Below the pieces are notes generated by a model. It ran no database searches and was not told where the DNA came from. It saw nothing but the letters and a program-made list of their open reading frames with translations. This document shows, in pieces, positions 1 to 64,000 of a stretch of 64,000 nt of DNA; position 1 is the stretch's first letter; the number at the start of each line of letters is the position of its first letter. Position numbers and translations under genes: made by a program. Where the stretch lies: the NCBI GenBank assembly GCA_963695975.1, contig CAVOIB010000002.1, forward strand, positions 589,855 through 653,854, in the 5' to 3' direction. The stretch is from an uncultured Actinomycetes bacterium (GTDB taxonomy: Bacteria > Actinomycetota > UBA4738 > HRBIN12).

Positions 1-355
1 CGAACTCCGTGCCGTCGTCCATGCGGATCGCAAGCCGTCCACTCACGTGGTACTGGAAATGCGGAGCCTCGCAGCTGGCCGTCTTCGCGATGGGCTTCAC
101 GTCGTTCGACCAACGCCATCCGGGCTCGAAGACGAGTCGTCCCACTTCGTCGCCGCCGAGCACGAGGATCTCCGCGTGCCCGTTGGGGAATCCACGGGTC
201 TCATCGGGTGCCTGGTGGAGGGGGCCATGCTCGTCTCGCTCCCTTACGGCGATTCCTCGAGATTCGAGGTCGCGGCCGACCACCTGTTGGCGAGTTTCGT
301 CGAATCGGCGCCCTCCGCGGCCATCCGTCCTTGACAGCCGTCGAGCCACAGGCAT
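1..355 (-). CDS. Partial hypothetical protein (N-terminal part; cupin-like segment FPNGHAEILVLGGDEVGRLVFEPG...HFQYHVSGRLAIRMDDG). The gene runs off the left edge.
   Basis: Read from the ATG (reverse complement of 353-355) towards position 1. GC3 rises to >80% after the first ~30 codons, whereas the competing + frame (2..334) has GC3 ~60% and an odd composition. Start codon is uncertain. This ORF is absent from the supplied track, which omits edge-truncated ORFs. Confidence 0.3.
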   Translation of the reverse strand, partial: MPVARRLSRTDGRGGRRFDETRQQVVGRDLESRGIAVRERDEHGPLHQAPDETRGFPNGHAEILVLGGDEVGRLVFEPGWRWSNDVKPIAKTASCEAPHFQYHVSGRLAIRMDDGTEF

Positions 356-394
356 ACGGTCCGCCCGGTTGCTCTGGGTGGAAGGTGTTGCGAC

Positions 395-1183
395 ATGCGA
401 GACGCCGGGGGGCCGAGCCTTCAGTCCGTAACGCGGGCGATACGCGCGCTCGAGCTGATCGCCGAGGCCGGCGAGTTGGGCGTGACCGAGCTCGGCCGCC
501 GGTTGGAGGTCCATAAGGCCACCGCCTCCCGGCTCGTGGCGACGCTTGCGGAACGAGGCCTCGTCGAACGCGACGCGGTCTCGGAGAAGTACCGGCTGGG
601 GTTCGGGCTGATCCGTCTGGCCGGCGCCGCCATGGCCGGCCTCGACCTGGTGCGGACCGCCCACCCGATCCTGGAGGAACTGGCCGACCGCACTCGAGAG
701 ACCGTCAACCTCGGTGTGCTCTCCGGCGGTGCGGTGGTCTACGTGGATCAGGTCTCCGGCACTCACGCCATCGTGAGTGTGAGCTGGGTCGGACGTCGGA
801 CGCCGCTGCACTGCACGTCGAACGGCAAGGTGCTGCTCGCCTACCTGTCGGACGCCGAGCGGGACCGGCTGCTCGCCGGCCCCCTCAAGCGCGAGACCCC
901 GGCGACGATCGTCGACGTGAAGGTCCTACACGCGCAGCTCCGCGACATCCTCGTGCGCGGCTACGCACAGACGCTGGAAGAGCTGGAGGAGGGTCTCAAC
1001 GCGGTGGCCGCACCGATCCGCCAGGCAGACGGGGAGGCGCTCGCCGCGGTGTCCGTATCCGGGCCGGCGTTCCGGATGCGGCCCGTTGACCTTCCGCGGA
1101 TCGCTCGGTTGACCGTGGATGCGGCGAACGCGATCTCGCGGCGCCTCGGCTACGTCGAGCGTGGACGGACGGCCGCCGGCTGA
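395..1183 (+). CDS. IclR-family transcriptional regulator
   Basis: 262 aa with an N-terminal wHTH (GVTELGRRLEVHKATASRLVATLAERGLVERD) and a C-terminal IclR effector domain. Standard length for the family. Confidence 0.85.
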   Translation: MRDAGGPSLQSVTRAIRALELIAEAGELGVTELGRRLEVHKATASRLVATLAERGLVERDAVSEKYRLGFGLIRLAGAAMAGLDLVRTAHPILEELADRTRETVNLGVLSGGAVVYVDQVSGTHAIVSVSWVGRRTPLHCTSNGKVLLAYLSDAERDRLLAGPLKRETPATIVDVKVLHAQLRDILVRGYAQTLEELEEGLNAVAAPIRQADGEALAAVSVSGPAFRMRPVDLPRIARLTVDAANAISRRLGYVERGRTAAG

Positions 1184-1201
1184 GCCGGGAGGAGAGCGAG
1201 G

Positions 1202-2236
1202 ATGGAATGGGATGCCCACCGACGTGCGGTGCCATCGCTCCTGGACGCGATCGGCCGAACGCCGCTCGTCCGGCTCGCCCGAGTCGCGCCCGAAGGCTTG
1301 CAGCTCTCGGCCAAGGTCGAGTGGTACGGCCCCACGGGCTCGGTGAAGGATCGGATCTACGCGCACATGCTGGAGCGGGCCGAGGCGCGCGGCGACCTCC
1401 GCCCCGGCATGACGATCATCGAATGTACGACCGGCAACGCCGGGATCGCGTGCAGCGCCGTTGCCGCGGTGAAGGGCTACGACTGCATGATCGTGATGCC
1501 CGAGGGGATGAGCGTCGAGCGCAAACGGATGATCGCTGCGTACGGTGCGGAGCTCGTCCTCACCCCGGGCGCGGGCACCGACATCGATCTGGCGCTTGCG
1601 AAGATGCGCGAGATCGTGGGGTCCGACCCGGAGCGCTACTTCTTCCCCGGGGAGTTCGAAAACCCGGACAACCCCGACGCACAACTCGTCTCCGGCGAGG
1701 AGATCTGGGAGCAGACCGGCGGCGCGGTCGATGCGATCGTGGCGGCGCAGGGCACCGGCGGCTGGATCACGGGTGTCGCGCGAGCGCTGAAGGCGCATGA
1801 TCCCGGCATCCGTGCGTACGTCGTCGAGCCCTTGGAGTGTCCGTTGATCTCGGCAGAGCGGTGGGGGACGCACGGCGTCCCCGGCATCGGCGACGGCATC
1901 ATCCCGCGCAACCTAGACCTGGCGCTGATGGACGGGATCGTGACGGCGTCCACCGATGAGGCGCTCGTCATGGCGCGCCGGCTCGCTCGCGAAGAGGCGC
2001 TCCTGTGCGGTCCTTCGTCGGGGATCAACGTGGCGGCCGCCGTGAAGGTGGCGGCCGCGCACCCCGAGATCAGACGGATCGTCACGGTCATCGCCGATAC
2101 GGGCCAGCGATATCTGAGCGGCGAACTGTTCGGCGAACGCATCGAGGTCGTGGAGCCCGACCGGGTCCATCAGATCGACGCCGGCACGCTCGATCAGCTG
2201 CGCGCGAACCGCGACCGCCTCGAGTTCATCGCCTAG
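1202..2236 (+). CDS. PLP-dependent cysteine synthase / CBS-family (tryptophan-synthase-beta fold) enzyme
   Basis: PLP lysine motif GSVKDRI, glycine-rich loop TTGNAGIA, 344 aa. Family call only; substrate unknown. Confidence 0.8.
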   Translation: MEWDAHRRAVPSLLDAIGRTPLVRLARVAPEGLQLSAKVEWYGPTGSVKDRIYAHMLERAEARGDLRPGMTIIECTTGNAGIACSAVAAVKGYDCMIVMPEGMSVERKRMIAAYGAELVLTPGAGTDIDLALAKMREIVGSDPERYFFPGEFENPDNPDAQLVSGEEIWEQTGGAVDAIVAAQGTGGWITGVARALKAHDPGIRAYVVEPLECPLISAERWGTHGVPGIGDGIIPRNLDLALMDGIVTASTDEALVMARRLAREEALLCGPSSGINVAAAVKVAAAHPEIRRIVTVIADTGQRYLSGELFGERIEVVEPDRVHQIDAGTLDQLRANRDRLEFIA

Positions 2237-2285
2237 GCCCAGCTACGCCGGACGGACCATTGAACGACCGTTCAATCCGCACGCT

Positions 2286-3476
2286 ATGCTGCCGATCGTG
2301 AGCACCTCCAGGATGACCGGTGAGGACCGCGAGATCCAAAGACGTGCTCGGCGCTTCGTCGATGACGAGCTGATCCCGTGGGAGCTCCACGCCGAGGAGC
2401 ACAACGGTGAGATCCCTCCCGAGATCACGCAGCGCCATCACGACCTCGCGATCGAGCTCGGGCTGTTCGCGATGAACATGCCGAAGGAGCTGGGCGGTAC
2501 CGGCATGACGATGTTCCAGCAGGCCCTGGTATCGGAGCAGATCGGCCGAGTGACGAACGCCCTCGGATGGTGCGTGCACACGCCGCCGGCTTGGGCCCCC
2601 GCCGTCTGTACCCCGTACCAGATCGACACCTGGATCAGGCCGACCGTGGCCGGCGAGATGAGCGAGTGCTACGCGATCACCGAGGCGGGGGCCGGATCGG
2701 ACGTGGATTCGATCGCCGCCACCGCGCGGCGAGATGCGGACGACTACGTCGTGCGTGGCGAGAAGATCCACGTGACGTCGTTCAACAGGGCCGCGTACTG
2801 CTTCTTCCAGGCGAAGATCGTCGGCGGTCCGAACGAGGGTGCGCACGCGATGTTCTTCGTGGACAAGGACACGCCTGGCGTCCGCCTCGTCCGCGAGCCC
2901 CGGTATTCCCACACCTACCCTGACTCGCATGCGGTCGTAGCGTTCGAGGACGTTCGCGTGCCGGCTGCGAACCTGATCGGCGCCGAGGGCGACGGCATGG
3001 CGTTCACCTACGAGTGGTTCCGGTACGAGCGGCTGATGATCGCCGCCCGGTGCTGCGGCGCGGCCGAGCGGCTCATCGACGAGGCTACCGCGTTCTCCAA
3101 AGAGCGGGTGCAGTTCGGCGGGGCGATCTTCTCGTTCCAGGCGATCCAGCACATGCTCGCGGATTCGCTCACCGAGCTCTGGGCGGCGAGGCTCATGACG
3201 TACGGGCTCGCGCGGAGCATCGATGAGGGGATGGACGTGAAGCTCCAGCACGCGCAGTGCTCGATGACCAAGCTCTACGCGAGTGAGATGGCCGGTCGGG
3301 TCGCCGACCGCGCCGTCCAGATCTTCGGGGGGCGCGGCTATATGCGCGAGAACGTCGCGGAACGCTTCTGGCGTGAGGTCCGCGTCGACCGGATCTGGGA
3401 AGGTACCTCAGAGATCCAGCGCAACATCATCGCCGACCAGCTCGGCAAGCGAGGCGTCCGGGGTCTGATCGGCTAG
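2286..3476 (+). CDS. Acyl-CoA dehydrogenase
   Basis: ACAD N-terminal, middle and C-terminal signatures (IFGGRGYMRENVAERFWREVRVDRIWEGTSEIQR). The start could instead be M at 2310. Confidence 0.85.
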   Translation: MLPIVSTSRMTGEDREIQRRARRFVDDELIPWELHAEEHNGEIPPEITQRHHDLAIELGLFAMNMPKELGGTGMTMFQQALVSEQIGRVTNALGWCVHTPPAWAPAVCTPYQIDTWIRPTVAGEMSECYAITEAGAGSDVDSIAATARRDADDYVVRGEKIHVTSFNRAAYCFFQAKIVGGPNEGAHAMFFVDKDTPGVRLVREPRYSHTYPDSHAVVAFEDVRVPAANLIGAEGDGMAFTYEWFRYERLMIAARCCGAAERLIDEATAFSKERVQFGGAIFSFQAIQHMLADSLTELWAARLMTYGLARSIDEGMDVKLQHAQCSMTKLYASEMAGRVADRAVQIFGGRGYMRENVAERFWREVRVDRIWEGTSEIQRNIIADQLGKRGVRGLIG

Positions 3477-3543
3477 CTCGCCGCGGCACGCACGCGGCCC
3501 CTCCGCTACGCTTCATCGGACGCGCGCGACGAAGGGGAGTCCC

Positions 3544-5034
3544 ATGGAGCGGATCAGCCACTGGATCGGCGGCAAGACGGTGATCGGCGAGTCGGGACGG
3601 GTCGGACCGGTCTTCGATCCCGCAACGGGCCTCCAGACCCACGAGGTGGATCTGGCGAGCGTCGGAGAGGTCGATCGGGCCGTGGCGGCCGCTGCCGAGG
3701 CGTTCCCTGCCTGGCGGGCGACCTCCCTGGCGAAGCGTTCGGAGATCATGTTCAGGCTGCGCGAGCTGATCGACACGCATCGAGCGGACATCGCGAAGAT
3801 CCTCACGGCGCAGCACGGCAAGGTGCTTTCGGACGCGATGGGCGAGGTCGCCCGAGGCCTGGAGAACATCGAGTACGCGTGTGGCGTGCCGAACCTGCTG
3901 AAGGGCGGGTTCAGCGAACAAGTCTCGACCGGCGTGGACGTGTACTCGATCCGCCAGCCGCTCGGGGTCGTCGCCGGCATCACGCCGTTCAACTTCCCGG
4001 CGATGGTTCCTATGTGGATGTTCGCGAACGCGATCGCCTGCGGGAACACGTTCGTGTTGAAGCCCTCCGAGAAGGACCCCGGCGCCTCGATGGTCGTGGC
4101 GGAGCTCCTGTCGGAAGCGGGGGTGCCCGACGGTGTGTTCAACGTGGTCCACGGCGACAAGGTGGCGGTCGACGCGATCCTCGAGCACCCGACGATCGCG
4201 GCCGTGAGCTTCGTCGGCTCCACCCCGATCGCGAGATACATCTACGAGACCGGCACGAAGAACGGCAAGCGCGTGCAGGCACTCGGAGGCGCAAAGAACC
4301 ACATGATCGTGCTGCCGGACGCGGACGTGGAGATGGCAGCCGACGCCGCGGTCTCCGCGGGCTTCGGCTCCGCGGGTGAGCGCTGCATGGCGGTCTCGGT
4401 CCTGGTCGCGGTCGGAGACGTCGCCCAGCCGCTGGTCGACGCGATCGTCGAGCGTCTGTCGAAGATCAAGGTGGGTCCCGGGCACGACCCCGAATCGGAG
4501 ATGGGCCCGCTCGTCACAAGGGAGCATCGCGACAGGGTGGCGGGCTACCTCGACTCCGCGCGCGAGCAAGGCGCCAGGGTGATCGCCGACGGGCGCGAGC
4601 ACGAGTTGCACGGCGGCGTCGGCTTCTTCCTCGGCCTCTCGCTCATCGACCACGTTCGGCCAGAGATGGACTGCTACAAGGACGAGATCTTCGGCCCAGT
4701 GCTGTCGGTGGTCCGCGCTTCCTCCTACGACGAGGCGCTCGGCCTGGTGAACGACAACCCATACGGCAACGGCGTCGCGATCTTCACGCGCGACGGCGGC
4801 GCGGCGCGACAGTTCCAATTCGACGTACACGTGGGGATGGTCGGCGTGAACGTACCGATCCCCGTCCCGGTCGCGTACTACTCGTTCGGCGGGTGGAAGG
4901 CCTCGCTCTTCGGGGATCAGCACATGTACGGCCCGGACGGGATCGACTTCTACACGCGCGCCAAGGTGGTGACCGCGCGATGGCCCGATCCCGGGACCAG
5001 CCGCGTCGACCTCGGCTTCCCGAGGACTCGCTGA
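3544..5034 (+). CDS. mmsA: CoA-acylating methylmalonate-semialdehyde dehydrogenase
   Basis: Aldehyde dehydrogenase family, 496 aa. Motifs FNFPAMVPMWM, VLKPSEKDP, and catalytic GERCMA as in MmsA/IolA. Confidence 0.85.
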   Translation: MERISHWIGGKTVIGESGRVGPVFDPATGLQTHEVDLASVGEVDRAVAAAAEAFPAWRATSLAKRSEIMFRLRELIDTHRADIAKILTAQHGKVLSDAMGEVARGLENIEYACGVPNLLKGGFSEQVSTGVDVYSIRQPLGVVAGITPFNFPAMVPMWMFANAIACGNTFVLKPSEKDPGASMVVAELLSEAGVPDGVFNVVHGDKVAVDAILEHPTIAAVSFVGSTPIARYIYETGTKNGKRVQALGGAKNHMIVLPDADVEMAADAAVSAGFGSAGERCMAVSVLVAVGDVAQPLVDAIVERLSKIKVGPGHDPESEMGPLVTREHRDRVAGYLDSAREQGARVIADGREHELHGGVGFFLGLSLIDHVRPEMDCYKDEIFGPVLSVVRASSYDEALGLVNDNPYGNGVAIFTRDGGAARQFQFDVHVGMVGVNVPIPVPVAYYSFGGWKASLFGDQHMYGPDGIDFYTRAKVVTARWPDPGTSRVDLGFPRTR

Positions 5035-5489
5035 TGGCTGCCCTCGAGGAGCTTCTGGCGCGCGAAGAGCGGGCGTGGGCGTCGATGTGGGCACAGGTCG
5101 AGCGGGTTCCGGCCGATGACCGGACGCACGAGGGCGTGGTCGGGGATTGGTCGACCAAGGACGTCGTTTGGCACTGCGCCTACTGGGCTGGGTTCTGCGC
5201 CGAGCACCTGGACATCAAGCGCACCGGATCGTGGAGCGATCCGTTCGCGGGCGAATCCGACGAACACTGGGATCGCGTGAACCAGGAGATCGCCGACGCA
5301 TCGAAGGCGATGACGTGGGTCGAGGTGGAGGCCGGAGCGAAGACCGCACGCGACCGAGCCCGTGCGGCGCTCGCCGCGTTCGACGAGGTGGACGATGTCG
5401 CCGAGGGCTGGTTCGCGGATGAAACGTTCATCCACTACGACGAGCACGCGAAGCACCTCGGGGCGTTCGCCGACTCGCTCTCGGGTTGA
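5032..5489 (+). CDS. DinB / maleylpyruvate-isomerase-N-domain-like hypothetical protein
   Basis: ATG overlaps the mmsA stop (TGATG). WHCAYWAGFCAEHLD segment. The longer ORF 4893.. lies inside mmsA and was trimmed. Confidence 0.5.
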
Positions 5490-5494
5490 CGCCC

Positions 5495-6079
5495 CTAGGG
5501 ATCGAACCGCATGAACCAGATGTGCGGCCCGCCGAGCGGCGCGTCGTCGTGCAGCGTCAAACGGAACCCGAACCGCTCGTAGTACGCGACGTTCCCCGCG
5601 ACCCCCGTTTCGAGGAACGCGGGCAGACCGTCGTTCCGAGCGCGTTCCAGCCCGAGTTCCATCAGGCTCGCGCCGATCCCTTCACCCTGCCGCGCTGGCT
5701 CGACCCCGATCTGGTCCAGGTACCAGATCGGCTCGTCGGGGATCTCCGACTCGACCCAGTCCCAGAGCGCGTCGTGGATCAGACCGCCATCAGCTGAGAG
5801 CGCATGGAACGCCTCCTTGAGCCCTGCGTTCTGGTCGGCGAGGGCCGTCGCATCGTCCGGCCCCAGCCATGCTGCAGCTCCGGCCGCGTCACCCGCTTCC
5901 CACAGGACCCCGAGTCTCGCCCACTGATCGTCGATCAGTTCGAAGAACCGCCGGGTCCCGTCGCGATCCTCCGGTGCGATCGAGGCCGAGATCATCGGGT
6001 CGTCCGCGAACGCCCGGGCCATCATCGCCGCAATAGCGGGTGCCCGTTCATTCCGTACCTGCCGGATCTCGATCGTCAT
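5495..6079 (-). CDS. GNAT family N-acetyltransferase
   Basis: 194 aa. Acetyl-CoA-binding motif QIGVEPARQGEGIGASLME and C-terminal YERFGF. Confidence 0.75.
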   Translation of the reverse strand: MTIEIRQVRNERAPAIAAMMARAFADDPMISASIAPEDRDGTRRFFELIDDQWARLGVLWEAGDAAGAAAWLGPDDATALADQNAGLKEAFHALSADGGLIHDALWDWVESEIPDEPIWYLDQIGVEPARQGEGIGASLMELGLERARNDGLPAFLETGVAGNVAYYERFGFRLTLHDDAPLGGPHIWFMRFDP

Positions 6080-6161
6080 CCGGTCAGCCTAACTTCGGCG
6101 CTACCGGCTCGGGACCGGCGCGCCGTATCCTTGGCGCACCCGTCTTGAGGAGCACGCACAC

Positions 6162-7322
6162 ATGCAGACCGACCGAAGCCCGCTCGACCGCCTCCGTGAG
6201 GATCACGGTCCTTGGCACCCGCGCCCCACGCTCGAGGGCAGCGACTACACCAGCTGGGAGGTGTACGACCGCGAACGCGAACGGATCTGGTGGGGGGATT
6301 GGGTCTGTGCAGGCAGGACCGAGGAGGTCCCGAACCCCGGCGACTACATCGTTCGCGATATCGCCGGCGAGTCGATCTTCGTCGTCCGGACCGAGTCGAA
6401 TGAGCTTCGCGGCTTCTACAACGTGTGCAGCCACCGTGGCACGAAGTTCGTGGACGACATCGAGGGAACCGGCCACGTCCGTAAGGCGTTCGTGTGCCCG
6501 TACCACGGATGGACGTACGACCCGAACGGACAGCTGGTCGGCACGCCGAACGTGAAGGAGGACGAGCTCTTCGAGCGGTCGGCCTACCCGCTGCACGGCG
6601 TCACGGTCGAAAGCTACGCGGGTTTCCTGTTCGTGAACCTGTCGGGCGAGCCCCGGCCGTTGAGGGAGGCGCTCACCGACGGTGCCGAGTCGATCACGGT
6701 CTTCGAGCGCTTCAAGATGGACGAGCTCCGGATCGGTGTCCGTCTCGTGTACGAGGTCGAGGCCAACTGGAAGATCGTCGTGGAGAACTACAACGAGTGC
6801 CTGCACTGCCCGCAGATCCATCCGGAGCTCGTCCAGGTCGTGCCCCTGTTCCGCTTCGGCGAGGTCTGGGACGAAGAGCTCCGTGACGACGGCAACCGCA
6901 TGGTGGAGGGCGCCACGAGCTTCACGAAGACCGGCCGGTCGGAACTGCCGAAGCTCCCGGACCTCGCGCCCGAGGACTACGACATGTACTACGGGAGCTA
7001 CGAGTTCCCGAACCTGATGTTGAACCTCCACCCGGATTGCGGGATGTACTACATCGGCTATCCGAAGGCGCCGAACCACACGACGGTCGTGTCCGAATTC
7101 CTGTTCCGACCGGAGACGATCGCTGGGGCGGACTTCAACCCGGACCCTGTGGTCGAGCTGTGGGACCTGATCTCGAGGCAAGACTGGGATGTATGTGTCC
7201 GTGCGCAGACCGGGGTCGGGTCACGCGCGTTCAAGACGGGCGTCTTCCCGCGGCAGGATCGGTTCCTCTACTGGTTCAACGAAGAGTACCGGCTCGCGAT
7301 GGGCCGCGAGCCCCAGGGCTGA
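6162..7322 (+). CDS. Rieske [2Fe-2S] non-heme-iron oxygenase, alpha (catalytic) subunit
   Basis: Rieske ligands CSHRG...CPYHGW, then a mononuclear-iron catalytic domain, 386 aa. RBS GAGGAG. No beta-subunit or reductase gene is adjacent. Confidence 0.85.
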   Translation: MQTDRSPLDRLREDHGPWHPRPTLEGSDYTSWEVYDRERERIWWGDWVCAGRTEEVPNPGDYIVRDIAGESIFVVRTESNELRGFYNVCSHRGTKFVDDIEGTGHVRKAFVCPYHGWTYDPNGQLVGTPNVKEDELFERSAYPLHGVTVESYAGFLFVNLSGEPRPLREALTDGAESITVFERFKMDELRIGVRLVYEVEANWKIVVENYNECLHCPQIHPELVQVVPLFRFGEVWDEELRDDGNRMVEGATSFTKTGRSELPKLPDLAPEDYDMYYGSYEFPNLMLNLHPDCGMYYIGYPKAPNHTTVVSEFLFRPETIAGADFNPDPVVELWDLISRQDWDVCVRAQTGVGSRAFKTGVFPRQDRFLYWFNEEYRLAMGREPQG

Positions 7323-7323
7323 T

Positions 7324-8205
7324 GTGACCGGACGCTTCACCCTCATCGGTGTGCCCATCGACTCGGTCGGCCGGTCGGGTGGAACCGAGCACGGACCGGC
7401 GACCCTCCGCGACCTCGGCCTCGCGGAAGTGTGTGGCACCGATGCCGGGGATCTCGACGTCCGGATCCGAGGCGAGGAGCGTGACCCGGCGACCGGCATC
7501 GTCGGGAGCGCTGGTGTGTTGCGCACGACCGCGGCGATCCGGGATGCGGTCGCGGCCTCGCTCGCAGACGGTGCGAGTCCGTTCCTCGCGGGCGGGTGCT
7601 GCGCCGAGCTCCCGGGAGCCCTCGCGGGCGCGCGAGACGTCGTCGGTCGCGTCGGTGTCGCGTACCTCGACGGGCATCTGGATCTCTATGACGGGGTGAC
7701 CTCACCTACCGGGGAGGGGGCGGACATGCCGCTGTCCGTCGCGCTCGGGTTCGGCCCGGCCGCATGGGTGGACATGTGCGGCGGCGCCTCTGCTCGCCCC
7801 GAGGACGTGGTGCCGATCGGGTATCGCGACGCCGACGAGCTGCCGACGTTCGCGTCGCTCGCGCCGACGCTCGGTCCCGGGTTCGGGCCGATCTCGAAGG
7901 ACGAAGTTCAGGCGCAGGGTCCAGCCGCCGTGGGCGAACGCGTTGCCGTCTCCTTGGCCGCGTCGGCCGGCAACTACTGGCTGCACCTGGACGTCGACAT
8001 CCTCGGGGAAGACGTGTTCCCAGCGACGGACTACCTGATGCCCGATGGCCTGGACATGAGCGAGCTGGTGTCGCTGATGCGGCCGCTCGCGAGGTCGACT
8101 TCGCTGGTAGGCGTGTCGCTCGGGTGCTTCAATCCGGAGAAGGATTCCGGCGGCGCGTGCGGCCGCGCGCTCGTCAGCGCGTTCACCGAGGTATTCGGCG
8201 CCTAG
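7324..8205 (+). CDS. Arginase/agmatinase/formiminoglutamase-family ureohydrolase
   Basis: GTG start immediately after the Rieske stop. Mn-binding-like DGHLDLYD and LHLDVDIL segments. The longer track ORF 7189.. overlaps the Rieske gene and was trimmed. Confidence 0.7.
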   Translation: MTGRFTLIGVPIDSVGRSGGTEHGPATLRDLGLAEVCGTDAGDLDVRIRGEERDPATGIVGSAGVLRTTAAIRDAVAASLADGASPFLAGGCCAELPGALAGARDVVGRVGVAYLDGHLDLYDGVTSPTGEGADMPLSVALGFGPAAWVDMCGGASARPEDVVPIGYRDADELPTFASLAPTLGPGFGPISKDEVQAQGPAAVGERVAVSLAASAGNYWLHLDVDILGEDVFPATDYLMPDGLDMSELVSLMRPLARSTSLVGVSLGCFNPEKDSGGACGRALVSAFTEVFGA

Positions 8206-9077
8206 TTCGCGAGCGCGTCATGAAGCTGATCGAGCGTCGGCATGCCCTCTCGTGCGCCCGGCACGCGGACCGACAGCGCGGCGGCCACGACGGCCTGGAA
8301 TACGGCGGTCCTTAAGGGGAGCGACCGCGCGAGGCCCGCCGCCAGGACCCCGTTGAAGCAGTCGCCGGCGCCCGTCGTGTCGACGGCTTCCACGGTGACG
8401 CCGGGGACGTCCTCGACGCCGGCTCTGGTGTGGACCCGCGCACCCTGGGCGCCGCGCGTCTCGATCACGGTGAGGCCGGCTGGGAGCGCTCCGAGCGCCG
8501 CGAGCTCGCCCGCGTTGGGGGTGAGGTACGTCGCCAACGGCAGGAGTTCGATGACCCACGGCTGGAACGGCGCCGGATTCACGATGATCGGGACGTCGTG
8601 ATCGTGACTCCAGGCGACGGTGGCACGAGCGGCAGGTTCTACGATCTCGAGGCTCACGAGCACCAGGTGCGGGCGGAGCGTCTCGATCGCGTCGATCGCG
8701 TGCTCGGCGCTGAGCAGGGCGTTAGCGCCAGACGCGACCGTGATCTGATTCTCACCTCGCGGATCGACCACGATCAACGCGGTGCCGGTCGGCGCGTCCG
8801 GCGTCACGAGGACGTTATCGGTTCGCACGCCCTCTCCCCGCAGAGCGTCGATCGCGGCGGTCCCAAACTGATCGTCGCCCACGGCGCCGATCATCGACGT
8901 CTTCATCTCGACGCGCGCCGCCGCCACGGCCTGGTTCCCACCCTTGCCTCCATGATGCTGCGAGTAAGTCGCCCCGGTCACGGTCTGGCCCGGTCCGGGT
9001 AGCGGGGCCCCTGTGGCGACCAGGTCGACGTTGATGGCGCCGACCACCGCCAGGATCGGCTCGCCCTCCGCCCTCAT
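8202..9077 (-). CDS. rbsK: Ribokinase / PfkB-family sugar kinase
   Basis: GG motif SQHHGGKGGNQAVAAAR and C-terminal anion hole DTTGAGDCFNG. Real start is MRAEGEPILAVVGA; the 411-aa track ORF is an N-terminal over-extension. Confidence 0.85.
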   Translation of the reverse strand: MRAEGEPILAVVGAINVDLVATGAPLPGPGQTVTGATYSQHHGGKGGNQAVAAARVEMKTSMIGAVGDDQFGTAAIDALRGEGVRTDNVLVTPDAPTGTALIVVDPRGENQITVASGANALLSAEHAIDAIETLRPHLVLVSLEIVEPAARATVAWSHDHDVPIIVNPAPFQPWVIELLPLATYLTPNAGELAALGALPAGLTVIETRGAQGARVHTRAGVEDVPGVTVEAVDTTGAGDCFNGVLAAGLARSLPLRTAVFQAVVAAALSVRVPGAREGMPTLDQLHDALAN

Positions 9078-10075
9078 GTCCCGAGGCGCTCCACGAGTGA
9101 AGCCAGTCGTGCGGTGAACCGCCCCATGAATCCGGGCACATCGACGTCGAGCGCAACGCGAGCGTTGTCCTCGGGCAGCCAGCCGGTAGGCCACGGACTC
9201 CGTCGGATCCCGCGCAGGTCGGTGACCGTCTCGCCTCGCGTCCAGGTCCCGTCCGTCTCGACCTCCACCCGCGTCGTCTGCAGGCGCGCGAGCGAAGGGT
9301 CGATCGCGATTGCGAGCGCGAGGGGGTCGTGCATCGAGGCGCCGTCCGTCGAGCCGTAGCGCTCGTAGAACTCGATGTAGAACAAGGCCGCTCCTTGCAG
9401 GAACCGCGCAACCGCAGAGCCCGGCGCGGGCGCACACATCGCATCGACGCCGTCGCGTCCGAGCTTCACGCGTTCCGTCACGTCGAGCCCGACGCCGACG
9501 GGAAGCTTCTCCTCGGGCGCGCCCGCGAACCCGCGGAGGACCGCCTGGGCTGCCTCCGGATCGACCCAGATGTTCGCCTCGGCCGACGGCGTGACGTTCC
9601 CTTGCTGAGCGAACGCGCCACCCATGATCGTGAACCCTCGCAGCAGCGTGGGGAGCGACGGCTCCTCCGCGAGCGCGAGCGCGACGTTCGTGAGCGGTCC
9701 GGTGGCGACCAAGAGGATCTCGCCGGGCCGTCCACGGACGGAATCGACCAACAGGCGGACGGCATCTCGATCTGAGATCGGCCGTGAGGCGGGCGGCAAC
9801 TCCGCCCTACCGAGGCCGCGATCACCGTGCACGACCGGGAACGCAAGGTGTTCCCGCACCAACGGCCGAGCGGCTCCACGCGCAACCTCCACGTCGGCGC
9901 GGCCGCACAACTCGAGCACGGCGAGCGTATTCTCCGTCGTCTGGTCGACGTCTACGTTGCCCATCAGCGTCGTCGCCGCGATCAGGTCCACCTCGGGGGA
10001 CGCGCACGCGTACATGAGGGCGAGGGCGTCGTCCACGCCGGTGTCGACGTCCAGGATCAGCGGGATCCCGGTCAC
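9074..10075 (-). CDS. Inosine-uridine-preferring nucleoside hydrolase
   Basis: N-terminal DVDTGVDDA aspartate cluster, 333 aa. Stop overlaps the rbsK start (ATGA). Confidence 0.85.
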   Translation of the reverse strand: MTGIPLILDVDTGVDDALALMYACASPEVDLIAATTLMGNVDVDQTTENTLAVLELCGRADVEVARGAARPLVREHLAFPVVHGDRGLGRAELPPASRPISDRDAVRLLVDSVRGRPGEILLVATGPLTNVALALAEEPSLPTLLRGFTIMGGAFAQQGNVTPSAEANIWVDPEAAQAVLRGFAGAPEEKLPVGVGLDVTERVKLGRDGVDAMCAPAPGSAVARFLQGAALFYIEFYERYGSTDGASMHDPLALAIAIDPSLARLQTTRVEVETDGTWTRGETVTDLRGIRRSPWPTGWLPEDNARVALDVDVPGFMGRFTARLASLVERLGT

Positions 10076-10076
10076 G

Positions 10077-10709
10077 CTAGGCGGTGACCGGCTCCAGGGC
10101 GAAGCCGATCAGCTTCGCGGCGACATCCATGCACATCCGTTTCATCGTCTCGGGATCGAGTTGCGGATCGTTCATCAAGACCTGGATCGCCATCCCATCG
10201 ATCAACGATCCGAGCTGCACGCCGAGCTCCTCGGCATCGGGGCCCTCCGGGAATTCGCCCGTTTCGCGGCCGCTCTTGATGATGTCGGCGATGGATTGCC
10301 GCCAGCGTCGGTCGAGCACCTCCGCCTCTTTGGCGAGAGCGGGATCGCGGAGGGCCCGCACCCAGATCTCGATCCACAGCGCCCACTCTTCCAGCCGCTC
10401 GAAATCGGGCAAGAGACCGGGAACGGATAGATCGATGAGCCGCTCGAAGCGCTCACGGGCGGTTGTGAGCCGACGGAGATCCCGGGACTGCGCCAGGTAG
10501 TACTTGTCGTTCGCGTAGGTGAGCGCCTCTACCAACAGCCGGTCTTTCGACTCGAAGTAGTAGAGGATCAGGCCGGGCGAGACGCCGCAGCGCTCCGCGA
10601 TGTCGGAGATCCGCGTGTCGCTGAGGCCGCGATCGGTGATGACGCGGGCGGCAGCTTCCAAGATCTCCTGGTGGCGGTCCTTCGACTGCTTCTGGCGGGT
10701 GCGGTTCAT
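10077..10709 (-). CDS. TetR/AcrR-family transcriptional regulator
   Basis: N-terminal HTH ISDIAERCGVSPGLILYYFESKDRLL, 210 aa. Confidence 0.85.
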   Translation of the reverse strand: MNRTRQKQSKDRHQEILEAAARVITDRGLSDTRISDIAERCGVSPGLILYYFESKDRLLVEALTYANDKYYLAQSRDLRRLTTARERFERLIDLSVPGLLPDFERLEEWALWIEIWVRALRDPALAKEAEVLDRRWRQSIADIIKSGRETGEFPEGPDAEELGVQLGSLIDGMAIQVLMNDPQLDPETMKRMCMDVAAKLIGFALEPVTA

Positions 10710-10772
10710 CGGATCCCCTGGCTTGAACGCCGTACAGGCTCGGGCGGCGACTCCGGTGGTTCCTGGCTCACC

Positions 10773-10798
10773 GTTCAGGCAACTCTACCCCTCTGAAC
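10773..10798. promoter_or_regulatory. Inverted repeat GTTCAG-N14-CTGAAC, candidate TetR operator
   Basis: Perfect 6-bp arms in the TetR / oxidoreductase divergent intergenic region. Confidence 0.3.
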
Positions 10799-10832
10799 AG
10801 CGATGTCAAAGCCGCAGGTCGATGCGTCGGAG

Positions 10833-10862
10833 TTGACTCATGATTCAAACTCAGGGCATAAT
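10833..10862 (+). promoter_or_regulatory. Sigma-70/SigA-like promoter TTGACT-N18-CATAAT
   Basis: AT-rich island in a 70% GC background. A GGAGGGA RBS sits 6 nt before the ATG at 10918. Confidence 0.4.
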
Positions 10863-10917
10863 CCTGGCGTTCGCGGCCGGGCGGCCGGTCGCGACGGAGG
10901 GGGAGGGATCGACCGGC

Positions 10918-12534
10918 ATGGCGAACGTCTACGACGCGATCATCATCGGTGGAGGCCATAACGGACTCACGAGCGGGGCCTACTTCGCGCGCGCGGGCGC
11001 CCGCACCGTCGTGCTCGAGGCGCGGGGGAAGACGGGCGGCGCCGCCGACACGAGCGCCCCGTTCCCGGACCACCCGGAGATAAACGTCACGACGTACTCC
11101 TATGTCATGTCGCTGATGCCGCCGACGATCATCCGTGAACTCAACCTCAAGCGGCACGGTTATGACGTCACGCCGTTCGGACCGTACTACCAGGCCTTTC
11201 CCGACGGCCGTGCGATCACCGTCTACGCCGACGACGCCAAGAAGAGCTACGAGTCGATCGCGCAGTTCTCCAAGAAGGACGCGGACATCCTGCCGAAGTG
11301 GGAGGCGTGGCTGAAGGGGGTGGCCGACGTGCTCGGTCCGCTTCTCCTGCATGTGCCGCCGAAGCTCGGCTCGCTCGCCTTCGGCGACCTCATCGCGAGC
11401 GCGCAGTCCGCGTGGAAGATGCGCAAGCTCGGCACGCGCGGCGTCGCCGACGTCACGAGGTTGTTCACGATGAGCGTGAGCGACCTGCTCGACGACTGGT
11501 TCGAGTCGGACGAGATCAAGGGCATGCTCGCGGTGAACGGCGTGATCGGGACGTGGGCCGGACCGGACGAGCCGGGAACCGCCTACGTGATGCTCCACCA
11601 TTCGATCGGCGACGTCGGCGACGGTCACCTCGGTTCGTGGGGGTTCCAGCAGGGTGGGATGGGTGCCGTCTCCGATTCGATCCGCCGGTCGGCCGAGTCG
11701 TTCGGCGCGGAGATCAGGACGGACGCGCGGGTGAAGAAGATCTTGGTGCGCGGCGGCCGGGCCGTGGGCGTGGCCCTCGAGAACGGCGACGAGCTCCGCG
11801 CGCCGGTCGTGGTCACGACCGTCCATCCGCAGATCGCGTTCTTGAAGCTGATCGACCGGCAGGAGCTTCCGGCGGACTTCGTCTGGGACATCGAGCGCTG
11901 GAAGACACGCTCCGGTGTGGTCAAAGTGAATGTGGCGATGTCGGAGCTGCCCGACTTCATCGCGAACCCCGGCAAGGAGCAGCAGGACCACCACACGGGC
12001 TCGGTCGAGCTGTGCTTCTCTCCCCGATACGCGGAGCGTGCGTTCCAGGACGCGCACATCGAACGCAAGGCAGCGGTGGCGCCGTTCGTAGACGGGACGA
12101 TCCCCACCACCCTCGATAAGAAGCTGGCGCCCGAGGGCGTGCACGTCTTCTCGATGTTCAGCCAATGGGTCCCGGACGATTGGAACACCGAGCCGCATCG
12201 CGACGAACTGGAGCAGTACGCCGACCGGATCATCGACAAGTACACGGAGCTCGCGCCCAACTTCAAGTCGGCCGTGATCGATCGTCAGGTGATCGGCCCC
12301 TACGAGATGGAGCAGGAGCTGGGCCTACTGGGTGGCAACATCTTCCACGGCGAGCTGAGCGTGGATCAGCTCTTCCATATGCGGCCCGCGCCGGGCTACG
12401 CGGACTACCGGACGCCGATCAAGGGCCTGTACCACGGATCCTGCGCCACCCACGGCGGAGGCGGCGTCAACGGCATCCCCGGCTGGCAGGCCTTCAACAT
12501 GGCGAAGAAGGACAAGGCCGTCGGCAAGAAGTAG
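10918..12534 (+). CDS. FAD/NAD(P)-binding oxidoreductase, phytoene-desaturase (CrtI/COG1233) family
   Basis: Rossmann motif IIIGGGHNGL. The start was moved to 10918 because the ATG at 10840 sits inside the predicted promoter. Confidence 0.8.
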   Translation: MANVYDAIIIGGGHNGLTSGAYFARAGARTVVLEARGKTGGAADTSAPFPDHPEINVTTYSYVMSLMPPTIIRELNLKRHGYDVTPFGPYYQAFPDGRAITVYADDAKKSYESIAQFSKKDADILPKWEAWLKGVADVLGPLLLHVPPKLGSLAFGDLIASAQSAWKMRKLGTRGVADVTRLFTMSVSDLLDDWFESDEIKGMLAVNGVIGTWAGPDEPGTAYVMLHHSIGDVGDGHLGSWGFQQGGMGAVSDSIRRSAESFGAEIRTDARVKKILVRGGRAVGVALENGDELRAPVVVTTVHPQIAFLKLIDRQELPADFVWDIERWKTRSGVVKVNVAMSELPDFIANPGKEQQDHHTGSVELCFSPRYAERAFQDAHIERKAAVAPFVDGTIPTTLDKKLAPEGVHVFSMFSQWVPDDWNTEPHRDELEQYADRIIDKYTELAPNFKSAVIDRQVIGPYEMEQELGLLGGNIFHGELSVDQLFHMRPAPGYADYRTPIKGLYHGSCATHGGGGVNGIPGWQAFNMAKKDKAVGKK

Positions 12535-12537
12535 CGG

Positions 12538-14688
12538 GTGACGGAGGCGAGAGGCGAACCCGGGGTACCGACCACGCTCGAGCGGATGCTCGGGGCGCGA
12601 TCGGTAGCCGTCGTGGGCGCCAGCGTCAAGGAGGGGTCGCTCGGCCGCCAGATGATGGTCGAGCTTCAGCGGGGTGGCTTCGACGGAGGCGTGTATCCCG
12701 TGAACCCCGGCTACGACGAGGTCCTGGGCATCCGATGCTACGCCTCGATCGCCGACGTGCCCGAGCCCGTCGACCTCGCGATCCTCGGCGTCGCCGATCA
12801 TCGTGTCGAGCAGGCACTCAGCGACGCGGTGGCGGCCGGGGCGGGGTCGGCCGTGACCTTCTCCTTACTCCATGAAGACGCGCTGCCTTCCCCCGACGCG
12901 CTCCCGCTGGCGGATCGTGTTGCCGCGATCGCGCGCGAGGCGAAGATCCCACTTTGCGGCGGCAACGGCATGGGGTTCCTCAACCTCGAGGCCAACCTCC
13001 GCGCGACCGGGTTCGCGACGCCCGATCACCTCCGTCGCGGCCCGGTGGCGTTCATCAGTCACTCGGGGTCGGCGTTCGCCGCGCTCGCGTTCAACGATCG
13101 TGGGATCGGGTTCAACCTGCTCATCTCGTCCGGGCAGGAGATCGTCACCGACCTCGCTGAGTACATCGAACACGCGCTCGCACTGCCCTCGACGCGCGTG
13201 ATCGCGCTCCTGATCGAGACCGTGCGACGCCCGGAGCGATTCCGAGCCGCACTCGCGCACGCTGCTGACCTCGACATCCCCGTGATCGCGTTGAAGGTCG
13301 GACGCACGGAGGGGTCGAAGCCTCTGGTCGCCGCGCACTCAGGCGCGCTGGCGGGCGAGGATGGGGCGTACGAGGCGTTGTTCGACGCATTCGGTGTTCT
13401 GCGGGTGGCCACGCTCGACGAGATGGCCGACGTGATGGAGCTCTTCTCCTGTCCTCGTCGCGTGACGTCCGGCATGGGGATCGCGTCGATCCACGACTCC
13501 GGCGGGGAGCGTGCGATGTTCGTCGACGTCGCCGCCGACCTCGGTGTTCCGTTCGCCTCGATATCGGAGGCGACGACGGCGAGGATCCAGGCGACGCTCG
13601 ATCCCGGCCTGACCGCGGCGAACCCACTCGACGCATGGGGGACCGGCATCGACGCTGATCGGATCTTCACCGAGTGCTTCCACGCGCTGCACGACGACCC
13701 GGAGACGGCCGTGGTCGCGTTCGTGGTGGACATGACGCGCCAGGGCGAGCCGCACGAGGAGGGCTATGTGCACATCGCGCGCCAGGTGTTCGCGTCCACG
13801 ACCAAGCCGTTCTGCGTCCTGTCCAACCTTGCGAGCGCTGTGGCCAACGAGGAGGCGGCGCTCCTGCGGGACGACGGCATCCCGGTGCTCGAAGGGACGG
13901 CGTCGGGTCTGGTCGCGCTGCGGCACCTGCTGGAGTGGAGCACCACGCGCGGTCGGCCGTCCCACGGTGCGCCGCAGCCCGTTCCGCGAGACGTCCGCGA
14001 ACGCTGGCGTACACGGCTGAGCGCCGGTGGCGAGCTGGGCGAGGCGGAAGGTTTGGCGTTGCTTACCGAATACGGGATCGCCACGACACGTAGCGTGAAC
14101 GCTTCATCGATCGAAGAGGTGCTCGCCGGAGCCCGCGACGTCGGCTGGCCGGTCGTGCTGAAGACGGCGGCGCCCGGCATCCAACACAAGTCAGACGTAG
14201 GCGGGGTAGCGCTCGCTCTTGGCGACGATGTCGAGCTCCGCGCCGCCTACGCGGACATCACCTCTCGCTTGGGCCCCGAGGTCGTGGTGGGCGCCATGAT
14301 CTCCGGGGGGGTGGAGTTGGCCCTGGGCGTCGTCCGCGATCCGCAGTTCGGGCCCCTCGTATTGGCCGCCGCGGGGGGCGTGCTCGTGGAGGTGCTCCAC
14401 GATCGCCGCCTCGCGTTGCCACCACTCGATGAGCAGCGGGCCAGGGAGTTGGTCGATCGACTAGCGATCCGTCCGCTACTCGACGGCGTCCGAGGTGCTC
14501 CGGCTGCCGACATCGCGGCGCTCGTGCGCGCGGTATCTCGGATCTCGGTGCTCGCGGCCGATCTCGGAGACCTCGTCGAGGCGATCGACGTCAATCCCGT
14601 CATCGTCACGGCGGACGGATGCACCGCGGTCGACATCTTGGTGATCCCGCGGGATGTTCAGGCTGGAGGGAGCGGTCGCCGAGTGTGA
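12538..14688 (+). CDS. ADP-forming acyl-CoA synthetase (fused CoA-binding/ligase and ATP-grasp domains)
   Basis: N-terminal CoA-binding SVAVVGAS...YPVNPG, ligase-CoA domain, C-terminal ATP-grasp, 716 aa. The start could instead be M at 12586. Confidence 0.8.
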   Translation: MTEARGEPGVPTTLERMLGARSVAVVGASVKEGSLGRQMMVELQRGGFDGGVYPVNPGYDEVLGIRCYASIADVPEPVDLAILGVADHRVEQALSDAVAAGAGSAVTFSLLHEDALPSPDALPLADRVAAIAREAKIPLCGGNGMGFLNLEANLRATGFATPDHLRRGPVAFISHSGSAFAALAFNDRGIGFNLLISSGQEIVTDLAEYIEHALALPSTRVIALLIETVRRPERFRAALAHAADLDIPVIALKVGRTEGSKPLVAAHSGALAGEDGAYEALFDAFGVLRVATLDEMADVMELFSCPRRVTSGMGIASIHDSGGERAMFVDVAADLGVPFASISEATTARIQATLDPGLTAANPLDAWGTGIDADRIFTECFHALHDDPETAVVAFVVDMTRQGEPHEEGYVHIARQVFASTTKPFCVLSNLASAVANEEAALLRDDGIPVLEGTASGLVALRHLLEWSTTRGRPSHGAPQPVPRDVRERWRTRLSAGGELGEAEGLALLTEYGIATTRSVNASSIEEVLAGARDVGWPVVLKTAAPGIQHKSDVGGVALALGDDVELRAAYADITSRLGPEVVVGAMISGGVELALGVVRDPQFGPLVLAAAGGVLVEVLHDRRLALPPLDEQRARELVDRLAIRPLLDGVRGAPAADIAALVRAVSRISVLAADLGDLVEAIDVNPVIVTADGCTAVDILVIPRDVQAGGSGRRV

Positions 14689-14698
14689 GGGGGGTTCG

Positions 14699-15004
14699 AT
14701 GATCGCGAGGGTCTGGCGGGGGGCGATGAGCGCCGAAGATGCTGGAGCCTACGCCCGCTACATGGGGTCGACAGGCGTCGAGGAGCTGCGGGCGACGCCG
14801 GGCAACGAAGGGGTGTTCATGCTCCGGCGCGTGGATGGCGACCGGGCCGAGTTCATCGTGATGAGCCTCTGGGGTTCGGAAGCGGCTGTCCACGCGTTCG
14901 CCGGTGATGACATCTCTGCGGCGGTGTTCTACCCGGAGGACGACCGGTACCTGATCGAGCGCGAGCTCACGGCCACGCACTACGAGGTGGTGGACCGAGA
15001 CTAG
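14699..15004 (+). CDS. ABM (antibiotic biosynthesis monooxygenase) domain protein
   Basis: ~100 aa with the ABM-like pattern VFMLRRVDGDRAEFIVMSLWGSEAAVHAF. RBS GAGGGGGG. Confidence 0.5.
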   Translation: MIARVWRGAMSAEDAGAYARYMGSTGVEELRATPGNEGVFMLRRVDGDRAEFIVMSLWGSEAAVHAFAGDDISAAVFYPEDDRYLIERELTATHYEVVDRD

Positions 15005-15019
15005 TCTGGGACAGACTAG
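15001..15019. repeat. Palindrome CTAGTCTG-GGA-CAGACTAG (copy 1 of 3)
   Basis: Perfect 8-bp arms that include the TAG stop of the ABM gene. The same motif recurs at 37432 and 54054. Confidence 0.6.
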
Positions 15020-15058
15020 GATCGCTCGCATCTGTGGGTCCGCCCCGGGCCGGCATGC

Positions 15059-16486
15059 TCAGGGGATGAAGTCCGATGGCTGGGTGCCGGGCGGCCACCC
15101 GGGGTAGTCCTCGGGCACGTAATTGAAGGGGTGCCCGTAGGTGTTCGCCCTGGTCGTCGTGGTTGCGGGAGGTCGTGCCGGCTTCGTGAAGTCGAAGATG
15201 TGCTCCATGTTGTGCGTGTCGGCGATCCGAGACGTGAGCGGTGCGAGTCCCCAGTTGTCGGAGATGAACCGTAGCGGCGTGGAGAACTCGCCGAGCTGAT
15301 CGTCGATCAACCCTCGACGCGTGTACGGGGAGATCGTGAGCAGCGGCACGCGGAAGCCGAGGCCGACATCGTCGATGCTGGGTGGCATCACGTGGTCGTA
15401 GAAGCCGCCCCACTCGTCCCACGTGATGAAGATGGCCGTGTGCGCCCACATGTCGCTCACCATGATCGCGTTCACGATGTCGGTGACCCAGTTGTGGGAG
15501 AACGACGTGCTGTAGGGCGGGTGATCCGAGAGCTCGAAGCGAGGGGTGATCCAGGTCACCGCGGGAAGACGGCTCGCTCGCAGGTCCTCGAGGAGCCCGT
15601 CCACGGGCCGGATGTGGGCGTTCCAATACGCCTCGTCGTGGAAGATGCCTTCGATACCGTTGTACGCGTTCCAGAAGTAGCCGGGCTGTCCCCAATCGGC
15701 TGCGTAATAGGCCCAGTCGACCCCGGCCTCGCTGAGCTGTTCTCCCACGGTCTTGAACGTGAAGCACGTGTCGTGCTTGCCGAGGTTGCCGGCCTCATCC
15801 TTGGCGAACACGAAGACCTCGTCGCCGATCGCGTCACAGCCCCAGCTCTTGTAGATCTTGTCGCCCTCCTGACGCGAGGCGATGTTCTCGGGGTTGTCGA
15901 TCACGCCGCCCGACTGGCCGGCGATGAAGTAGTAGTGGTTCGGGTACGACGGCCCGAGCGCCGACGCGTAGAAGTTGTCGGAGAGCGCGTACTCACGGGC
16001 CCAGTGGTAGTAGTTGGGCACCTGCTGCTCGTGGAACTGCGAGTAGCCGTACACGGCGCCCCAGGCGCCGCCTCCGAAGCCGTCGAGGTTCCCACCGTTG
16101 ATGCAATTGTAGGCGGCCGCACGATCGTGCTGGAGATCGCCCGGCAGCCAGTCGGGACACACGATGAGCGGTTGTTCCTTGCCGTTCGCCACGCCGACCG
16201 TGGCGCCGTTCACGCCCGGGAACCGACCGAAGAGGTTGTCGAAGCTCCGGTTCTCGAGCATGAGGTACACGACGCGCTTGATCGGCCATCGGGTCTCGAT
16301 CGCCGGCGTACGGTCGCTCACGTGTGTGATGGTGCGTCCGCCGGTGCAGGAGAAGAGCACCCCCCCAGCGACAGCCATGGCGGATCGCTGCAGGAAGGTT
16401 CGACGGTCGAACGGCAAGGGGTGCGCGCCGAGTCGCGTCTGTTCGCGAGTGGTGAATCGATCGGGCATGCCCATCAGTTCTACCAA
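15059..16486 (-). CDS. Phosphoesterase / phospholipase C (PlcC/AcpA) family protein, Tat-secreted
   Basis: Twin-arginine motif RRTFLQRSAMAVAGG, then the phosphoesterase motifs ENRSFDNLFG and DEWGGFYDHV. Confidence 0.8.
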   Translation of the reverse strand: MVELMGMPDRFTTREQTRLGAHPLPFDRRTFLQRSAMAVAGGVLFSCTGGRTITHVSDRTPAIETRWPIKRVVYLMLENRSFDNLFGRFPGVNGATVGVANGKEQPLIVCPDWLPGDLQHDRAAAYNCINGGNLDGFGGGAWGAVYGYSQFHEQQVPNYYHWAREYALSDNFYASALGPSYPNHYYFIAGQSGGVIDNPENIASRQEGDKIYKSWGCDAIGDEVFVFAKDEAGNLGKHDTCFTFKTVGEQLSEAGVDWAYYAADWGQPGYFWNAYNGIEGIFHDEAYWNAHIRPVDGLLEDLRASRLPAVTWITPRFELSDHPPYSTSFSHNWVTDIVNAIMVSDMWAHTAIFITWDEWGGFYDHVMPPSIDDVGLGFRVPLLTISPYTRRGLIDDQLGEFSTPLRFISDNWGLAPLTSRIADTHNMEHIFDFTKPARPPATTTTRANTYGHPFNYVPEDYPGWPPGTQPSDFIP

Positions 16487-16552
16487 GGAAGTTCGCTATC
16501 GGTATCCTCGGTGGGTCCCCACGTCCCGGTTGGAGAGCCATCTGCGTAGGTT

Positions 16553-17204
16553 CATGCCGTCGTTGATCACCTGGTCGTTCGTCGTTGCCGCTCTCGCGGC
16601 GTGCGACGGAAGCACTCCTACCGGGCCGTCGTCCACCCCGGCTCCAACGCCGATCGCGTCGGGTTCCCCCGTGGCATCTCCGACCCCTCCCGCGACCCCA
16701 GCCGTTCCCCCGCCCACCAACGGTCCCACGACGAATACCTGTGTGAATGGGTGGACCATGCCTGAGGCCGGCACCCCGCTGTTCACGGATCCGTTGGGGA
16801 TCGTGCGGCGGACCACAGGCGTGAAGGGCCCGCTCGTCGTGGTGAACATGCGGTATTTCGTCGGCCCCGAATCGCCGAGCACGGATCAGGGCTACCTGCT
16901 CGAGGTCGATCGCTGGTACATCCAGCTCTACGCGCAGAACGACATCGCGTTCCAGGGGCGCTTCCTGGTGGAAGGTCGGCGGTTCGGCCGTGGGGTCTCC
17001 GCCGTCGCCCCCTACGACTCCAGCGGGTTCGGCTCTCCCGACTGGGTCGGGTTCCAGTACGAGAGCGCCGATCCGGTTCGAAGGGCATATCCGGGGCTGC
17101 CGGGGCGATGGGACGGCCAGCCGTACGATTTCGTGCTGGGAGGTGCGGGGCTCAAGATTCCTGGACTGCCTGACGAAGTTAGAGGGTGCCTGGATGGCAC
17201 ATAG
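16553..17204 (+). CDS. Lipoprotein, hypothetical
   Basis: Signal peptide with lipobox VVAALAAC, then a Pro/Thr-rich linker. The longer track ORF from 16164 overlaps the phosphoesterase gene and was trimmed. Confidence 0.5.
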
Positions 17205-17577
17205 GCCGATGGGTATCTATCAGAGCTCGGGCCGGACCCGGGACCCGCTTGGCGGTGTCGCGATGCTGATCGGCATCGCGGGTGCGTTCGCGTCCGTCAT
17301 CCTGTGGGCGTATCAGCTCGATCCGCACGGGACCCTCGTTCGTTCGGTCGCGTCGAAGCTCGGACCGGGGTTGGCGTTCGGCGACGGCCTCGTGCTCACG
17401 GCTGCGATCTGCGGCGGCGTTGCGGTCATCATGGCGATCGCCGGTTCCCTTGGCGGCAGCATGCGGGGTTCGTCGGCGATCGCGATCGTCTTCGGCGTGA
17501 TCGCGCTCAGCTACCCGGTGCTCGCCTGGTTCCAGGTGATCTCACGGCCGCTGTTGCACCGCTTCTCGACCGGCTGA
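17194..17577 (+). CDS. Small integral membrane protein, hypothetical
   Basis: Three or four hydrophobic helices. Alternative start at 17209. Confidence 0.4.
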   Translation: MAHRPMGIYQSSGRTRDPLGGVAMLIGIAGAFASVILWAYQLDPHGTLVRSVASKLGPGLAFGDGLVLTAAICGGVAVIMAIAGSLGGSMRGSSAIAIVFGVIALSYPVLAWFQVISRPLLHRFSTG

Positions 17578-17579
17578 TC

Positions 17580-18761
17580 TCAGAGCTCCGACGGCCAGGC
17601 CGTGTACGCTCCGGGCCCGCGCTTGACGAGCTCGTTGCCGATCACCAGTCGCTGGATCTCGGATGTTCCCTCCCAGATCCGATCGACCCGCAGCTCTCGC
17701 CAGAGGCGCTCCACCGGCTGCTCCCGCATGTACCCGCGGCCCCCGTGGATCTGCAACGCCTTGTCGATCACGCGCCCCGCCGTCTCGCTGCACACGAGCT
17801 TCACGGCCGATGCCTGCGCGTGCAGCTCCTTGCGGGTGATCCCCCCGTGCGCCGCCATCCAGCAGACCCGATAGAGCATCGACGTCGCGGCCATGATCTC
17901 GGCGGCCATGTCGGCCAACATGAACTCGATCGCCTGGAATCGAACGATCGCCTCGCCGAACTGCCGGCGTTCCTGGGCGAACGCGAGCGAGAGCTCGAGC
18001 GCACGCGCCGACGCACCCATCGTCCGAGCACCGATCATGAGCCGTTCCTCGACGAACCAGTCCTTGGTGAGCTCATATCCCTCGCCCACCTCGCCCAGGA
18101 CCGCGTCCGCGTCGACTCGCACATCTTCGAACGCGAAGATCGGATGCTCGAACACGAACGTGTGCGTGTACTTCGGCGTGCGAACCAGCCGCACGCCGGG
18201 CAGGGCCTTGTCGACGAGGAAGATCGTGGGCTTCGCGACGTCGCCGTCGACGAGGGCGTGGACCAAGAAGAAGTCGGCGACATCGCCCGACGTCACGTGC
18301 CATTTCTCTCCGTCGAGGATCCAGCCGTCGCCGTCGCGGTGAGCCGACGTCTTAACCATCGAGGGATCCGATCCTGCGAACTCCTCGGTGATCGCATATG
18401 CGTCGCGCCGTTCGCCGCGGGCGGCAGGGCGGAGGTAGCGCTCCTTCTGTGCCTCGGTGCCGCGCGCGAGCGGGATCGAGGGCCGCCAAGGGATGTCCCA
18501 GAGCGCACCGGTCGCCCGGCCCCACTGCTCCTCCACCAGCAGCTGTTGGAAGGTGTCGAGGCCCTGACCGCCGTCCGCCGGCGCGTGGTTGATCGCGTTG
18601 AAGCCCGAATCGAGCACGGCCCGTTTGGCGGTCGTGGCACTTTGGGTCGTGAGTCCGTCGTTCGCCTCGCACTCGTCTTCGAGCGGGATCAGCACGTCGT
18701 CGGTGAACGCGCGCGCGCGCTCCTGAAGAGAGCGGTCCCGCGGGCCCAGTCGGAAGTCCAT
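17580..18761 (-). CDS. Acyl-CoA dehydrogenase
   Basis: ACAD signatures (IHGGRGYMREQPVERLWRELRVDRIWEGTSEIQR). Start placed at MDFRLG to leave a divergent promoter gap with the amidase gene. Confidence 0.85.
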   Translation of the reverse strand: MDFRLGPRDRSLQERARAFTDDVLIPLEDECEANDGLTTQSATTAKRAVLDSGFNAINHAPADGGQGLDTFQQLLVEEQWGRATGALWDIPWRPSIPLARGTEAQKERYLRPAARGERRDAYAITEEFAGSDPSMVKTSAHRDGDGWILDGEKWHVTSGDVADFFLVHALVDGDVAKPTIFLVDKALPGVRLVRTPKYTHTFVFEHPIFAFEDVRVDADAVLGEVGEGYELTKDWFVEERLMIGARTMGASARALELSLAFAQERRQFGEAIVRFQAIEFMLADMAAEIMAATSMLYRVCWMAAHGGITRKELHAQASAVKLVCSETAGRVIDKALQIHGGRGYMREQPVERLWRELRVDRIWEGTSEIQRLVIGNELVKRGPGAYTAWPSEL

Positions 18762-18859
18762 CGTCCGTTCGAGTCTAGGGCGGAGCCGCCCGAGCGCGTG
18801 AGCCGTCATCGCTCGTTCGATAGGCTCGTCGGCGATATGGGGATGAGGGATGTGCACGG

Positions 18860-20251
18860 GTGACCCTCGACGAGCTCTCGGCCGCGGTCCGCGAGCGGCG
18901 GATCTCGGCGGTCGAACTGGTCACGATGTCCCTCGAGCGGATCGAACGGCTGGATCCGCCGCTCAACGCGGTGATCCTCGTCTGCGCGGATCGCGCACTC
19001 GAGGAAGCGCGCACGCTCGACGCGCAGGTGCTGGGGGGCGAGTTCGAGGGCCCGCTCGCCGGTCTTCCGCTCCTGGTGAAGGACATGGAGGACGTCGCGG
19101 GTCTGCCGTCGACGTACGGCTCGGGCATCTTCGCCGAGGCGCCGCCGGCGACTCGCGACGCCGTGGTTCCGAAGCGGCTGCGCGGCGCGGGCGCGATCGT
19201 GGTCGGCAAGACGAATCAGCCGGAGTTCGCGTTCGCGGGGTTCACGGGGAACACCGTCTACGGGACGACCGTGAACCCGTGGGGGACGGAGTGGTCGCCG
19301 GGTGGCTCCAGCGGGGGCTCGGGGGCCGCCGTCGCCGCCGGCATGGCGCCCATCGCTACCGCCACCGACGGCGGCGGCTCGATCCGGATCCCGGCCTCGT
19401 TCTGCGGGCTGGCGGGGCTGAAGCCGACGAACGGCGTGATCGGGCGCGATCCCATCCCCGAATGGATCGATCTCTCGACCTGCGGTCCATTCGCCACATC
19501 GATCGCGGACGTCCGACGTCTCCTCTCGATCGAAGCCGGGCCGGTTCCCGGCGATCCCTCGGCGCTGCCGTTCCCGCTCCCAACCGGCGAAGGCGGCCTG
19601 CCATCCCATGTGTTCGCCGTTCCGAGGTTCGAGGACCTCGGACCGCTGCCCGAGGGGGTCGCTCGGCCGTTCGCGGAAGCGTCGGCGAGCCTCGAGCGTG
19701 ATCTCGGGCTGGAGGTGGAGCGGTTGGAGTCAGGCTCGATCTTCTCGAGCGAGGACGTCGGCGGCGTCTGGCTTACCACATGTGCGTTCGAGCATCTGCA
19801 CGCGCTTGGACCCGACTTCGTCCGCGAGCACATGGAACGCTTCTCGCCGGATTTCGGCTCCACCATGCGCCACGCGTTGACGATCAGCCCTGAGGCCTAC
19901 ATGGCGGCGCGGCGCCGGCGGTTCGAGCTGGTGCGCGACCTCGACGTGCTGCTCGGCGGATCCGGCGTGCTGGTCATGCCGACGATGGCGGTAGTCGGCC
20001 TGTTCCCCGATGGCCGAGCACCGGGCGACCCACCCTCGGATGCAGCGATCTACAACACGGACCCTCAGAACCTCACGGGACACCCGGCGCTGTCCGTTCC
20101 CGCAGGTGTCTGCGAGAACGGGATCCCGTTCGGGCTGCAGATCACGGGACCGCGGTTCCGCGACGACCTGGTGTTGAACCTCGGCGAAGCGTGGGAGGCC
20201 GCGAACCCGTGGCCGCTCGCCGCGCCCGGCTACGAGCCGTTCGCGATCTAG
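18860..20251 (+). CDS. Amidase (amidase-signature family)
   Basis: AS-family Ser-cisSer-Lys motif GGSSGGSGAAVAAG...GGSIRIPAS, 463 aa. GTG start. Confidence 0.85.
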   Translation: MTLDELSAAVRERRISAVELVTMSLERIERLDPPLNAVILVCADRALEEARTLDAQVLGGEFEGPLAGLPLLVKDMEDVAGLPSTYGSGIFAEAPPATRDAVVPKRLRGAGAIVVGKTNQPEFAFAGFTGNTVYGTTVNPWGTEWSPGGSSGGSGAAVAAGMAPIATATDGGGSIRIPASFCGLAGLKPTNGVIGRDPIPEWIDLSTCGPFATSIADVRRLLSIEAGPVPGDPSALPFPLPTGEGGLPSHVFAVPRFEDLGPLPEGVARPFAEASASLERDLGLEVERLESGSIFSSEDVGGVWLTTCAFEHLHALGPDFVREHMERFSPDFGSTMRHALTISPEAYMAARRRRFELVRDLDVLLGGSGVLVMPTMAVVGLFPDGRAPGDPPSDAAIYNTDPQNLTGHPALSVPAGVCENGIPFGLQITGPRFRDDLVLNLGEAWEAANPWPLAAPGYEPFAI

Positions 20252-21040
20252 TCACGCCGTCAGATCACGCCGTTCGAACGCGAGGAGCGCCAGCCCGAGC
20301 AGGACCGCGGCGAGGACCACGAGGACCAACGCATGGACGGGATCGAGACCGTTCTGGAGCGGGTCGTTGCCGATGTAGTAGTAGAACGGGGAGAGCTTCT
20401 GCATCGAACGGATCGCGTCCACCGACGGCGCGAGCACGTTGAACAGGTACGTGACGACGCCGACCGACGCCACCACGGCGATCGCCAGGCCGCGCTTCCC
20501 TTGCCAGGCGCCCATCGCGAGCGCGCCCGCGCCGAAGCCGATCGCGAGCAAGACGGCAGAGAGCACGGCCTCACCGAGGTTCGCGAGGCTGATGCGCAGG
20601 CCGAAGAGGGGTCCGAACAGGGCGACCGCGAGCCACATGACGACACCCACGCCGGCCGTCGCCACGACCATCGCCCAGAACTTCTCCAACAAGACGCGAC
20701 GCCGTGGGATCGGATTCGCCAGCAGCAGGTCCAGGGTTCCGCGCTCCTCCTCACCGGCGATCCCTCGAGCGCCGGCGCCGATCGCGAGGATCATGAGGAG
20801 CAGGGGACCCATGATGCTGAAGATCTCGCTCTGGAGATAACAGGTGGGCGAGGAGAAGTCGATGCAACCGATCATGTTCCGCACCGTGTCGGGCAAGCTG
20901 TCGAAGTACTGGTTCAGACTCGCGTTCCCTTTGATGCTCGGGTAGAAGGACGCGTAGAGCAGCACGAGCGCGGCCATGCCGAGTGCCCAGCCGGTCAACG
21001 CGCGCCGTTGATCCGCCAGCGTCTTCCGGAAGACGATCAC
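20252..21040 (-). CDS. ABC-2 type transporter permease
   Basis: Six TM segments. GTG start overlaps the ATPase stop (GTGA). The track ORF was over-extended into the ATPase gene. Confidence 0.75.
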   Translation of the reverse strand: MIVFRKTLADQRRALTGWALGMAALVLLYASFYPSIKGNASLNQYFDSLPDTVRNMIGCIDFSSPTCYLQSEIFSIMGPLLLMILAIGAGARGIAGEEERGTLDLLLANPIPRRRVLLEKFWAMVVATAGVGVVMWLAVALFGPLFGLRISLANLGEAVLSAVLLAIGFGAGALAMGAWQGKRGLAIAVVASVGVVTYLFNVLAPSVDAIRSMQKLSPFYYYIGNDPLQNGLDPVHALVLVVLAAVLLGLALLAFERRDLTA

Positions 21041-21945
21041 GTCGGCTCCGAGCCATCCCGGCCGTAGAACGTGAGGAAGATGTCCTCCAGGCTCGGTTCG
21101 TGGCTGGCGATGTCGATGACGTCGAACCGCGCCGCCGCCTTGATGAGCGCGTCCGCCGAGCCCGCGACCGTGCACCGGACGACGTCCCCGTGGATCTCCA
21201 GTTCACGGACATCCGGCAGGCCGGCGAACGCCTCGGCCGGAACGGGTTCGGCGAAGTGCAGCTCGATCTCGCGCACCGCACGCGTCTTCAGATCGCCGAC
21301 GTCTTCGACGGCGATCACCCGGCCCTCGCGGATGATACCGACCCGGTCGCAGACGCGCTCGACCTCGGGAAGGTCGTGCGACGAGAGGAAGATCGTCTGG
21401 CCTGCACGGCGCGCTTCCAGCACGAGCCCGTGGAACGTCTGCTGCACGATCGGGTCGAGTCCCTGGGTCGGTTCGTCCAGGATCAGCAGCGGCGGCCGGT
21501 GCATGAACGCCTGGATCAGCCCGAGCTTCTGTCGGTTGCCGTGTGAGAGTGAGGCGATCTTCGCGTCGAGATCGGCCTGCAAGCGGTCGGCGAGCGAAGC
21601 GACGATCTCGCTCTCGACACCCCCGCGGAGCGTTGCGAAGTACCTCAGGTAGTCCTTCCCGGTCATGTGCTCGTAGAGAGAGAACTCCCCGGGGAGATAA
21701 CCGACCCGACGGTGGATCTCGACCACGTCGCGTTGGGGATCGAGGCCCAGCACGGTCGCGCGGCCCGAGGTCGGTCGGATGAAGTCCAGGAGCGTGCGGA
21801 TGGTGGTCGTCTTCCCCGCGCCGTTCGGCCCCAGGAACCCGAACACCTCACCGGTGCCGATCGACATTGTGACGTCGACGATCCCCCGGCTCCGTCCGTA
21901 CGATTTCGTGAGCCCGGCAGTCGCGATGGCTGGGTCGGCGCTCAC
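21037..21945 (-). CDS. ABC transporter ATP-binding protein
   Basis: Walker A GPNGAGKTT, signature LSHGNRQKL, Walker B LLILDEPT. GTG start trimmed from the 446-aa track ORF. Confidence 0.85.
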   Translation of the reverse strand: MSADPAIATAGLTKSYGRSRGIVDVTMSIGTGEVFGFLGPNGAGKTTTIRTLLDFIRPTSGRATVLGLDPQRDVVEIHRRVGYLPGEFSLYEHMTGKDYLRYFATLRGGVESEIVASLADRLQADLDAKIASLSHGNRQKLGLIQAFMHRPPLLILDEPTQGLDPIVQQTFHGLVLEARRAGQTIFLSSHDLPEVERVCDRVGIIREGRVIAVEDVGDLKTRAVREIELHFAEPVPAEAFAGLPDVRELEIHGDVVRCTVAGSADALIKAAARFDVIDIASHEPSLEDIFLTFYGRDGSEPT

Positions 21946-22787
21946 GACTCCTGCCGGAGATAGACGAACCAGTACACGGTGCCCACGAGGAACGCGCCGC
22001 CGACGATGTTGCCGAGCGTGGCTGCGACGAGGTTCGTCACGAACCCCCCGAGGTCCAGGCTCGCGAACTGGCTCGGTGTCAGACCGGACGCCTGCGCAAG
22101 GCCCGGCTGATCCTTGATCACCATCCCGAGCGGGATGAAGTACATGTTCGCGACGCTGTGCTCGAAGCCCGCGGCGACGAACGCGCTGATCGGGAAGATG
22201 ATCGCGACGATCTTGTCGAGGACCGAGCGTCCCCCCGCCGCGAGCCAGACCGCGAGGCAGACGAGCGCGTTCGCCAGGATGCCGCGCACGAAGATCACAC
22301 CGAACGGCAAGCTCGTTTTCACGGCCGCCGTAGCGAGCGCCGTCGCACCGACCGCGCCGTCCGCTTGCTTCCACCACTGGCCCGCCCAGACCATGGCGAC
22401 GATGCTGAGCGCTCCTACCAGGTTGCCGACATACACGATCCCCCAGTTCCGGAGCAGACGGCCGACCGTGATGTGGCCGCTCACCAGGCTCATCACGATC
22501 AAGTTGTTACCGGTGAACAGCTCCGCCCCCGCGACCACGACGAGGATCAGGCCGAGGGAGAACCCGATCCCCGCGAGCCACTTGGTCGGACCGTAGCCCA
22601 GGCTCGAGCCGGTGGCGATCGTCGTCGACAGGACGGCGCCGAGCCCGATGAACGCGCCGGCCAGGACGCCCAGGACGAACAGCGGGATCGTCGGCGCGTT
22701 CGCCTTCGCCACGCCTCGGGTCTCGACGAGCTGTGCGATCTCCTTCGGGGCGAACGCATCCATCCCCGACATCGGGTGCGTGCTCAT
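21942..22787 (-). CDS. Formate/nitrite transporter (FNT) family channel
   Basis: FNT fold with six TM segments (AGAELFTGNN, FEHSVANMY). Start ambiguous: 22787, 22763 or 22823. Confidence 0.8.
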   Translation of the reverse strand: MSTHPMSGMDAFAPKEIAQLVETRGVAKANAPTIPLFVLGVLAGAFIGLGAVLSTTIATGSSLGYGPTKWLAGIGFSLGLILVVVAGAELFTGNNLIVMSLVSGHITVGRLLRNWGIVYVGNLVGALSIVAMVWAGQWWKQADGAVGATALATAAVKTSLPFGVIFVRGILANALVCLAVWLAAGGRSVLDKIVAIIFPISAFVAAGFEHSVANMYFIPLGMVIKDQPGLAQASGLTPSQFASLDLGGFVTNLVAATLGNIVGGAFLVGTVYWFVYLRQES

Positions 22788-22850
22788 GGTGGGATGAAAG
22801 CGCAATTCGTCGGATGGCGCCACCGGACGAACGACCCGGCGATCACGGGC

Positions 22851-24269
22851 CTAGGGCCCGAGGTTGTAGCCCATCCGGCGAGGCAGGCGTGCCACGAAGT
22901 CCACGATCGGGCTGGGCGCTTCGTCGCGGTCCTCCAGCTCATCCTTATGCCAGATCGCCTTGTTGGCGACGAAGGCCCCCGGAGTCCGCACCGGCTCCGG
23001 GGGGAAGCGCATCGGCTGCTCGGTGACGACGGGGAGCGAGAACAGCTCGTTGGGGCGGTCGAGCGCCATGGACGCCAGGATCCGTCCACCGAGGTGCGAG
23101 GGACCGACGCCGTTCCCCGTGTAGCCGTGGCCGTACGCGACCCGGCCGCGCTCCAGCAGGCCGAAGAAGGGGATGTGGTGACCGGCGACGTCGATCGGTC
23201 CTCCCCACGCCGCCTGGATCCCCACGTCAGCGAACGTCGGGAACATGCGATAGAGATCGTCGGCCGCCACGCGGACCGCGCGCTCGTCCCACGCGAACCG
23301 CGGTCCGATCGTACGGGCCAGTCCCGGCTGCATGCCACCGACGCCGAACGCGATCCTTCCGTCGGGCGTGGTCCGCACATAGTGCAGCGCGGCGCGGTGG
23401 TCCCACAGCCCCATCCCGTTCGTCCATCGGAGCGCCTCGAGCTTCTCGGGCGCGGGCTCGGTCAGCGCGATGTAGCTGCCGCGGACCGTGAGCGAGCGGC
23501 GGAAGCGCTTCCAGCGGGCGGCCCACGCGTTCAACGCGATCACGGCCGCGCCGGCACGAACAGCTCCGCCAGGGGTTTCGGCCACCGCCGGGGAGCCTGC
23601 TCCGAAGCGCATCACGGGCGTCTGTTCGTAGATCCGAACCCCCCGCTCGATCAGGACGCGGCGCATCCCGCGGGCCAGTCGCGCCGGCTGCACCGTGGCG
23701 CCCCTCGCCGTCACGATGCCACCGTGCAGCCTCGGGCTGTCGATCAGCTCACGCACGTCGTGCCGGTCGACGACCGTGAACAGGTCGGGCATCCCCAGTC
23801 GCTCGGCGGCCATCACGTTGCCGGCCCAGTAGCCGATCTGCGATTCGGAGCTCGCGGCCCCGAGGTCCCCGTCCGGCCGGAACCAGGCATCGATCCCGTG
23901 CTCGACGCAGAATCGTCCGATCGACTCGACGCTCACTTCGCCTGCTCGGCAGAGGGCGAGCGTGGCTGCATCGCCGAAGCGGTGGCAAAGCTCAGAGAGT
24001 GAGCTCCACCAACTGTTCACGAAGCCCCCGTTCCGCCCGCTCGGGCCGCCCCCACAGATGTCCTGTTCGAGCAGCACGACGTCGAGTTCCGGCTCCTGCT
24101 CCTTGAGGAACCACGCCGTCCACATGCCTGTGAATCCTCCGCCGAGCACGACGACGTCTGCCGTGGTGTCGCGGTCGAGGGGAGGTGCGGGCTCGCCGGG
24201 CTCGTCGGCGAGCGCTTCGCGCAGCCACCAGCTACGCCCCGCGTCTGGCGGAAGGATGGATGAGCTCAT
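22851..24269 (-). CDS. FAD-dependent oxidoreductase (DAO/glycine-oxidase-like)
   Basis: Dinucleotide-binding motif DVVVLGGGFTGMWTAW. Start ambiguous: MSSSIL at 24269 or MNRST at 24296. Confidence 0.75.
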   Translation of the reverse strand: MSSSILPPDAGRSWWLREALADEPGEPAPPLDRDTTADVVVLGGGFTGMWTAWFLKEQEPELDVVLLEQDICGGGPSGRNGGFVNSWWSSLSELCHRFGDAATLALCRAGEVSVESIGRFCVEHGIDAWFRPDGDLGAASSESQIGYWAGNVMAAERLGMPDLFTVVDRHDVRELIDSPRLHGGIVTARGATVQPARLARGMRRVLIERGVRIYEQTPVMRFGAGSPAVAETPGGAVRAGAAVIALNAWAARWKRFRRSLTVRGSYIALTEPAPEKLEALRWTNGMGLWDHRAALHYVRTTPDGRIAFGVGGMQPGLARTIGPRFAWDERAVRVAADDLYRMFPTFADVGIQAAWGGPIDVAGHHIPFFGLLERGRVAYGHGYTGNGVGPSHLGGRILASMALDRPNELFSLPVVTEQPMRFPPEPVRTPGAFVANKAIWHKDELEDRDEAPSPIVDFVARLPRRMGYNLGP

Positions 24270-24384
24270 CGGTCGGAGGATAGTCGAGCGGTTCATCCGC
24301 GAGGCCGGTCGCGACCCCGGCTCAGCGTTCGTGTCCGTTGATACGGTGTGAGGCCTCACCCCGAGCGTCCAGGAGGCAGGGCAG

Positions 24385-26061
24385 GTGGCAGGCGATCGGC
24401 CCCGTAGCTGGGAGGTCACGGAAGGACCGGAGCGCGCCCCGGCCCGCGCGATGCTCCGCGCCGTCGGCTTCTCCGAGGACGACTTCGGCAAGCCCCAAGT
24501 GGCAGTCGCCTCGTCCTGGAACGAGGTCACGCCGTGCAACTACCACCTGGACAAGCTCGCCGCCCTCGCGAAGGAGGGTGTGCGTCAGGCCGGCGCCGTG
24601 CCTGTCGAGTTCACGACGATCGCCGTCTCCGACGGCATCGCGATGGGCCATGAGGGGATGAAGGCATCGCTCATCAGCCGGGAGGTGATCGCCGACTCCG
24701 TGGAGCTCGTGATGCACGCCGAGCGGTTCGACGGTCTCGTCGGGATCGCGGGGTGCGACAAGTCCGAGCCCGCCATGCTCATGGCGATGGCCCGTCTGAA
24801 CCTCCCGTCGGTCTACCTCTACGGGGGCACGATCCTCCCCGGGACGTATCAGGGCCACGACATCACGATCCAGGACGTGTTCGAGGCGGTCGGTGCACAC
24901 GCGAAGGGGTCGATGAGTGACGGCGAGCTGCTGGAGATCGAACGCGCCGCCTGCCCGACGACGGGTTCATGCGCCGGCATGTACACCGCCAACACGATGG
25001 CCGCCGCCGCCGAGGCGCTCGGGATGTCGCTGCCCGGCGCGGCGTCGCCCCCGGCGGTCGACTACCGTCGCGAGGTCCTCGCGCGCGAGTCGGGCATCCG
25101 CGCGGCCGAGATCCTCGCGGAGGATGGTCCGCGTCCGCGCGACGTCCTGACCCGAGAGGCGTTCGAGAACGCGATCACGGTCGTGATGGCCCTGGCCGGA
25201 TCGACGAACGCCGTGCTGCACCTGTTGGCCATCGCCCGGGAAGCAGGTGTACCGCTCGAGCTCGACGACTTCGATCGCATCTCACGGGTCGTGCCGCATC
25301 TGGTCGACGTGCGACCGGCTGGTCGCTTCGTGATGTCGGATCTGGATCGCGTCGGCGGCGTTCCGGTCGTGATGCGAGAGCTGCTGGAGGCCGGACTGTT
25401 ACATGGCGACGCGCTCACCATCACCGGCAAGACGGTCGCCGAGAACCTGGCCGCGCTCGCGCCCCTGGAACCGGATGGGACCGTCGTGAGACCGATCTCG
25501 GCGCCGATCCATCCGACCGGTGGCACGGCCATCTTGCGCGGCTCGATCGCGCCCGACGGCTGCGTGATGAAGATCGCCGGCGCGGAGGGAACCGTGTTCA
25601 GCGGGACCGCGCGGCCGTTCGACTCCGAGAAGGAGGCGTTCGCCGCGTTGACGGCCGGCCACATCTCGGCAGGAGACGTGATCGTGATCCGGTACGAAGG
25701 TCCGAAGGGTTCGCCGGGCATGCCGGAGATGCTTGCGGTGACGGCCGCCGTGGCTGGCGCCGGGCTGGGCAAGGACGTCGCGCTGATCACGGACGGCCGT
25801 TTCAGCGGTGCCACGAAGGGGTTCTCCGTCGGCCACATCGCGCCGGAGGCATTCGTCGGTGGCCCGATCGCGCTGATCCATGAAGGTGACGAGATCGTGA
25901 TCGACGCCGACGCTCGACGGATCGACGTGACCGTCGACGAGGCGACGCTCGCTGAGCGGAAGGCCACTTGGACGGCGCCAGAACCTCGGTACACCAGCGG
26001 AGCGCTCGCGAAGTACGCGAAGCTCGTGGGATCCGCGGAGCATGGAGCGATCACGGGATGA
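24385..26061 (+). CDS. ilvD: Dihydroxy-acid dehydratase
   Basis: ILVD/EDD signatures (CDKSEPAM; C-terminal [16 protein letters not shown]), 558 aa. GTG start with RBS AGGAGG. Confidence 0.9.
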
Positions 26062-26068
26062 ACCCTCG

Positions 26069-27307
26069 ATGACGGCGAGGATCACGTCCCCCAGCGCGCT
26101 GCAGTGCCGCGAGTGCGGTCAGCAGTATCCGATCGAGCCGCTCACGATCTGCGAGGAGTGTTTCGGCCCGCTCGAGCCCGCGTACGACCTGCAGTCGATC
26201 GACGGCGAGGTGTTCCGCAAGCAAGCTGAGGCCGGTCCGCGGACGCTCTGGCGCTACGAGTCGCTCTTGCCCGGCGGTTTGGGGATCGAACGCGTCGACC
26301 TCGGAGCCGGGTTCACCCCGCTGCGGGAGGCCAAGAACCTGGCCGCGCGTCTGGGGCTCGAGTCGCTCTGGATCAAAGACGATTCCGTCAACCCCTCGAA
26401 CTCGTTCAAGGATCGCGTCGTCTCGATCGCCGTCACGATGGCCCGGGTGTTCGGGTTCGAGGCAGTGTCGTGCGCCTCCACCGGCAACCTCGCGAACGCT
26501 ACCGCCGCGCACGCGGCGAAAGCGGGACTCCCCGCGTACATCTTCGTTCCCGACGACCTCGAGCTTGCGAAGATCCTCGCGACCGAGGCTTACGGCGCGA
26601 AGGTCGTCGCCGTCAAGGGCAACTACGACGATGTGAACCGGCTCTGCTCCGAGGTCGCCGAGGTCCTGCCGTGGGCGTTCGTCAACGTGAACTTGCGGCC
26701 CTATTACGCGGAGGGATCGAAGACGCTGGGGTTCGAGACGGCCGAGCAGCTCGGTTGGCGGCTGCCGGATCACGTCGTGGTCCCGATCGCCTCCGGCGCT
26801 CTCCTCTGCAAGATCCATCGAGCGTTCAGCGAGCTGATCGCGGTGGGGGCGGTCGACGAGAAGCCGTACCGGGTGAGCGGCGCGCAGCCCGAGGGGTGCG
26901 CGCCCGTCGCACGAGCGTTCATCGCCGGCGCCGACGAGGTGCGTCCGGTGAAGCCGGACACGATCGCGCGTTCGCTGGCGATCGGCTCACCCGCAGACGG
27001 CTTCTACGCGCTCCAGGTGGCCCGACAGACCGGTGGCTCCATCGGCTGGTGCCCCGAGGAAGAGATCGTGGATGGGATCCGTCTGCTGGCCGAGACCGAG
27101 GGCGTGTTCACAGAAACGGCGGGTGGCGTGACCGTGGCGAACCTGAAGCGCATGGTCGAGGACGGCACGATCGCGCCGGACGAAGAGGTCGTCGCATACA
27201 TCACGGGGAACGGCTACAAGACGATCGACGCGCTCGAGGGTCGCATCGAGGCCAGCTACCATGTGGCGCCCGATCTCGACGAGTTCCTCGCGATGCTCGG
27301 AGCCTGA
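26069..27307 (+). CDS. thrC: Threonine synthase
   Basis: N-terminal Zn-ribbon-like CRECGQQYPIEPLTICEECFGPLE, PLP lysine NPSNSFKDR, ~412 aa. Confidence 0.85.
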   Translation: MTARITSPSALQCRECGQQYPIEPLTICEECFGPLEPAYDLQSIDGEVFRKQAEAGPRTLWRYESLLPGGLGIERVDLGAGFTPLREAKNLAARLGLESLWIKDDSVNPSNSFKDRVVSIAVTMARVFGFEAVSCASTGNLANATAAHAAKAGLPAYIFVPDDLELAKILATEAYGAKVVAVKGNYDDVNRLCSEVAEVLPWAFVNVNLRPYYAEGSKTLGFETAEQLGWRLPDHVVVPIASGALLCKIHRAFSELIAVGAVDEKPYRVSGAQPEGCAPVARAFIAGADEVRPVKPDTIARSLAIGSPADGFYALQVARQTGGSIGWCPEEEIVDGIRLLAETEGVFTETAGGVTVANLKRMVEDGTIAPDEEVVAYITGNGYKTIDALEGRIEASYHVAPDLDEFLAMLGA

Positions 27308-27554
27308 TCGGTCCGACCCGGCGCCTGCGCGTTCATGTGGAGATGGAGCTGTAGCCGGACAGGTCCGGAAGCTCCTTGGGAGTCTTGCGTATCTGCTCCC
27401 CTCCGGATGGGTTGCGTCCGAGTCTGACACCGTCCATGCGAGCACGCTCACGGCTTGACCGGACGGCGTATTGCATTCTCGATCGGAACGGGACAAACTC
27501 GCTCCCGTTCGGTCAGCGACCGGCCACGTGCAGGCACGATTCAAGGGGGGGTGC

Positions 27555-29198
27555 ATGTCGAGCCAGGGGAGCGATCAGGCGGCGCGCGATACCGCCGATC
27601 TGGAACGATTCGGATACAAACAGGAGCTGAACCGCGGGTTGGGCACCTTCAGCTCGTTCGCCGTGGCGTTCAGCTACATCTCACCGTCCACGGGCATCTT
27701 CACGCTGTTCTTCCTCGGTATGTCGGCTCTCGGGGCGCGGCTGTGGTGGACATGGCCGGTCGTGGCAGTGTTCCAGTTCATCGTCGCGCTGAACTTCGCC
27801 GAGGTGACGAGTCACTTCCCGCTCGCCGGATCGGTCTTCCAATGGACTAAGTACCTGGGGGGCCGCGGCTATGCCTGGATCACCGGTTGGTTCTACATCT
27901 TCGCCGGCATCCTAACGGTCGCGTCGGTGTGTGCCACCCTTCCGATCGCGCTGATCCCCGCGCTGAACAACATGTTCGGATGGCACCTGAACGACGCGCT
28001 CGGGAGCGCCGACCAGAAGGTGGTCGCGCTCATCACGCTCGTCCTGATCACGGTCCTCAACATCTTCGGCGTGAAGATCGTCGCCATCGTCAACAACACC
28101 GGCGTCATCTTCGAGATCCTCGGCATGGTCGTGTTCGCCGTGTTCCTGGCGATCGTGCACAACAACAACGGCGTCGGCGTGATCTTCAGCTCCTCCCAAT
28201 CCGGGAACTATGTGCAGTTCCCCGCGGCGACGACCCTTCCCTTCTTCCTTGTTGGGATGTTCATGTCGTTGTACGTGATCTATGGGTTCGATACCGCGTC
28301 CACCCTCGCGGAGGAGACCAGGAACCCTCGGGTCGAGGCGCCGAAGGCGGTGCTCGCATCGGTGATCGGTGCATTCATCATCGGTGCGATCTTCCTCTGG
28401 GGCGTCCTGATCGCCACTCCGAGCATCAAGGACGCTGCCGCATCGTTGGCGTCCTCCCCGGCAGTGGTCATCGGTGAGGTGATGAGCAAGGCGGGTACCA
28501 CGTTGTACCTGTTGGTCGTTTCGGCGGCGATCTTCGTGTGCTGCATGTCGATCTTGACATCCACGATCCGACTGGCGTTCGGGATGGCACGAGACGATCA
28601 GCTGCCGTTCTCACGAGCGATGTCGAAGGTCAACCCGAGTTTGCATACGCCGGTCGTGACGTGTGTCATCATCGGGGTGCTGTCCGCAGTGCCGTTCATC
28701 CAGTTCGTCGGCGCCGCCGTGATCGCGGTCGGTGCGACTGCCTCGATCTACCTGAGCTACCTACTGGGGAACTTCGCCGTGATGCGGGCCCGGATGAAAG
28801 GGTGGCCGAAGACGTCCGCGCCGTTCAAGCTCGGCGGTTGGGGCAAGGTCGTGAACGTGGTGGCGATCGTGTGGGGGCTCGCGATGATGCTGAACTTCCT
28901 CACACCGTCATCGGCGGTGTCGGCGTGGGATTCGGGGTCGGCGTCTGCCTCGAACTACCTCCGGGTCTTCTCGAACCCGAAGCCGGTGCAATCCGACTAC
29001 TACGTCCAGGGTCAGCAGTTGCTGGACTTCAAGATCGACTTCCTCAACAAGATCCCCGTGATCTGGACCGTCTTCGTCGTGATCTTCATCGCCGGGGCCC
29101 TCTACTACCTGCTCGCCCAGCGGAAGAAGCCATGGGAGCCGGTGGTGCCCCCCGATGAGGATCTGACAGGGATCGTCCCAGCGGCCGGATCCTCTTAG
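27555..29198 (+). CDS. APC-family amino acid permease
   Basis: Twelve TM segments and APC signatures. Preceded by a ~250-nt structured leader. Confidence 0.8.
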   Translation: MSSQGSDQAARDTADLERFGYKQELNRGLGTFSSFAVAFSYISPSTGIFTLFFLGMSALGARLWWTWPVVAVFQFIVALNFAEVTSHFPLAGSVFQWTKYLGGRGYAWITGWFYIFAGILTVASVCATLPIALIPALNNMFGWHLNDALGSADQKVVALITLVLITVLNIFGVKIVAIVNNTGVIFEILGMVVFAVFLAIVHNNNGVGVIFSSSQSGNYVQFPAATTLPFFLVGMFMSLYVIYGFDTASTLAEETRNPRVEAPKAVLASVIGAFIIGAIFLWGVLIATPSIKDAAASLASSPAVVIGEVMSKAGTTLYLLVVSAAIFVCCMSILTSTIRLAFGMARDDQLPFSRAMSKVNPSLHTPVVTCVIIGVLSAVPFIQFVGAAVIAVGATASIYLSYLLGNFAVMRARMKGWPKTSAPFKLGGWGKVVNVVAIVWGLAMMLNFLTPSSAVSAWDSGSASASNYLRVFSNPKPVQSDYYVQGQQLLDFKIDFLNKIPVIWTVFVVIFIAGALYYLLAQRKKPWEPVVPPDEDLTGIVPAAGSS

Positions 29199-29210
29199 GC
29201 GTCGGGTTCG

Positions 29211-29235
29211 GGGGCGGCCGCGAAGCGGCCGCCCC
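29211..29235 (+). terminator. Intrinsic terminator-like hairpin GGGGCGGCCG-cgaag-CGGCCGCCCC
   Basis: Perfect 10-bp GC stem with a 5-nt loop, 12 nt after the permease stop. No U-tract, as is usual in high-GC actinobacterial terminators. Confidence 0.6.
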
Positions 29236-29265
29236 GCGACCACGCGTCCGGTTACCCTTCCTGCG

Positions 29266-29634
29266 ATGAAGATCGTCAAGTCCCCCGCCGCCGACGCGTT
29301 CATCGCCGAACGCGGTGGCAAGGTCTGGGTTTGGCTGGACCCTCGCCGCGGGCTCGTCGGTTCCTATGTGTGGCTCGAGACACACTGCGAGCCGCCCGGG
29401 AGCAGTCGTCGGTCGAACTTCACGCGGAGCTCGAAGCGCGGTCATCGCTTCAAGGTCGAGACCGGCTCCGGTTTCGAGGTCCACTACGACTTCGGTCGAC
29501 TGGATCTCCCGGACGAGCTGCATTTCGACGTCAAAGGCCTGCGGAAGAAGACGAAGCGTCTCGAGGCGTATTGGAACGGCTGCGTCTTCGCCGGTCCCGA
29601 CGTGCCGGCACCTCCCGCCGATCGTTCGGTGTAG
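29266..29634 (+). CDS. Hypothetical protein (122 aa)
   Basis: High GC3. No recognisable motif. Confidence 0.4.
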   Translation: MKIVKSPAADAFIAERGGKVWVWLDPRRGLVGSYVWLETHCEPPGSSRRSNFTRSSKRGHRFKVETGSGFEVHYDFGRLDLPDELHFDVKGLRKKTKRLEAYWNGCVFAGPDVPAPPADRSV

Positions 29635-29664
29635 GAACCCGCGGTCCGTCGGGATACTTGAGGG

Positions 29665-32103
29665 TCAGCCTTTGATGCGCTCACCCTTAGGGTCGTGGGG
29701 CGGTCCCGGGGCGACGACCGCGCCCACGCGCTCGCCGAATACGCTCACCTCGACGCGCGTTCCTGCGGCGGAGAGATCCGCTGGCAGGTAGGTGTGGGCG
29801 ATCGATCGGCCCACGGAATACCCGATCCCTCCCGACGTGATCCGTGAAACCACTTGGCCATCCACGAACACGGGCTCGTTCCCGAGCGCCACAGCGCGCG
29901 GATCGTCCAGGAGCATCGTGACCAGCCGGCGGGGCGGGGGTCCCGTCCCGCGCAGATGTTCCAACGCGGTACGACCGACGAAGTCCACGCCCTTGTCGAA
30001 GGCCACCGCGAACCCGAGGCCAGCCTCGAAGGGGGTGTCGTCCGGCGTGACGTCAGACCCCCAAGCCCGGTACCCCTTCTCGAGGCGGAGGGAATCGATC
30101 GCCCGGTAGCCGGCCGGGACCACCCCGTGTCCCGCTCCGGCCTGCAGGAGCACGTCCCACAACGTGGCTCCGTACTCGGTGGCGGGATAGAGCTCCCAAC
30201 CGAGCTCGCCCACGTACGTGACGCGCGCGGCTAGGCAGGGAACGTCGGCGACCATGATGTCGCGGGAGGTCAGGTATGGGAACCCGGCATCTGAGAGGTC
30301 GTCGTCGCAGACGCCGGTGAGCACGTCTCGGGCCCTCGGACCCCACAGACCGATGCAGGCGAGCGACGACGTGACCTCACGGATCTCGACGCCGCCCGGC
30401 TGGTCCCGCAGGCGAGTATTCAGCCATGCGAGGTCATGCGTTCCCGATCCGGTACCGGTGACGATGCGGAACCGGTCCTCGCTCAGGCGGGTCACCGTTA
30501 CGTCGGCCTGGATCCCTCCGCGACGATTCAGCATCTGCGTGTAGACGATGGACCCGACCGACCGATCCACGTTCCCCGCGCACACGCGCTGGAGGAACGC
30601 GATCGCACGTTCCCCCGTAACTTCGATCTTGGCGAAGCTCGTCTCGTCGAACAGCCCCACACGTTCTCGGGTCGCGAGATGCTCGGTCACGATCGCGGTC
30701 GACCAGTTCTCGCCCGCCCACCCACGCGGGCGCCGATCCTCGTACGCGGCGTCCTCGTTCGACCGGAACCAGTTCGCTCGCTCCCACCCCGACTTCTCGC
30801 CGAACTCGGCCCCGAGCGATCCGAGCCGCGCGTACGTGGGAGACATCTTGAGCGGGCGACCGGCGTGGCTCTCCTCGCCCGGGTACTTCACGTCGTAGTG
30901 GGTCGAGTAGATCTCGACGGCTCGCGCCAGGCAGTATCGGCGACTGCGGTAGTGGGGGCCGAACCGGCGAACGTCCATCTTGGTCAGATCCATCGAGGGT
31001 TCGCCCTCGACGATCCACTCCGCGGTATAGCGGCCGATGCCGGCCGCTCCCGTGATGCCGTGCGCGCAGAACCCCGCCGCGACGAACAGTCCGTCGACCT
31101 TCGTCTCACCCAAGATGAAGTCGTCGTCCGGAGTGAACGCCTCGGGCCCGTTGATGAACCGGTTGATCTCCGTCTCCTTGAGGGTCGGGATCAGATCGAA
31201 GGCTCCCTCGGCGATCGGCTCGAAGCGCTCCCACTTCTCCGCGAGCAGCCGGTCGTTGAAATCGGGCGGGATCGGTGTCTCGACGTGCCAGGGATCGGGG
31301 TTGCGCTCGTATCCGCCGACCAGCAGCCCGCCAACCTCTTCCCGGGCGTACACGAGATGGTCGGGATCCCGAAGCGTGGGGAAGTCGGGACGGGTCCCGT
31401 CGATCTGCCTGGTGATCAGGTACTGATGCTCCATCGGGACCACGGGGATGTTGACACCGGCCATCCGCCCGAGCTCGTTGGCCCAGATCCCCCCGGCGAT
31501 CACCACGTACTCCGCTTCCAGCGTCCCGTCGTCGGTCGCCACGCCGGTCACCCGGCCGTCCGACACGTCGATGCCGACGACGCGGACGCCGGTCCGGATG
31601 CGGGCTCCTCGGGCCCGCGCGCCGCTCGCGAACGCGTTGGTGAGTCCCGTCGGATCGAGGTAGCCGTCCGAGGGAACGAACGCGGCCCCGAGGATCCCCG
31701 ACGGATCGATCAGGGGGAACCGCTGGTGAGCATCTGCCGCCGAAACGATCTCGAGGGGCAGGCCGAACGTCTCCGCCCAGCCGGCCAGCCGGGCGAGCGC
31801 TTCGAGACGGTACTGGGACGACGCGAGGTGGAGGGTGCCCACCTGGCGCCACCCGGGGTCGACCCCCGTCTCGTCGAAGAGCTTGGGGTAGAGATCGACG
31901 CCGTACATCATCATCCGGGTGTGGCTGACCGAGTTCCGGAGTTGGGCCACGAGCCCGGCCGAATGGAACGTCGAGCCGCTGGTGAGCTGGGCCCGTTCCA
32001 CCAGCAGGACGTCGGTCCAACCCATGGCGGTCAGGTGATACGCGATGCTCGCTCCCGCCGCTCCGCCGCCGATGACGACCACGCGGGCTCGGTCGTCGGT
32101 CAT
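29665..32103 (-). CDS. Dimethylglycine/sarcosine oxidase-dehydrogenase-like protein (FAD DAO domain fused to GcvT aminomethyltransferase folate-binding domain)
   Basis: N-terminal VVVIGGGAAGASIAYHL, C-terminal GcvT-like domain, ~812 aa. ATG overlaps the upstream kinase stop (ATGA). Confidence 0.8.
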   Translation of the reverse strand: MTDDRARVVVIGGGAAGASIAYHLTAMGWTDVLLVERAQLTSGSTFHSAGLVAQLRNSVSHTRMMMYGVDLYPKLFDETGVDPGWRQVGTLHLASSQYRLEALARLAGWAETFGLPLEIVSAADAHQRFPLIDPSGILGAAFVPSDGYLDPTGLTNAFASGARARGARIRTGVRVVGIDVSDGRVTGVATDDGTLEAEYVVIAGGIWANELGRMAGVNIPVVPMEHQYLITRQIDGTRPDFPTLRDPDHLVYAREEVGGLLVGGYERNPDPWHVETPIPPDFNDRLLAEKWERFEPIAEGAFDLIPTLKETEINRFINGPEAFTPDDDFILGETKVDGLFVAAGFCAHGITGAAGIGRYTAEWIVEGEPSMDLTKMDVRRFGPHYRSRRYCLARAVEIYSTHYDVKYPGEESHAGRPLKMSPTYARLGSLGAEFGEKSGWERANWFRSNEDAAYEDRRPRGWAGENWSTAIVTEHLATRERVGLFDETSFAKIEVTGERAIAFLQRVCAGNVDRSVGSIVYTQMLNRRGGIQADVTVTRLSEDRFRIVTGTGSGTHDLAWLNTRLRDQPGGVEIREVTSSLACIGLWGPRARDVLTGVCDDDLSDAGFPYLTSRDIMVADVPCLAARVTYVGELGWELYPATEYGATLWDVLLQAGAGHGVVPAGYRAIDSLRLEKGYRAWGSDVTPDDTPFEAGLGFAVAFDKGVDFVGRTALEHLRGTGPPPRRLVTMLLDDPRAVALGNEPVFVDGQVVSRITSGGIGYSVGRSIAHTYLPADLSAAGTRVEVSVFGERVGAVVAPGPPHDPKGERIKG

Positions 32104-33026
32104 CCGCCGATCCCCTCCGCGGCCACGGCCAGCCACCGATCCACAGGACGTTCGGCCATCGCACGAGCGAGTCGGTCGAAGTGGTTGTCGGCGTACTCGA
32201 CGTAGTCGATATCCAGCGTGGAGAGTCCCTGCTGGGCCACTCCCCACATCGCCTCACGGAAGTCCGACATGATCCTCATCAGACCAAGCCTCGCGCGGTC
32301 GACCTCCGTCACCTCGCCGAAGTAGTGCTTAAGCATCCGCTCCTGCGCGTCCTCGGAGAGACCGTTGTTGATCGACAGGTTGCCCAGGTCGAAGAAGGGA
32401 TCGCCCATGCCGGCGTACTCGTAGTCCACGAGCCACAGTCGGCCTGTGTCCCGGATGAAGTTGGGCGCCAACAGGTCGTTGTGGCAGGGCCGGTCCTCCA
32501 TGGGCGAGGCCTTGAACGCCGTCTCGATGCGCTCCGCCACCGAGTGCGCTCGCGCGTACTCGGCCGGCACGGTCACACCGCGGTCCTCCGCGATGGCCCG
32601 GTACGACTCCTCGATGCGGAACGCGGAGAACGTCCAGGGGAGCTGGGGCCCTGCGTGGATCGCTCGCACGACGGCGACGGCGTCTCCGAGCGTCGGCTCG
32701 GACTCCAGTTCGCCCTCCGCCAGCGAGTTCCCCGGGACCCACTGCGTCACCAGACATCCGAGATCCGGCATGAAGGCGACGACCTCTGGGCCCACCCCGG
32801 CGTCAGCTGCCGCGGTCGCGGCCAGACGTTCCGTCGATCGGTCGATCCCTAGGAGCTGGGTCTCCTTGTCGGAGACCCGAACGAAGAACGCTCCGGCGTC
32901 GGTCTCGACCCTGAAGTTGCGGTTCGTGCGCCCCTCGGCGATCGGGGTGATGACCCGCCCGGAGCCGGCCAGTTCGGGCACAGCGTCCAGCGCGGCTCTG
33001 AGCGCGGGATCGACCTGCCCCTCCAC
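32100..33026 (-). CDS. Choline/ethanolamine-kinase / aminoglycoside-phosphotransferase-family protein
   Basis: Brenner motif HNDLLAPN and DYEYAGMGDPFFDLGN, 308 aa. Confidence 0.7.
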   Translation of the reverse strand: MEGQVDPALRAALDAVPELAGSGRVITPIAEGRTNRNFRVETDAGAFFVRVSDKETQLLGIDRSTERLAATAAADAGVGPEVVAFMPDLGCLVTQWVPGNSLAEGELESEPTLGDAVAVVRAIHAGPQLPWTFSAFRIEESYRAIAEDRGVTVPAEYARAHSVAERIETAFKASPMEDRPCHNDLLAPNFIRDTGRLWLVDYEYAGMGDPFFDLGNLSINNGLSEDAQERMLKHYFGEVTEVDRARLGLMRIMSDFREAMWGVAQQGLSTLDIDYVEYADNHFDRLARAMAERPVDRWLAVAAEGIGG

Positions 33027-33109
33027 GCGGCGGACGCTAGCCGCGAAGTTCGTTCCCGGTCAAGGATGAACGAACCTGATCGACCCCCCGCAAGAGCGGC
33101 GCGGGCTTG

Positions 33110-34453
33110 CTACGGGGGGCCTTGGATGTCCGTGATCGGGTCGAACTGGGGCGCTCCCGGCACGACGACTTCGAGCACGGTGGGGTCGGGGCCGGATCCC
33201 GGGATCTCCCGGAGCCGACGGACCGGAGAGAGCAACGGCGGCAGGACCGCGAACGTGTTCCCGATCGCGGCGATCCACAGCGTGGGTCGAAGGCCGATGG
33301 AGTTCCCGAGCGCTCCGCCGATGAGGGCCCCGAGAGGCATCGTGCCCCAGACCACGAACCGCATCGTGGCGTTCATCCGACCCAGCATGTCCTGCGGAGT
33401 GATCGCCTGCCGCAGGCTCACCTGGTTCACGTTGTAGATCACCGTGGCCAACCCATTCACGAAGCCGACCACGATGAACACGATGGTCGCATCCGACGCG
33501 GTCACGAGGGGATAGCCGAAGGTGAAAAGGGCGAACACGGCCATCGAGCCGATGATCGTCCATCCCACGCCGATCGATCGTGCCACGCGCTGCGATAAGA
33601 ACGCGCCGACGAGCAATCCGGAGTTGCCGATTGCGAATGCGAGCCCTAGCCGCCCTGGGTTCATGTCCAAGGAGCGGACCGCGAACAGCACCAGGATCGC
33701 CATGATCATCGAGAAGAACAGGTTCGAGATCGAGGTGGCGGCAGCGATCGGCCGAAGGAGCGGATGCCGAAGGACGTAGCGCAGCCCTTCGCCGATCTGG
33801 CGGCGCATCGCTCCGCGCTCGCGATCGACGCGTTCGGGTGGTTGTTCCTTCACCCGGATCCGCCAGATGAAAAGGGCCGAGCCCAGGTATGAGATCGCGT
33901 CGATCGAGATGGCGAACGGGGCCCGCACCAGCTCGACGAGGATCCCGGCGAGCCCAGGTCCCGCGAGCTGCGCCGCAGATCGGCTGATCTCGAGTTTCGC
34001 GTTCCCCTCGGTGAGTCGCGGCCGCGCCACCAAGGATGGCAGGAACGATTGGTACGCCACGTCGAAGAAGACCGTGCACATCCCGACGATGAACGCGACG
34101 ATGACGAGTTGGACCATCGAGAGCACGTCGAACGCGGCTGCGAGCGGGATCGTTGCCAGCGCCACCGCTCTGCCGAGATCTCCGGCGATGAGGATCGGGC
34201 GGCGCGAGAGACGATCGACCCAGACCCCGGCCGGGAGCCCGATCAACAAGAACGGCGCGAACTCGACGCTCGTGAGCACACCCAGCTGGAACGGGGTCGC
34301 GTCGAGCAACAGGATCGCGGTGAGCGGTAGGGCGAGGAACGTCACCTGCGTGCCCAGCTGGCTGATGCTCTCCGCGGTCCACAGCTTCATGAAGTCGCGA
34401 TGGCGCCACAGCGACGGCGCGCTGCGATCGCTGTTCGTCAGTGCTTGACCCAA
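33110..34453 (-). CDS. MFS transporter (EntS-like)
   Basis: Twelve TM segments, 447 aa. Confidence 0.8.
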   Translation of the reverse strand: MGQALTNSDRSAPSLWRHRDFMKLWTAESISQLGTQVTFLALPLTAILLLDATPFQLGVLTSVEFAPFLLIGLPAGVWVDRLSRRPILIAGDLGRAVALATIPLAAAFDVLSMVQLVIVAFIVGMCTVFFDVAYQSFLPSLVARPRLTEGNAKLEISRSAAQLAGPGLAGILVELVRAPFAISIDAISYLGSALFIWRIRVKEQPPERVDRERGAMRRQIGEGLRYVLRHPLLRPIAAATSISNLFFSMIMAILVLFAVRSLDMNPGRLGLAFAIGNSGLLVGAFLSQRVARSIGVGWTIIGSMAVFALFTFGYPLVTASDATIVFIVVGFVNGLATVIYNVNQVSLRQAITPQDMLGRMNATMRFVVWGTMPLGALIGGALGNSIGLRPTLWIAAIGNTFAVLPPLLSPVRRLREIPGSGPDPTVLEVVVPGAPQFDPITDIQGPP

Positions 34454-34591
34454 TGGCCGTGCTCCCTCAGACGAGTGCCGTCACGCCACCGCGACGGCAC
34501 GGGCAAGCCTAGCTGGTGCGGTCGGGCCCGATCATCGTCTGCCGATCCGGATGATGGGTGCCCTACGCTCGGGGGACCCCCGTCCGGTGGG

Positions 34592-34619
34592 TTGACAGCG
34601 GCTTGCCCGTCCGTAGACT
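34592..34619 (+). promoter_or_regulatory. SigA-type promoter TTGACA-N16-TAGACT of the ilv-leu operon
   Basis: Consensus -35 at 34592-97 and -10 at 34614-19. The predicted transcription start falls 1-3 nt before the leader-peptide ATG, making it leaderless. Confidence 0.55.
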
Positions 34620-34628
34620 GACTGGACC

Positions 34629-34679
34629 ATGTCGACAAGCAGGCTGTTCGAGCGCAGCGTCCTCGTACTTATCAGGTAG
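34629..34679 (+). CDS. ilv leader peptide MSTSRLFERSVLVLIR (16 aa)
   Basis: Run of five branched-chain codons, GTC CTC GTA CTT ATC, two of them rare in this genome. Followed by stop and the terminator structure below. Confidence 0.55.
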   Translation: MSTSRLFERSVLVLIR

Positions 34680-34718
34680 GCGCGGGTGGGCCCATGTGGG
34701 CCTGCGACCGCGCCGATA

Positions 34719-34745
34719 CCCCTCGCCATGCGGGGGGTTTTTCTT
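34719..34745 (+). terminator. Attenuator terminator: CCCCTCGC-cat-GCGGGGGG + UUUUUCUU
   Basis: 8-bp GC stem (one G-U pair) followed by the only long T-run in the region. An alternative hairpin GGCCCA-tg-TGGGCC lies at 34687-34704. Confidence 0.55.
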
Positions 34746-34796
34746 ACCCCGGTGCCACATGAACGGACCGGGAACGGTCCCAGGAGAGGAGAGCAC

Positions 34797-35121
34797 GATG
34801 CGGTACGAATTCGAGCGAGACGGAACGGTCGTCGCGAGCGTGCTGTGGGAAGGACCCGGCCAGGTGTCCGTCGAGGCCGCGGAGCCATCGGTGCGCGCGG
34901 TCGTCGACCGATACCTGTCGTCCGAGGTCGTCTATCTGGGCTCCGGGTTCGACTTCGGCGACGATCAACAGGACGACGTGCTGCAGATGCGCAGGCGCGA
35001 CTGGACGCCGTGGGAGTTCGAGCGCGCGTGCCGCAACCTGTCGCACCGGTTGTCCGCGACCGTTCGCCGCGTGGAAACCGGTCCCGTTGAGGCGCGCACC
35101 GAGGAGGTGGCCGCGGGATGA
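34797..35121 (+). CDS. Hypothetical 107-aa protein, first ORF of the ilvBNC operon
   Basis: Strong RBS GGAGAGGAG. Stop overlaps the ilvB ATG (ATGA). High GC3. No recognisable family. Confidence 0.55.
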
Positions 35122-36866
35122 AGGTAACCGGCGCCCAGGCGCTGTTCAGATCCCTCGAGGGCGAGGGTGTCGACATCGTGTTCGGCATCCCCGGAGGGGC
35201 GATCCTGCCCGCCTACGACCCGCTCATCGACTCGAGCGTGCGGCACGTGCTCTGCCGCCACGAGCAGGGAGCCGGACACGCCGCTGAGGGCTACGCCTGG
35301 GCCACGGGCAAGGTCGGTGTGGCCATGGCCACCTCGGGCCCGGGAGGCTGCAACCTGGTGACCGCGCTCGCCGACGCGAAGATGGACTCGGTGCCGATGG
35401 TCGCCATCACCGGCCAGGTCCCCACGCCGGTCGTCGGGAACGACGCGTTCCAAGAGGCCGACATCACCGGCATCACGATGCCGATCACCAAGCACAACAT
35501 CCTGGTCACCGACCCTGGCGACATCGCCGAGGCGATCCGCGAGGCCTTCCATATCGCGCGCACCGGTCGTCCCGGCCCGGTCCTCGTCGACCTCCCGAAG
35601 GACGTGCTCGTCAACGAGACGAACTGGAAGTGGCCCGAGAGCGTGAGCCTCCCCGGCTACAAGCCCACGACCAAGGGCAACCTGCGCCAGGTGGCCGAGG
35701 CGGCGAAGCTGATCCTCAAGGCCAAGCGCCCGGTGCTCTACGTGGGCGGCGGCGTGATCAAAGCGGAGGCCACGAAGGAGTTGATGACGCTCGCCACCCT
35801 CGGACATCTGCCGGTCGTCACGACGCTGATGGCACGCGGCGCGTTCCCAGACTCGAACGAGCTTTGCCTCGGCATGCCGGGGATGCACGGCAACTACACC
35901 GCGGTCACGGCCATGCAGAAGGCCGACCTGCTGGTAGCGCTCGGCGCGCGGTTCGATGATCGGGTCACCGGCAAGCTGGACGCGTTCGCGCCGGATGCGA
36001 CCGTGATCCACGTGGACATCGACCCGGCGGAGATCGGGAAGAACCGCGTGGCCGAGGTCCCGATCGTGGGTGACTGCAAGGACGTGATCGCGAAGCTCAC
36101 GGCAGAGCTCGCGAAGCGTCAGGACGAGGGGGGTGGCGTGCCGGACCGGAAGGCCTGGCTCGGGCAGCTCGCCGAGTGGAGGACGACGTACCCGTACCGG
36201 TACGACCAGCAGCCGGACGGTCCGCTGTTGCCGCAGTTCTGCATCGAGCGCCTCTACGAGGCGGCCGGCAGCGACACGATCGTCGTCTCCGGCGTGGGTC
36301 AGCACCAGATGTGGGCCTCGCAGTTCTGGCACTTCGAGCAGCCGCGACACTGGATCAACTCGGGCGGCTTGGGCACGATGGGCTTCGCCGTGCCCGCGGC
36401 GCTCGGCGCAGCGGCCGGTCAGCCGAAGAAGCGCGTGATCGCGATCGACGGCGACGGGTGCTTCCAGATGACGGCGCAGGAGCTCGCCACCTCGACCACC
36501 GAGAACATCCCGTTCGTCACGGCGATCATCAACAACGCCTACCTGGGGATGGTGCGGCAGTGGCAGGAGCTGTTCTACAACGAGCGCTACAGCCAGGTCT
36601 ACCTCTCTTACGACACGCCCGACTACGTGAAGCTGGCCGAGGCGTATGGCTGCGTCGGCCTGCGGGCCGAGCATCCTGACGAGGTCGACGCCGTGATCGA
36701 GAAGGCGCTGTCGGTCTCCGACCGCAGCGTGGTGATCGACTTCCGGGTTGACTCGAACGAGATGTGCTTCCCGATGGTGCCGGCAGGCGCGTCGAACGAC
36801 GACATCATCGTCGGCCCGGAGGGCCTGAAGCCGGCCAAGGACCCGGCGGAGGCACCCATCGCATGA
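35118..36866 (+). CDS. ilvB: Acetolactate synthase large subunit
   Basis: ThDP-enzyme signatures (GIPGGAILP; [16 protein letters not shown]...IDGDG), 582 aa. Confidence 0.9.
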
Positions 36867-37423
36867 GCCTCCACACGCTGTCCGTCCTCGTCGAAGACCG
36901 GCCGGGAGTCCTGACGCGGGTGGCGGGGTTGTTCGCGGCGCGTGGGTTCAACATCGACTCGCTCGCCGTGGGGGCGACTGAGAACCCGGGCATGTCGCGC
37001 ATGACGATCGTCGTGAACGTGGACAAGAAGCCCTTGGAGCAGGTCACCAAGCAGCTCAACAAGTTGATCCACGTGATCAAGATCCTGGAGCATGAGCCCT
37101 CCGAGACGGTTGAGCGCGAGCTGATGCTGGTCAAGGTCCGTGCGGAGGGCGAGACTCGGGCGCGGGTCCTGGAGTTCTGTCAGGTGTTCAGGGTTCGTGT
37201 CTCGGATGCGACGCACCAGACGCTCACGATCGAGGCGACGGGTTCTCCCGACAAGCTCTCCGCGCTGCTCGACCTCTTGGACGACTTCGGGATCGTTGAG
37301 TTAGCGCGCACGGGGCGCATCGCGCTCACGCGCGGCGACCGCGGGATCCGCGAGCGCGCGCTGAAGTCCACCCGGGCGGCGGGTGCCGAGGATCAACCGG
37401 ATTGGGACGGCGGCGGGGTGTGA
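36863..37423 (+). CDS. ilvN: Acetolactate synthase small (regulatory) subunit
   Basis: ACT domain [33 protein letters not shown]. Start overlaps the ilvB stop (ATGA). Confidence 0.85.
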
Positions 37424-37431
37424 AGCGGGTT

Positions 37432-37450
37432 CTAGTCTGAGATGGACTAG
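37432..37450. repeat. Palindrome CTAGTCTG-AGA-TGGACTAG (copy 2 of 3)
   Basis: In the 64-nt ilvN-ilvC intergenic spacer, 9 nt after the ilvN stop. Confidence 0.55.
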
Positions 37451-37487
37451 CACGACGGGCGAACGACCCAGGAGGGACGACGGAGCG

Positions 37488-38504
37488 ATGGCAACGATCT
37501 ACTACGAGAAGGACACCGATCCCAGCGCGTTGAAGGATCAGAAGATCGCGATCCTCGGGTTCGGCAGTCAGGGGCACGCCCACGCGCTGAACCTGCGCGA
37601 CTCGGGCCACGACGTGCGCGTCGGGCTCCGCGCGGGCTCGTCGTCCCGCCCGAAGACCGAGGAGACGGGGCTGCGTGTCCTGGATACCGCCGACGCCGTC
37701 CGCGAGGCCGACGTCATCATGGTCGTGGTCCCCGATACCTCGCAGGCGAAGGTCTACCGTGAGGACATCGAGCCGAACCTGGAGCCCGGCAACATGCTGA
37801 TGTTCGCGCACGGGTTCAACATCCGGTTCGAGACGATCGCGCCGCCCGAGGGCATCGACGTCACCATGATCGCCCCGAAGGGTCCCGGCCACTTGGTGCG
37901 GCGGACCTACGAGCAGGGGATCGGAACGCCGGCGTTGATCGCCGTCCACCAGGATGCGACGGGCAACGCAAAGGCGCGCGCGCTCGCGTACGCGCACGGG
38001 ATCGGCGCCGCCCGTGCCGGCGTCCTCGAGACCACGTTCAAAGAGGAGACCGAGACCGACCTGTTCGGTGAGCAAGCCGTGCTCTGTGGCGGAGCGTCCG
38101 CGCTCGTCCAAGCGGGGTTCGAGACGCTCGTCGCGGCCGGGTACCAGCCGGAGATCGCCTATTTCGAATGCCTGCACGAGCTGAAGTTGATCGTCGACCT
38201 GATCTACGAGGGCGGCCTTTCGTGGATGCGCTACTCGATCTCCGATACGGCTGAATACGGTGACTACACGCGTGGGCCGCGCGTGGTGAGCGACGAGACG
38301 CGCGCCGAGATGCGCCGGATCCTGGACGAGATCCAGGACGGCCGGTTCGCGAAGGAATGGATCGGCGAGGCCGAGGGCGGGTTCGACACCTTCCTCCGAC
38401 TTAGGAGCGAGGCGCGGACGTCCCAGCTCGAGGATGTGGGACGGGGACTGCGCCAGATGATGCCCTGGTTGGAGTCCGAGACGAAGGTGGTTCCCGATGA
38501 CTGA
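37488..38504 (+). CDS. ilvC: Ketol-acid reductoisomerase
   Basis: NADPH-binding [15 protein letters not shown], class I KARI, 338 aa. RBS GGAGGGA. Confidence 0.9.
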
Positions 38505-40059
38505 CGGCAACGTAGGCGATATAGACCCAGGCAACGACATCAGGATCTTCGACACGACCCTGCGGGACGGGGAGCAGGCTCCCGGGATCGCGCTCACGCG
38601 GGCGGAGAAGGTCGAGATCGCCGAGCAGCTCGCCCGGTTGAACGTCGACATCCTGGAGGCCGGGTTCCCGGTCTCTTCCGACGGGGAGTTCGATGCGGTC
38701 TCCGAGATCGCGTCCAGCGTGAAGGGCCCGGTGATCGCGGCGCTCGCGCGGACGACCGAGGGAGATATCCGCCGCGCGGCGGAAGCATTGAAGGGCGCCG
38801 AACGGTGGCGGATCCATACGTTCATCTCGACGAGCCAGATCCACATGCAGGACATGCTCCGCATGTCGCACCAACAGGTGCTGGACGCGATCCGGGACAA
38901 CGTCAAGCTCGCGGTCGGCTACACGGAGGACGTGGAGTTCAGCGCGCAGGACGCGACGCGGACCGAGCTCGACTTCCTGCTGGAGTGCTTCAGGGTCGCG
39001 GTCGATTGCGGCGCAACGACGATCAACGTTCCGGACACGGTGGGGTACGCAACGCCGACCGAGTTCGGGGAGTTGGTGCGGATCGTTCGCGAGGCTGCGC
39101 CCGACCACGTCGTGATATCGACGCACTGCCACAACGACCTCGGCTTGGCCGTGGCGAACTCGCTCGCGGGGATCGAGAACGGCGCGCGTCAGGTGGAGGT
39201 CGCGGTGAACGGGATCGGCGAGCGCGCGGGGAACTGCTCGCTCGAGGAGATCGCGATGATCGTACGCACGCGCGGACAGGCGCTCGGGGTGCGACACGAC
39301 CTGAACATCAAGGAGATCGTGCGCACCTCGCGCCTCGTGTCTATGACTACCGGCTACGGCGTCCAGCCGAACAAGGCGGTGGTCGGCGCCAGCGCGTTCG
39401 CGCACGAGAGCGGCATCCATCAGCACGGGGTGCTGAGCAACGCCGCCACCTACGAGATCATGGATCCGCTCGAGATCGGCTTGGAAGGCAACCGCCTGGT
39501 CCTCGGCAAACATAGCGGGAGGCACGCGTTCGTCGACGCGCTGGACAAGCTGGGGCTCGCTGTTGACCCCGAACACGTGGACCGTGCGTTCGCACGGTTC
39601 AAGGACCTGGCCGACCGCAAGATCCAGATCACCGATCAGGACCTGGAGGCCATCGTTGGCGAGGAGCGCGGCGCCACAGAGGAGGGCCTTCTCGTGCTCG
39701 AATCGCTCCAGGTGGGCGGGGGAACTCATCTCTCGCCGAGCGCGACGGTCCGGCTCCGCCGGGGCGAGGAACTGATCGAGGAGTCGGCGTTCGGCGACGG
39801 CATGATCGACGCCGCGTGCGGGGCGATCCAGCGCGCCGCCGGTGTGGACGCTCGGCTCATCATGTTCAACGTCTCGTCGGTGACCGGCGGCTCCGACGCG
39901 CTCGGCGATGTGGTCGTCCAGCTCGACGTCGACGGCCGGCGCGTGACGGGTCGCGGTGTGTCGGTCGACGTGGTGGAGGCGAGCGCGCGCGCGTACCTCG
40001 CCGCGATCAACCGAGCTCTGCAGGTCTCGTCCGGCCGTGACGACGAGGTCCGTCCGTGA
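38497..40059 (+). CDS. leuA: 2-isopropylmalate synthase
   Basis: HMGL-like TIM barrel ([10 protein letters not shown]; [13 protein letters not shown]) plus a C-terminal LeuA dimerisation/regulatory domain, 520 aa. Start overlaps the ilvC stop. Confidence 0.85.
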
Positions 40060-41111
40060 CATACAGGATCGGGGTCATCCCCGGCGACGGGACCGGCCCC
40101 GAGGTCGTTCGCGAAGGGCTGAAGGTGCTCGACGCCGTCAAGGGCGTGGAGGGCTTCGACGTCGAGCTGGTCGAGTTCGACCTGGGCGGCGAGCGCTACC
40201 TGCGGACGGGGGACACGCTCCCCGACGACGAGCTCGCCCGGCTCCGTGAGATGCACGCCCTATTGCTGGGCGCCGTGGGGCATCCGGACGTCAGGCCGGG
40301 GATCCTGGAGCGGGAGCTGTTGCTGCGCGCACGGTTCGAGCTTGACCAGTACGTGAACCTCCGGCCGGTGATCCGCTACCCGGGCGTCGAGACGCTCGTG
40401 CCGTCACACACGGAGGACGACGTGAACATGGTGGTCGTCCGCGAGAACAGTGAGGGCCTCTACAGCGGGGCGGGCGGGTTCCACCGCAAGGGCACTCCCC
40501 ATGAGGTCGCCGTGCAGGAGTCGATCAACACCCGCCACGGCGTGGAGCGGATCGTCCGCTACGCGTTCGAACTCGCGATGCGCCCGGAGCGCCGCCGGAA
40601 GCTCACGCTCGTTCACAAGACGAACGTACTGACGTTCGCCGGCGATCTGTACCAGCGCGTGGTGGACGAGGTCGCCGCTGAATATCCGGAGGTGACGGCC
40701 GACTATGCGCACGTCGACGCCGCGTGCATCTACTTCCTGGATCAGCCGAGCCGGTTCGACGTGATCGTCACCGATAACATCTTCGGGGACATCATCACGG
40801 ACCTCGGAGCGATGATCCAGGGCGGCATGGGGGTCGCGGCCGGCGGCAACATCAACCCCGACGGCGTGAGCATGTTCGAGCCGATCGGCGGAACGGCGCC
40901 CGACCACGCCGGGAAGGCCACGATCAACCCGCTCGCGGCGATCGGCGCTGTTCGGCTGCTGCTGCTGCAGCTCGGCGAGGCGAATGCCGCCGGGCGCATC
41001 GACACGGGCATCCGGTTCGCGGCGTCGAAGATGTCGTCGATGCGGGCCGGTGAGATGGGGTACTCGACCCCGGAGGTCGGCGATCTCGTGGTGGAGGGAG
41101 CGACGGGATGA
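40056..41111 (+). CDS. leuB: 3-isopropylmalate dehydrogenase
   Basis: Isocitrate/IPM dehydrogenase signature NLFGDIITDLGA. GTG start overlaps the leuA stop. Confidence 0.9.
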   Translation: MTYRIGVIPGDGTGPEVVREGLKVLDAVKGVEGFDVELVEFDLGGERYLRTGDTLPDDELARLREMHALLLGAVGHPDVRPGILERELLLRARFELDQYVNLRPVIRYPGVETLVPSHTEDDVNMVVVRENSEGLYSGAGGFHRKGTPHEVAVQESINTRHGVERIVRYAFELAMRPERRRKLTLVHKTNVLTFAGDLYQRVVDEVAAEYPEVTADYAHVDAACIYFLDQPSRFDVIVTDNIFGDIITDLGAMIQGGMGVAAGGNINPDGVSMFEPIGGTAPDHAGKATINPLAAIGAVRLLLLQLGEANAAGRIDTGIRFAASKMSSMRAGEMGYSTPEVGDLVVEGATG

Positions 41112-42682
41112 AGGTCGAGCTCTACGACACCACGCTCCGCGACGGCGCCCAGGGCACGGGCCTGTCGTACTCGATCGAGGACCGCCTGCGGATCCTCCAC
41201 AAGATCGACCAGCTCGGTGTGCCGTACATCGAGGGCGGCTGGCCGGGCGCGAACCCGCGCGATACCGAGTTCTTCAAGCTCGCCACGAAGGAGACCCTGC
41301 AACACGCGGCGCTGACCTCGTTCGGGATGACGCGCAAGGCAGGTGAGCGCGCCGAGGACAGCGCGGTGCTCCGCGAGCTGCTCGACACCGGGACGGAGGT
41401 CGTCTGCCTGGTCGGCAAGTCCTGGGACCTGCACGTGACCGAGGCCCTCCGCACGGATCTCGACGAGGGCGTCGCCATGGTGCGGGACTCGATCGCGTTC
41501 CTCCGTGCGCAGGGCAGGCGGGTGTTCTTCGACGCGGAGCACTTCTTCGACGGCTACCGGAGCGATCCGGCGTTCGCGATGCGAGTGATCGAGGCGGCAC
41601 AGGAAGCCGGTGCCGAGCGGCTGGTCCTGTGCGACACGAACGGCGGCATGCTGCCGTTCGACGTGGCGCGGATCGTGGACGAGGTCGGCACGAGCGTCGA
41701 GACCCCACTCGGGATCCACGTGCACAACGATGCGGGGTGCGCGGTGGCCAACTCGCTCATCGCGGTGGAACACGGGGCCTTCCAGGTCCAAGGCGTGGTG
41801 AACGGCTACGGGGAGCGGACCGGCAACGCCGACCTGATCCCGGTCGCGGCGAACCTCGTGCTCAAGATGGGCGCGGACTGCCTTCCCGAGGGCGCTGTCG
41901 AGAGACTCACGGAGGTCGCGCACTACGTCGCCGAGGTGGCGAACGTGGCGCCCGACTCACACCAGCCCTACGCCGGGCGCTACGCGTTCACGCACAAGGC
42001 CGGGCTCCACGCCAGCGGCCTGGCGCGCCTGGAGGAGGCCTACGAACACGTGCCGCCGTCATCGGTCGGGAATCGCCGCGGCGTGGTGGCGAGCGACCTG
42101 GGCGGGGCGGCCACCCTCCAGATGAAGGCCGACGAGTTCGGCATCGAGGTGGCAGTTACCACGATCCCGGCGATCCTCACGGAGCTGAAGGAGCGCGAGT
42201 CCCGCGGCTACACGTTCGAGGTGGCCGACGCGTCGCTCGAGCTCCTGATGCGTCACGCGAGCGGGTGGCGGCAGCCGTTCTTCCGGATCGAGAGCTTCCG
42301 CGTGCATGTCGAGCAGCGTATGGACGATCAGGAAGAGGCGCTCGCCGAGGCCACCGTGAAGGTCATCACGAAGGGCACCCGTCACGTGGAGAGCGCCGAG
42401 GGTCACGGACCGGTGGGCGCGTTGGACAACGCTCTCCGCAAGGCGCTTTCGAACGAGTACCCAGCGCTCGACGACATGACGCTCGAGGACTACCGCGTCC
42501 GCGTGCTCGACGAGACCGTCGGCACGGGCGCGACGGTACGCGTGCTGATCGACACCTCGAACGGCGAGCGCGAATGGACCACCGTCGGGGTGTCGGAGAA
42601 CATCATCGAGGCGTCCTGGGAGGCGCTGGTCGACGCGTACCTCTACGGTCTCCTCCATCCTCGGGAGGACATCGAGGCGTGA
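41108..42682 (+). CDS. cimA: Second LeuA-family synthase, citramalate-synthase (CimA)-like
   Basis: 524 aa with the same HMGL barrel (YDTTLRDGAQ; HVHNDAGCAVANS) and a C-terminal LeuA_dimer-type domain. The architecture is typical of CimA-clade paralogs. Start overlaps the leuB stop. Confidence 0.7.
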   Translation: MKVELYDTTLRDGAQGTGLSYSIEDRLRILHKIDQLGVPYIEGGWPGANPRDTEFFKLATKETLQHAALTSFGMTRKAGERAEDSAVLRELLDTGTEVVCLVGKSWDLHVTEALRTDLDEGVAMVRDSIAFLRAQGRRVFFDAEHFFDGYRSDPAFAMRVIEAAQEAGAERLVLCDTNGGMLPFDVARIVDEVGTSVETPLGIHVHNDAGCAVANSLIAVEHGAFQVQGVVNGYGERTGNADLIPVAANLVLKMGADCLPEGAVERLTEVAHYVAEVANVAPDSHQPYAGRYAFTHKAGLHASGLARLEEAYEHVPPSSVGNRRGVVASDLGGAATLQMKADEFGIEVAVTTIPAILTELKERESRGYTFEVADASLELLMRHASGWRQPFFRIESFRVHVEQRMDDQEEALAEATVKVITKGTRHVESAEGHGPVGALDNALRKALSNEYPALDDMTLEDYRVRVLDETVGTGATVRVLIDTSNGEREWTTVGVSENIIEASWEALVDAYLYGLLHPREDIEA

Positions 42683-42699
42683 GTTTCGCGACTCGCCGC

Positions 42700-43923
42700 T
42701 CAGACGGGCGGGGAGGCTCGGCGGCTCGCCCACCGGACGATCGCATCCTCGATCTGGACCGCCTCGTCCTTGGTCATCCCCCGTGAGACGATCGAGAACT
42801 CGACCCAGTCGCCGATCTTGGCGGACCACACCCAGCCAGACAGGGCCGAGATCGCGTTCAACGTGCCCGTCTTCGCGCGCACGCGCAGATGGCCGAGCCG
42901 TTCCTCCAAGGTTCCCTGACCACCGGTTGGGAGCGCCCGCCGCAGATCCTTGGCCCACGGCTGTTCGTCGGCCACCCAGAGGAGCCGCACCATCCCCTGC
43001 GCGGTGATGCGATCCGCGTAGGAGAGCCCCGACGAATCGTGGTGCTCGAACTCCGGGGCTCCGTTCGCGGCGGTGTACGCGTCGATCGCCTCGGCGGCTT
43101 GGGCGATCGACCCGGTGCCTGAGGTCTCGGCGCCCAGGAGCTTCCCCAGCACTTCCGCATCGAAGTTGTTCGAGTCCACGTCCATGCGACGGACGATGTC
43201 GATCACTGGAGCGGAATCGACCGTCGCGATCCTCACGAGTTCCGAACCTGGCGAGCCCATCGCGGGATCGCCGTCGACGGCGACCCCCCGGCGACGGAGG
43301 CTCTTCGTCAGATACGCGGCGGCGCGCGCCTCCGGGTCGTCGATGTGCCGACCCTCCGGACCGACGTTGCCGCGGAACGTCAGCGCCGTCGGGAACGGAA
43401 CCTCGTCGGCGGTGAAGTAGTCCCTCCATCCCTTCGCCCACCAGTCGCGTTCGAACGGACCCGTATCGCCGATCACCGAGCCGGTGATCTGGGTGATCCC
43501 TGCGTCGACGATGGCCGAGGCGAGCGTGTCCAGGGTCGTGGGCAGAACCTCCGGGTCGCCGTGACCCTCGATCCACAGGTCACCCTCGAGCACGCCGCCG
43601 ACCGGCGGAGCGGCGGCCTTCGCGCGCGTGGCGATCACGTGATCCGGACCAACCGTCGAGAGCAGAGCCATCGACAGGAGCAGCTTCTCGTTCGATGCGG
43701 GGATCCGCCTCACCCAGCCCAGGTGGCGATACCAGAACGCACCGTCGTCGCCGATCGCGACGGACATCTGCCGGTCGCCGACGAGTGCATCGATCCGTTG
43801 CTGCCAGTCGGTCGCGGACGTCCGTCGCGCTGGGGGCGCTGCCGGGGACGCATGCGCGGTCGCGGCCGTAACGGTCAACATCGAACCGACGAGGAGGACG
43901 GCGGCGACGAGGCGGGTACGCAT
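42700..43923 (-). CDS. dacB: D-alanyl-D-alanine carboxypeptidase/endopeptidase (PBP4, peptidase S13)
   Basis: Signal peptide and an SxxK-like ASNEKLL motif, 407 aa. Confidence 0.75.
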   Translation of the reverse strand: MRTRLVAAVLLVGSMLTVTAATAHASPAAPPARRTSATDWQQRIDALVGDRQMSVAIGDDGAFWYRHLGWVRRIPASNEKLLLSMALLSTVGPDHVIATRAKAAAPPVGGVLEGDLWIEGHGDPEVLPTTLDTLASAIVDAGITQITGSVIGDTGPFERDWWAKGWRDYFTADEVPFPTALTFRGNVGPEGRHIDDPEARAAAYLTKSLRRRGVAVDGDPAMGSPGSELVRIATVDSAPVIDIVRRMDVDSNNFDAEVLGKLLGAETSGTGSIAQAAEAIDAYTAANGAPEFEHHDSSGLSYADRITAQGMVRLLWVADEQPWAKDLRRALPTGGQGTLEERLGHLRVRAKTGTLNAISALSGWVWSAKIGDWVEFSIVSRGMTKDEAVQIEDAIVRWASRRASPPV

Positions 43924-43972
43924 GATCGCTCGATGGTACGAGGTGGATCGACGGTCGCCCGGGAGCCGCCCG

Positions 43973-46900
43973 CTAGCGATCGTGAGCGAGCGCCTCAGCC
44001 TCGCGCTGCATCTCGGCCCGCTCCTCGAGCAGCGTGTTCAACGCGTGTGGTTCGAGCGGCCGGGCGAAGAGGAAGCCCTGTCCCAGGTCGCACTTCAGCT
44101 CCATCAGGCGTTCGAGCTGATCGGGGCGCTCGATCCCCTCGGCCACCGGTGTCAGATTGAGGATGCCCGCGAGCTCGATCACGGCTGCCGTGAGCGCCGA
44201 GGACTCCCCGCCCTCGCTCACCTCGTCGATGAAGGACTTGTCGACCTTCAAGATGTCTACGGGGAACCGTCGCACGTAGTTGAGCGAGGAATACCCGGTT
44301 CCGAAGTCATCGATCGCCAGCAGCACACCGAGCTGCTTCAGCTGCTTCAGCCGCTCGATCGCGAGCTCCATGTCCTGCATGACCATGCTCTCGGTGATCT
44401 CCAGGACCAGTGCTGATGGCTGCAACCTTGTCTCGTCGAGGAGATCCCGGACCTCGTCCACGATCTCCGGTCGCGCCAGCTGACGGGCCGACAGGTTGAC
44501 GGCCATGTGGAACGGCGGGTCCATCGGGAACCGGTCCTGCAGCTCGACCGCGTACCGTGCGGCCTGTTCGAGCACCCACCGGCCGATCGGCACGATCAGC
44601 CCCGTCTCCTCGGCGAGCGGGATGAACTCGAGCGGCTGGACCAACCCGCGCTCCGGATGGACCCAGCGGATCAGCGCCTCGACGCCGTTGATGCGCCCGG
44701 TTTCGAGCTCGATCACCGGTTGGTAGTGCAAGACGAACTCCTCGTGCTCGAGGGCGCGCTGCAGGTCCGCCTTCAACTCGAGGCGGCGGAGCGCCGTGTC
44801 GTGCATCTCGGGCTCGAACACCTGGTACCTGCCCTTGCCGCGCTCCTTGGCCATGTACATCGCCACGTCCGCGTTGCGGAGCAGTTCCTCCGCAGCGTCC
44901 TCGCCGGTCCCCGCCGTGCCGTCCGCGACCGCGATGCCGACGCTGGCTCGGACGAACACCTCCTTGCCCTCGAGCAGGAACGGCTCCTGGAGCATCTGCA
45001 TGATGCGTTCGGCGACGTCGGCGGCCTGGACTCCGTCGCCGCCATCCTCGAGCAGGATCGCGAACTCGTCGCCGCCCAAACGCGCGGCGGTATCGGCGGC
45101 GCGGAGCGTACCTTTCAAGCGTTCGCCGACCTCCGCTAGCAATCCGTCGCCCGCGGCGTGGCCGAGCGAGTCGTTGATCGTCTTGAAGTCGTCTAGGTCC
45201 ATGAACAGCACCGAGATCGGGCGTCGATCACGCTCCTGGCGTTCGATCGCGTGCAGGACACGGTCCCGGAAGAGCGCGCGGTTCGCGAGGTTCGTGATCG
45301 AATCGTGGAAGGCCTGGCGTTCGAGCTCCGCTTCGAACTGCTTGCGCTCGGTGATGTCTCGCGTGTTGAGGACGATGCCGCGCACGTTGGGGTCGTGGAG
45401 CAGGCTCGTGCGGAGCGTCTCGGTGAACAGGTACGACCCGCTCCGGTGGCGCAGGCGGAACTCTAGGAGGCTCGTGCTGCCCTCGCCCTCGATCGCAGAG
45501 GAGAGGAACGACAGGGCGCGTGTCTTGTCGTCGGGGTGGATCAGATCGATGAAGCGGCTCCCCTCCAACTCCTCGGGTTCGAACCCGAGGACGCGAGAGG
45601 CCGACGGACTGGCGTAGCGGACCACCGTGTCCGGCTCGATCACCGTCACGATATCGGAGGAGTTCTTCACCAGCGACGCGAACCGCGCCTCGCTCTGGCG
45701 GATCAGCAGGTCCTCGGTGAGCGCAGCGCTCTCCAAGGCGAGCGCGACCTGCGACGAGAGGGCCCGGAGGCTGTCGGTGACCGAGAGGCTCATCTCGAGC
45801 GGGGTCGCGACCACCATCAGGCCGCGGAACGCATCCCGCATGAAGATCGGGGCGACGAGCACCGACCCCTGGTCCTCGGGGGGGAGCGCCAGCGGATCAC
45901 GCAGGGTGCTCTCGTAGGACCTGACGACGTATGCGTCGCGCTCCATAAGCCGTTGTCGCTTCCATTCTTGCAGGACCGAGAACGACAGGTGCAGGCCAAG
46001 GACGTCGGCGGTTCCACCTTCGGCCGCCACCACGACCAGTTCGTCGGGTGCGTCGCCGACGACCTCGCAGAACCGTACCGCCGCATCCGCGCCGGCGAGC
46101 GTCCGTGCAGCCTCGATCGCCGCCTGGTGGATCGCATCGCGGTTCGTCGCCGTGACGAGGGCGAGCCCCGCCTCACGGAGCGCTCGCTCGCGCGCGGCCG
46201 ACTGCTCCTGTGTCCGAACCAGGCCGGCCATCCTCGCGATCACCAAGAGGAACAGCACCACGGAGGCGGCGATCACCACGAGCTCGTCGGTGCGTGCGAT
46301 AGCGGAGGCAGGCGTGTCCGCCAGGCGCGAGAGCAGCATCGCGCCGGTGATCGGGGCGATCAGCGACACGATCGCCAACACGACAAGCCGGAAACGAGAC
46401 AGCGCCCGGCGGACCTCGGTCGAGCGTTCGGAGAAGAGCTTCGATGCAGGATGCAGCGCCGCCGCGCCCAACAACAGGTAGAACGCGGCCCAGCCTCCCT
46501 CTAGGTAGCCCGTCTGGTTGTCGTATCCACCGTGCAGTCCGTACCAGCCGTAGATCGCGTCGGTCACGAACAGCGCCAACACCGCCGCGAGCACCAGATA
46601 GAAGGCGCCGCTGCGACGGCCGCCGCCGACCGCCAGACGGATCGCTCCCGTGATCAGCATCAGGTCGAACAGCGGGTAGCCCATCGATACCAGCTTCTGC
46701 AGCGAGGTGAGGGAGGAGTCGTGCGAGTAAGGCGCGATGAGGAACACCCACGAGAGGACCCCGACGCCGACCGCGACGATCAGCGAATCGATCATGCTGT
46801 CGCGGTCGCGGCCCGGGTTGCGGCGCCGCATCAGAAGGAGCATGCCCGCGAGCAGGCATGGGTAGACCGAGAGGTAGAACACGTCGCCGATCGACGGGTA

Positions 46901-47161
46901 GGGAAGCTCCGTGCCGAAGAACCGCTCGTAGTTGTACGTGATCACGTCGCCGGCCACGAAGAGGGCCTGGCCGAGCGCGATCAAGATCCACGGCAGCTTG
47001 TACTCCACGTGGTTCATGCGAAGCGCGATCAGGATCACGATCGGGGATGAGATCGCGATGAGGTTCAGTAGGGCGCCGATGCGCAGTCCCGGCACGGTGA
47101 GGAAGGCCACGGTCGTGATCGACCCCAGCAACAGGTACACGAGCCACGCTCGTGACTTCAT
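43973..47161 (-). CDS. Membrane sensor, GAF, PAS, GGDEF and EAL cyclic-di-GMP turnover protein
   Basis: N-terminal polytopic domain of ~290 aa. Intact GGDEF (RLGGDEF) and EAL (EALIRW...DDFGTGYSSL) motifs. 1062 aa. Confidence 0.85.
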   Translation of the reverse strand: MKSRAWLVYLLLGSITTVAFLTVPGLRIGALLNLIAISSPIVILIALRMNHVEYKLPWILIALGQALFVAGDVITYNYERFFGTELPYPSIGDVFYLSVYPCLLAGMLLLMRRRNPGRDRDSMIDSLIVAVGVGVLSWVFLIAPYSHDSSLTSLQKLVSMGYPLFDLMLITGAIRLAVGGGRRSGAFYLVLAAVLALFVTDAIYGWYGLHGGYDNQTGYLEGGWAAFYLLLGAAALHPASKLFSERSTEVRRALSRFRLVVLAIVSLIAPITGAMLLSRLADTPASAIARTDELVVIAASVVLFLLVIARMAGLVRTQEQSAARERALREAGLALVTATNRDAIHQAAIEAARTLAGADAAVRFCEVVGDAPDELVVVAAEGGTADVLGLHLSFSVLQEWKRQRLMERDAYVVRSYESTLRDPLALPPEDQGSVLVAPIFMRDAFRGLMVVATPLEMSLSVTDSLRALSSQVALALESAALTEDLLIRQSEARFASLVKNSSDIVTVIEPDTVVRYASPSASRVLGFEPEELEGSRFIDLIHPDDKTRALSFLSSAIEGEGSTSLLEFRLRHRSGSYLFTETLRTSLLHDPNVRGIVLNTRDITERKQFEAELERQAFHDSITNLANRALFRDRVLHAIERQERDRRPISVLFMDLDDFKTINDSLGHAAGDGLLAEVGERLKGTLRAADTAARLGGDEFAILLEDGGDGVQAADVAERIMQMLQEPFLLEGKEVFVRASVGIAVADGTAGTGEDAAEELLRNADVAMYMAKERGKGRYQVFEPEMHDTALRRLELKADLQRALEHEEFVLHYQPVIELETGRINGVEALIRWVHPERGLVQPLEFIPLAEETGLIVPIGRWVLEQAARYAVELQDRFPMDPPFHMAVNLSARQLARPEIVDEVRDLLDETRLQPSALVLEITESMVMQDMELAIERLKQLKQLGVLLAIDDFGTGYSSLNYVRRFPVDILKVDKSFIDEVSEGGESSALTAAVIELAGILNLTPVAEGIERPDQLERLMELKCDLGQGFLFARPLEPHALNTLLEERAEMQREAEALAHDR

Positions 47162-47215
47162 GGAGGTTGTATCGTCCCGCTCCCGGCCGACCCTTAGTAC
47201 GCAGGGAGCCGCGCG

Positions 47216-48514
47216 TTAGACGTCGGCCGTATGGGGGACGTGGGCGAGGTCCTCGGACCGTTCGACCGAACGCATCCCGGGCAGGAACAAGAACGAGAAC
47301 GTCACGATGGCCCCCAGGATCCCCGCACCGACGAGCGTGGCTCGCGCGCCGATGGCACTGGCCACGGGGCCGGTGAGCGCGTATGAGACGGGCAGGAGGC
47401 CGATCGACACGAACCAGTCGAGGCTCGATACCCGGCCAAGGAGCTGACGCGGGACCAGGCGCTGCTTCGTCGTCGCCCACACGATCGTGCCCGCCGTCTC
47501 GAGCGCGTTGAACAGGAAGCACGCGAGCATGGCCTGCCACGGCAGGTGCGCCAATCCGTAGCCGGCGACCGCGAGCGTGGACAGTGTCCAGGCGACGTAC
47601 ATGAACGTGATGAACTTCCGAGGTGCTCCGCGGTGCCCCATGATCAAGGCTGCGCCGATCGCGCCGACCCCGCCCATCGCCAGGATGATCCCGAGCGTGA
47701 GTGGGTTGCCTCCCCAGTCGGTCTTGACCAACAACGGCAACAGGACCTCCTGGGGACCGATGAACAAGAGATAGGCGAACGTCGCCGCGAGAAGGGTGCC
47801 CCACAGCCACACACGCGCGCGCACGAAGCGGAACCCTTCACGCACGTCTTCGAATGCGGTCCCGCTGCCGTCGAGGGGTGCATCGAGCGGGTGCGGACTC
47901 ATCATCAGCAGCGCGACGATCGAGGCACCGAACGTCGCGGCATCCATCAGGAACGCGCCACCGACGCTCCACCCCACGAGGGCCCCGCCGAGGGCGGGGC
48001 CGAGCAGGCGCCAGGCGGCCGGCCTGACGAACTGGTCGACCGAGTTCGCCTGGGTGAGCAGGTCGGATGCGACCAGATCGGGGACGATCGCGTCGAACGC
48101 CGGACCGAAGAACGCGGTCCCGCCTCCGTAGATCGCGGCGAGGACCATGAGGTGCCAGAGCTCGATGTGCCCCGTCAGCGAGAGCCATCCCATCGCGGCG
48201 ACCGACAGCCCGCGAACCAGGTCGGCGAGCAGCAGCACCCGGCGTCGGTCGAAGCGATCGCTCACGACGCCACCAGCCAGCAGGAAGATCACGTGGGGGA
48301 TGGTCATCGCCAGACCGACGAGCGAAAGGGCGGTCGGCGTGTCCGAGAGCTCGTACACCTGCCAGGCGAGGGCCACCAGGAAGATGCCGTCGCCGATCAG
48401 CGAGATGGTCATGCCCGACCAGAGCAGTCGGAAGTCGCGGTGTCGAAGCGGTTCGAGGATGACCGGGAGTCGCCGGCGCGACCTGCTCGGCTTCCCCTCT
48501 GGATCGGACCTCAT
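47216..48514 (-). CDS. MFS transporter
   Basis: Twelve TM segments. Start trimmed to MRSDPEG because the 490-aa track ORF overlaps the histidine-kinase gene. Confidence 0.75.
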   Translation of the reverse strand: MRSDPEGKPSRSRRRLPVILEPLRHRDFRLLWSGMTISLIGDGIFLVALAWQVYELSDTPTALSLVGLAMTIPHVIFLLAGGVVSDRFDRRRVLLLADLVRGLSVAAMGWLSLTGHIELWHLMVLAAIYGGGTAFFGPAFDAIVPDLVASDLLTQANSVDQFVRPAAWRLLGPALGGALVGWSVGGAFLMDAATFGASIVALLMMSPHPLDAPLDGSGTAFEDVREGFRFVRARVWLWGTLLAATFAYLLFIGPQEVLLPLLVKTDWGGNPLTLGIILAMGGVGAIGAALIMGHRGAPRKFITFMYVAWTLSTLAVAGYGLAHLPWQAMLACFLFNALETAGTIVWATTKQRLVPRQLLGRVSSLDWFVSIGLLPVSYALTGPVASAIGARATLVGAGILGAIVTFSFLFLPGMRSVERSEDLAHVPHTADV

Positions 48515-48581
48515 CGACCCCATCGACCTCTCTGTGTCGGCCGGCGTCCAGACCGGGCCCTTTCCGACTTCCCCCGAACGA

Positions 48582-50741
48582 CTACGCGGGTCCGAAGGTG
48601 TCGACGGCGGCCGGGACGAGTCCACGTTGCGGTTCGCCGTCGTCCCCTGTCCCCGCGTCGCCCTCTCCCGCGGAGGGGAGATAGACACGGAACGAGGCCC
48701 CGCCGCCTTCCCGCTCCTCGACCCACGCCCGCCCGCCGTGGAGCTCGGCGAACCGAGTCACGAGCGAGAGGCCGATGCCGACGCCCGGGTTGTGACGGAC
48801 GACCTCGTTCCCCTGGCGGAACGGTTCGAAGATCGAGTTGCGGATGTCTTCAGGGACGCCAGGCCCAGCGTCCTCCACCAGGATGAGCACGCCGCTCGCG
48901 TCCTCGCTCGCACCGACCCAGATCGGCGTACCGGGGGGTGTGTAGCGGATCGCGTTCGCGACGAGGTTCTCGACGATCCGTTCGACCTGTGCCGCATCGA
49001 CGTTCGCGGGAACGGGATCGGTCACGGTGAGCTCGATCGGATGGCTATCTGAGGCCGTTTCCTGGAGGACCCGAGCGAGGATCTGTGTCATGTCCACGTG
49101 GGCGCGGTTGGGTGCCACGATGCCGCGGGACATGCGGTCGAGGTCGAGCAGGTTCGTCAGCAGGCGGTGGAGCTTGCGGGCGTTGGCTGCGATACGCCCG
49201 ACCAGGTCGTGCTCGTCCTCCCGGGAGATCTGCTCGCGGCCGAGGCTCCCCTCCAGCGTCAGGGCGCAGCCGAGGATGCTGGTGAGCGGCGTCCGAAGGT
49301 CGTGAGACACGGCCTGCAGGAACGAGTTCTGCATCTCGTGGAGCGCTCGAAGACGCGTGGCGGCCTCCTTCTCGGCGTCGAGCGCCTTGACCAGCTGGGC
49401 TTCGGCCTGCTTCTGCTCAGTGACGTCGTACATCACGCCCTGCAGGCTGACCGGCCGTCCGGTCTCGTCCTCGAGCGCCTCTGCCTCCTCGTGGATCCAG
49501 ATCACCTGGCCGTCCTTGCCGACGATCCGATACTCACAGGCCATCCGGGGCTCGCCGTTCAGCAGCCGGAGTTCGGCGTCCAACGCGCGCTCGCGATCCT
49601 CGGGGAGGATGCGCTCACGCCACAGTTCCGCCTGTCCTGTCCATTCATCCTGACTGAAGCCGAGGATCGATTCGATCTTCGGGCTGATGTAGCGCCACGC
49701 CGCATCCTTGCCGAACTCGGCGATGTAGACGACGGCCGGAAGGCCTTCGACGAGCGACCGGTACTTCGCCTCGGCTTCGCGCAGCTGCCGCTCCGCCCTG
49801 CGGTACTTCCCGATGTCGACCATCAGGCCGTTCAGCCGTACCAAGACCAGGACGAACAGCACGGCGGAGGCGCCGGCGAGGACGGCGACGTCGACGTTGT
49901 CGCCTCGGAGTGCCTGGATCACGAGGACCGTCGGCGCGATCAGTGACGCCCCGGCCAGCAACGCGAGGCGCCGGCGAGGGTGCGCCAGGTCGCCCTCGGG
50001 CGTGGGTTCGTCGAGGTTCGCCATCGAGGGGTGCAGGGCCGCTGCCCCCCACAACAGGTAGAAGAAGCCCCAGCCCAACTCGAGGAGCCCGGTCGAGTTG
50101 TCGTACGACCCGTGCAGCAGGATCCACGTGTAGATCGTGTCGGTGGTGAAGAGCACCGTGATCGAGGCGATCATCAGGTAGAACGCGGGGGGCCGGCGTC
50201 CGCGGCCGACCGCGAGGCGTACCGCTACGCCGAACAACAGCATGTCCATGATGGGGTAGGCCATCGAGGTCAGCTTCTGGATCAGCGGGATCGATTGGTC
50301 GTGCGCGTAGGGGGCCAGCAGGAAGACCCAAGAGAGCGTCCCGACCCCGATGGCGATGATCAGCGAGTCGATGAGACTGGCGCGGTCGCGGCCGGGGCTG
50401 CGCCGACGAACCAGCAGCAACACTCCGGCGATCAGCGGGGGATAGACGCTCAGGTAGAGCAGGTCGCCGATCGACGGGAACGGCGGCGCGGTCCCGAAGA
50501 AGCGCTCGTAGTTGTACGTGATCACATCGCCGGCGACGAAGAGCGTCTGCCCGATCGCGAAGAGGTACCAGGGCAGACGCTGGCGAGGTTCGTGCAGCCT
50601 CGCCGCGATGACGATGGCGATCGGTGCTGAGAGTCCGATCAGGTTGAACAGTGGGCCGACGCGGATCGGGTGGACGAACACGAACGCGGTAAGCACCGCG
50701 CCGCCGATGGTCAGGTAGAGGGCCCACGCCCGAGCTTTCAT
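48582..50741 (-). CDS. Membrane sensor, PAS and histidine kinase (orphan)
   Basis: Same N-terminal polytopic domain as the 43973..47161 protein. HisKA H-box SHDLRTPL; HATPase N, G1 and G2 boxes. No response regulator is adjacent. Confidence 0.85.
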   Translation of the reverse strand: MKARAWALYLTIGGAVLTAFVFVHPIRVGPLFNLIGLSAPIAIVIAARLHEPRQRLPWYLFAIGQTLFVAGDVITYNYERFFGTAPPFPSIGDLLYLSVYPPLIAGVLLLVRRRSPGRDRASLIDSLIIAIGVGTLSWVFLLAPYAHDQSIPLIQKLTSMAYPIMDMLLFGVAVRLAVGRGRRPPAFYLMIASITVLFTTDTIYTWILLHGSYDNSTGLLELGWGFFYLLWGAAALHPSMANLDEPTPEGDLAHPRRRLALLAGASLIAPTVLVIQALRGDNVDVAVLAGASAVLFVLVLVRLNGLMVDIGKYRRAERQLREAEAKYRSLVEGLPAVVYIAEFGKDAAWRYISPKIESILGFSQDEWTGQAELWRERILPEDRERALDAELRLLNGEPRMACEYRIVGKDGQVIWIHEEAEALEDETGRPVSLQGVMYDVTEQKQAEAQLVKALDAEKEAATRLRALHEMQNSFLQAVSHDLRTPLTSILGCALTLEGSLGREQISREDEHDLVGRIAANARKLHRLLTNLLDLDRMSRGIVAPNRAHVDMTQILARVLQETASDSHPIELTVTDPVPANVDAAQVERIVENLVANAIRYTPPGTPIWVGASEDASGVLILVEDAGPGVPEDIRNSIFEPFRQGNEVVRHNPGVGIGLSLVTRFAELHGGRAWVEEREGGGASFRVYLPSAGEGDAGTGDDGEPQRGLVPAAVDTFGPA

Positions 50742-50807
50742 CGCACTCTCGATATCGGGATGCTGGGACGGAGACCTTAGGGTGTAGCAGGCTGCGATCG
50801 AGCGCGA

Positions 50808-52109
50808 TCAGGGGGTGGTGCCGATGGTCTGGCGGAGCTGGAACCGATCGCGGAGCGTTCCCAGGACCGAGATCAGATGGTCGATCTCCTCGGGGGTGTT
50901 GGCCGCGGTCACCTGGATCCGGAACCCGACCTCGTCCTTCGGGACGAGCGGATACGCCGCCATCGTCACGTAGATCCCTTGGTCGTAGAGGTATCGACCG
51001 ACCTCGTCGATCTCGTCGTGGTCGGCGAGCGACACCTCGATGATCGGGAACCCGCTCTCGTTCGGCGTGCGGATCCCCAAGCGATCGAGCGCGTCCAGCA
51101 CGCGGTGGGTCATCTCCCACATCGTGAACCGCGCGAGGTCGCCGCGCCTGCGGTTCACCTCGAGGCCGGCGATCGTCGTGGCGAGCGAGGCGACGGGCGA
51201 TGGCCCCGAGTAGAGGTACGGCGGCGCGAGTACCTTCAGCGCGTCCTTCAACCTCGTCGGGAGCGCCATGAAGGCCAGGAGCGAGGAGTACGACTTCGAG
51301 AATCCGGCCACCATCACGACGTGTTCATAGCCGACGCCTTGGTGACGGAAGACGCTGTTCCCCTTGGTGCCGTAGTCGCAAAGCTCGTCCGGCGAGCGCT
51401 CGCCGATGACGCCGAACCCATGGGCATCGTCCAGGTAGAGCAGCGCGTCGTGCGCGCAGGCGATGCGGGCGAACTCCCCGACGTCGGGCGCGTTGCCGGT
51501 CATCGAGTTGACCCCGTCCATGGCGATCACGCGGGGCAGGCCTGGGTCGCTCGCGGTGATGAGCTCCTCCAGGTGCGCCGCGTCGTTGTGTCGGAATCGG
51601 ACGACCTGTGCTCCGTGACCTGCGGCGACCATGGCGCCGTCGTAGATCGTCTTGTGGGCGCGCCCGTCCAGGAATACCGTGCCGTCGCCGACCAGCACGG
51701 GGATCGTCGACATGTGGATGTGGGTGATCGTCGGGAGCAGGAGCACGTCCTCGCAGACGAGGAGGTCGGTCATCTCCTCCTCGATCTCCTCGTAGAGCCG
51801 TGGGCTGCCGAGGAGTCGCGACCAGCTGGGGTGGGTTCCCCACTTCGCCAGATAGTCGGGGACCGCGGCGATGATCTCCTCGTCCAGGTCGAACCCCAGG
51901 TAGTTGCACGAGGCGAAGTCGGTGAGCCAATGATCGCCGATCCTGATCTTCCGGCCGACCTGTTCGTCGATCACGGCATCCACCATCGGGTGCTCGTGCT
52001 TCAGACGGGTGAGATCGGAGGTCGTGGCGACCCAGCGGTCAAGCCAGCCGTCACCCTGCCGCCTGCGCGGCTTGCCGTTCGGGGACGGCTCCACCTGGGC
52101 ATCCGACAT
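50808..52109 (-). CDS. Alpha-oxoamine synthase family PLP enzyme (BioF/serine-palmitoyltransferase-like)
   Basis: Fold-type I with PLP lysine context VMVAGFSKSY and DDAHGFGVIG. Start taken as MSDAQ; the ORF begins at 52220. Confidence 0.75.
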   Translation of the reverse strand: MSDAQVEPSPNGKPRRRQGDGWLDRWVATTSDLTRLKHEHPMVDAVIDEQVGRKIRIGDHWLTDFASCNYLGFDLDEEIIAAVPDYLAKWGTHPSWSRLLGSPRLYEEIEEEMTDLLVCEDVLLLPTITHIHMSTIPVLVGDGTVFLDGRAHKTIYDGAMVAAGHGAQVVRFRHNDAAHLEELITASDPGLPRVIAMDGVNSMTGNAPDVGEFARIACAHDALLYLDDAHGFGVIGERSPDELCDYGTKGNSVFRHQGVGYEHVVMVAGFSKSYSSLLAFMALPTRLKDALKVLAPPYLYSGPSPVASLATTIAGLEVNRRRGDLARFTMWEMTHRVLDALDRLGIRTPNESGFPIIEVSLADHDEIDEVGRYLYDQGIYVTMAAYPLVPKDEVGFRIQVTAANTPEEIDHLISVLGTLRDRFQLRQTIGTTP

Positions 52110-52327
52110 CCGGCGTCGGATCTGCCCTCGGGGTCTGCCGTTCGACGCTCCGTTATCGGTCGACGGGAGTTCCATGGAATACCCACATCGGCGCATCCCC
52201 ACGCCGACTTGAAGGGGCACGGGGGGTGACTCCGCCCCCGTCCATCTGGGGGAGTCCGTCTGGTGGTGCGCCCGGCCTCGCCGTAGACTCGGCCCTTCCG
52301 CGAGGCCGAAGACGATGGGGGAGCGCG

Positions 52328-53686
52328 GTGCGCGCGATCGACCGGTCGAGGATCCACGACCTGATGGAGCGTGAGCGGCAGACGTTCCGTGAACGGCATC
52401 CTCGATGCGGTGCGCTGGCGGAGGAGGCCAAGGCCTCGCTCCTCTACGGCGTGCCGATGAACTGGATGGTCCGCTGGCCGGGCGACTGGCCGGTGTTCGT
52501 CGATCGGGCGGAGGGCGCGCGCTTCACGGACGTCGACGGGAACACCTACGTCGATCTCTGCCTCGGTGACACCGGCGGCATGGCCGGACACGCGCCGAAG
52601 GCCGCGGTCGAGGCGATCGCCGAGCAGGCCGCCCGTGGGATCACGCTGATGCTCCCGACCGAGGACGCGGCGTGGGTGGGCTCGGAGATGGCTCGGCGCT
52701 TCGGTCTCCCGTACTGGCAATTCTGCCTGACGGCGACCGACGCGAACCGCTTCGTGATCCGTTGGGCGCGGGAGGTCACCGGCCGTCCGAAGATCGTCGT
52801 GCATAACTGGAACTACCACGGCTCGGTCGACGAGACGTTCGCGCGGTTGGACGACGGCGGAAACGTCCGGGCCCGCGAGGGCTTGGTTGGGCCGCCGGTC
52901 CCGTTGGACGTGACGACCAAGGTGGTTGAGATCAACGACCTCGATGGTCTGGAGGCCGTCTTGAGGGCGGGCGACGTGGCATGTTGCCTCTTCGAGCCCG
53001 CGCTCACGAACATCGGGATCGTCCTGCCCGATCCGGGCTACCACGACGGCGTCCGCGACCTGTGCTCGAGGAACGGGACGCTCCTCGTGATCGACGAGAC
53101 CCACACGATCTGCGCCGGCCCTGGCGGATGCACGAAAGCGTGGGGTCTCCGCCCGGACATCGTGACGATCGGTAAGACGCTCGGCGCGGGGATCCCGAGC
53201 GCCGCCTACGGCATGACCGAAGACGTGGCGCGCCGGATCGTGGAGCACACCGACTTCCAGCACATCGACGTCGGCGGCACGGGCGGGACGCTCGCCGGGA
53301 ACGCCCTATCGTTCGCCGCGATGCGGGCGACGCTCGGTCAGGTCCTCACCGACGAGGCGTTCGTGCAGATGATCGCGCTCGGCGAACGGTTCGAGCGCGG
53401 TGTGGCGGATGTCATCGCGTCGCGCGAGCTGCCGTGGCATGTGACGCGTCTTGGGTGCCGAGTGGAGTACCTGTTCCGGCCGGATGCGGCCAGGAGCGGC
53501 GCTCAAGCGGCGGCCGGGCAAGACGAAGAGCTCGATCCCCTGATCCATCTCTACCTGTTGAACCGAGGGATCTTGATCACCCCGTTCCACAACATGGCGC
53601 TGATGTCCCCGGCGACGACCGCCCAGGATGTGGACGCGCACACCGAGACGTACGCGCAAGCTGTCGACGAGCTGGTGGGAGGTTGA
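52328..53686 (+). CDS. Class-III (GSA/BioA-like) aminotransferase
   Basis: PLP lysine TIGKTLGAG, VIDETHT and HNWNYHGS motifs. Start uncertain: GTG at 52328 or ATG at 52364. Confidence 0.75.
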   Translation: MRAIDRSRIHDLMERERQTFRERHPRCGALAEEAKASLLYGVPMNWMVRWPGDWPVFVDRAEGARFTDVDGNTYVDLCLGDTGGMAGHAPKAAVEAIAEQAARGITLMLPTEDAAWVGSEMARRFGLPYWQFCLTATDANRFVIRWAREVTGRPKIVVHNWNYHGSVDETFARLDDGGNVRAREGLVGPPVPLDVTTKVVEINDLDGLEAVLRAGDVACCLFEPALTNIGIVLPDPGYHDGVRDLCSRNGTLLVIDETHTICAGPGGCTKAWGLRPDIVTIGKTLGAGIPSAAYGMTEDVARRIVEHTDFQHIDVGGTGGTLAGNALSFAAMRATLGQVLTDEAFVQMIALGERFERGVADVIASRELPWHVTRLGCRVEYLFRPDAARSGAQAAAGQDEELDPLIHLYLLNRGILITPFHNMALMSPATTAQDVDAHTETYAQAVDELVGG

Positions 53687-53688
53687 CC

Positions 53689-54057
53689 GTGACCGACGCG
53701 AGGATCGCGTACGTGCTGCTGGATTCCACCGACCCTGCCGCACTCGTCCCGTTCTGGACCGAGCTGCTTGGAGTGGGGGTCGCGGCGACCGTGGACGAGG
53801 GGGCCTTCGTGGTGTTGGATGCCGCGGCCGACGGCCCCCCCGCGCTCGCGTTCCAGCGCGTCCCTGAGTCGAAGTCGGGGAAGAATCGCATGCACCTCGA
53901 CCTGGTCGTGGACGACCTGGAAGCTGCGACCCAGCGGATCACCGAGATGGGCGGCGTCTGGCTCGACGGCGAGACGCGCGAGATCGGCGGCTACCGCTGG
54001 CGGTGCATGGCCGACCCCGAGGGTAACGAGTTCGACATCGTTCCGGACGACAACTAG
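53689..54057 (+). CDS. VOC/glyoxalase-family protein
   Basis: 122 aa. Metal-ligand pattern MHLDLVVDD and C-terminal PEGNEFDIV. GTG start 2 nt after the aminotransferase stop. Confidence 0.65.
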   Translation: MTDARIAYVLLDSTDPAALVPFWTELLGVGVAATVDEGAFVVLDAAADGPPALAFQRVPESKSGKNRMHLDLVVDDLEAATQRITEMGGVWLDGETREIGGYRWRCMADPEGNEFDIVPDDN

Positions 54058-54072
54058 TCTGGGATAGACTAG
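54054..54072. repeat. Palindrome CTAGTCT-GGGAT-AGACTAG (copy 3 of 3)
   Basis: Contains the TAG stop of the VOC gene on the + strand and the TAG stop of serC on the - strand. Confidence 0.6.
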
Positions 54073-55172
54073 CCTGCGGTCGCAGCGAAATCCCACATGA
54101 AGTCGGCGAGCGCTCGCGCCCCCTCGATGGGCATGGCGTTGTAGATGGAGGCACGGATCCCGCCGACGCTCCGGTGCCCCTTCAGTTCGGCCATGCCGCG
54201 GGCGGCCGACTCCGCCACGAAGCGACGTTCGTGCGCCTCGTCGGGCAGCCGGAACGTGACGTTCATGAGGGAGCGCGATCCCGCCCGCGCATGGCCTCGA
54301 TAGAAGCCCTCGCTCCCATCGATCGCGTCGTAGATCAAGCCCGCCTTCTCACGGTTGATGGCGAGCTGCGCCTCGAGGCCGCCAACATCGTCCTTCAGCC
54401 AGCGCGTGACGAGCGTCAGCACGTAGATCGCGAACACCGGTGGCGTGTTGTGCATGGATGCCGATGTGGCGTAGGTGCGGTAGTCGAGCATCGTCGGCAG
54501 CCCGTCGGGCACACGATCGAGCATATCTTCGCGAACGACCGCCACGGTGACGCCGGCCGGTCCGGCGTTCTTCTGCGCGCCCGCGTAGAGCACGCCGTAC
54601 GGCTTCAGGTCCACGGGCCGCGAGAGGAAGTCGGATGATGCGTCGCAGACCAGTGGCACGCCATCGGGAACTGCGGGTGTGTCGGGGAACTCGACGCCCT
54701 GGATGGTCTCGTTCGACGTGACGTGGACGTAAGCGGCCGCGTCGTCGAGGACAGCGCCGAGCTCCTCGTCACCGGGCACGCGGACGAACCCCTCGGCCTT
54801 CCCGGACCACACCCGGCGGACCGGACCCTCGCGTTCGGCTTCGACGACGGCCTTCTCGCTCCAGGTCCCGGTCACGACGTGATCGGCGGACCGCGGGCGG
54901 CCTCGGAGCAGGTTCATCGCGACCATCGAGAACTGCAGCGTGGCGCCGCCTTGACAGAACAGGACGTGATGGCTGTCGGGGATCGACAGCAGCGCCCGGA
55001 GGTTCGCCTCGGCCTCCCCGATCACGCCCTCGAACCACGGGCTGCGATGCGAGACCTCGAGGGGTGAGGCGCCGAGCCCAGGGAGCGAGATCAGGTCGCG
55101 CTGCACCTCCTCGAGAACCTTGAGCGGAAGGATCGCCGGTCCGGCAGAGAAGCTGTAGACGCGGTCGCTCAT
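54069..55172 (-). CDS. serC: Phosphoserine aminotransferase
   Basis: Class-V aminotransferase, 368 aa. FSAGPA N-terminus and PLP lysine context GAQKNAGPAG. The 461-aa track ORF was trimmed. Confidence 0.85.
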   Translation of the reverse strand: MSDRVYSFSAGPAILPLKVLEEVQRDLISLPGLGASPLEVSHRSPWFEGVIGEAEANLRALLSIPDSHHVLFCQGGATLQFSMVAMNLLRGRPRSADHVVTGTWSEKAVVEAEREGPVRRVWSGKAEGFVRVPGDEELGAVLDDAAAYVHVTSNETIQGVEFPDTPAVPDGVPLVCDASSDFLSRPVDLKPYGVLYAGAQKNAGPAGVTVAVVREDMLDRVPDGLPTMLDYRTYATSASMHNTPPVFAIYVLTLVTRWLKDDVGGLEAQLAINREKAGLIYDAIDGSEGFYRGHARAGSRSLMNVTFRLPDEAHERRFVAESAARGMAELKGHRSVGGIRASIYNAMPIEGARALADFMWDFAATAG

Positions 55173-55214
55173 CCAGGACCAGGGTATCGTGACTCCCCGT
55201 TCGAAAGGCTCGAC

Positions 55215-56219
55215 ATGGCGTACAAGCGGATCTTGTTCGGCACCGATGGTTCGGCGTCCGCCCGGGCCGCTGGCGCGGTCGCCGCAGCTCTTGCGAAGGC
55301 AGGCAAGGCGCAACTGATCGTTGCGTGCGCGTTCGCCAAACCGACCGACGCGGAACGCGTGGTCGCCGCCGGCGTCGAGGAGGCGGAGGCGGCCGGTGTC
55401 CGCCGGGTCGAGGGGGAGAGCCGCGCCGGCCTCCCGGCCGACGCGTTGATCCAACTTTCGGACGAGCGCGATGTCGGATTGCTGGTCGTCTCGGGCGGCA
55501 GCGGCGGCAAGGGGCTCGGATCGGTGGCGAATCGGCTCGCCTTGCGTTCTCCTCGAGACGTCCTTCTGGTGATCGGCTCGGCGTCGACGGACGCGGATGC
55601 GCCGGTCTATCGACGGGTGGTGATCGCGACCGACGGTTCATCCACGGCGGATCGCGCCGCGCGCAAGGGATACGAGCTCGCCGAGACGCTAGGCGTGCCG
55701 GTCACGATCGTCTTCGTCGGGCACCCGAAGACGGGCGAGCTCGTGACGCAGGACACGATCGCGACGTATGCGGGTGAGGTGCCGACCGACGTGATGCTCC
55801 GAGAGGGACAGCCTGCGGCGCAGATCCTGGCGGCCGCCGACGAGGCGGACGCGGGCGTGGTGGTCGTCGGGAACAAGGGGATGACGGGCGCCAAGGGATT
55901 CCTGCTCGGATCCGTGCCGCAAGAGGTGGCCGAGGGATCCACCCGAGACGTGCTGATCGCCCGCACGGTCACGCAGATCGTCTCCGATCTCTCGCGGGGT
56001 GAGGGTGGGATCGTCGAGCGCGCAGGCGAGAAGATGGCCGTCTTCGTCGACGATGCTGGTGAACTCCACGTGATGAGCGCGCGCTGCACGCACATGGGAT
56101 GCACGGTCGCATGGAACCCGGGGGAAGGGACGTTCGATTGTCCCTGTCACGGGTCGCGGTTCGGCCCGATTGGCGATGTCGTGAACGGCCCGGCGGCGCG
56201 TCAGCTTCCGCCCGCCTGA
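55215..56219 (+). CDS. Tandem universal-stress-protein (UspA) domains fused to a C-terminal Rieske [2Fe-2S] domain
   Basis: Two Usp ATP-binding folds (VVVGNKGMTGAKGFLLGSV). C-terminal box I CTHMGC and box II CPCHGS. Confidence 0.7.
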   Translation: MAYKRILFGTDGSASARAAGAVAAALAKAGKAQLIVACAFAKPTDAERVVAAGVEEAEAAGVRRVEGESRAGLPADALIQLSDERDVGLLVVSGGSGGKGLGSVANRLALRSPRDVLLVIGSASTDADAPVYRRVVIATDGSSTADRAARKGYELAETLGVPVTIVFVGHPKTGELVTQDTIATYAGEVPTDVMLREGQPAAQILAAADEADAGVVVVGNKGMTGAKGFLLGSVPQEVAEGSTRDVLIARTVTQIVSDLSRGEGGIVERAGEKMAVFVDDAGELHVMSARCTHMGCTVAWNPGEGTFDCPCHGSRFGPIGDVVNGPAARQLPPA

Positions 56220-56232
56220 CGGAGCTGATCGC

Positions 56233-56703
56233 TCAGAACGGCTGGAACATCATCAGGTAGAGGATCGCGAGCAATCCGATCACGCCGATCGTCGTGATCA
56301 GGTGCGCCTCGTTCGATCTAAGGAGTTGCTGGAGCTCCTCATCGGAGACCCGAGGTACCCCCGACGGCCGGACCTCGCACGCGGCGGTGACCCGCTGGAA
56401 GTAGGGCTTAGCGAGCACGGTCATCAAGGCGATCGTGATCAGCAGGATCAGGATCGAGGTCAAGAGCCACCAAGCCGAGAGCACGTGCAGCGAGATCGCC
56501 GTACCAACGCCGCCTACCACGAGCACACCGAGGGCGATGTACATCGGCTTGGTGGTCGTTCCGCTGAACGCGATCAGCCCTGCGATCTTCTGTCGATCGC
56601 GCTCGCCGCGGATCCGGTAGAGCACGACCAAAGACACGCCGTGCGCGCCGACGAACGCCAGCACGCCGGCGACATGCAGAAAGAGCCACCATTGCCAGGC
56701 CAT
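56233..56703 (-). CDS. Integral membrane protein, hypothetical (4 TM)
   Basis: 156 aa, hydrophobic helices, high GC3. Confidence 0.5.
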   Translation of the reverse strand: MAWQWWLFLHVAGVLAFVGAHGVSLVVLYRIRGERDRQKIAGLIAFSGTTTKPMYIALGVLVVGGVGTAISLHVLSAWWLLTSILILLITIALMTVLAKPYFQRVTAACEVRPSGVPRVSDEELQQLLRSNEAHLITTIGVIGLLAILYLMMFQPF

Positions 56704-56987
56704 GGGCGGCTCACCATACCGAACAGAGACGCGTTCAACCCGCGTCTTGCCCGCGGTGATGGTGGATCCGCAGGATATGACCTCTGGACCGGATCCCTCG
56801 GCGCAGATGTACCCGGTTCGGGAGGATCCCCCATCGGCGGCTCAGCGGCTGTTTCGACTCATGAGCGCCGAGCGCCCGGATCATGTCGGAGCGTGAACGG
56901 ATCCGCATCTCGATCCCCTCCTACCCGACCGTAGCGCGCGGCCGGAAACAGTGGCGGAGCCGAAGGTCCCGGCGATGGAGGGACCGC

Positions 56988-57836
56988 TCAGCCGCGATCG
57001 AGCGGACGCGTCAGGCAGGTCGGCCCACCATCGCCCTTCAGCGAGATCTCCTCGCCGCGGTAGGTGCGCACGTCGACTCCCGCGGCCTCCATCCGCCGCC
57101 GGGTCTCGTCGTTGCCCTCCAGGGCGAGCGCTATCCGAGGTCCGAGCGCGAGGACGTTCGGCCCCATCGTGTCGAACTCGTCGTCCGGCACCTCGACCAG
57201 GCGCACGTCTCGTTCCCGCAGGAGCTCCAGCAGACGCACCGGCATCATCGGCGGGAACGCCACGGCGAGGTCGACGTCGAGCGGCGAGATGAACGACAGC
57301 AGATGCAGGCATGCGTCCGGTCCTCGGTGGTGCGGCAGGTCGAAGACCACGACGTCGACGGAGGGCCCGAGCAGGGCTCGCAGCTGATCGAGCCCGTCGT
57401 CGTTGGTGCGATATCCGCGGCCGGCGAGCAGCGTGGACGGGTCGAGCCAGCAGAGGTCACCCCCCTCGACCGTGCCAGGGGGCTTAACGCTGCCGACGGT
57501 CGGGATGCCGGCGGTCGCGAGGTCGGTGGCGATCGCGTCGGGCTCGGCTCGCCTTTCGGGCTTGCCCGGCCGGAGCAGGATCGCGCCTGTGTCGGTCAAC
57601 AGGATCGGGTCGTACGTGTAGATCGCATCGGGGTCGCCCGGGACCGCGACCGCCCCGAGCAGCACCACGGCGCCCGCGCGTTCGAGCTCCGCCCGGAATG
57701 CAGCGTGTTCGTCGGAAGCTCGAGCCAGGTCGGGTTGTGCGTGCCAGCCGTAGGCACGCCACGCTTGCGAGTCGTCCGCCACGGGGTCGCGAACGTAGAC
57801 GCGATGCAGGGCGCCCGTCTGGTCCTGGATCGACAT
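56988..57836 (-). CDS. Amidinotransferase-superfamily hydrolase (dimethylarginine dimethylaminohydrolase / arginine-deiminase-like)
   Basis: 282 aa. The C-terminal catalytic Cys in GGPTCLTRPL is the hallmark of DDAH/ADI/AGAT enzymes. Confidence 0.6.
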   Translation of the reverse strand: MSIQDQTGALHRVYVRDPVADDSQAWRAYGWHAQPDLARASDEHAAFRAELERAGAVVLLGAVAVPGDPDAIYTYDPILLTDTGAILLRPGKPERRAEPDAIATDLATAGIPTVGSVKPPGTVEGGDLCWLDPSTLLAGRGYRTNDDGLDQLRALLGPSVDVVVFDLPHHRGPDACLHLLSFISPLDVDLAVAFPPMMPVRLLELLRERDVRLVEVPDDEFDTMGPNVLALGPRIALALEGNDETRRRMEAAGVDVRTYRGEEISLKGDGGPTCLTRPLDRG

Positions 57837-57859
57837 CGACCGTCGTTCCCATCGCGGGT

Positions 57860-58429
57860 CTACGGCCGCGGTTCGCGCTCCACGATGGGCGAGACGGGCA
57901 GGATGAGGATGGAGGCAGGCTCCCCGTCCACCACGACAGCCTCGTCCGATGGAAGCTCCCGCGGCACGCCGGGGCCGGGAAGCACGTCGGCCGTGCCGGT
58001 GCTTGGGTGGCTGCGTCGAGACACCCGACGGGGGATCGTGCTCACGGTCGCGGGCTCGGGTTCCTCGGCGGCGACGCCGCAGGCCCGCTCGACCGCGAAG
58101 CCGAGGTCGCGCAGTACCTGCGAGGGGTCGACGGTCGCGTCGCCGCTGATCGGGATCACGGCCGGAGGCCAGACCAGCACGATCTTGGCGTCGGGCCGCA
58201 TCTCCCGTGTCAGGGCGACCGCCGTGGCGCCGATCCCATCGTCGAGCACGACCGCGTCCGGGTGGTGCACCGAGAGCACCTGCACGAGCTCAACCGTAGT
58301 GTGCGCCTCACCGAGTACGCGGAACCCTTCACCCTCCATGACGAAGCGGAGCAAGCCTCGACGCATCGGGTGACCCTCGCCGACGACGACTCCGATACGC
58401 GGGCGCTCGGGGGTGGCGTCGCGTTCCAC
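57860..58429 (-). CDS. Pseudo-receiver (degenerate REC-fold) protein with a Pro-rich tail
   Basis: (beta/alpha)5-like pattern RIGVVVGEG...DAVVLDDGI...KIVLVWP. The N-terminal acidic pair and conserved Lys are missing. Paralog of the N-terminus of the next gene. Confidence 0.45.
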   Translation of the reverse strand: MERDATPERPRIGVVVGEGHPMRRGLLRFVMEGEGFRVLGEAHTTVELVQVLSVHHPDAVVLDDGIGATAVALTREMRPDAKIVLVWPPAVIPISGDATVDPSQVLRDLGFAVERACGVAAEEPEPATVSTIPRRVSRRSHPSTGTADVLPGPGVPRELPSDEAVVVDGEPASILILPVSPIVEREPRP

Positions 58430-58560
58430 GGTCGGAGCCTACCCCAGTTGCCGTGGTTGAGCGACGGCCCCCCCGCGGCCTCTCCGTCCGAAGACCTAGT
58501 CCCGCTACTGCCGCACCTCCAAGGGATCGCGGCGGCATTGGACTTCGTGGCGCTTCTCGC

Positions 58561-59754
58561 TCACAGGGGACGATGGCGGATCAGGAAGCGCCCGATCCCG
58601 TCGATGTGGACGGTTCCCACACCGCGGGCCACGAGCGATCCCTGGAGCCGCATCCTGAGATGACCGCCCGTGACCGTGAGGCGGACGGTGCCGTTGCCGT
58701 GCACGCGAACGTGCTCGTTAGACACGCTCTGCACCACCCCTTCGCCGTTCACCTTCACGACGCCGTCGGCCACCAGATGGACGAAGCCGTCGACGCGCAG
58801 GCGAAGGTCCCCCTCCGAGGACAGGCGGATCGTGCCGTCGGCCTGGACCTGGACCCGCCCCTCGTAGGTACCCGGCTGGTCGGTGGTGCCGCCCGTCTGG
58901 CCGCCGCCGCCGGGGGTCGGCAGCACGAGGTCGCCGACCGAGCCCACGATGCCTCGGATGGACACGGTCCGGTCGGCCAGGATGACGGCGCCGACCGCGG
59001 CACCGAGGGCAACACCCAGCAGGACGAGGGCGACCCCGAGCCACCAGCGACGCCGGCGTTCGGGTGCCGAAGTTCCCTGTTCGGGAGCCGTGAACACCCA
59101 CGACGGAGCGTCGGTCGGAGGTCTCAGCATCACACCCGAGAGTGCCTCGGGCACAACGACGATGGGCTCTTCGACCTCAGCTTCGGTTGCTGGAAACACG
59201 GTCGCGAGCGCCGCCCGTTCCGCCGCCGGGCCCGTCGCCTCGCTGGTTACCTCAGCCGGCGGTTCCTGCGGGAAGGGCAGGGTCGTCGTTTCGGCGGGGG
59301 GGAGCGGCTCGGCTTCGGGGACGACGATCACGTCCGGCACCGGCACTCGCGGCCTCTTCGGGCGGATCGATGGACCGCTGCCCATCACACGCTCGACCGC
59401 CGGCCCGAGCCCAGCCATCACCTCTGATGGCTCCAACCGGGCGTCCGCGCCGATGGCCGACACGCCTTTCGGCCAAACGAGGATCACTCGAGCCGACGGC
59501 AACACCTCGCGGATCATGCCCACGGCGCTCGCGTCTATCCCGTCGTCGAGGACAACGAGGTCGGGACGGTGCACCACGAGTTGTTGCGCGAGCTCCAACG
59601 TGGACGCTGCTTCGGAGACGACGATGTGGCCCTCGTTCTCCAAGACGAAGCGAAGCAGCCCTTTACGGGCCGACCGTCCTTCGCCGACCATCGCGCGAAC
59701 CCGCAGCTCACCCATGGTGTCTCGGCAGCCTACTTCGGGCTCCCCCGACGGCAC
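58561..59754 (-). CDS. Pseudo-receiver domain, Pro-rich linker, single TM and beta-solenoid (bactofilin-like) repeat protein
   Basis: N-terminal domain paralogous to 57860..58429. TM helix WWLGVALVLLGVALGAAVGAVIL, then G/V-rich repeats (GTVRLTVTGGHLRMRLQGSLVARGVGTVHIDG). Confidence 0.5.
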   Translation of the reverse strand: MPSGEPEVGCRDTMGELRVRAMVGEGRSARKGLLRFVLENEGHIVVSEAASTLELAQQLVVHRPDLVVLDDGIDASAVGMIREVLPSARVILVWPKGVSAIGADARLEPSEVMAGLGPAVERVMGSGPSIRPKRPRVPVPDVIVVPEAEPLPPAETTTLPFPQEPPAEVTSEATGPAAERAALATVFPATEAEVEEPIVVVPEALSGVMLRPPTDAPSWVFTAPEQGTSAPERRRRWWLGVALVLLGVALGAAVGAVILADRTVSIRGIVGSVGDLVLPTPGGGGQTGGTTDQPGTYEGRVQVQADGTIRLSSEGDLRLRVDGFVHLVADGVVKVNGEGVVQSVSNEHVRVHGNGTVRLTVTGGHLRMRLQGSLVARGVGTVHIDGIGRFLIRHRPL

Positions 59755-59897
59755 GACGGACGAAAGTCGCGACCACCGAGCCGAACGGTCCCGACCGTTC
59801 GACTCGCTGTCCGATCATGTCCCGACCTCGGTCGCTACCACGACTCGAGCCAGTGGTTCATCACATGCGTTCCCACGACGTCCGCTCCGTCTGACAG

Positions 59898-62800
59898 AAT
59901 GGCGAGCCGAGGCCCAACACCGCACCGAGAGGCGACGTGTCGGACACGGCAGAACAACAACGGAACGCCCAGCAGCCGCAAGTCGGCGAGCCACCCGCCA
60001 CCCCTTCCTCGGATCCTCGTCGATCGATCGCTCCCCTCCTCTCACTCATCGATGAGCAGACTCCGATCGAACGTCGCGACGCGGTCGCCGCGTTCGCCAG
60101 GGCCTACCTCCGCAGGCTCTCGGACGAGGAGATCGGAGGCGTGGCGCCCCAAACCTTGTACGGGATGGTCCGGTCCACGTTCGACTTCGTCGACGGACGC
60201 AGCATCCATCCATCGGCGGTACGCGCGTTCAACCCTGGGGCGGCGACCGACGGCTACGACACGCCCGGCACGGTGCTTGAGACCAACGTGGACGATTCGC
60301 CGTTCCTCGTCGACTCCGTCACCGAAGAGCTCGGAGCGCGCAACCTTGGGATGCGCCACATCATGCACCCCGTGATCGGCACGTCGCGCGACGAGGCCGG
60401 GCACCTCGAGCGGGTCTCGTCGGCGCGCGAGGCGTCACACCGCGAGTCCGTGATGCATTTCGAGCTGGACAAGCGCCTGTCGGACGAGGAATGCGCGTCG
60501 CTCGTCGAGCGTGTCACGGTGATCCTCCGTGACGTGCGGCTCACGGTGCGCGACTTCGAGCCGATGCAGAGCCGCGTCGTCCATATGACCGAGATGGCAC
60601 GCCGGGCCGCGATCCGTTACAGCCCACAGGAGGTAAGCGAGACCGTCGACTTCCTCAACTGGCTCCTGCAGTTGAACTTCGTGATGCTGGGTTACCGAGA
60701 GTACGAGCTCTTCGATGCGCCGAGCGGCCGCGCGATCCGCGCGGTTCCGGGGAGCGGTCTCGGCATCCTCTCGGACGTTTCCGGCTCGACGTTCTCCGAG
60801 GCGACGCCGCTCGACTCGCTCGATCCGGATCTGCGCCGGCGGATCGAGGACGGCGACCTCCTGGTCTTCAGTAAGACGAACGCGTACTCCACCGTGCACC
60901 GTCGCGCGCGGATGGACTACATCGGCGTCCGCCAGGTCAACGGTGATGGCGAGATCGTGGGCGAGTCGCGCCTCATCGGCTTGTTCACATCGAAGGCCTA
61001 CATGGAGCCCGCCCTCAAGACGCCGCTCCTTCATCACAAACTCGAACAGATCCTTACGGCCGAGGACATGATCCCCGGCTCGCACGACTACAAGGCCGCT
61101 ACCGCGCTGTTCGAGTCCTTCCCGAAGGACGAGTTGTTCCAGGCCTCTACATCAGAGCTGCGCGGGTTGATCACCGGCCTGCTCGAAACCGAGCGTCACG
61201 GCGGGATCCGCGTGCTCGTGCGCCGCGATCTCTACGGCCGAAGCGTCTCGATCGTGGTTGCGCTGCCGCGCGACCGGTTCAACGCCGACCTCCGCAAGAG
61301 CTTGCAGCGCCTCTTCGTGGAACGATTCCGTGGTTCGACCGTCGACTACCACCTCTCGCTCGGCGAGACGGAGAGCGCCCGGATCTTCTTCACGGTCCAC
61401 GTCGATCAGGGCGTGCAGATCCCCGAGGTCCGCTACGAGGAGCTCGAGAACGAGGTCGAGCACCTCGCGCGGACCTGGGACGACGATCTCCTCGACGCCT
61501 TGGTCGACCGTGTCGGGCTGGCTCGCGGAACGGCGCTCGCCGAACGCTATGCCGCGCGGTTCCCGGAGTACTACCGCGCGAACGACAACTGGCCTCTGAT
61601 CGTCGACGACGTCCTCCGCCTCGAGGAGCTCGAGTCGAGCGAAGAGGGCTTCGTCGTCGGTCTGGGGAACGAGGAGACCGGTGAGCGACTCACCCGCGTC
61701 AAGCTCTACAAGACCGGCGGCAAGGTGGATCTGTCCGCCTTCATGCCCGCCCTCGAGGCGCTCGGACTGCGCGTCGTCGAGGAGGTGCCGACGGGTCTGC
61801 TCGGCGAGGGCAGGATCTACATCCACGACTTCGGCGTGCTCGACTCGCGCGGTGCCGTACTCGATCTGGAACAGAGCGCGGCCAACGTAGAGGACTGCAT
61901 CCGAGCGGTATGGCGCGGACAGGCCGAGTCCGACTCACTGAACCGGTTGATCGTCACGAGCACGCTCTCATGGAGCCAGGTCGGTCTCCTGCGCGCCTAT
62001 CGCAAGTATCGGCAGCGCATCTCGACCCGGTTCACCGAGGAGTACCGCAACGACGCCCTCGCCGAGAACCCGTCGATCGCCACGAAGCTCGTCGCGTACT
62101 TCGAGGCGCGGTTCGATCCGGGCTCGACCGCCGCCGACGAGCAGATCGAGGCGATCCGGCGCGATGTGCTGAGCGATCTGCGACAGGTCGCGTCGCTCGA
62201 CCAGGATCAGATCCTCCGTCACATGCTGGGCACGATCCAGGCCACGGTCCGGACGAACGCCTACCTTCCGTTCCGCTCCTCGTTGTCGCTCAAGCTCCGC
62301 TCGGCGGACGTGCCCGACATGCCGAAGCCATTCCCCCTGTACGAGATCTTCGTGTACTCACCGGAGATGGAGGCGATCCACCTGCGCGGTGGGATGGTCG
62401 CGCGTGGCGGCATCCGGTGGTCGGATCGACGGGAGGATTACCGCACCGAGGTGCTCGGCCTGATGAAGGCACAGAAGGTGAAGAACGCGATCATCGTCCC
62501 GGATGGCTCGAAGGGAGGGTTCGTCCTGCGACGGAGCCCGCCGACGCCCGAGCTGCTCAAAGCGGAGGTCACGAAGCAGTACGTGACATTCATGCGCGGC
62601 CTGCTCGACATCACCGACAACCTCGACCAGGGAACGGTGGTCCATCCCGAGCACGTGCGGGTGCTCGACGGAAACGACCCGTATCTCGTGGTCGCCGCCG
62701 ACAAGGGGACGGCGACCTTCTCCGACACCGCCAACAGCGTCTCCGCGGAATACGGCTTCTGGCTGGGCGACGCGTTCGCCTCCGGCGGGAGCGCCGGGTT

Positions 62801-64000
62801 CGATCATAAGGAACTCGGGATCACCGCGCGCGGCGCATGGGAGTCGGTCAAGCGACACTTCCGCGAGTTGGGCATCGATGTCATGGCCACGCCGTTCTCC
62901 GTGGTCGGCGTCGGCGACATGTCGGGCGATGTCTTCGGCAACGGGATGCTGCTCTCTCCGTTCATCAAGCTCGTGGCGGCGTTCGACCATCGGCACGTCT
63001 TCGTGGACCCCGACCCGGACCCCGCGGCGAGCTTCGCGGAGCGCTCCCGCTTGTTCTCGCTCCCCGGGTCATCGTGGGGGGACTACGACCGCGCGAAGCT
63101 CTCGCCCACGGGCGACGTGTTCGACCGGAAGGCGAAGAGCGTCACCCCGTCGCCGCAGGTCCGAGCGGTCCTCGGCATCGCCGACGATGCCTCGGACGAG
63201 ATGACGCCGAACGACCTGATCAAGGCGATCCTGAAGGCCCCGGTCGACCTCCTGTGGAACGGGGGTATCGGCACGTACGTGAAGTCGTCGAAGGAGACGA
63301 ACGCAGACGTGGGCGACCGCGCGAACGATCAGGTCCGGGTCAACGGCGCCGATCTTCGAGCTCGGGTCGTCGGGGAGGGAGGGAACCTCGGATGCACACA
63401 GCTCGGCCGGATCGAGTATGCCTTGTCCGGAGGTCGGATCAACACCGACTTCATCGACAACTCGGCCGGCGTCGACACCTCGGACCACGAGGTGAACTGG
63501 AAGATCCTCCTCGGACTAGCAGTGAGTCGCGGAGAGTTGACGTTCGACCAGCGCAACGAGCTGCTCGAGACGTGCGCGGACGACGTGGTCGAGCACGTGC
63601 TCTACGACAACTACCTACAGGCCCAGATCCTGTCGCAGGAGGTGGAGGCCTCCGTCGGTCGGGTCGAGGCCTACGAGGATCTGATGCAACAGCTCGGGGC
63701 GGACGGCGAGCTCGACCGCGATGTGGAGTTCCTTCCGACCAGCGAAGAGATGCTGGAGCGCCGCGCGAACGGACTGGGTCTGGTCCGGCCGGAGCTCGCC
63801 GTCCTCCTGGCGTACGCGAAGCGTTCGATCGCGAGCGCGCTCCTGGAGTCCGACCTTCCCGACTCCGATTACCTGCAGCAGGACGATCTCGTCAGGTACT
63901 TCCCTCCTTCGATCGTGACGCGGTTCGGTCACCTGATCCCCGAGCATCCGCTGAAACGAGAATTGATCGCAACGATCGTGGCGAACGACGTTGTGAACTC
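59898..64000 (+). CDS. gdhB: NAD-specific glutamate dehydrogenase, large (~1600 aa) GdhB type; 3'-truncated by the window edge
   Basis: Continuous open frame of >1360 codons (frame 3) from the ATG at 59898 to the end of the window, at high GC3. Translation gives hallmark Bac_GDH segments (LIDEQTPIERRDAVAAF...; catalytic core KGGFVL...GGSAGFDHKELGITARGAWESV). The supplied ORF track omits it because it has no stop in the window. Confidence 0.85.

Follow-up and report, generated by a model that had tools for sequence, protein, structure and literature searches.

An alpha-oxoamine synthase at the head of a conserved sensor and transporter cassette in Actinomycetota: a putative signalling unit beside a separate aminotransferase-VOC pair

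Genes and layout of the locus

The window, that is, the whole 64,000-nucleotide stretch of DNA that was analysed, carries on its minus strand a gene for an alpha-oxoamine synthase (AOS), followed in this order by genes for a histidine kinase, an MFS transporter and a GAF-PAS-GGDEF-EAL protein. A class-III aminotransferase (AT) and a VOC-fold protein are read from the plus strand. The features are as follows.

50808..52175, minus strand: AOS; alternative start at 52109
52176..52327: spacer of about 152 nt from which AOS and AT diverge, read off the sequence
52328..53686, plus strand: AT, of the NF005453/PRK07046 subfamily
53689..54057, plus strand: VOC/glyoxalase-fold protein of 122 aa, behind AT
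48582..50741, minus strand: sensor histidine kinase with a membrane domain of about 10 helices, PAS, HisKA and HATPase (Pfam)
47216..48412, minus strand: MFS_3 efflux-type transporter (PF05977 and PF07690); reading frame open up to 48688
43973..47161, minus strand: second sensor with a membrane domain of about 10 helices, GAF, PAS, GGDEF and EAL (Pfam)

An earlier note on this DNA had assigned an AOS, a class-III aminotransferase and a VOC protein to 50808-54057, and Pfam and NCBIfam bore out these three families at those coordinates. The divergent transcription of AOS and AT that it described was also confirmed, with a spacer of about 152 nt.

The AOS reading frame spans 50808..52220 on the minus strand and encodes 470 aa. 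Because its homologues have 455 aa, this frame is over-extended, and the start is the ATG at 52175; the source assembly calls a protein of 433 aa from 52109. The AT frame (52226..53686, plus strand) has its true start at the GTG at 52328, which gives 452 aa. The VOC gene starts with the GTG at 53689, 2 nt past the TGA stop of AT (53684-53686), and a GGAGG lies ahead of this GTG at 53679-53683, within the 3' end of AT. It was thus fair to describe the 122-aa VOC protein as translationally coupled to AT. On the minus strand, the histidine kinase starts 66 nt past the AOS stop, and no response regulator adjoins it. An S13 peptidase gene after the GGDEF-EAL gene is regarded as context.

The flanks of the window consist of housekeeping genes (ilv, leu, serC and gdh), and the base composition is uniform across the window, so the region is not an island. 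Rfam gave 0 matches, both for the whole window at gathering thresholds and for 50600-52500 at E <= 1, and hence no riboswitch or leader that would hint at a ligand. No promoter-consensus match was found in the AOS-AT spacer (52176..52327), and a consensus scan of 42500-55500, which found no promoters and 4 terminator-like sites where 3.2 were expected, was uninformative on operon limits. When the DNA upstream of AOS was compared with 80 related loci by blastn, conservation was seen only at the coding ends and over about 40 nt before the AOS ATG; that is, no operator shared among these loci was found.

Families of the encoded proteins

The AOS frame matched PF00155 at 7.9e-25, and with its Aminotran_1_2 domain and full catalytic set the enzyme belongs to the AOS family. 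Every AOS-type NCBIfam model matched it, each far below its own cut-off. That is, it scored 175.5 bits against the bioF model TIGR00858 (cut-off 426.45), 141.9 and 115.2 bits against the Kbl models NF005394 and TIGR01822 (460 and 493), 169.4, 152.5 and 127.3 bits against the SPT models NF047599, NF047600 and NF047603 (500, 640 and 670), 122 bits against the ALAS model (339), and 82.4 bits against the CqsA-type model NF005526 (428). By these scores, the enzyme is placed in none of the BioF, Kbl, SPT or CqsA/LqsA synthase families.

The closest solved structure was ThAOS of Thermus thermophilus, a broad-specificity BioF/Kbl-type enzyme (7poa, 8s1y; 1.3e-39), and a bacterial SPT was also close (2jgt; 1e-32), although the similarity to both is distant. 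The motifs GRAHKT, DDAHG, FSKS and GFRIQ of AOS align with the catalytic residues of 7poa and 2jgt and are invariant among 14 homologues. Judged from this alignment, the fold-type I catalytic set that AOS has in common with ThAOS and SPT (the stacking His, the His and Asp of DDAHG, the S-K lysine and the C-terminal Arg) is intact, and an alpha-amino-ketone would be the expected primary product. The clade of AOS differs from these enzymes in having a basic extension of about 40 aa with conserved R20, R21, D24, P29, R37 and R38, a WGTHPSWSR loop where the canonical enzymes have a Gly-rich loop, PTITHIHMS in place of GFxAN, and an insertion of about 10 aa past DDAHG. Homologues number more than 7000, the best 120 having 74-100% identity; the mean column identity of the alignment is 76%, and relatives are encoded in at least 586 of 600 pattern-matching stretches scanned in a species-genome collection. 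Taken comprehensively, these comparisons indicate that the enzyme represents a distinct and highly conserved clade of Actinomycetota.

AT matched PF00202 at 1.9e-40. It scored 653.5 bits against NF005453/PRK07046 'transaminase' (cut-off 425), which places it in this subfamily, and the match runs over residues 36-484 of the AT frame and positions 5-452 of the 453 in the profile. AT is thus a full-length member of the family that also holds the PDB entries 5ykr and 5ykt ('Probable aminotransferase'). Its match to 5ykr (3.5e-144) indicates that the family is conserved far outside the AOS clade. The databases consulted give no function for NF005453/PRK07046, and a literature search found no paper citing 5YKR/5YKT as structures. 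The second-best models were those of HemL, and here AT reached 196.2 bits against TIGR00713 (cut-off 527.3) and stayed under the cut-offs of the other HemL models as well. The likeness to GSA aminomutase pointed out earlier is therefore right as a resemblance (196 against 527 bits, HemL coming next after PRK07046). No BioA model appeared among the best 25 of 68 NCBIfam matches (lowest 73 bits), and AT is not classed as a BioA. The putative taurine-pyruvate transaminase Rv3329 (PMC12910592) was first suspected to be a relative of AT; no relation was shown, and it was dropped. The VOC protein belongs to its superfamily by PF18029 (2.7e-25; 89.5 against a gathering threshold of 23.6) and PF00903 (41 against 20.6).

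When approximately 44 reading frames of the window were scanned with Pfam, genes for radical-SAM/BATS, dethiobiotin synthetase, BioA-type or ACP proteins were not among the matches, and the statement of the earlier note that bioB and bioD are absent holds for the window on this basis. Its view that these are not enzymes of biotin synthesis agrees with the scores of the curated models, by which they are not Kbl or HemL either.

The membrane domain of about 10 helices occurs twice in the window, in residues 1-310 of the kinase (49812..50741) and in the GGDEF-EAL protein (46217..47161), the N-terminal 331 aa of which share 55% identity with the kinase (5e-111). The outputs of the two sensors differ: one is a histidine kinase, and the other carries GAF-PAS-GGDEF-EAL. 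No Pfam or NCBIfam model covered residues 1-307 of the kinase, and no Pfam model covered residues 1-250 even at E <= 10; the match to MASE3_PAS_HK was confined to residues 308-690. The domain falls in none of the known membrane sensor families (MASE, 5TMR-LYT, 7TMR-DISM and similar). A confident AlphaFold2 model of the membrane domain from the kinase (pLDDT 89.5) has 10 long helices, and a Foldseek search of the PDB with it returned only weak GPCR/rhodopsin-like helical bundles (best E 0.083, TM <= 0.40), so we give the domain no fold. In its helices, the polar residues N33, D72, Y76, D93, D125, Y162 and D166 are invariant, and D201 and H237 nearly so. In the second sensor, GGDEF and EAL matched Pfam at 1.6e-45 and 1.5e-76, and the GGDEF, RxxD, EAL and DDFGTGYSS motifs are legible in the translation; the protein is a putative c-di-GMP cyclase/phosphodiesterase.

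The best NCBIfam matches of the MFS protein were Tet(V), the 2A0121 H+ antiporter family and EntS. Weak similarity was also seen to LplT, which transports lysophospholipids, and to acyl-ACP-phospholipid acyltransferases in their MFS domains. By these matches the transporter resembles exporters.

Conservation of gene order around AOS and AT

We surveyed the best-scoring 80 loci of the at least 586 AOS relatives, so that more distant members lie outside the sample. In 65 of 74 species loci, AOS has downstream of it, on its own strand, a gene for a sensor with the 10-helix domain, and in 38 of these 65 the start of this gene was less than 400 nt from AOS (39-182 nt). Most of the other 9 loci have a sensor nearby. 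An MFS gene lies downstream of AOS on the same strand in 39/60 loci. When the reading frames were clustered, only AOS (77 loci), the sensor (75) and MFS (36) were widely common, the next family reaching at most 17 loci, and the side upstream of AOS was not conserved. The orders met were AOS-sensor-MFS, AOS-MFS-sensor and sensor-AOS-MFS, with or without a kinase paralogue or TPR or SDR inserts. By record titles, and at AOS identities of 62-84%, the cassette extends over Thermoleophilia, Solirubrobacterales, Gaiellales and Acidimicrobiia. In other species, the gene directly after AOS most commonly encodes the GAF-PAS-GGDEF-EAL architecture. These results show that AOS is the first gene of a conserved same-strand cassette with one or two sensors and an MFS transporter. 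A literature search returned nothing on such a cassette.

Looking from the sensor side, 4 of 6 sensor homologues were in an AOS cassette, and the remaining two (L081 and L088) had no AOS within 5-6 kb, which indicates that the 10-helix domain also occurs outside the cassette. As core components we rejected the SDR, found in 9 loci only and on either strand, and the TPR protein, found in 13 loci only. The S13 peptidase was likewise rejected as a member: its cluster covers 17 loci, in about 8 of which it follows the GGDEF-EAL gene, the others being upstream of AOS or unrelated-looking. The conserved partners of AOS are the downstream genes, which lie outside the span 50808-54057 that the earlier note covered.

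The proximity of AOS and AT was scored around AOS in 67 loci of species-level genomes, over a distance of 6 kb, and in the reverse direction in 49 metagenome loci centred on AT. An AT orthologue was within 6 kb of AOS in 11/67 loci, at gaps of 186-5034 nt, and was divergent and adjacent in 4/67, at 186-284 nt. From the AT side, AOS was near in 1/49 loci and adjacent in 0/49. Relatives at 92-100% AOS identity have the identical divergent layout with a spacer of about 150 nt, and within this lineage the two genes may be locally co-regulated. In the closest relatives outside that group (L001 and L028, at 84% and 81% AOS identity), serC lies directly beside AOS, then comes the sensor, and AT and VOC are absent.

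AT and VOC form a recurrent pair, mostly adjoining serC, and in the lineage of the window the pair lies between serC and AOS. In 12-13 metagenome loci, a VOC gene follows the AT orthologue at a distance of 11-30 nt, and all of these loci belong to the clade at or above 71% identity; this tight partner is thus specific to that clade within the NF005453/PRK07046 subfamily at large. The neighbours of AT orthologues at 59-64% identity are hslVU and FAH-family genes. We conclude that AT and VOC are an independent two-gene unit and not a BioA-like partner of AOS.

A candidate signalling system and its alternatives

The juxtaposition of an AOS enzyme and a class-III aminotransferase recalls BioF and BioA, and the earlier note had read AOS, AT and VOC as such a pair acting in sequence. 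On this explanation, the amino-ketone from AOS would be converted to a vicinal diamine (or diketone) by AT and tailored by VOC, the three genes being one biosynthetic unit. The chemistry is plausible, since amino-ketones are substrates of class-III transaminases; the coupling of AT and VOC is real; and the divergent adjacency over about 152 nt is kept in the 92-100% identity relatives. In four other species AT lies 186-284 nt from AOS, and locus L090 has the order serC-AT-AOS-SDR-sensor. However, the pairing fails the test of conservation from both sides (11/67 and 1/49), L001 and L028 keep serC-AOS-sensor without AT and VOC, hslVU and FAH genes are the neighbours of AT orthologues with about 60% identity, and the AT family reaches well past the AOS clade. 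In addition, neither enzyme reaches the biotin models, and bioD and bioB are absent. Because AT is rare near AOS and AOS is rare near AT, the sequential pairing is unsupported, and we consider it very unlikely. The product that had been proposed, an amino-ketone, diamine or sphingoid-like compound, stands in so far as an amino-ketone is still expected; the AT step is unsupported, and no sphingolipid-type partners were found. The case shows that two adjacent PLP enzymes may resemble a pathway and need not be one, and the conservation of gene order across species moves AOS to other partners than AT.

The sphingoid idea can also be put without AT: AOS would make a precursor of a lipid head group (sphingoid-base-like or amino-lipid), the sensors would monitor the membrane state, and the MFS protein would flip or export the lipid. 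Some of the best matches of AOS are to SPT models and structures (169 bits; 2jgt, 1e-32), all partner proteins of AOS are integral membrane proteins, and the weak likeness of the MFS protein to LplT and the acyltransferase MFS domains fits. Against these points, AOS is far below the SPT cut-offs of 500-670, and genes for ACP, acyl-ACP synthetase, ceramide synthase or a reductase are neither conserved among the 80 loci nor present in the window, the SDR being limited to 9 loci on either strand. We regard a lipid role as unlikely. Still less do we expect AOS to be a BioF or Kbl that has diverged in these lineages but keeps a housekeeping role, its linkage to sensor and MFS being merely inherited gene order with no common function. 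This is quite unlikely, even though bioF is its best NCBIfam match, JGI pipelines label its homologues 8-amino-7-oxononanoate synthase, and conservation at a mean column identity of 76% is typical of core metabolism. The scores for bioF (175.5 against 426) and Kbl (142 against 460) are low, WGTHPSWSR and PTITHIHMS are non-canonical, and bioA, bioD, bioB and tdh are neither in the window nor conserved among the 80 loci, bio genes in general not being among the conserved neighbours. Moreover, the upstream synteny has fully decayed, and the sensor/MFS side was kept through several rearrangements; such one-sided retention is not the pattern that neutral inheritance predicts.

We favour, at a little short of even chances, two separate units at this locus, namely an AOS-sensor-MFS signalling cassette that is CqsA/CqsS-like and feeds c-di-GMP control, and an unrelated AT-VOC unit. 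The product of the cassette, its export and its sensing are all inferred from gene order. We speculate that AOS would form an alpha-amino-ketone by condensing an amino acid and an acyl-CoA supplied by general metabolism, and that this compound or a spontaneous or enzymatic derivative (hydroxyketone, diketone or pyrazine) would leave the cell through the MFS pump. The 10-helix domains would then read the product in the membrane, and the sensors would set c-di-GMP turnover and a phosphorelay. The logic would be that of CqsA/CqsS and LqsA/LqsS, built from another AOS clade and another receptor domain.

A bolder form of this proposal, possible but in our view doubtful, is that the cassette represents a widespread, undescribed small-molecule signalling system among uncultured Actinomycetota of soil and groundwater, with an amino-ketone-derived autoinducer from the new AOS clade, MFS export, a new 10-helix receptor domain and a c-di-GMP link. 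Since this domain is mostly fused to GGDEF-EAL, cell-cell signalling would be wired straight to c-di-GMP. If so, there would be a new class of signal to seek, a ligand-binding membrane domain new to Pfam, NCBIfam and the PDB, and a direct link from an extracellular cue to c-di-GMP. The quorum-sensing signals known from Actinomycetota are mainly butyrolactones and related molecules of cultured genera. To our knowledge, the deep uncultured soil classes named in the record titles (Thermoleophilia, Acidimicrobiia, Gaiellales) are essentially unexplored for quorum sensing.

Compared with the known systems, AOS and its sensor have the CqsA/LqsA-type architecture, a synthase beside a polytopic membrane receptor, as do CqsA/CqsS of Vibrio and LqsA/LqsS/LqsT of Legionella, in which an AOS-superfamily PLP enzyme is likewise encoded beside one or more polytopic sensors. 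The autoinducer synthase LqsA depends on PLP and is encoded together with membrane sensor kinases; LqsS and LqsT share a sensing domain, as the kinase and the GGDEF-EAL protein do here (PMC5289986). Reports of cqsA/cqsS homologues cover Legionellaceae, Vibrionaceae, Burkholderiaceae, Chlorobiaceae and Oxalobacteraceae and list no actinobacteria (PMC5289986), whereas the host here is an actinomycetote. CqsS has a 6-TM design (PMC4821796), in contrast to the receptor domain of about 10 helices. Here, the output is predicted to be usually c-di-GMP through GGDEF-EAL instead of a hybrid kinase phosphorelay, and a putative dedicated MFS exporter belongs to the unit, unlike in cqs and lqs. AOS is not a CqsA orthologue, and because its score was lowest against the CqsA-type model (82 bits), the likeness would be a convergence of logic and not orthology. 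CqsA uses an amino donor and decanoyl-CoA, and an SDR completes CAI-1; in the present family, an SDR gene lies between AOS and the sensor in 9 related loci.

The AOS gene and its divergent neighbours

The G+C content was 64-70% along the entire window, and the locus is without a compositional break. Third-position GC was used to separate the real genes from numerous spurious ORFs. The three genes are as follows.

50808..52220, minus: ORF of the alpha-oxoamine synthase (AOS)-type PLP enzyme (PF00155 match)
52328..53686, plus: class-III aminotransferase (AT; NF005453/PRK07046), real start GTG 52328, stop 53686
53689..54057, plus: 122-aa Glyoxalase_6 protein (VOC; Pfam), GTG start 53689

The homologues of AOS are mostly 455 aa and their alignment begins at ATG 52175; in the source assembly AOS is annotated as 433 aa with the start at 52109. 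Apart from over-long ORF starts, the layout described in the earlier note, with AOS divergent from AT and VOC behind AT, was confirmed. The proposed coupling of VOC to AT was also borne out, as the GTG lies 2 nt past the AT stop and a GGAGG lies within the AT 3' end. The rest of the window contains ilvD, ilvBNC, two LeuA-like genes around leuB, serC, a large NAD-GDH gene and assorted catabolic genes (Pfam). Pfam scans of the window found no bioB or bioD, as the earlier note had stated, and no bioA, ACP or tdh. No RNA element was found by Rfam in the whole window or in 50600-52500, and a promoter/terminator consensus scan at the locus did not show operon boundaries.

AOS matched all AOS-type NCBIfam models, with every score far under the cut-off.

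Scores of AOS against NCBIfam models (bits, with the cut-off in brackets)
bioF: 175.5 (426)
SPT: 169 (500)
BioF/Kbl-related: 155 (535)
Kbl: 142 (460)
ALAS: 122 (339)
CqsA-type: 82 (428)

When AOS was aligned to ThAOS (7poa, 8s1y; 1.3e-39) and Sphingomonas SPT (2jgt; 1e-32), the catalytic set was present: the His stacked on PLP (GRAHKT), DDAHG, the Lys that forms the Schiff base (FSKS) and an Arg near the C-terminus (GFRIQ). This set was invariant across 14 AOS homologues, whose mean column identity was 76%. The clade has signatures of its own: WGTHPSWSR at the position of the Gly-rich loop of other AOS enzymes, PTITHIHMS where GFxAN would stand, ~10 aa inserted behind DDAHG, and a basic N-terminal extension with conserved residues. 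Judged from its sequence, AOS belongs to a new and distinct clade, is catalytically intact by residues, and is orthologous to none of BioF, Kbl, SPT, ALAS and CqsA.

AT belongs to NF005453/PRK07046, which it matches at full length (653.5 bits, cut-off 425). Its second-best models were those of HemL (196 bits against 527), and its nearest structure was 5ykr/5ykt, "Probable aminotransferase" (3.5e-144). The earlier note had read AOS and AT as a BioF-then-BioA-like pair making something other than biotin, unless they proved to be orthologues of Kbl or HemL. The model scores speak against such orthology, and the enzyme families and the "not biotin" of the earlier note both hold, given these scores and the lack of bio genes in the window. 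The partnership itself did not stand, as follows.

Conservation around AOS and around AT

The neighbourhood was compared from both sides, in each case with the 80 best-scoring members of the family; all loci are from MAGs or metagenomes, and frameshifts in some long-read assemblies split genes (L081, L087, L089 and L090; in L087 the gene affected is AOS). From the AOS side, one genome per GTDB species was scanned, and the best 80 loci of at least 586 stretches encoding a relative were taken. Nearly all are MAGs labelled Actinomycetota, some record titles naming Thermoleophilia, Solirubrobacterales, Gaiellales or Acidimicrobiia, and their AOS identity was 62-84%. Neighbours were sought by tblastn with the window proteins, and an identity of at least 60% defined an AT orthologue. 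Upstream sequence of 2 kb or more was available in 67 loci. Such an orthologue lay within 6 kb of AOS in 11 of these, and was divergent and less than 500 nt away in only 4 of the 67; the other gaps were 790-5034 nt. Relatives at 92-100% AOS identity have a gene order identical to that of the window. In two further relatives, L001 (84% AOS identity) and L028 (81%), AT and VOC are absent, serC lies 87-98 nt from AOS, and the Usp-Rieske gene, serC and AOS are ordered as in the window; L001 retains the kinase described below, and the contig of L028 terminates at AOS.

From the AT side, metagenomes were scanned with an alignment of AT orthologues as the query, and the best-scoring 80 loci showed 59-80% identity. 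In 49 loci the sequence extends 1.7 kb or more upstream of AT; AOS is nearby in one of them, at a distance of 2954 nt, and directly beside AT in none. In 12-13 metagenome loci, all in the clade of at least 71% identity, VOC lies 11-30 nt behind AT, and many AT-VOC loci have serC as the following gene. AT and VOC are therefore a genuine pair that recurs, located on the serC side. For AT orthologues of 59-64% identity, the neighbours are instead hslU, hslV and an FAH-family gene, which suggests that the PRK07046 transaminase subfamily has a conserved role, possibly a housekeeping one. These neighbours occur among the AT-centred loci L118-L170, from other soil metagenome lineages (for instance L134 234-1646, L129 3872-4414, L132 8701-9507). 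The AT family is broadly conserved, in housekeeping-like contexts, and is not tied to AOS; nor is AOS linked to AT.

A probable synthase, exporter and receptor cassette

Four genes lie downstream of AOS on the same strand (Pfam), the last being given for context only. The two copies of a membrane domain are listed after them.

48582..50741, minus: histidine kinase, PAS-HisKA-HATPase, starting 66 nt past the AOS stop
47216..48412, minus: MFS_3 transporter, efflux-type
43973..47161, minus: GAF-PAS-GGDEF-EAL protein, 1062 aa
42700..44037, minus: S13 D-Ala-D-Ala carboxypeptidase
49812-50741 and 46217-47161, minus: ~10-helix membrane domain copies, ~310 aa each

The kinase and the GGDEF-EAL protein have in common their N-terminal ~320 aa (55% identical, 5e-111), a region hydrophobic throughout. 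No Pfam model matched it even at E <= 10, and no NCBIfam model covered it, the MASE3_PAS_HK match beginning at residue 308. A confident AlphaFold2 model built with 42 homologues (pLDDT 89.5, pTM 0.86) has ten long helices, and its Foldseek matches in the PDB all had E >= 0.08 and TM <= 0.4. With the domain as the query, 609 homologous proteins were retrieved at E <= 1e-5. The domain seems to represent a sensor family not described before. N33, W58, D72, Y76, D93, D125, Y162, D166, D201 and H237 are invariant or nearly invariant in its helices, and so many acidic side chains in a buried position would be compatible with a ligand that is cationic or an amine. The GGDEF-EAL protein retains GGDEF, the RxxD site five residues upstream, EAL and DDFGTGYSS; the kinase retains its H-box (SHDLRTPL). 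The MFS protein resembles the efflux proteins Tet(V), the 2A0121 family and EntS (NCBIfam). The S13 gene follows the GGDEF-EAL gene in the window and in about 8 related loci. Unless the S13 start is further in, its ORF shares 65 nt with the end of the GGDEF-EAL gene.

Among the best 80 AOS loci, 74 have enough sequence, and in 65 of these a membrane-domain gene lies downstream of AOS on its strand, beginning 39-182 nt past AOS in 38 of the 65. An MFS gene was so placed in 39 of 60. Unsupervised clustering of the ORFs of the 80 loci gave three widely common families, AOS (77 loci), the sensor (75) and MFS (36); every other family occurred in at most 17 loci, and the side upstream of AOS was without conservation. 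The commonest layout is AOS, 10TM-GAF-PAS-GGDEF-EAL, MFS. Others are AOS-MFS-sensor, AOS-kinase-MFS-sensor (the window, L024, L046 and L047) and sensor-AOS-MFS (L074), and in L065 a GGDEF-EAL gene is upstream. Thus, the linkage of AOS to one or two receptors of the same domain and to an efflux-type MFS protein is conserved through rearrangements.

Some cassettes carry inserts, which are lineage-specific accessories: a TPR protein (13 loci; 231 aa, between AOS and MFS) or an SDR (9 loci, either strand, between AOS and the sensor). Loci with such inserts include L006 (7301-8101) and L090 (4137-4976), which have the SDR, and L036 (7380-8075). The SDR recalls the reductase step in CAI-1 maturation. 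Four of six sensor-domain homologues on long contigs sit in an AOS cassette, and two are orphans. The orphans are PAS-GGDEF-EAL fusions (L081 6001-9119, L088 2684-8126) with AOS absent within 5-6 kb; that of L081 adjoins two luciferase-like monooxygenase genes and an MFS_3 gene, and that of L088 a second, divergent GGDEF-EAL gene.

From comparative genomics, we think that the stretch from AOS leftwards to ~43973 is probably a unit of synthase, exporter and receptor, in which the synthase is of a new AOS clade and the receptors carry an unclassified membrane sensor domain. In this reading, AOS would condense an amino acid with an acyl-CoA from the general metabolic pool (neither an ACP nor a ligase is conserved near AOS), and the amino-ketone or a derivative would leave via the MFS protein. 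Within the membrane, the 10-helix domains may then bind the product and regulate how c-di-GMP is made or degraded and, in some lineages, additionally a phosphorelay. The same logic is seen in CqsA/CqsS and LqsA/LqsS/LqsT, in which membrane sensor kinases are encoded alongside an AOS-family synthase that depends on PLP (PMC5289986). The families given for cqs/lqs include no Actinomycetota (PMC5289986), and CqsS, a receptor that has been joined to a class III cyclase, is described as a 6-TM design (PMC4821796). In contrast to CqsA, the present AOS is no member of that family by its model score, and unlike CqsS and LqsS, the receptors here have a different domain and c-di-GMP as the main output.

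The sensors could instead read the membrane state, with AOS supplying a lipid precursor. SPT is among the best AOS matches, but all SPT models score far under the cut-off and sphingolipid partners are absent, so that we regard this as unlikely. It is quite improbable that AOS is a divergent housekeeping BioF/Kbl whose gene order was merely inherited, because the upstream synteny has fully decayed whereas the sensor/MFS side was kept through rearrangements. The AOS-AT-VOC pathway of the earlier note has a real local adjacency in its favour; its conservation, however, fails from both the AOS side and the AT side, and we consider it very unlikely. The AOS-headed cassette is a more interesting object than the AOS-AT-VOC trio. 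The open-access literature held nothing on the cassette or 5ykr, which is weak evidence of novelty.

Other features of the window

Several further genes were observed.

55215-56219, plus: universal-stress-protein domain with a C-terminal Rieske [2Fe-2S] domain, an unusual fusion
56240-56710, minus: 156-aa membrane protein, weak DUF2269
56995-57843, minus: amidinotransferase/DDAH-like gene, weak ADI/DDAH Pfam matches in the source's calls
38461-40059, 40041-41111 and 41054-42682, all plus: leuB between two LeuA-like genes (HMGL-like + LeuA_dimer), directly behind ilvBNC
33110-34480, minus: second MFS_3 paralogue, within the 29665-34480 cluster
59895-63998, plus: NAD-specific glutamate dehydrogenase (Bac_GDH family), more than 1368 aa, continuing past the window end

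The Usp-Rieske gene is divergent from serC in the relatives L001, L006, L007, L010, L019 and L028 (55-79% identity). The DDAH-like and DUF2269 genes lie past it, away from serC, a position conserved in relatives. The two LeuA-like genes are probably a 2-isopropylmalate synthase and a citramalate synthase paralogue. The second MFS_3 gene adjoins genes for a protein like choline/ethanolamine kinase and for a dimethylglycine/sarcosine-oxidase-type DAO-GCV_T fusion, and 29665-34480 (minus) is a separate small-amine catabolic cluster.

Follow-up and report, generated by a model that had tools for sequence, protein, structure and literature searches.

A universal stress protein fused to a Rieske domain, and its membrane neighbour, in uncultured soil Actinomycetota

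Universal stress proteins (Usp) are very widespread, and their biochemical jobs are largely unknown. The locus discussed here lies in a window of 64,000 nucleotides (the whole stretch of DNA that was analysed) and carries an open reading frame in which two Usp domains run on into a Rieske [2Fe-2S] domain. It raises the question of whether such a protein is real and, if so, what a redox centre could be doing on a Usp scaffold. The original prediction, made from the sequence of this DNA, answered with redox-gated stress signalling, an idea that receives little specific support from the evidence presented below. The gene and the parts of its product are:

55215..56219, plus strand: the Usp-Usp-Rieske gene, a single open reading frame of 334 aa plus stop, with an ATG start
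55215..55574, plus strand: Usp domain 1 (aa 1-120), with a shortened nucleotide loop, SGGSGGK-GLGS, seen in the alignment
55608..55964, plus strand: Usp domain 2 (aa 132-250), in which aa 181-250 give the strongest Usp match in Pfam
55869..55913, plus strand: the ATP-type motif GNKGMTGAKGFLLGS (aa 219-233), of the form G-x2-G-x9-G-S
55980..56216, plus strand: a short Rieske [2Fe-2S] domain (aa 256-334), covering Pfam model positions 8-84 of 88
56085..56102, plus strand: Rieske box I, CTHMGC (aa 291-296), with predicted ligands C291 and H293 and disulfide C296
56139..56156, plus strand: Rieske box II, CPCHGS (aa 309-314), with predicted ligands C309 and H312, disulfide C311 and Ser314

A real and narrowly distributed fusion

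The presence of two Usp domains and one Rieske domain in one polypeptide, as originally predicted, is borne out by Pfam, by more than 120 homologues and by alignment. Both families are matched above their cut-offs: Usp (PF00582) with E 8.4e-34 and 117.6 bits against 24, in three stretches over the two domains (aa 1-120 and 132-250), and Rieske (PF00355) with E 5.7e-16 and 58.6 bits against 20.3, over aa 256-331. The AF2 model of the protein has a pLDDT of 85.7 and a pTM of 0.84. A protein database search returned more than 120 full-length homologues of the same architecture, at 58-100% identity. The best 120 homologues are nearly all full length, come from many independent contigs and sources, and carry both Pfam domains in all but two cases (P0055 and P0057, 81% identical), where the Rieske match is missing.

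In principle, an assembly or sequencing artefact could produce such a gene, if two genes, one for a Usp protein and one for a Rieske protein, had been joined by a frameshift. The chance of this is practically negligible. NCBI, ENA, JGI and Logan assemblies contain more than 120 proteins with the same unbroken frame, which is also found in the genomes of 17 species; the linker is kept, with R250, T251, Q254, G262, G264 and G265 invariant in the family alignment A1; and the codon-position GC of 55215..56219 is typical of a real gene, with a GC3 of 0.82. The N terminus M-x-Y-K-R-I and the C terminus GPAxRxLxPA-stop are both kept in 29 of 29 aligned members. The deviating cases, that is P0055, P0057 and a MAG locus disrupted by frameshifts (L015), are losses rather than joins. 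The Usp-Usp-Rieske fusion is real and conserved.

A survey of the architecture's taxonomic spread, one of the checks put forward with the original prediction, finds a narrow family: grouped at 50% identity it makes about 15 clusters, it covers 17 GTDB species, and it is confined to Actinomycetota/Acidimicrobiia MAGs, of uncultured soil Actinomycetota. Apparent members from Hyphomicrobiales (L023) and Allokutzneria (L051) turned out to be DAO-Rieske proteins with no Usp part, and one from Collierbacteria (L020) a stand-alone Rieske protein of ~95 aa, whose alignment had run through stop codons. The original remark that no example had been described stands as far as the literature goes, where we found no published description of a Usp-Rieske fusion, the two terms being mentioned together incidentally. 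It does not extend to the databases, which already hold hundreds of family sequences labelled 'universal stress protein'.

The Usp scaffold and the short Rieske domain

Residues 1 to about 260 resemble the tandem Usp proteins Rv2623 of M. tuberculosis and TTHA0350 of T. thermophilus (Foldseek E 9e-15 to 4e-14, TMt 0.74-0.81), in which a single chain likewise holds a pair of Usp alpha/beta domains; for the structures 3ab7/3ab8 and 3cis, E is about 1e-14 and TMt 0.70-0.81. Those two proteins, however, have neither an iron-sulfur domain nor a conserved membrane partner, and compared with them domain 1 here has lost the canonical nucleotide loop, whereas domain 2 keeps the ATP-type motif. The notion of tandem ATP-binding Usp domains therefore survives for the tandem arrangement and for the motif of domain 2, but not for domain 1, which is without the canonical G-x2-G-x9-G-[ST] of the UspFG/MJ0577 class. 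Across the 132 family members the canonical motif occurs in domain 1 of five, all divergent (identity with the window protein below about 45%), and in domain 2 of 68; the window protein has it in domain 2. Other parts of domain 2 are invariant in alignment A1 (I137, A138, D140, G141 and S142; G219, N220, K221, G222 and M223), and its sequence matches in the PDB are MSMEG_3811 (5ahw), which Foldseek gives as a cAMP complex, and Rv1636 (1tq8). Judged by its sequence, domain 2 is of the predicted nucleotide-binding type.

The Rieske domain probably binds a [2Fe-2S] cluster, as C291, H293, C296, C309, C311, H312 and S314 are invariant in alignment A1 and in all 132 members scanned. After CPCH follows GS[RK][FY], the last position being Phe in 99 members, the window protein (residue 316) among them, and Tyr in the other 33. 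The disulfide cysteines and Ser314 are the signature of high-potential Rieske proteins, and together with Phe316 they would lead one to expect an intermediate-to-high potential. Both boxes fall within the last 44 residues, in agreement with the original placement in the C-terminal 60 or so, and their assignment to the bc1/b6f type, including the disulfide Cys, is upheld as well, the closest being b6f PetC, PetC3 and kustd1480. The cluster-binding subdomain, CTH(L/M)GC...CPCHGS plus the Pro loop, is common to PetC3 (5cxm), kustd1480 (9rk3), a Chlorobaculum protein (8hn2) and b6f PetC, as seen both by phmmer (E 3e-14 to 4e-12, 35-38% identity over 71-81 columns) and by Foldseek (71-81 columns to the b6f, Chlorobaculum, PetC3 and kustd1480 Rieske domains, TMt 0.35-0.62). 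These relatives are anchored or exported and work on the outer side, whereas the Usp-Rieske protein is fused and should be cytoplasmic, because its chain opens with Usp beta-strand 1 (from residue 4), and neither the alignment nor the AF2 model shows a signal peptide or membrane anchor.

Membership of the b6f PetC/bc1 families themselves was rejected. Their models align to the cluster-binding part only, and score far below cut-off (NF045928, 62.7 against 250 bits; TIGR01416, 41.8 against 97.4; NF050121, 28.8 against 275); the protein has no N-terminal anchor or Tat signal and no P-side location, and there is no cytochrome b gene beside it. The oxygenase Rieske ferredoxins were rejected too, the HcaC model (NF042948) giving 23.4 bits against a cut-off of 150. 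Oxygenase ferredoxins are low-potential and lack the disulfide cysteines, which are present here.

What is absent is the complete three-sheet Rieske fold: the domain stops three residues after the Pro-loop Leu (GPAARQLPPA, stop), the strands after that loop are missing, and solved relatives are 15-37 residues longer. The same short form is found in stand-alone proteins of ~95-100 aa (L020, L075, P0357, P0383) and in DAO-Rieske proteins, which makes it a natural short subtype; without its C-terminal strands, the domain would depend on other contacts for its stability. The closest Rieske sequence relatives of all are DAO-Rieske proteins of the YhfW type (50-61% identity over aa 250-334), whose Rieske domain is also C-terminal, ends just past the Pro loop, is cytoplasmic and belongs to the disulfide type, whereas their N-terminal part is not Usp but an FAD-dependent oxidoreductase (DAO). 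The function of YhfW is unknown (PMC7317962).

A membrane protein encoded next door

Immediately after the fusion gene, and convergent with it, lies a gene for a small membrane protein, here called the partner. It is situated beyond the coordinates of the original prediction, which missed this conserved neighbour. Its features are:

56220..56232: the spacer between the convergent stop codons, 13 bp, read from the sequence
56233..56703, minus strand: the partner gene, coding for a DUF2269-like four-helix membrane protein of 156 aa, identified by HMM, adjacency and AF2
56641..56676, minus strand: the helix 1 segment with His10 and His21-Gly22, invariant in alignment A2
56332..56370, minus strand: the loop RPSGVPRVSDEEL between helices 3 and 4 (aa 112-124), conserved in alignment A3

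A partner HMM matches all 17 Usp-Usp-Rieske GTDB loci and none of 63 other Rieske loci, and at the DAO-Rieske loci among those 63 there is no DUF2269-like neighbour within 6 kb. The partner also adjoins the Usp-Rieske gene in nine further loci (L081-L086 and L088-L090), which brings the count to 26 of 27; the exception is L087, a contig of 3.6 kb in which the Usp-Rieske gene is without a partner neighbour. Seen from the partner's side, a Usp-Rieske gene is next door in 57 of 80 metagenome loci, and just three informative loci are without one. The pair occurs in three gene orders (convergent, upstream co-directional and downstream co-directional), and its adjacency outlasts all other synteny, down to 31-37% identity. 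In seven loci the stop and start codons overlap or are 1-9 nt apart (L014, L016, L017, L082-L085). Convergent pairs in relatives are separated by gaps of 9-41 nt, and a scan of 54900..57000 for promoters and terminators gave nothing above shuffled background, with no terminator-like site in the spacer. Being convergent, the two genes of the window's subfamily do not share a transcript, and transcription of the one might even hinder that of the other. A functional role for the other neighbours (serC, an ADI-like gene and a receiver-like gene) was rejected, since they are syntenic in close relatives only.

The AF2 model of the partner (pLDDT 88.7) has long helices at residues 2-33, 51-72, 78-108 and 131-152. 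The partner from the window itself has no Pfam match, even at E<=10, DUF2269 (PF10027) included. That family is matched by 11 of 14 partner relatives at E<=1 (best 1.8e-9) and reaches 39 bits against a cut-off of 28 in the fused relatives of L081 and L083; the window's partner would belong to a divergent subfamily of DUF2269. Other Pfam links are weak: HemJ/UPF0093 is matched by four of the 14 members, at best with E 0.0099, and by the L081 partner with E 0.0011, CopD by one of 14 (E 8e-4), and there is a match to DUF2214. Four residues located in helices, His10, His21, Met94 and Met151, are invariant down to 30% identity (alignment A2 spans 30-71%), and His10 and His21-Gly22 are kept also in relatives fused to cupredoxin or cytochrome c. 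From their conservation, these four may be the ligands of a cofactor, and they would suit the handling of Cu(I) equally.

Several relatives of the partner carry an electron carrier at their C terminus. In L016 and L083 this is Cupredoxin_1 with the full H...C-x2-H-x2-M type-1 copper ligand set, and the type-1 copper motif is found on the partner in 18 metagenome loci; in L081 and L119 it is a cytochrome c (motifs CAECH and CxxCH, respectively). The matches listed by a profile search of proteins with A2 were all close family members, and it added no new fusions. Cytochrome c matures outside the cell, which places the C terminus of the partner outside and its conserved loops in the cytoplasm. 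The loop at aa 112-124, for which alignment A3 shows nine invariant residues (R112, P113, G115, V116, P117, R118, S120, D121, L124), is likewise predicted to face the cytoplasm, on account of the external C-terminal fusions and of the positive-inside rule, and it is a candidate docking site.

Two known membrane proteins invite comparison. PuuD combines an external cytochrome c with a membrane domain, DUF989, that bears a distant resemblance to DUF2269, and both of its termini are outside (N-out/C-out; PMC4562309). The partner family follows a similar plan: a helical membrane domain with the same predicted topology, loops conserved on the cytoplasmic side, and an electron carrier at the external C terminus. 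PuuD, however, is a membrane urate oxidase of eight helices that oxidises its metabolite directly, whereas the partner has four helices and, as its presumed redox partner, a separate cytoplasmic Rieske protein. HemJ/PgdH2 is a membrane protoporphyrinogen oxidase that binds b-type haem and forms a dimer (PMC13564367). Like the partner it is a small helical membrane protein, but the similarity is far under the family cut-off, and the gene context differs.

Electron transfer, sensing or neither

Fusions are also found on the Usp-Rieske side. A ferredoxin-NAD(P)+ reductase (Pyr_redox_2 plus Reductase_C) follows the Rieske domain in P0246, L016, L142 and L143, a Fer4_19 and two CDGSH domains accompany the Usp-Rieske protein in P0244, and P0248 has a second Rieske domain. 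These extra domains are all electron-transfer modules; output domains (kinase, DNA-binding, GGDEF) are not among the recurrent fusions of either the Usp-Rieske protein or the partner. In L085, an FMN_dh gene lies downstream and is translationally coupled. Reductases of the Pyr_redox_2 plus Reductase_C type (BphA4/putidaredoxin reductase) reduce small [2Fe-2S] ferredoxins, and the fused reductases are of the same type as those of three-component oxygenase chains, but the pair has no oxygenase linked to it. The window pair itself has neither the reductase nor the external carrier domain, and the 64 kb hold no donor or acceptor for it: tblastn found neither a ferredoxin reductase nor a CDGSH protein nor a further Rieske partner in the window, and its open reading frames have no CxxCH or type-1 copper motif.

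Since the fusions are electron-transfer modules, and many versions of the neighbour bear a cupredoxin or cytochrome c on the outside, electron transfer is a better reading of the pair than sensing. We give an even chance to the Usp-Rieske protein being a cytoplasmic, nucleotide-binding Rieske electron carrier that serves a transmembrane electron path together with its DUF2269-like partner. The path might run as follows. The Rieske cluster would accept single electrons from cytoplasmic flavoprotein dehydrogenases and hand them, through physical contact at the conserved cytoplasmic loop, to the membrane protein, which would relay them outward, possibly by way of a cofactor held by His10, His21, Met94 and Met151, to high-potential acceptors such as the cupredoxin or cytochrome c fused in relatives. 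Binding of ATP or cAMP to the Usp scaffold would gate the flow. In many relatives the reductase is fused directly to the Rieske domain, which supports such a donor. Taken as a whole, that is, as a nucleotide-gated conduit leading from NAD(P)H through the reductase, the Usp-Rieske protein and a haem or metal in the DUF2269 protein to an external cupredoxin or cytochrome c, the scheme is possible and on the doubtful side.

The signalling role envisaged originally would have the Rieske cluster or its disulfide report oxidants, O2/NO or the redox state of a pool, the state of the cluster altering the binding of nucleotides or partners by the Usp domains and so giving rise to a stress signal, with the membrane protein as target or anchor. 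In its favour are the regulatory role that Usp proteins generally have, the closest fold matches, which are Rv2623 and TTHA0350, and the presence of the cAMP-bound MSMEG_3811 among the best structural matches for a single Usp domain; besides, a Rieske domain of the disulfide type could serve as a thiol switch in a reducing cytoplasm. Signalling genes do occur near some of the loci: L016 has a receiver-adenylate cyclase and a histidine kinase, L083 a cNMP-binding protein encoded directly downstream, and L084 and L087 have response regulators. But these genes are not conserved from locus to locus, and what recurs in the fusions is electron donors and carriers instead of output domains. We therefore regard a sensor as rather unlikely. 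A lower probability still goes to metal handling, with the partner as a CopD-like Cu/Fe transporter or reductase, and the Rieske protein as the source of the electrons by which Cu(II)/Fe(III) would be reduced on the outer side, to be imported or loaded into cuproproteins. Such a role would agree with the invariant His and Met in the helices, the frequent cupredoxin fusions and the weak CopD (E 8e-4) and DUF2214 matches. It fits poorly with a CopD similarity confined to one member in 14, with fused cupredoxins that have the complete type-1 electron-transfer ligand set and not a CopC-type site, and with the cytochrome c that takes the place of cupredoxin in some relatives. As it would need transmembrane electron transfer too, it is a sub-case of the preferred reading more than a true alternative to it.

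It could also be that the two genes have no functional link, the neighbour being kept by shared ancestry and the Usp-Rieske protein acting alone, for example as a soluble oxygenase ferredoxin. The loci all belong to a single actinobacterial lineage, and the observations are thus not fully independent; the genes of the window are convergent; and elsewhere in the window, at 6162..7322, a Rieske oxygenase alpha subunit is encoded that needs an electron supply. Yet the adjacency outlasts the loss of synteny and three rearrangements, down to the identities given above, stop and start codons are coupled at several loci, and the complementary fusions of the two proteins lie on either side of the membrane, which makes the lack of a functional link improbable in our view.

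In conclusion, this work ties a Usp scaffold to a redox centre, to a conserved membrane partner and, in relatives, to identifiable electron donors on one side of the membrane and acceptors on the other. What was a vague 'stress protein' becomes a testable hypothesis, with electrons passing from NAD(P)H through the Rieske domain and the membrane protein to an external cupredoxin or cytochrome c. We know of no function assigned to DUF2269. Were the conduit reading true, the family would gain its first biochemical role, minimal transmembrane electron carriers of a new class would be defined, and a Usp protein would have a definite mechanistic task. The abundant, uncultured soil Actinomycetota would then possess a minimal route for the export of electrons, and one that provides an example of nucleotide control over an electron-transfer step.

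A Usp-Usp-Rieske protein and its family

Two adjacent genes of the window are at issue:

55215..56219 (+), Usp-Usp-Rieske gene, a single ORF of 334 aa
56233..56703 (-), DUF2269-like membrane partner gene, 156 aa, downstream of the Usp-Rieske gene

The original prediction, that Usp and Rieske domains share one polypeptide, is borne out by the Pfam search, with two Usp domains (E 8.4e-34) and a Rieske domain at aa 256-331 (E 5.7e-16), and both Rieske boxes sit where it had put them (CTHMGC at aa 291-296, CPCHGS at aa 309-314). The fusion is no artefact, since the same architecture recurs at 58-100% identity across NCBI, ENA, JGI and Logan assemblies. The best partial NCBIfam matches are b6f PetC and bc1 Rieske subunits, an identity rejected at 62.7 bits against a cut-off of 250, the aligned stretch being the cluster-binding part only.

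A search of 5.8 billion proteins gave 1519 matches; of the best 120 (58-100% identity), nearly all span the full length, and only two lack the combined Usp and Rieske Pfam domains. Exhaustive phmmer against 1.84 billion cluster representatives returned 48 at E<=1e-30, with the whole architecture in about 15 clusters at 50% identity. The family is narrow: its carriers are 17 of 185,579 species genomes, all MAGs of uncultured Actinomycetota (Actinomycetes or Acidimicrobiia), and apparent matches outside this phylum are DAO-Rieske proteins (YhfW-type flavoproteins with a C-terminal Rieske domain) or a stand-alone Rieske protein, not Usp fusions. The architecture is already in databases and undescribed in the literature; a full-text search found no description of the protein in papers. 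P0055 and P0057, two relatives with 81% identity that sit on long contigs, give no Rieske Pfam match, and in one MAG (L015 6001..7491) frameshifts disrupt both the Usp-Rieske gene and its partner; the probable cause is assembly error, not natural truncation.

By Foldseek, the AF2 model (pLDDT 85.7, pTM 0.84) fits the tandem Usp structures of TTHA0350 and Rv2623 at E about 1e-14. The ATP-type motif GNKGMTGAKGFLLGS is retained in Usp domain 2, with G219-M223 invariant; in domain 1 the loop is shortened, and the canonical motif of this domain persists in divergent relatives only. The best single-domain Usp matches include cAMP-bound MSMEG_3811 and Rv1636. In a reductase-fused relative (L142 1416..3737, aa 152-257) Usp domain 2 weakly matches an electron-transfer-flavoprotein domain (PF01012, E 8.9e-4, below cut-off).

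The Rieske part of the model superposes over 71-81 columns on the b6f, Chlorobaculum, PetC3 and kustd1480 Rieske domains (Foldseek); it is predicted to bind a [2Fe-2S] cluster. All 132 members scanned have the four ligands, both disulfide cysteines and Ser314 unchanged; the aromatic residue two positions after Ser314 is Phe in 99 of them and Tyr in the other 33. Mutagenesis of bc1 has linked this disulfide, serine and aromatic pattern to Rieske potential, and by analogy an intermediate-to-high potential is predicted. The Usp-Rieske protein has neither signal peptide nor membrane anchor, which places this disulfide-type Rieske domain in the cytoplasm. In every unfused member the domain ends 3 residues past the Pro-loop Leu, whereas solved relatives run 15-37 residues further. 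Since the same short form ends the YhfW-like DAO-Rieske proteins (PMC7317962) and is also found alone (about 95-100 aa), it appears to be a mobile, self-sufficient module.

The membrane partner

By tblastn and an HMM of the membrane family, the partner adjoins Usp-Usp-Rieske in 17 of 17 genome loci, locus counts here and below being inflated by shared ancestry, as a single lineage supplied every locus, and it occurs at none of 63 loci of other Rieske proteins. Other synteny (serC, the ADI-like gene, receiver-like genes) is confined to close relatives; divergent Usp-Rieske proteins (37-48% identity, L081-L086) also have the partner as neighbour, and the sole Usp-Rieske locus without it is a 3.6-kb contig. 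Conversely, two membrane-family proteins located directly each have a convergent Usp-Rieske neighbour, and in 80 metagenome loci found with the membrane-family profile Usp-Rieske is immediately adjacent in 57, the flank is too short on at least one side for full judgement in 20, and 3 informative loci, all at the family's divergent end, lack it.

The pair occurs in three layouts: convergent, or on the same strand with the membrane gene either first or second. In 32 loci the pair is convergent, with 9-41 nt between stops; the window's pair is convergent too (13 nt) and is therefore not co-transcribed. In L014, L016, L017 and L082-L085 the stop codon of one gene overlaps the start codon of the other or is 1-9 nt away from it. 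In the window, the start codons of serC (54069..55172, -) and the Usp-Rieske gene diverge across a gap of 42 bp (55173..55214), in which no sigma-70-like promoter turned up; GAAAGG occupies the stretch 7-12 nt before the Usp-Rieske ATG.

The partner is modelled as four long helices (AF2, pLDDT 88.7). It has no Pfam match of its own. Of 14 relatives, 11 have a match to DUF2269, and weak matches to HemJ/UPF0093, CopD or DUF2214 occur in a few. His10, His21-Gly22, Met94 and Met151, all in helices, are invariant down to 30% identity; the RPSGVPRVSDEEL loop is also invariant. Haem c is attached outside the cytoplasm, so the cytochrome c fused to the C terminus of one relative places that terminus outside and, given four helices, the N terminus also. 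Two Arg/Lys-rich loops, including RPSGVPRVSDEEL, would then face the cytoplasm, on the same side as the Usp-Rieske protein, which may dock there. Second, diverged DUF2269-like copies lie between serC and Usp-Rieske in L002 (5143..5817), L004 (1126..1593) and L006 (5176..5730), which share 37-38% identity with the membrane protein of the window and differ from it in the cytoplasmic loop, TRWADGSFTMTDDEL.

Other genes of the window

Many genes of the window belong to amine and amino-acid catabolism, and two signalling genes lie upstream of the Usp-Rieske gene:

7189..8205 (+), arginase-family protein
10840..12534 (+), amine oxidase-like flavoprotein
29665..32247 (-), DAO + GCV_T protein (dimethylglycine/sarcosine dehydrogenase type)
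43973..47161 (-), PAS-GGDEF-EAL protein, 1062 aa
48582..50741 (-), PAS histidine kinase, 719 aa
50808..55172, three aminotransferases
56988..57836 (-), amidinotransferase/ADI-like protein

With the coordinates given, about 100 nt are shared between the kinase ORF and an MFS transporter ORF (47216..48688), which probably means that the start codon of one of them is wrongly assigned. A second Rieske protein, of 386 aa (6162..7322, +), is the alpha subunit of a ring-hydroxylating oxygenase (Rieske + Ring_hydroxyl_A, CSHRG...CPYH), with no reductase or ferredoxin gene identified beside it. The products of 57860..58429 (-) and 58561..59754 (-) show weak, partial receiver-domain similarity only (E 0.014 and 0.051) and no further Pfam domain; their N termini are 47-73% similar to each other in relatives, and the genes are syntenic in L001, L003, L006 and L015.

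Fusions in relatives and a possible electron path

Fusions and redox genes in relatives of the pair

P0246, L016, L142, L143: Usp-Rieske proteins of 773-785 aa in which the Rieske domain is followed by a ferredoxin-NAD(P)+ reductase (Pyr_redox_2 + Reductase_C)
P0244: Usp-Rieske protein with N-terminal Fer4_19 and two CDGSH domains
P0248: Usp-Rieske protein with a second Rieske domain
L085: FMN-dependent dehydrogenase gene downstream, translationally coupled
L016, L083: membrane protein with C-terminal Cupredoxin_1 (43-45 bits, cut-off 27), H...C-x2-H-x2-M ligands
18 of 80 metagenome loci: the same type-1 copper motif on the membrane protein
L081: membrane protein + cytochrome c, CAECH motif
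L119: membrane protein with CxxCH motif

Another flavoprotein dehydrogenase beside the pair is the type-II NADH dehydrogenase of L082 (7415..8653, -; Pyr_redox_2 + NDH2_C), convergent to a Usp-Usp-Rieske-Rieske gene.

To judge from their domains, these fusions would put an NAD(P)H-oxidising flavoenzyme and the Rieske centre inside and a blue-copper or c-type haem carrier outside, with the DUF2269-like helices between the two. The simplest reading is a two-gene path that would carry electrons from a reductant in the cytoplasm to a high-potential acceptor outside. The window's pair would be its minimal version, with donor and acceptor separate. A copper or iron reductase/importer would be a sub-case of this path. 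PuuD (DUF989 plus external cytochrome c), whose family is distantly similar to DUF2269, is a published precedent for the plan (PMC4562309), and HemJ, from a membrane family of weak similarity, is one for haem b, a conceivable cofactor of the partner (PMC13564367). Electron export down both redox gradient and membrane potential would be dissipative, which would give a nucleotide-binding Usp gate its rationale.

The original prediction read the fusion as redox-gated stress signalling. Such a sensor suits Usp biology, and scattered cAMP and two-component genes lie near some loci. L016 has a receiver-adenylate cyclase (939..2219) upstream and a quinone-related Usp-ABC1/UbiB-type kinase (8384..11695) downstream of its reductase-fused form, and L083 a cNMP-binding protein directly downstream (8341..8778), suggestive neighbours given the cAMP-binding Usp matches. 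Sensing leaves the recurring donor and carrier fusions unexplained, however; the interpretation has partial support. Usp domains as regulatory scaffolds and Rieske domains as electron carriers are known kinds, from which this family is set apart by a partner conserved in the membrane and by fusions that complement each other; there is a credible and testable chance that it constitutes a new transmembrane electron-transfer module.
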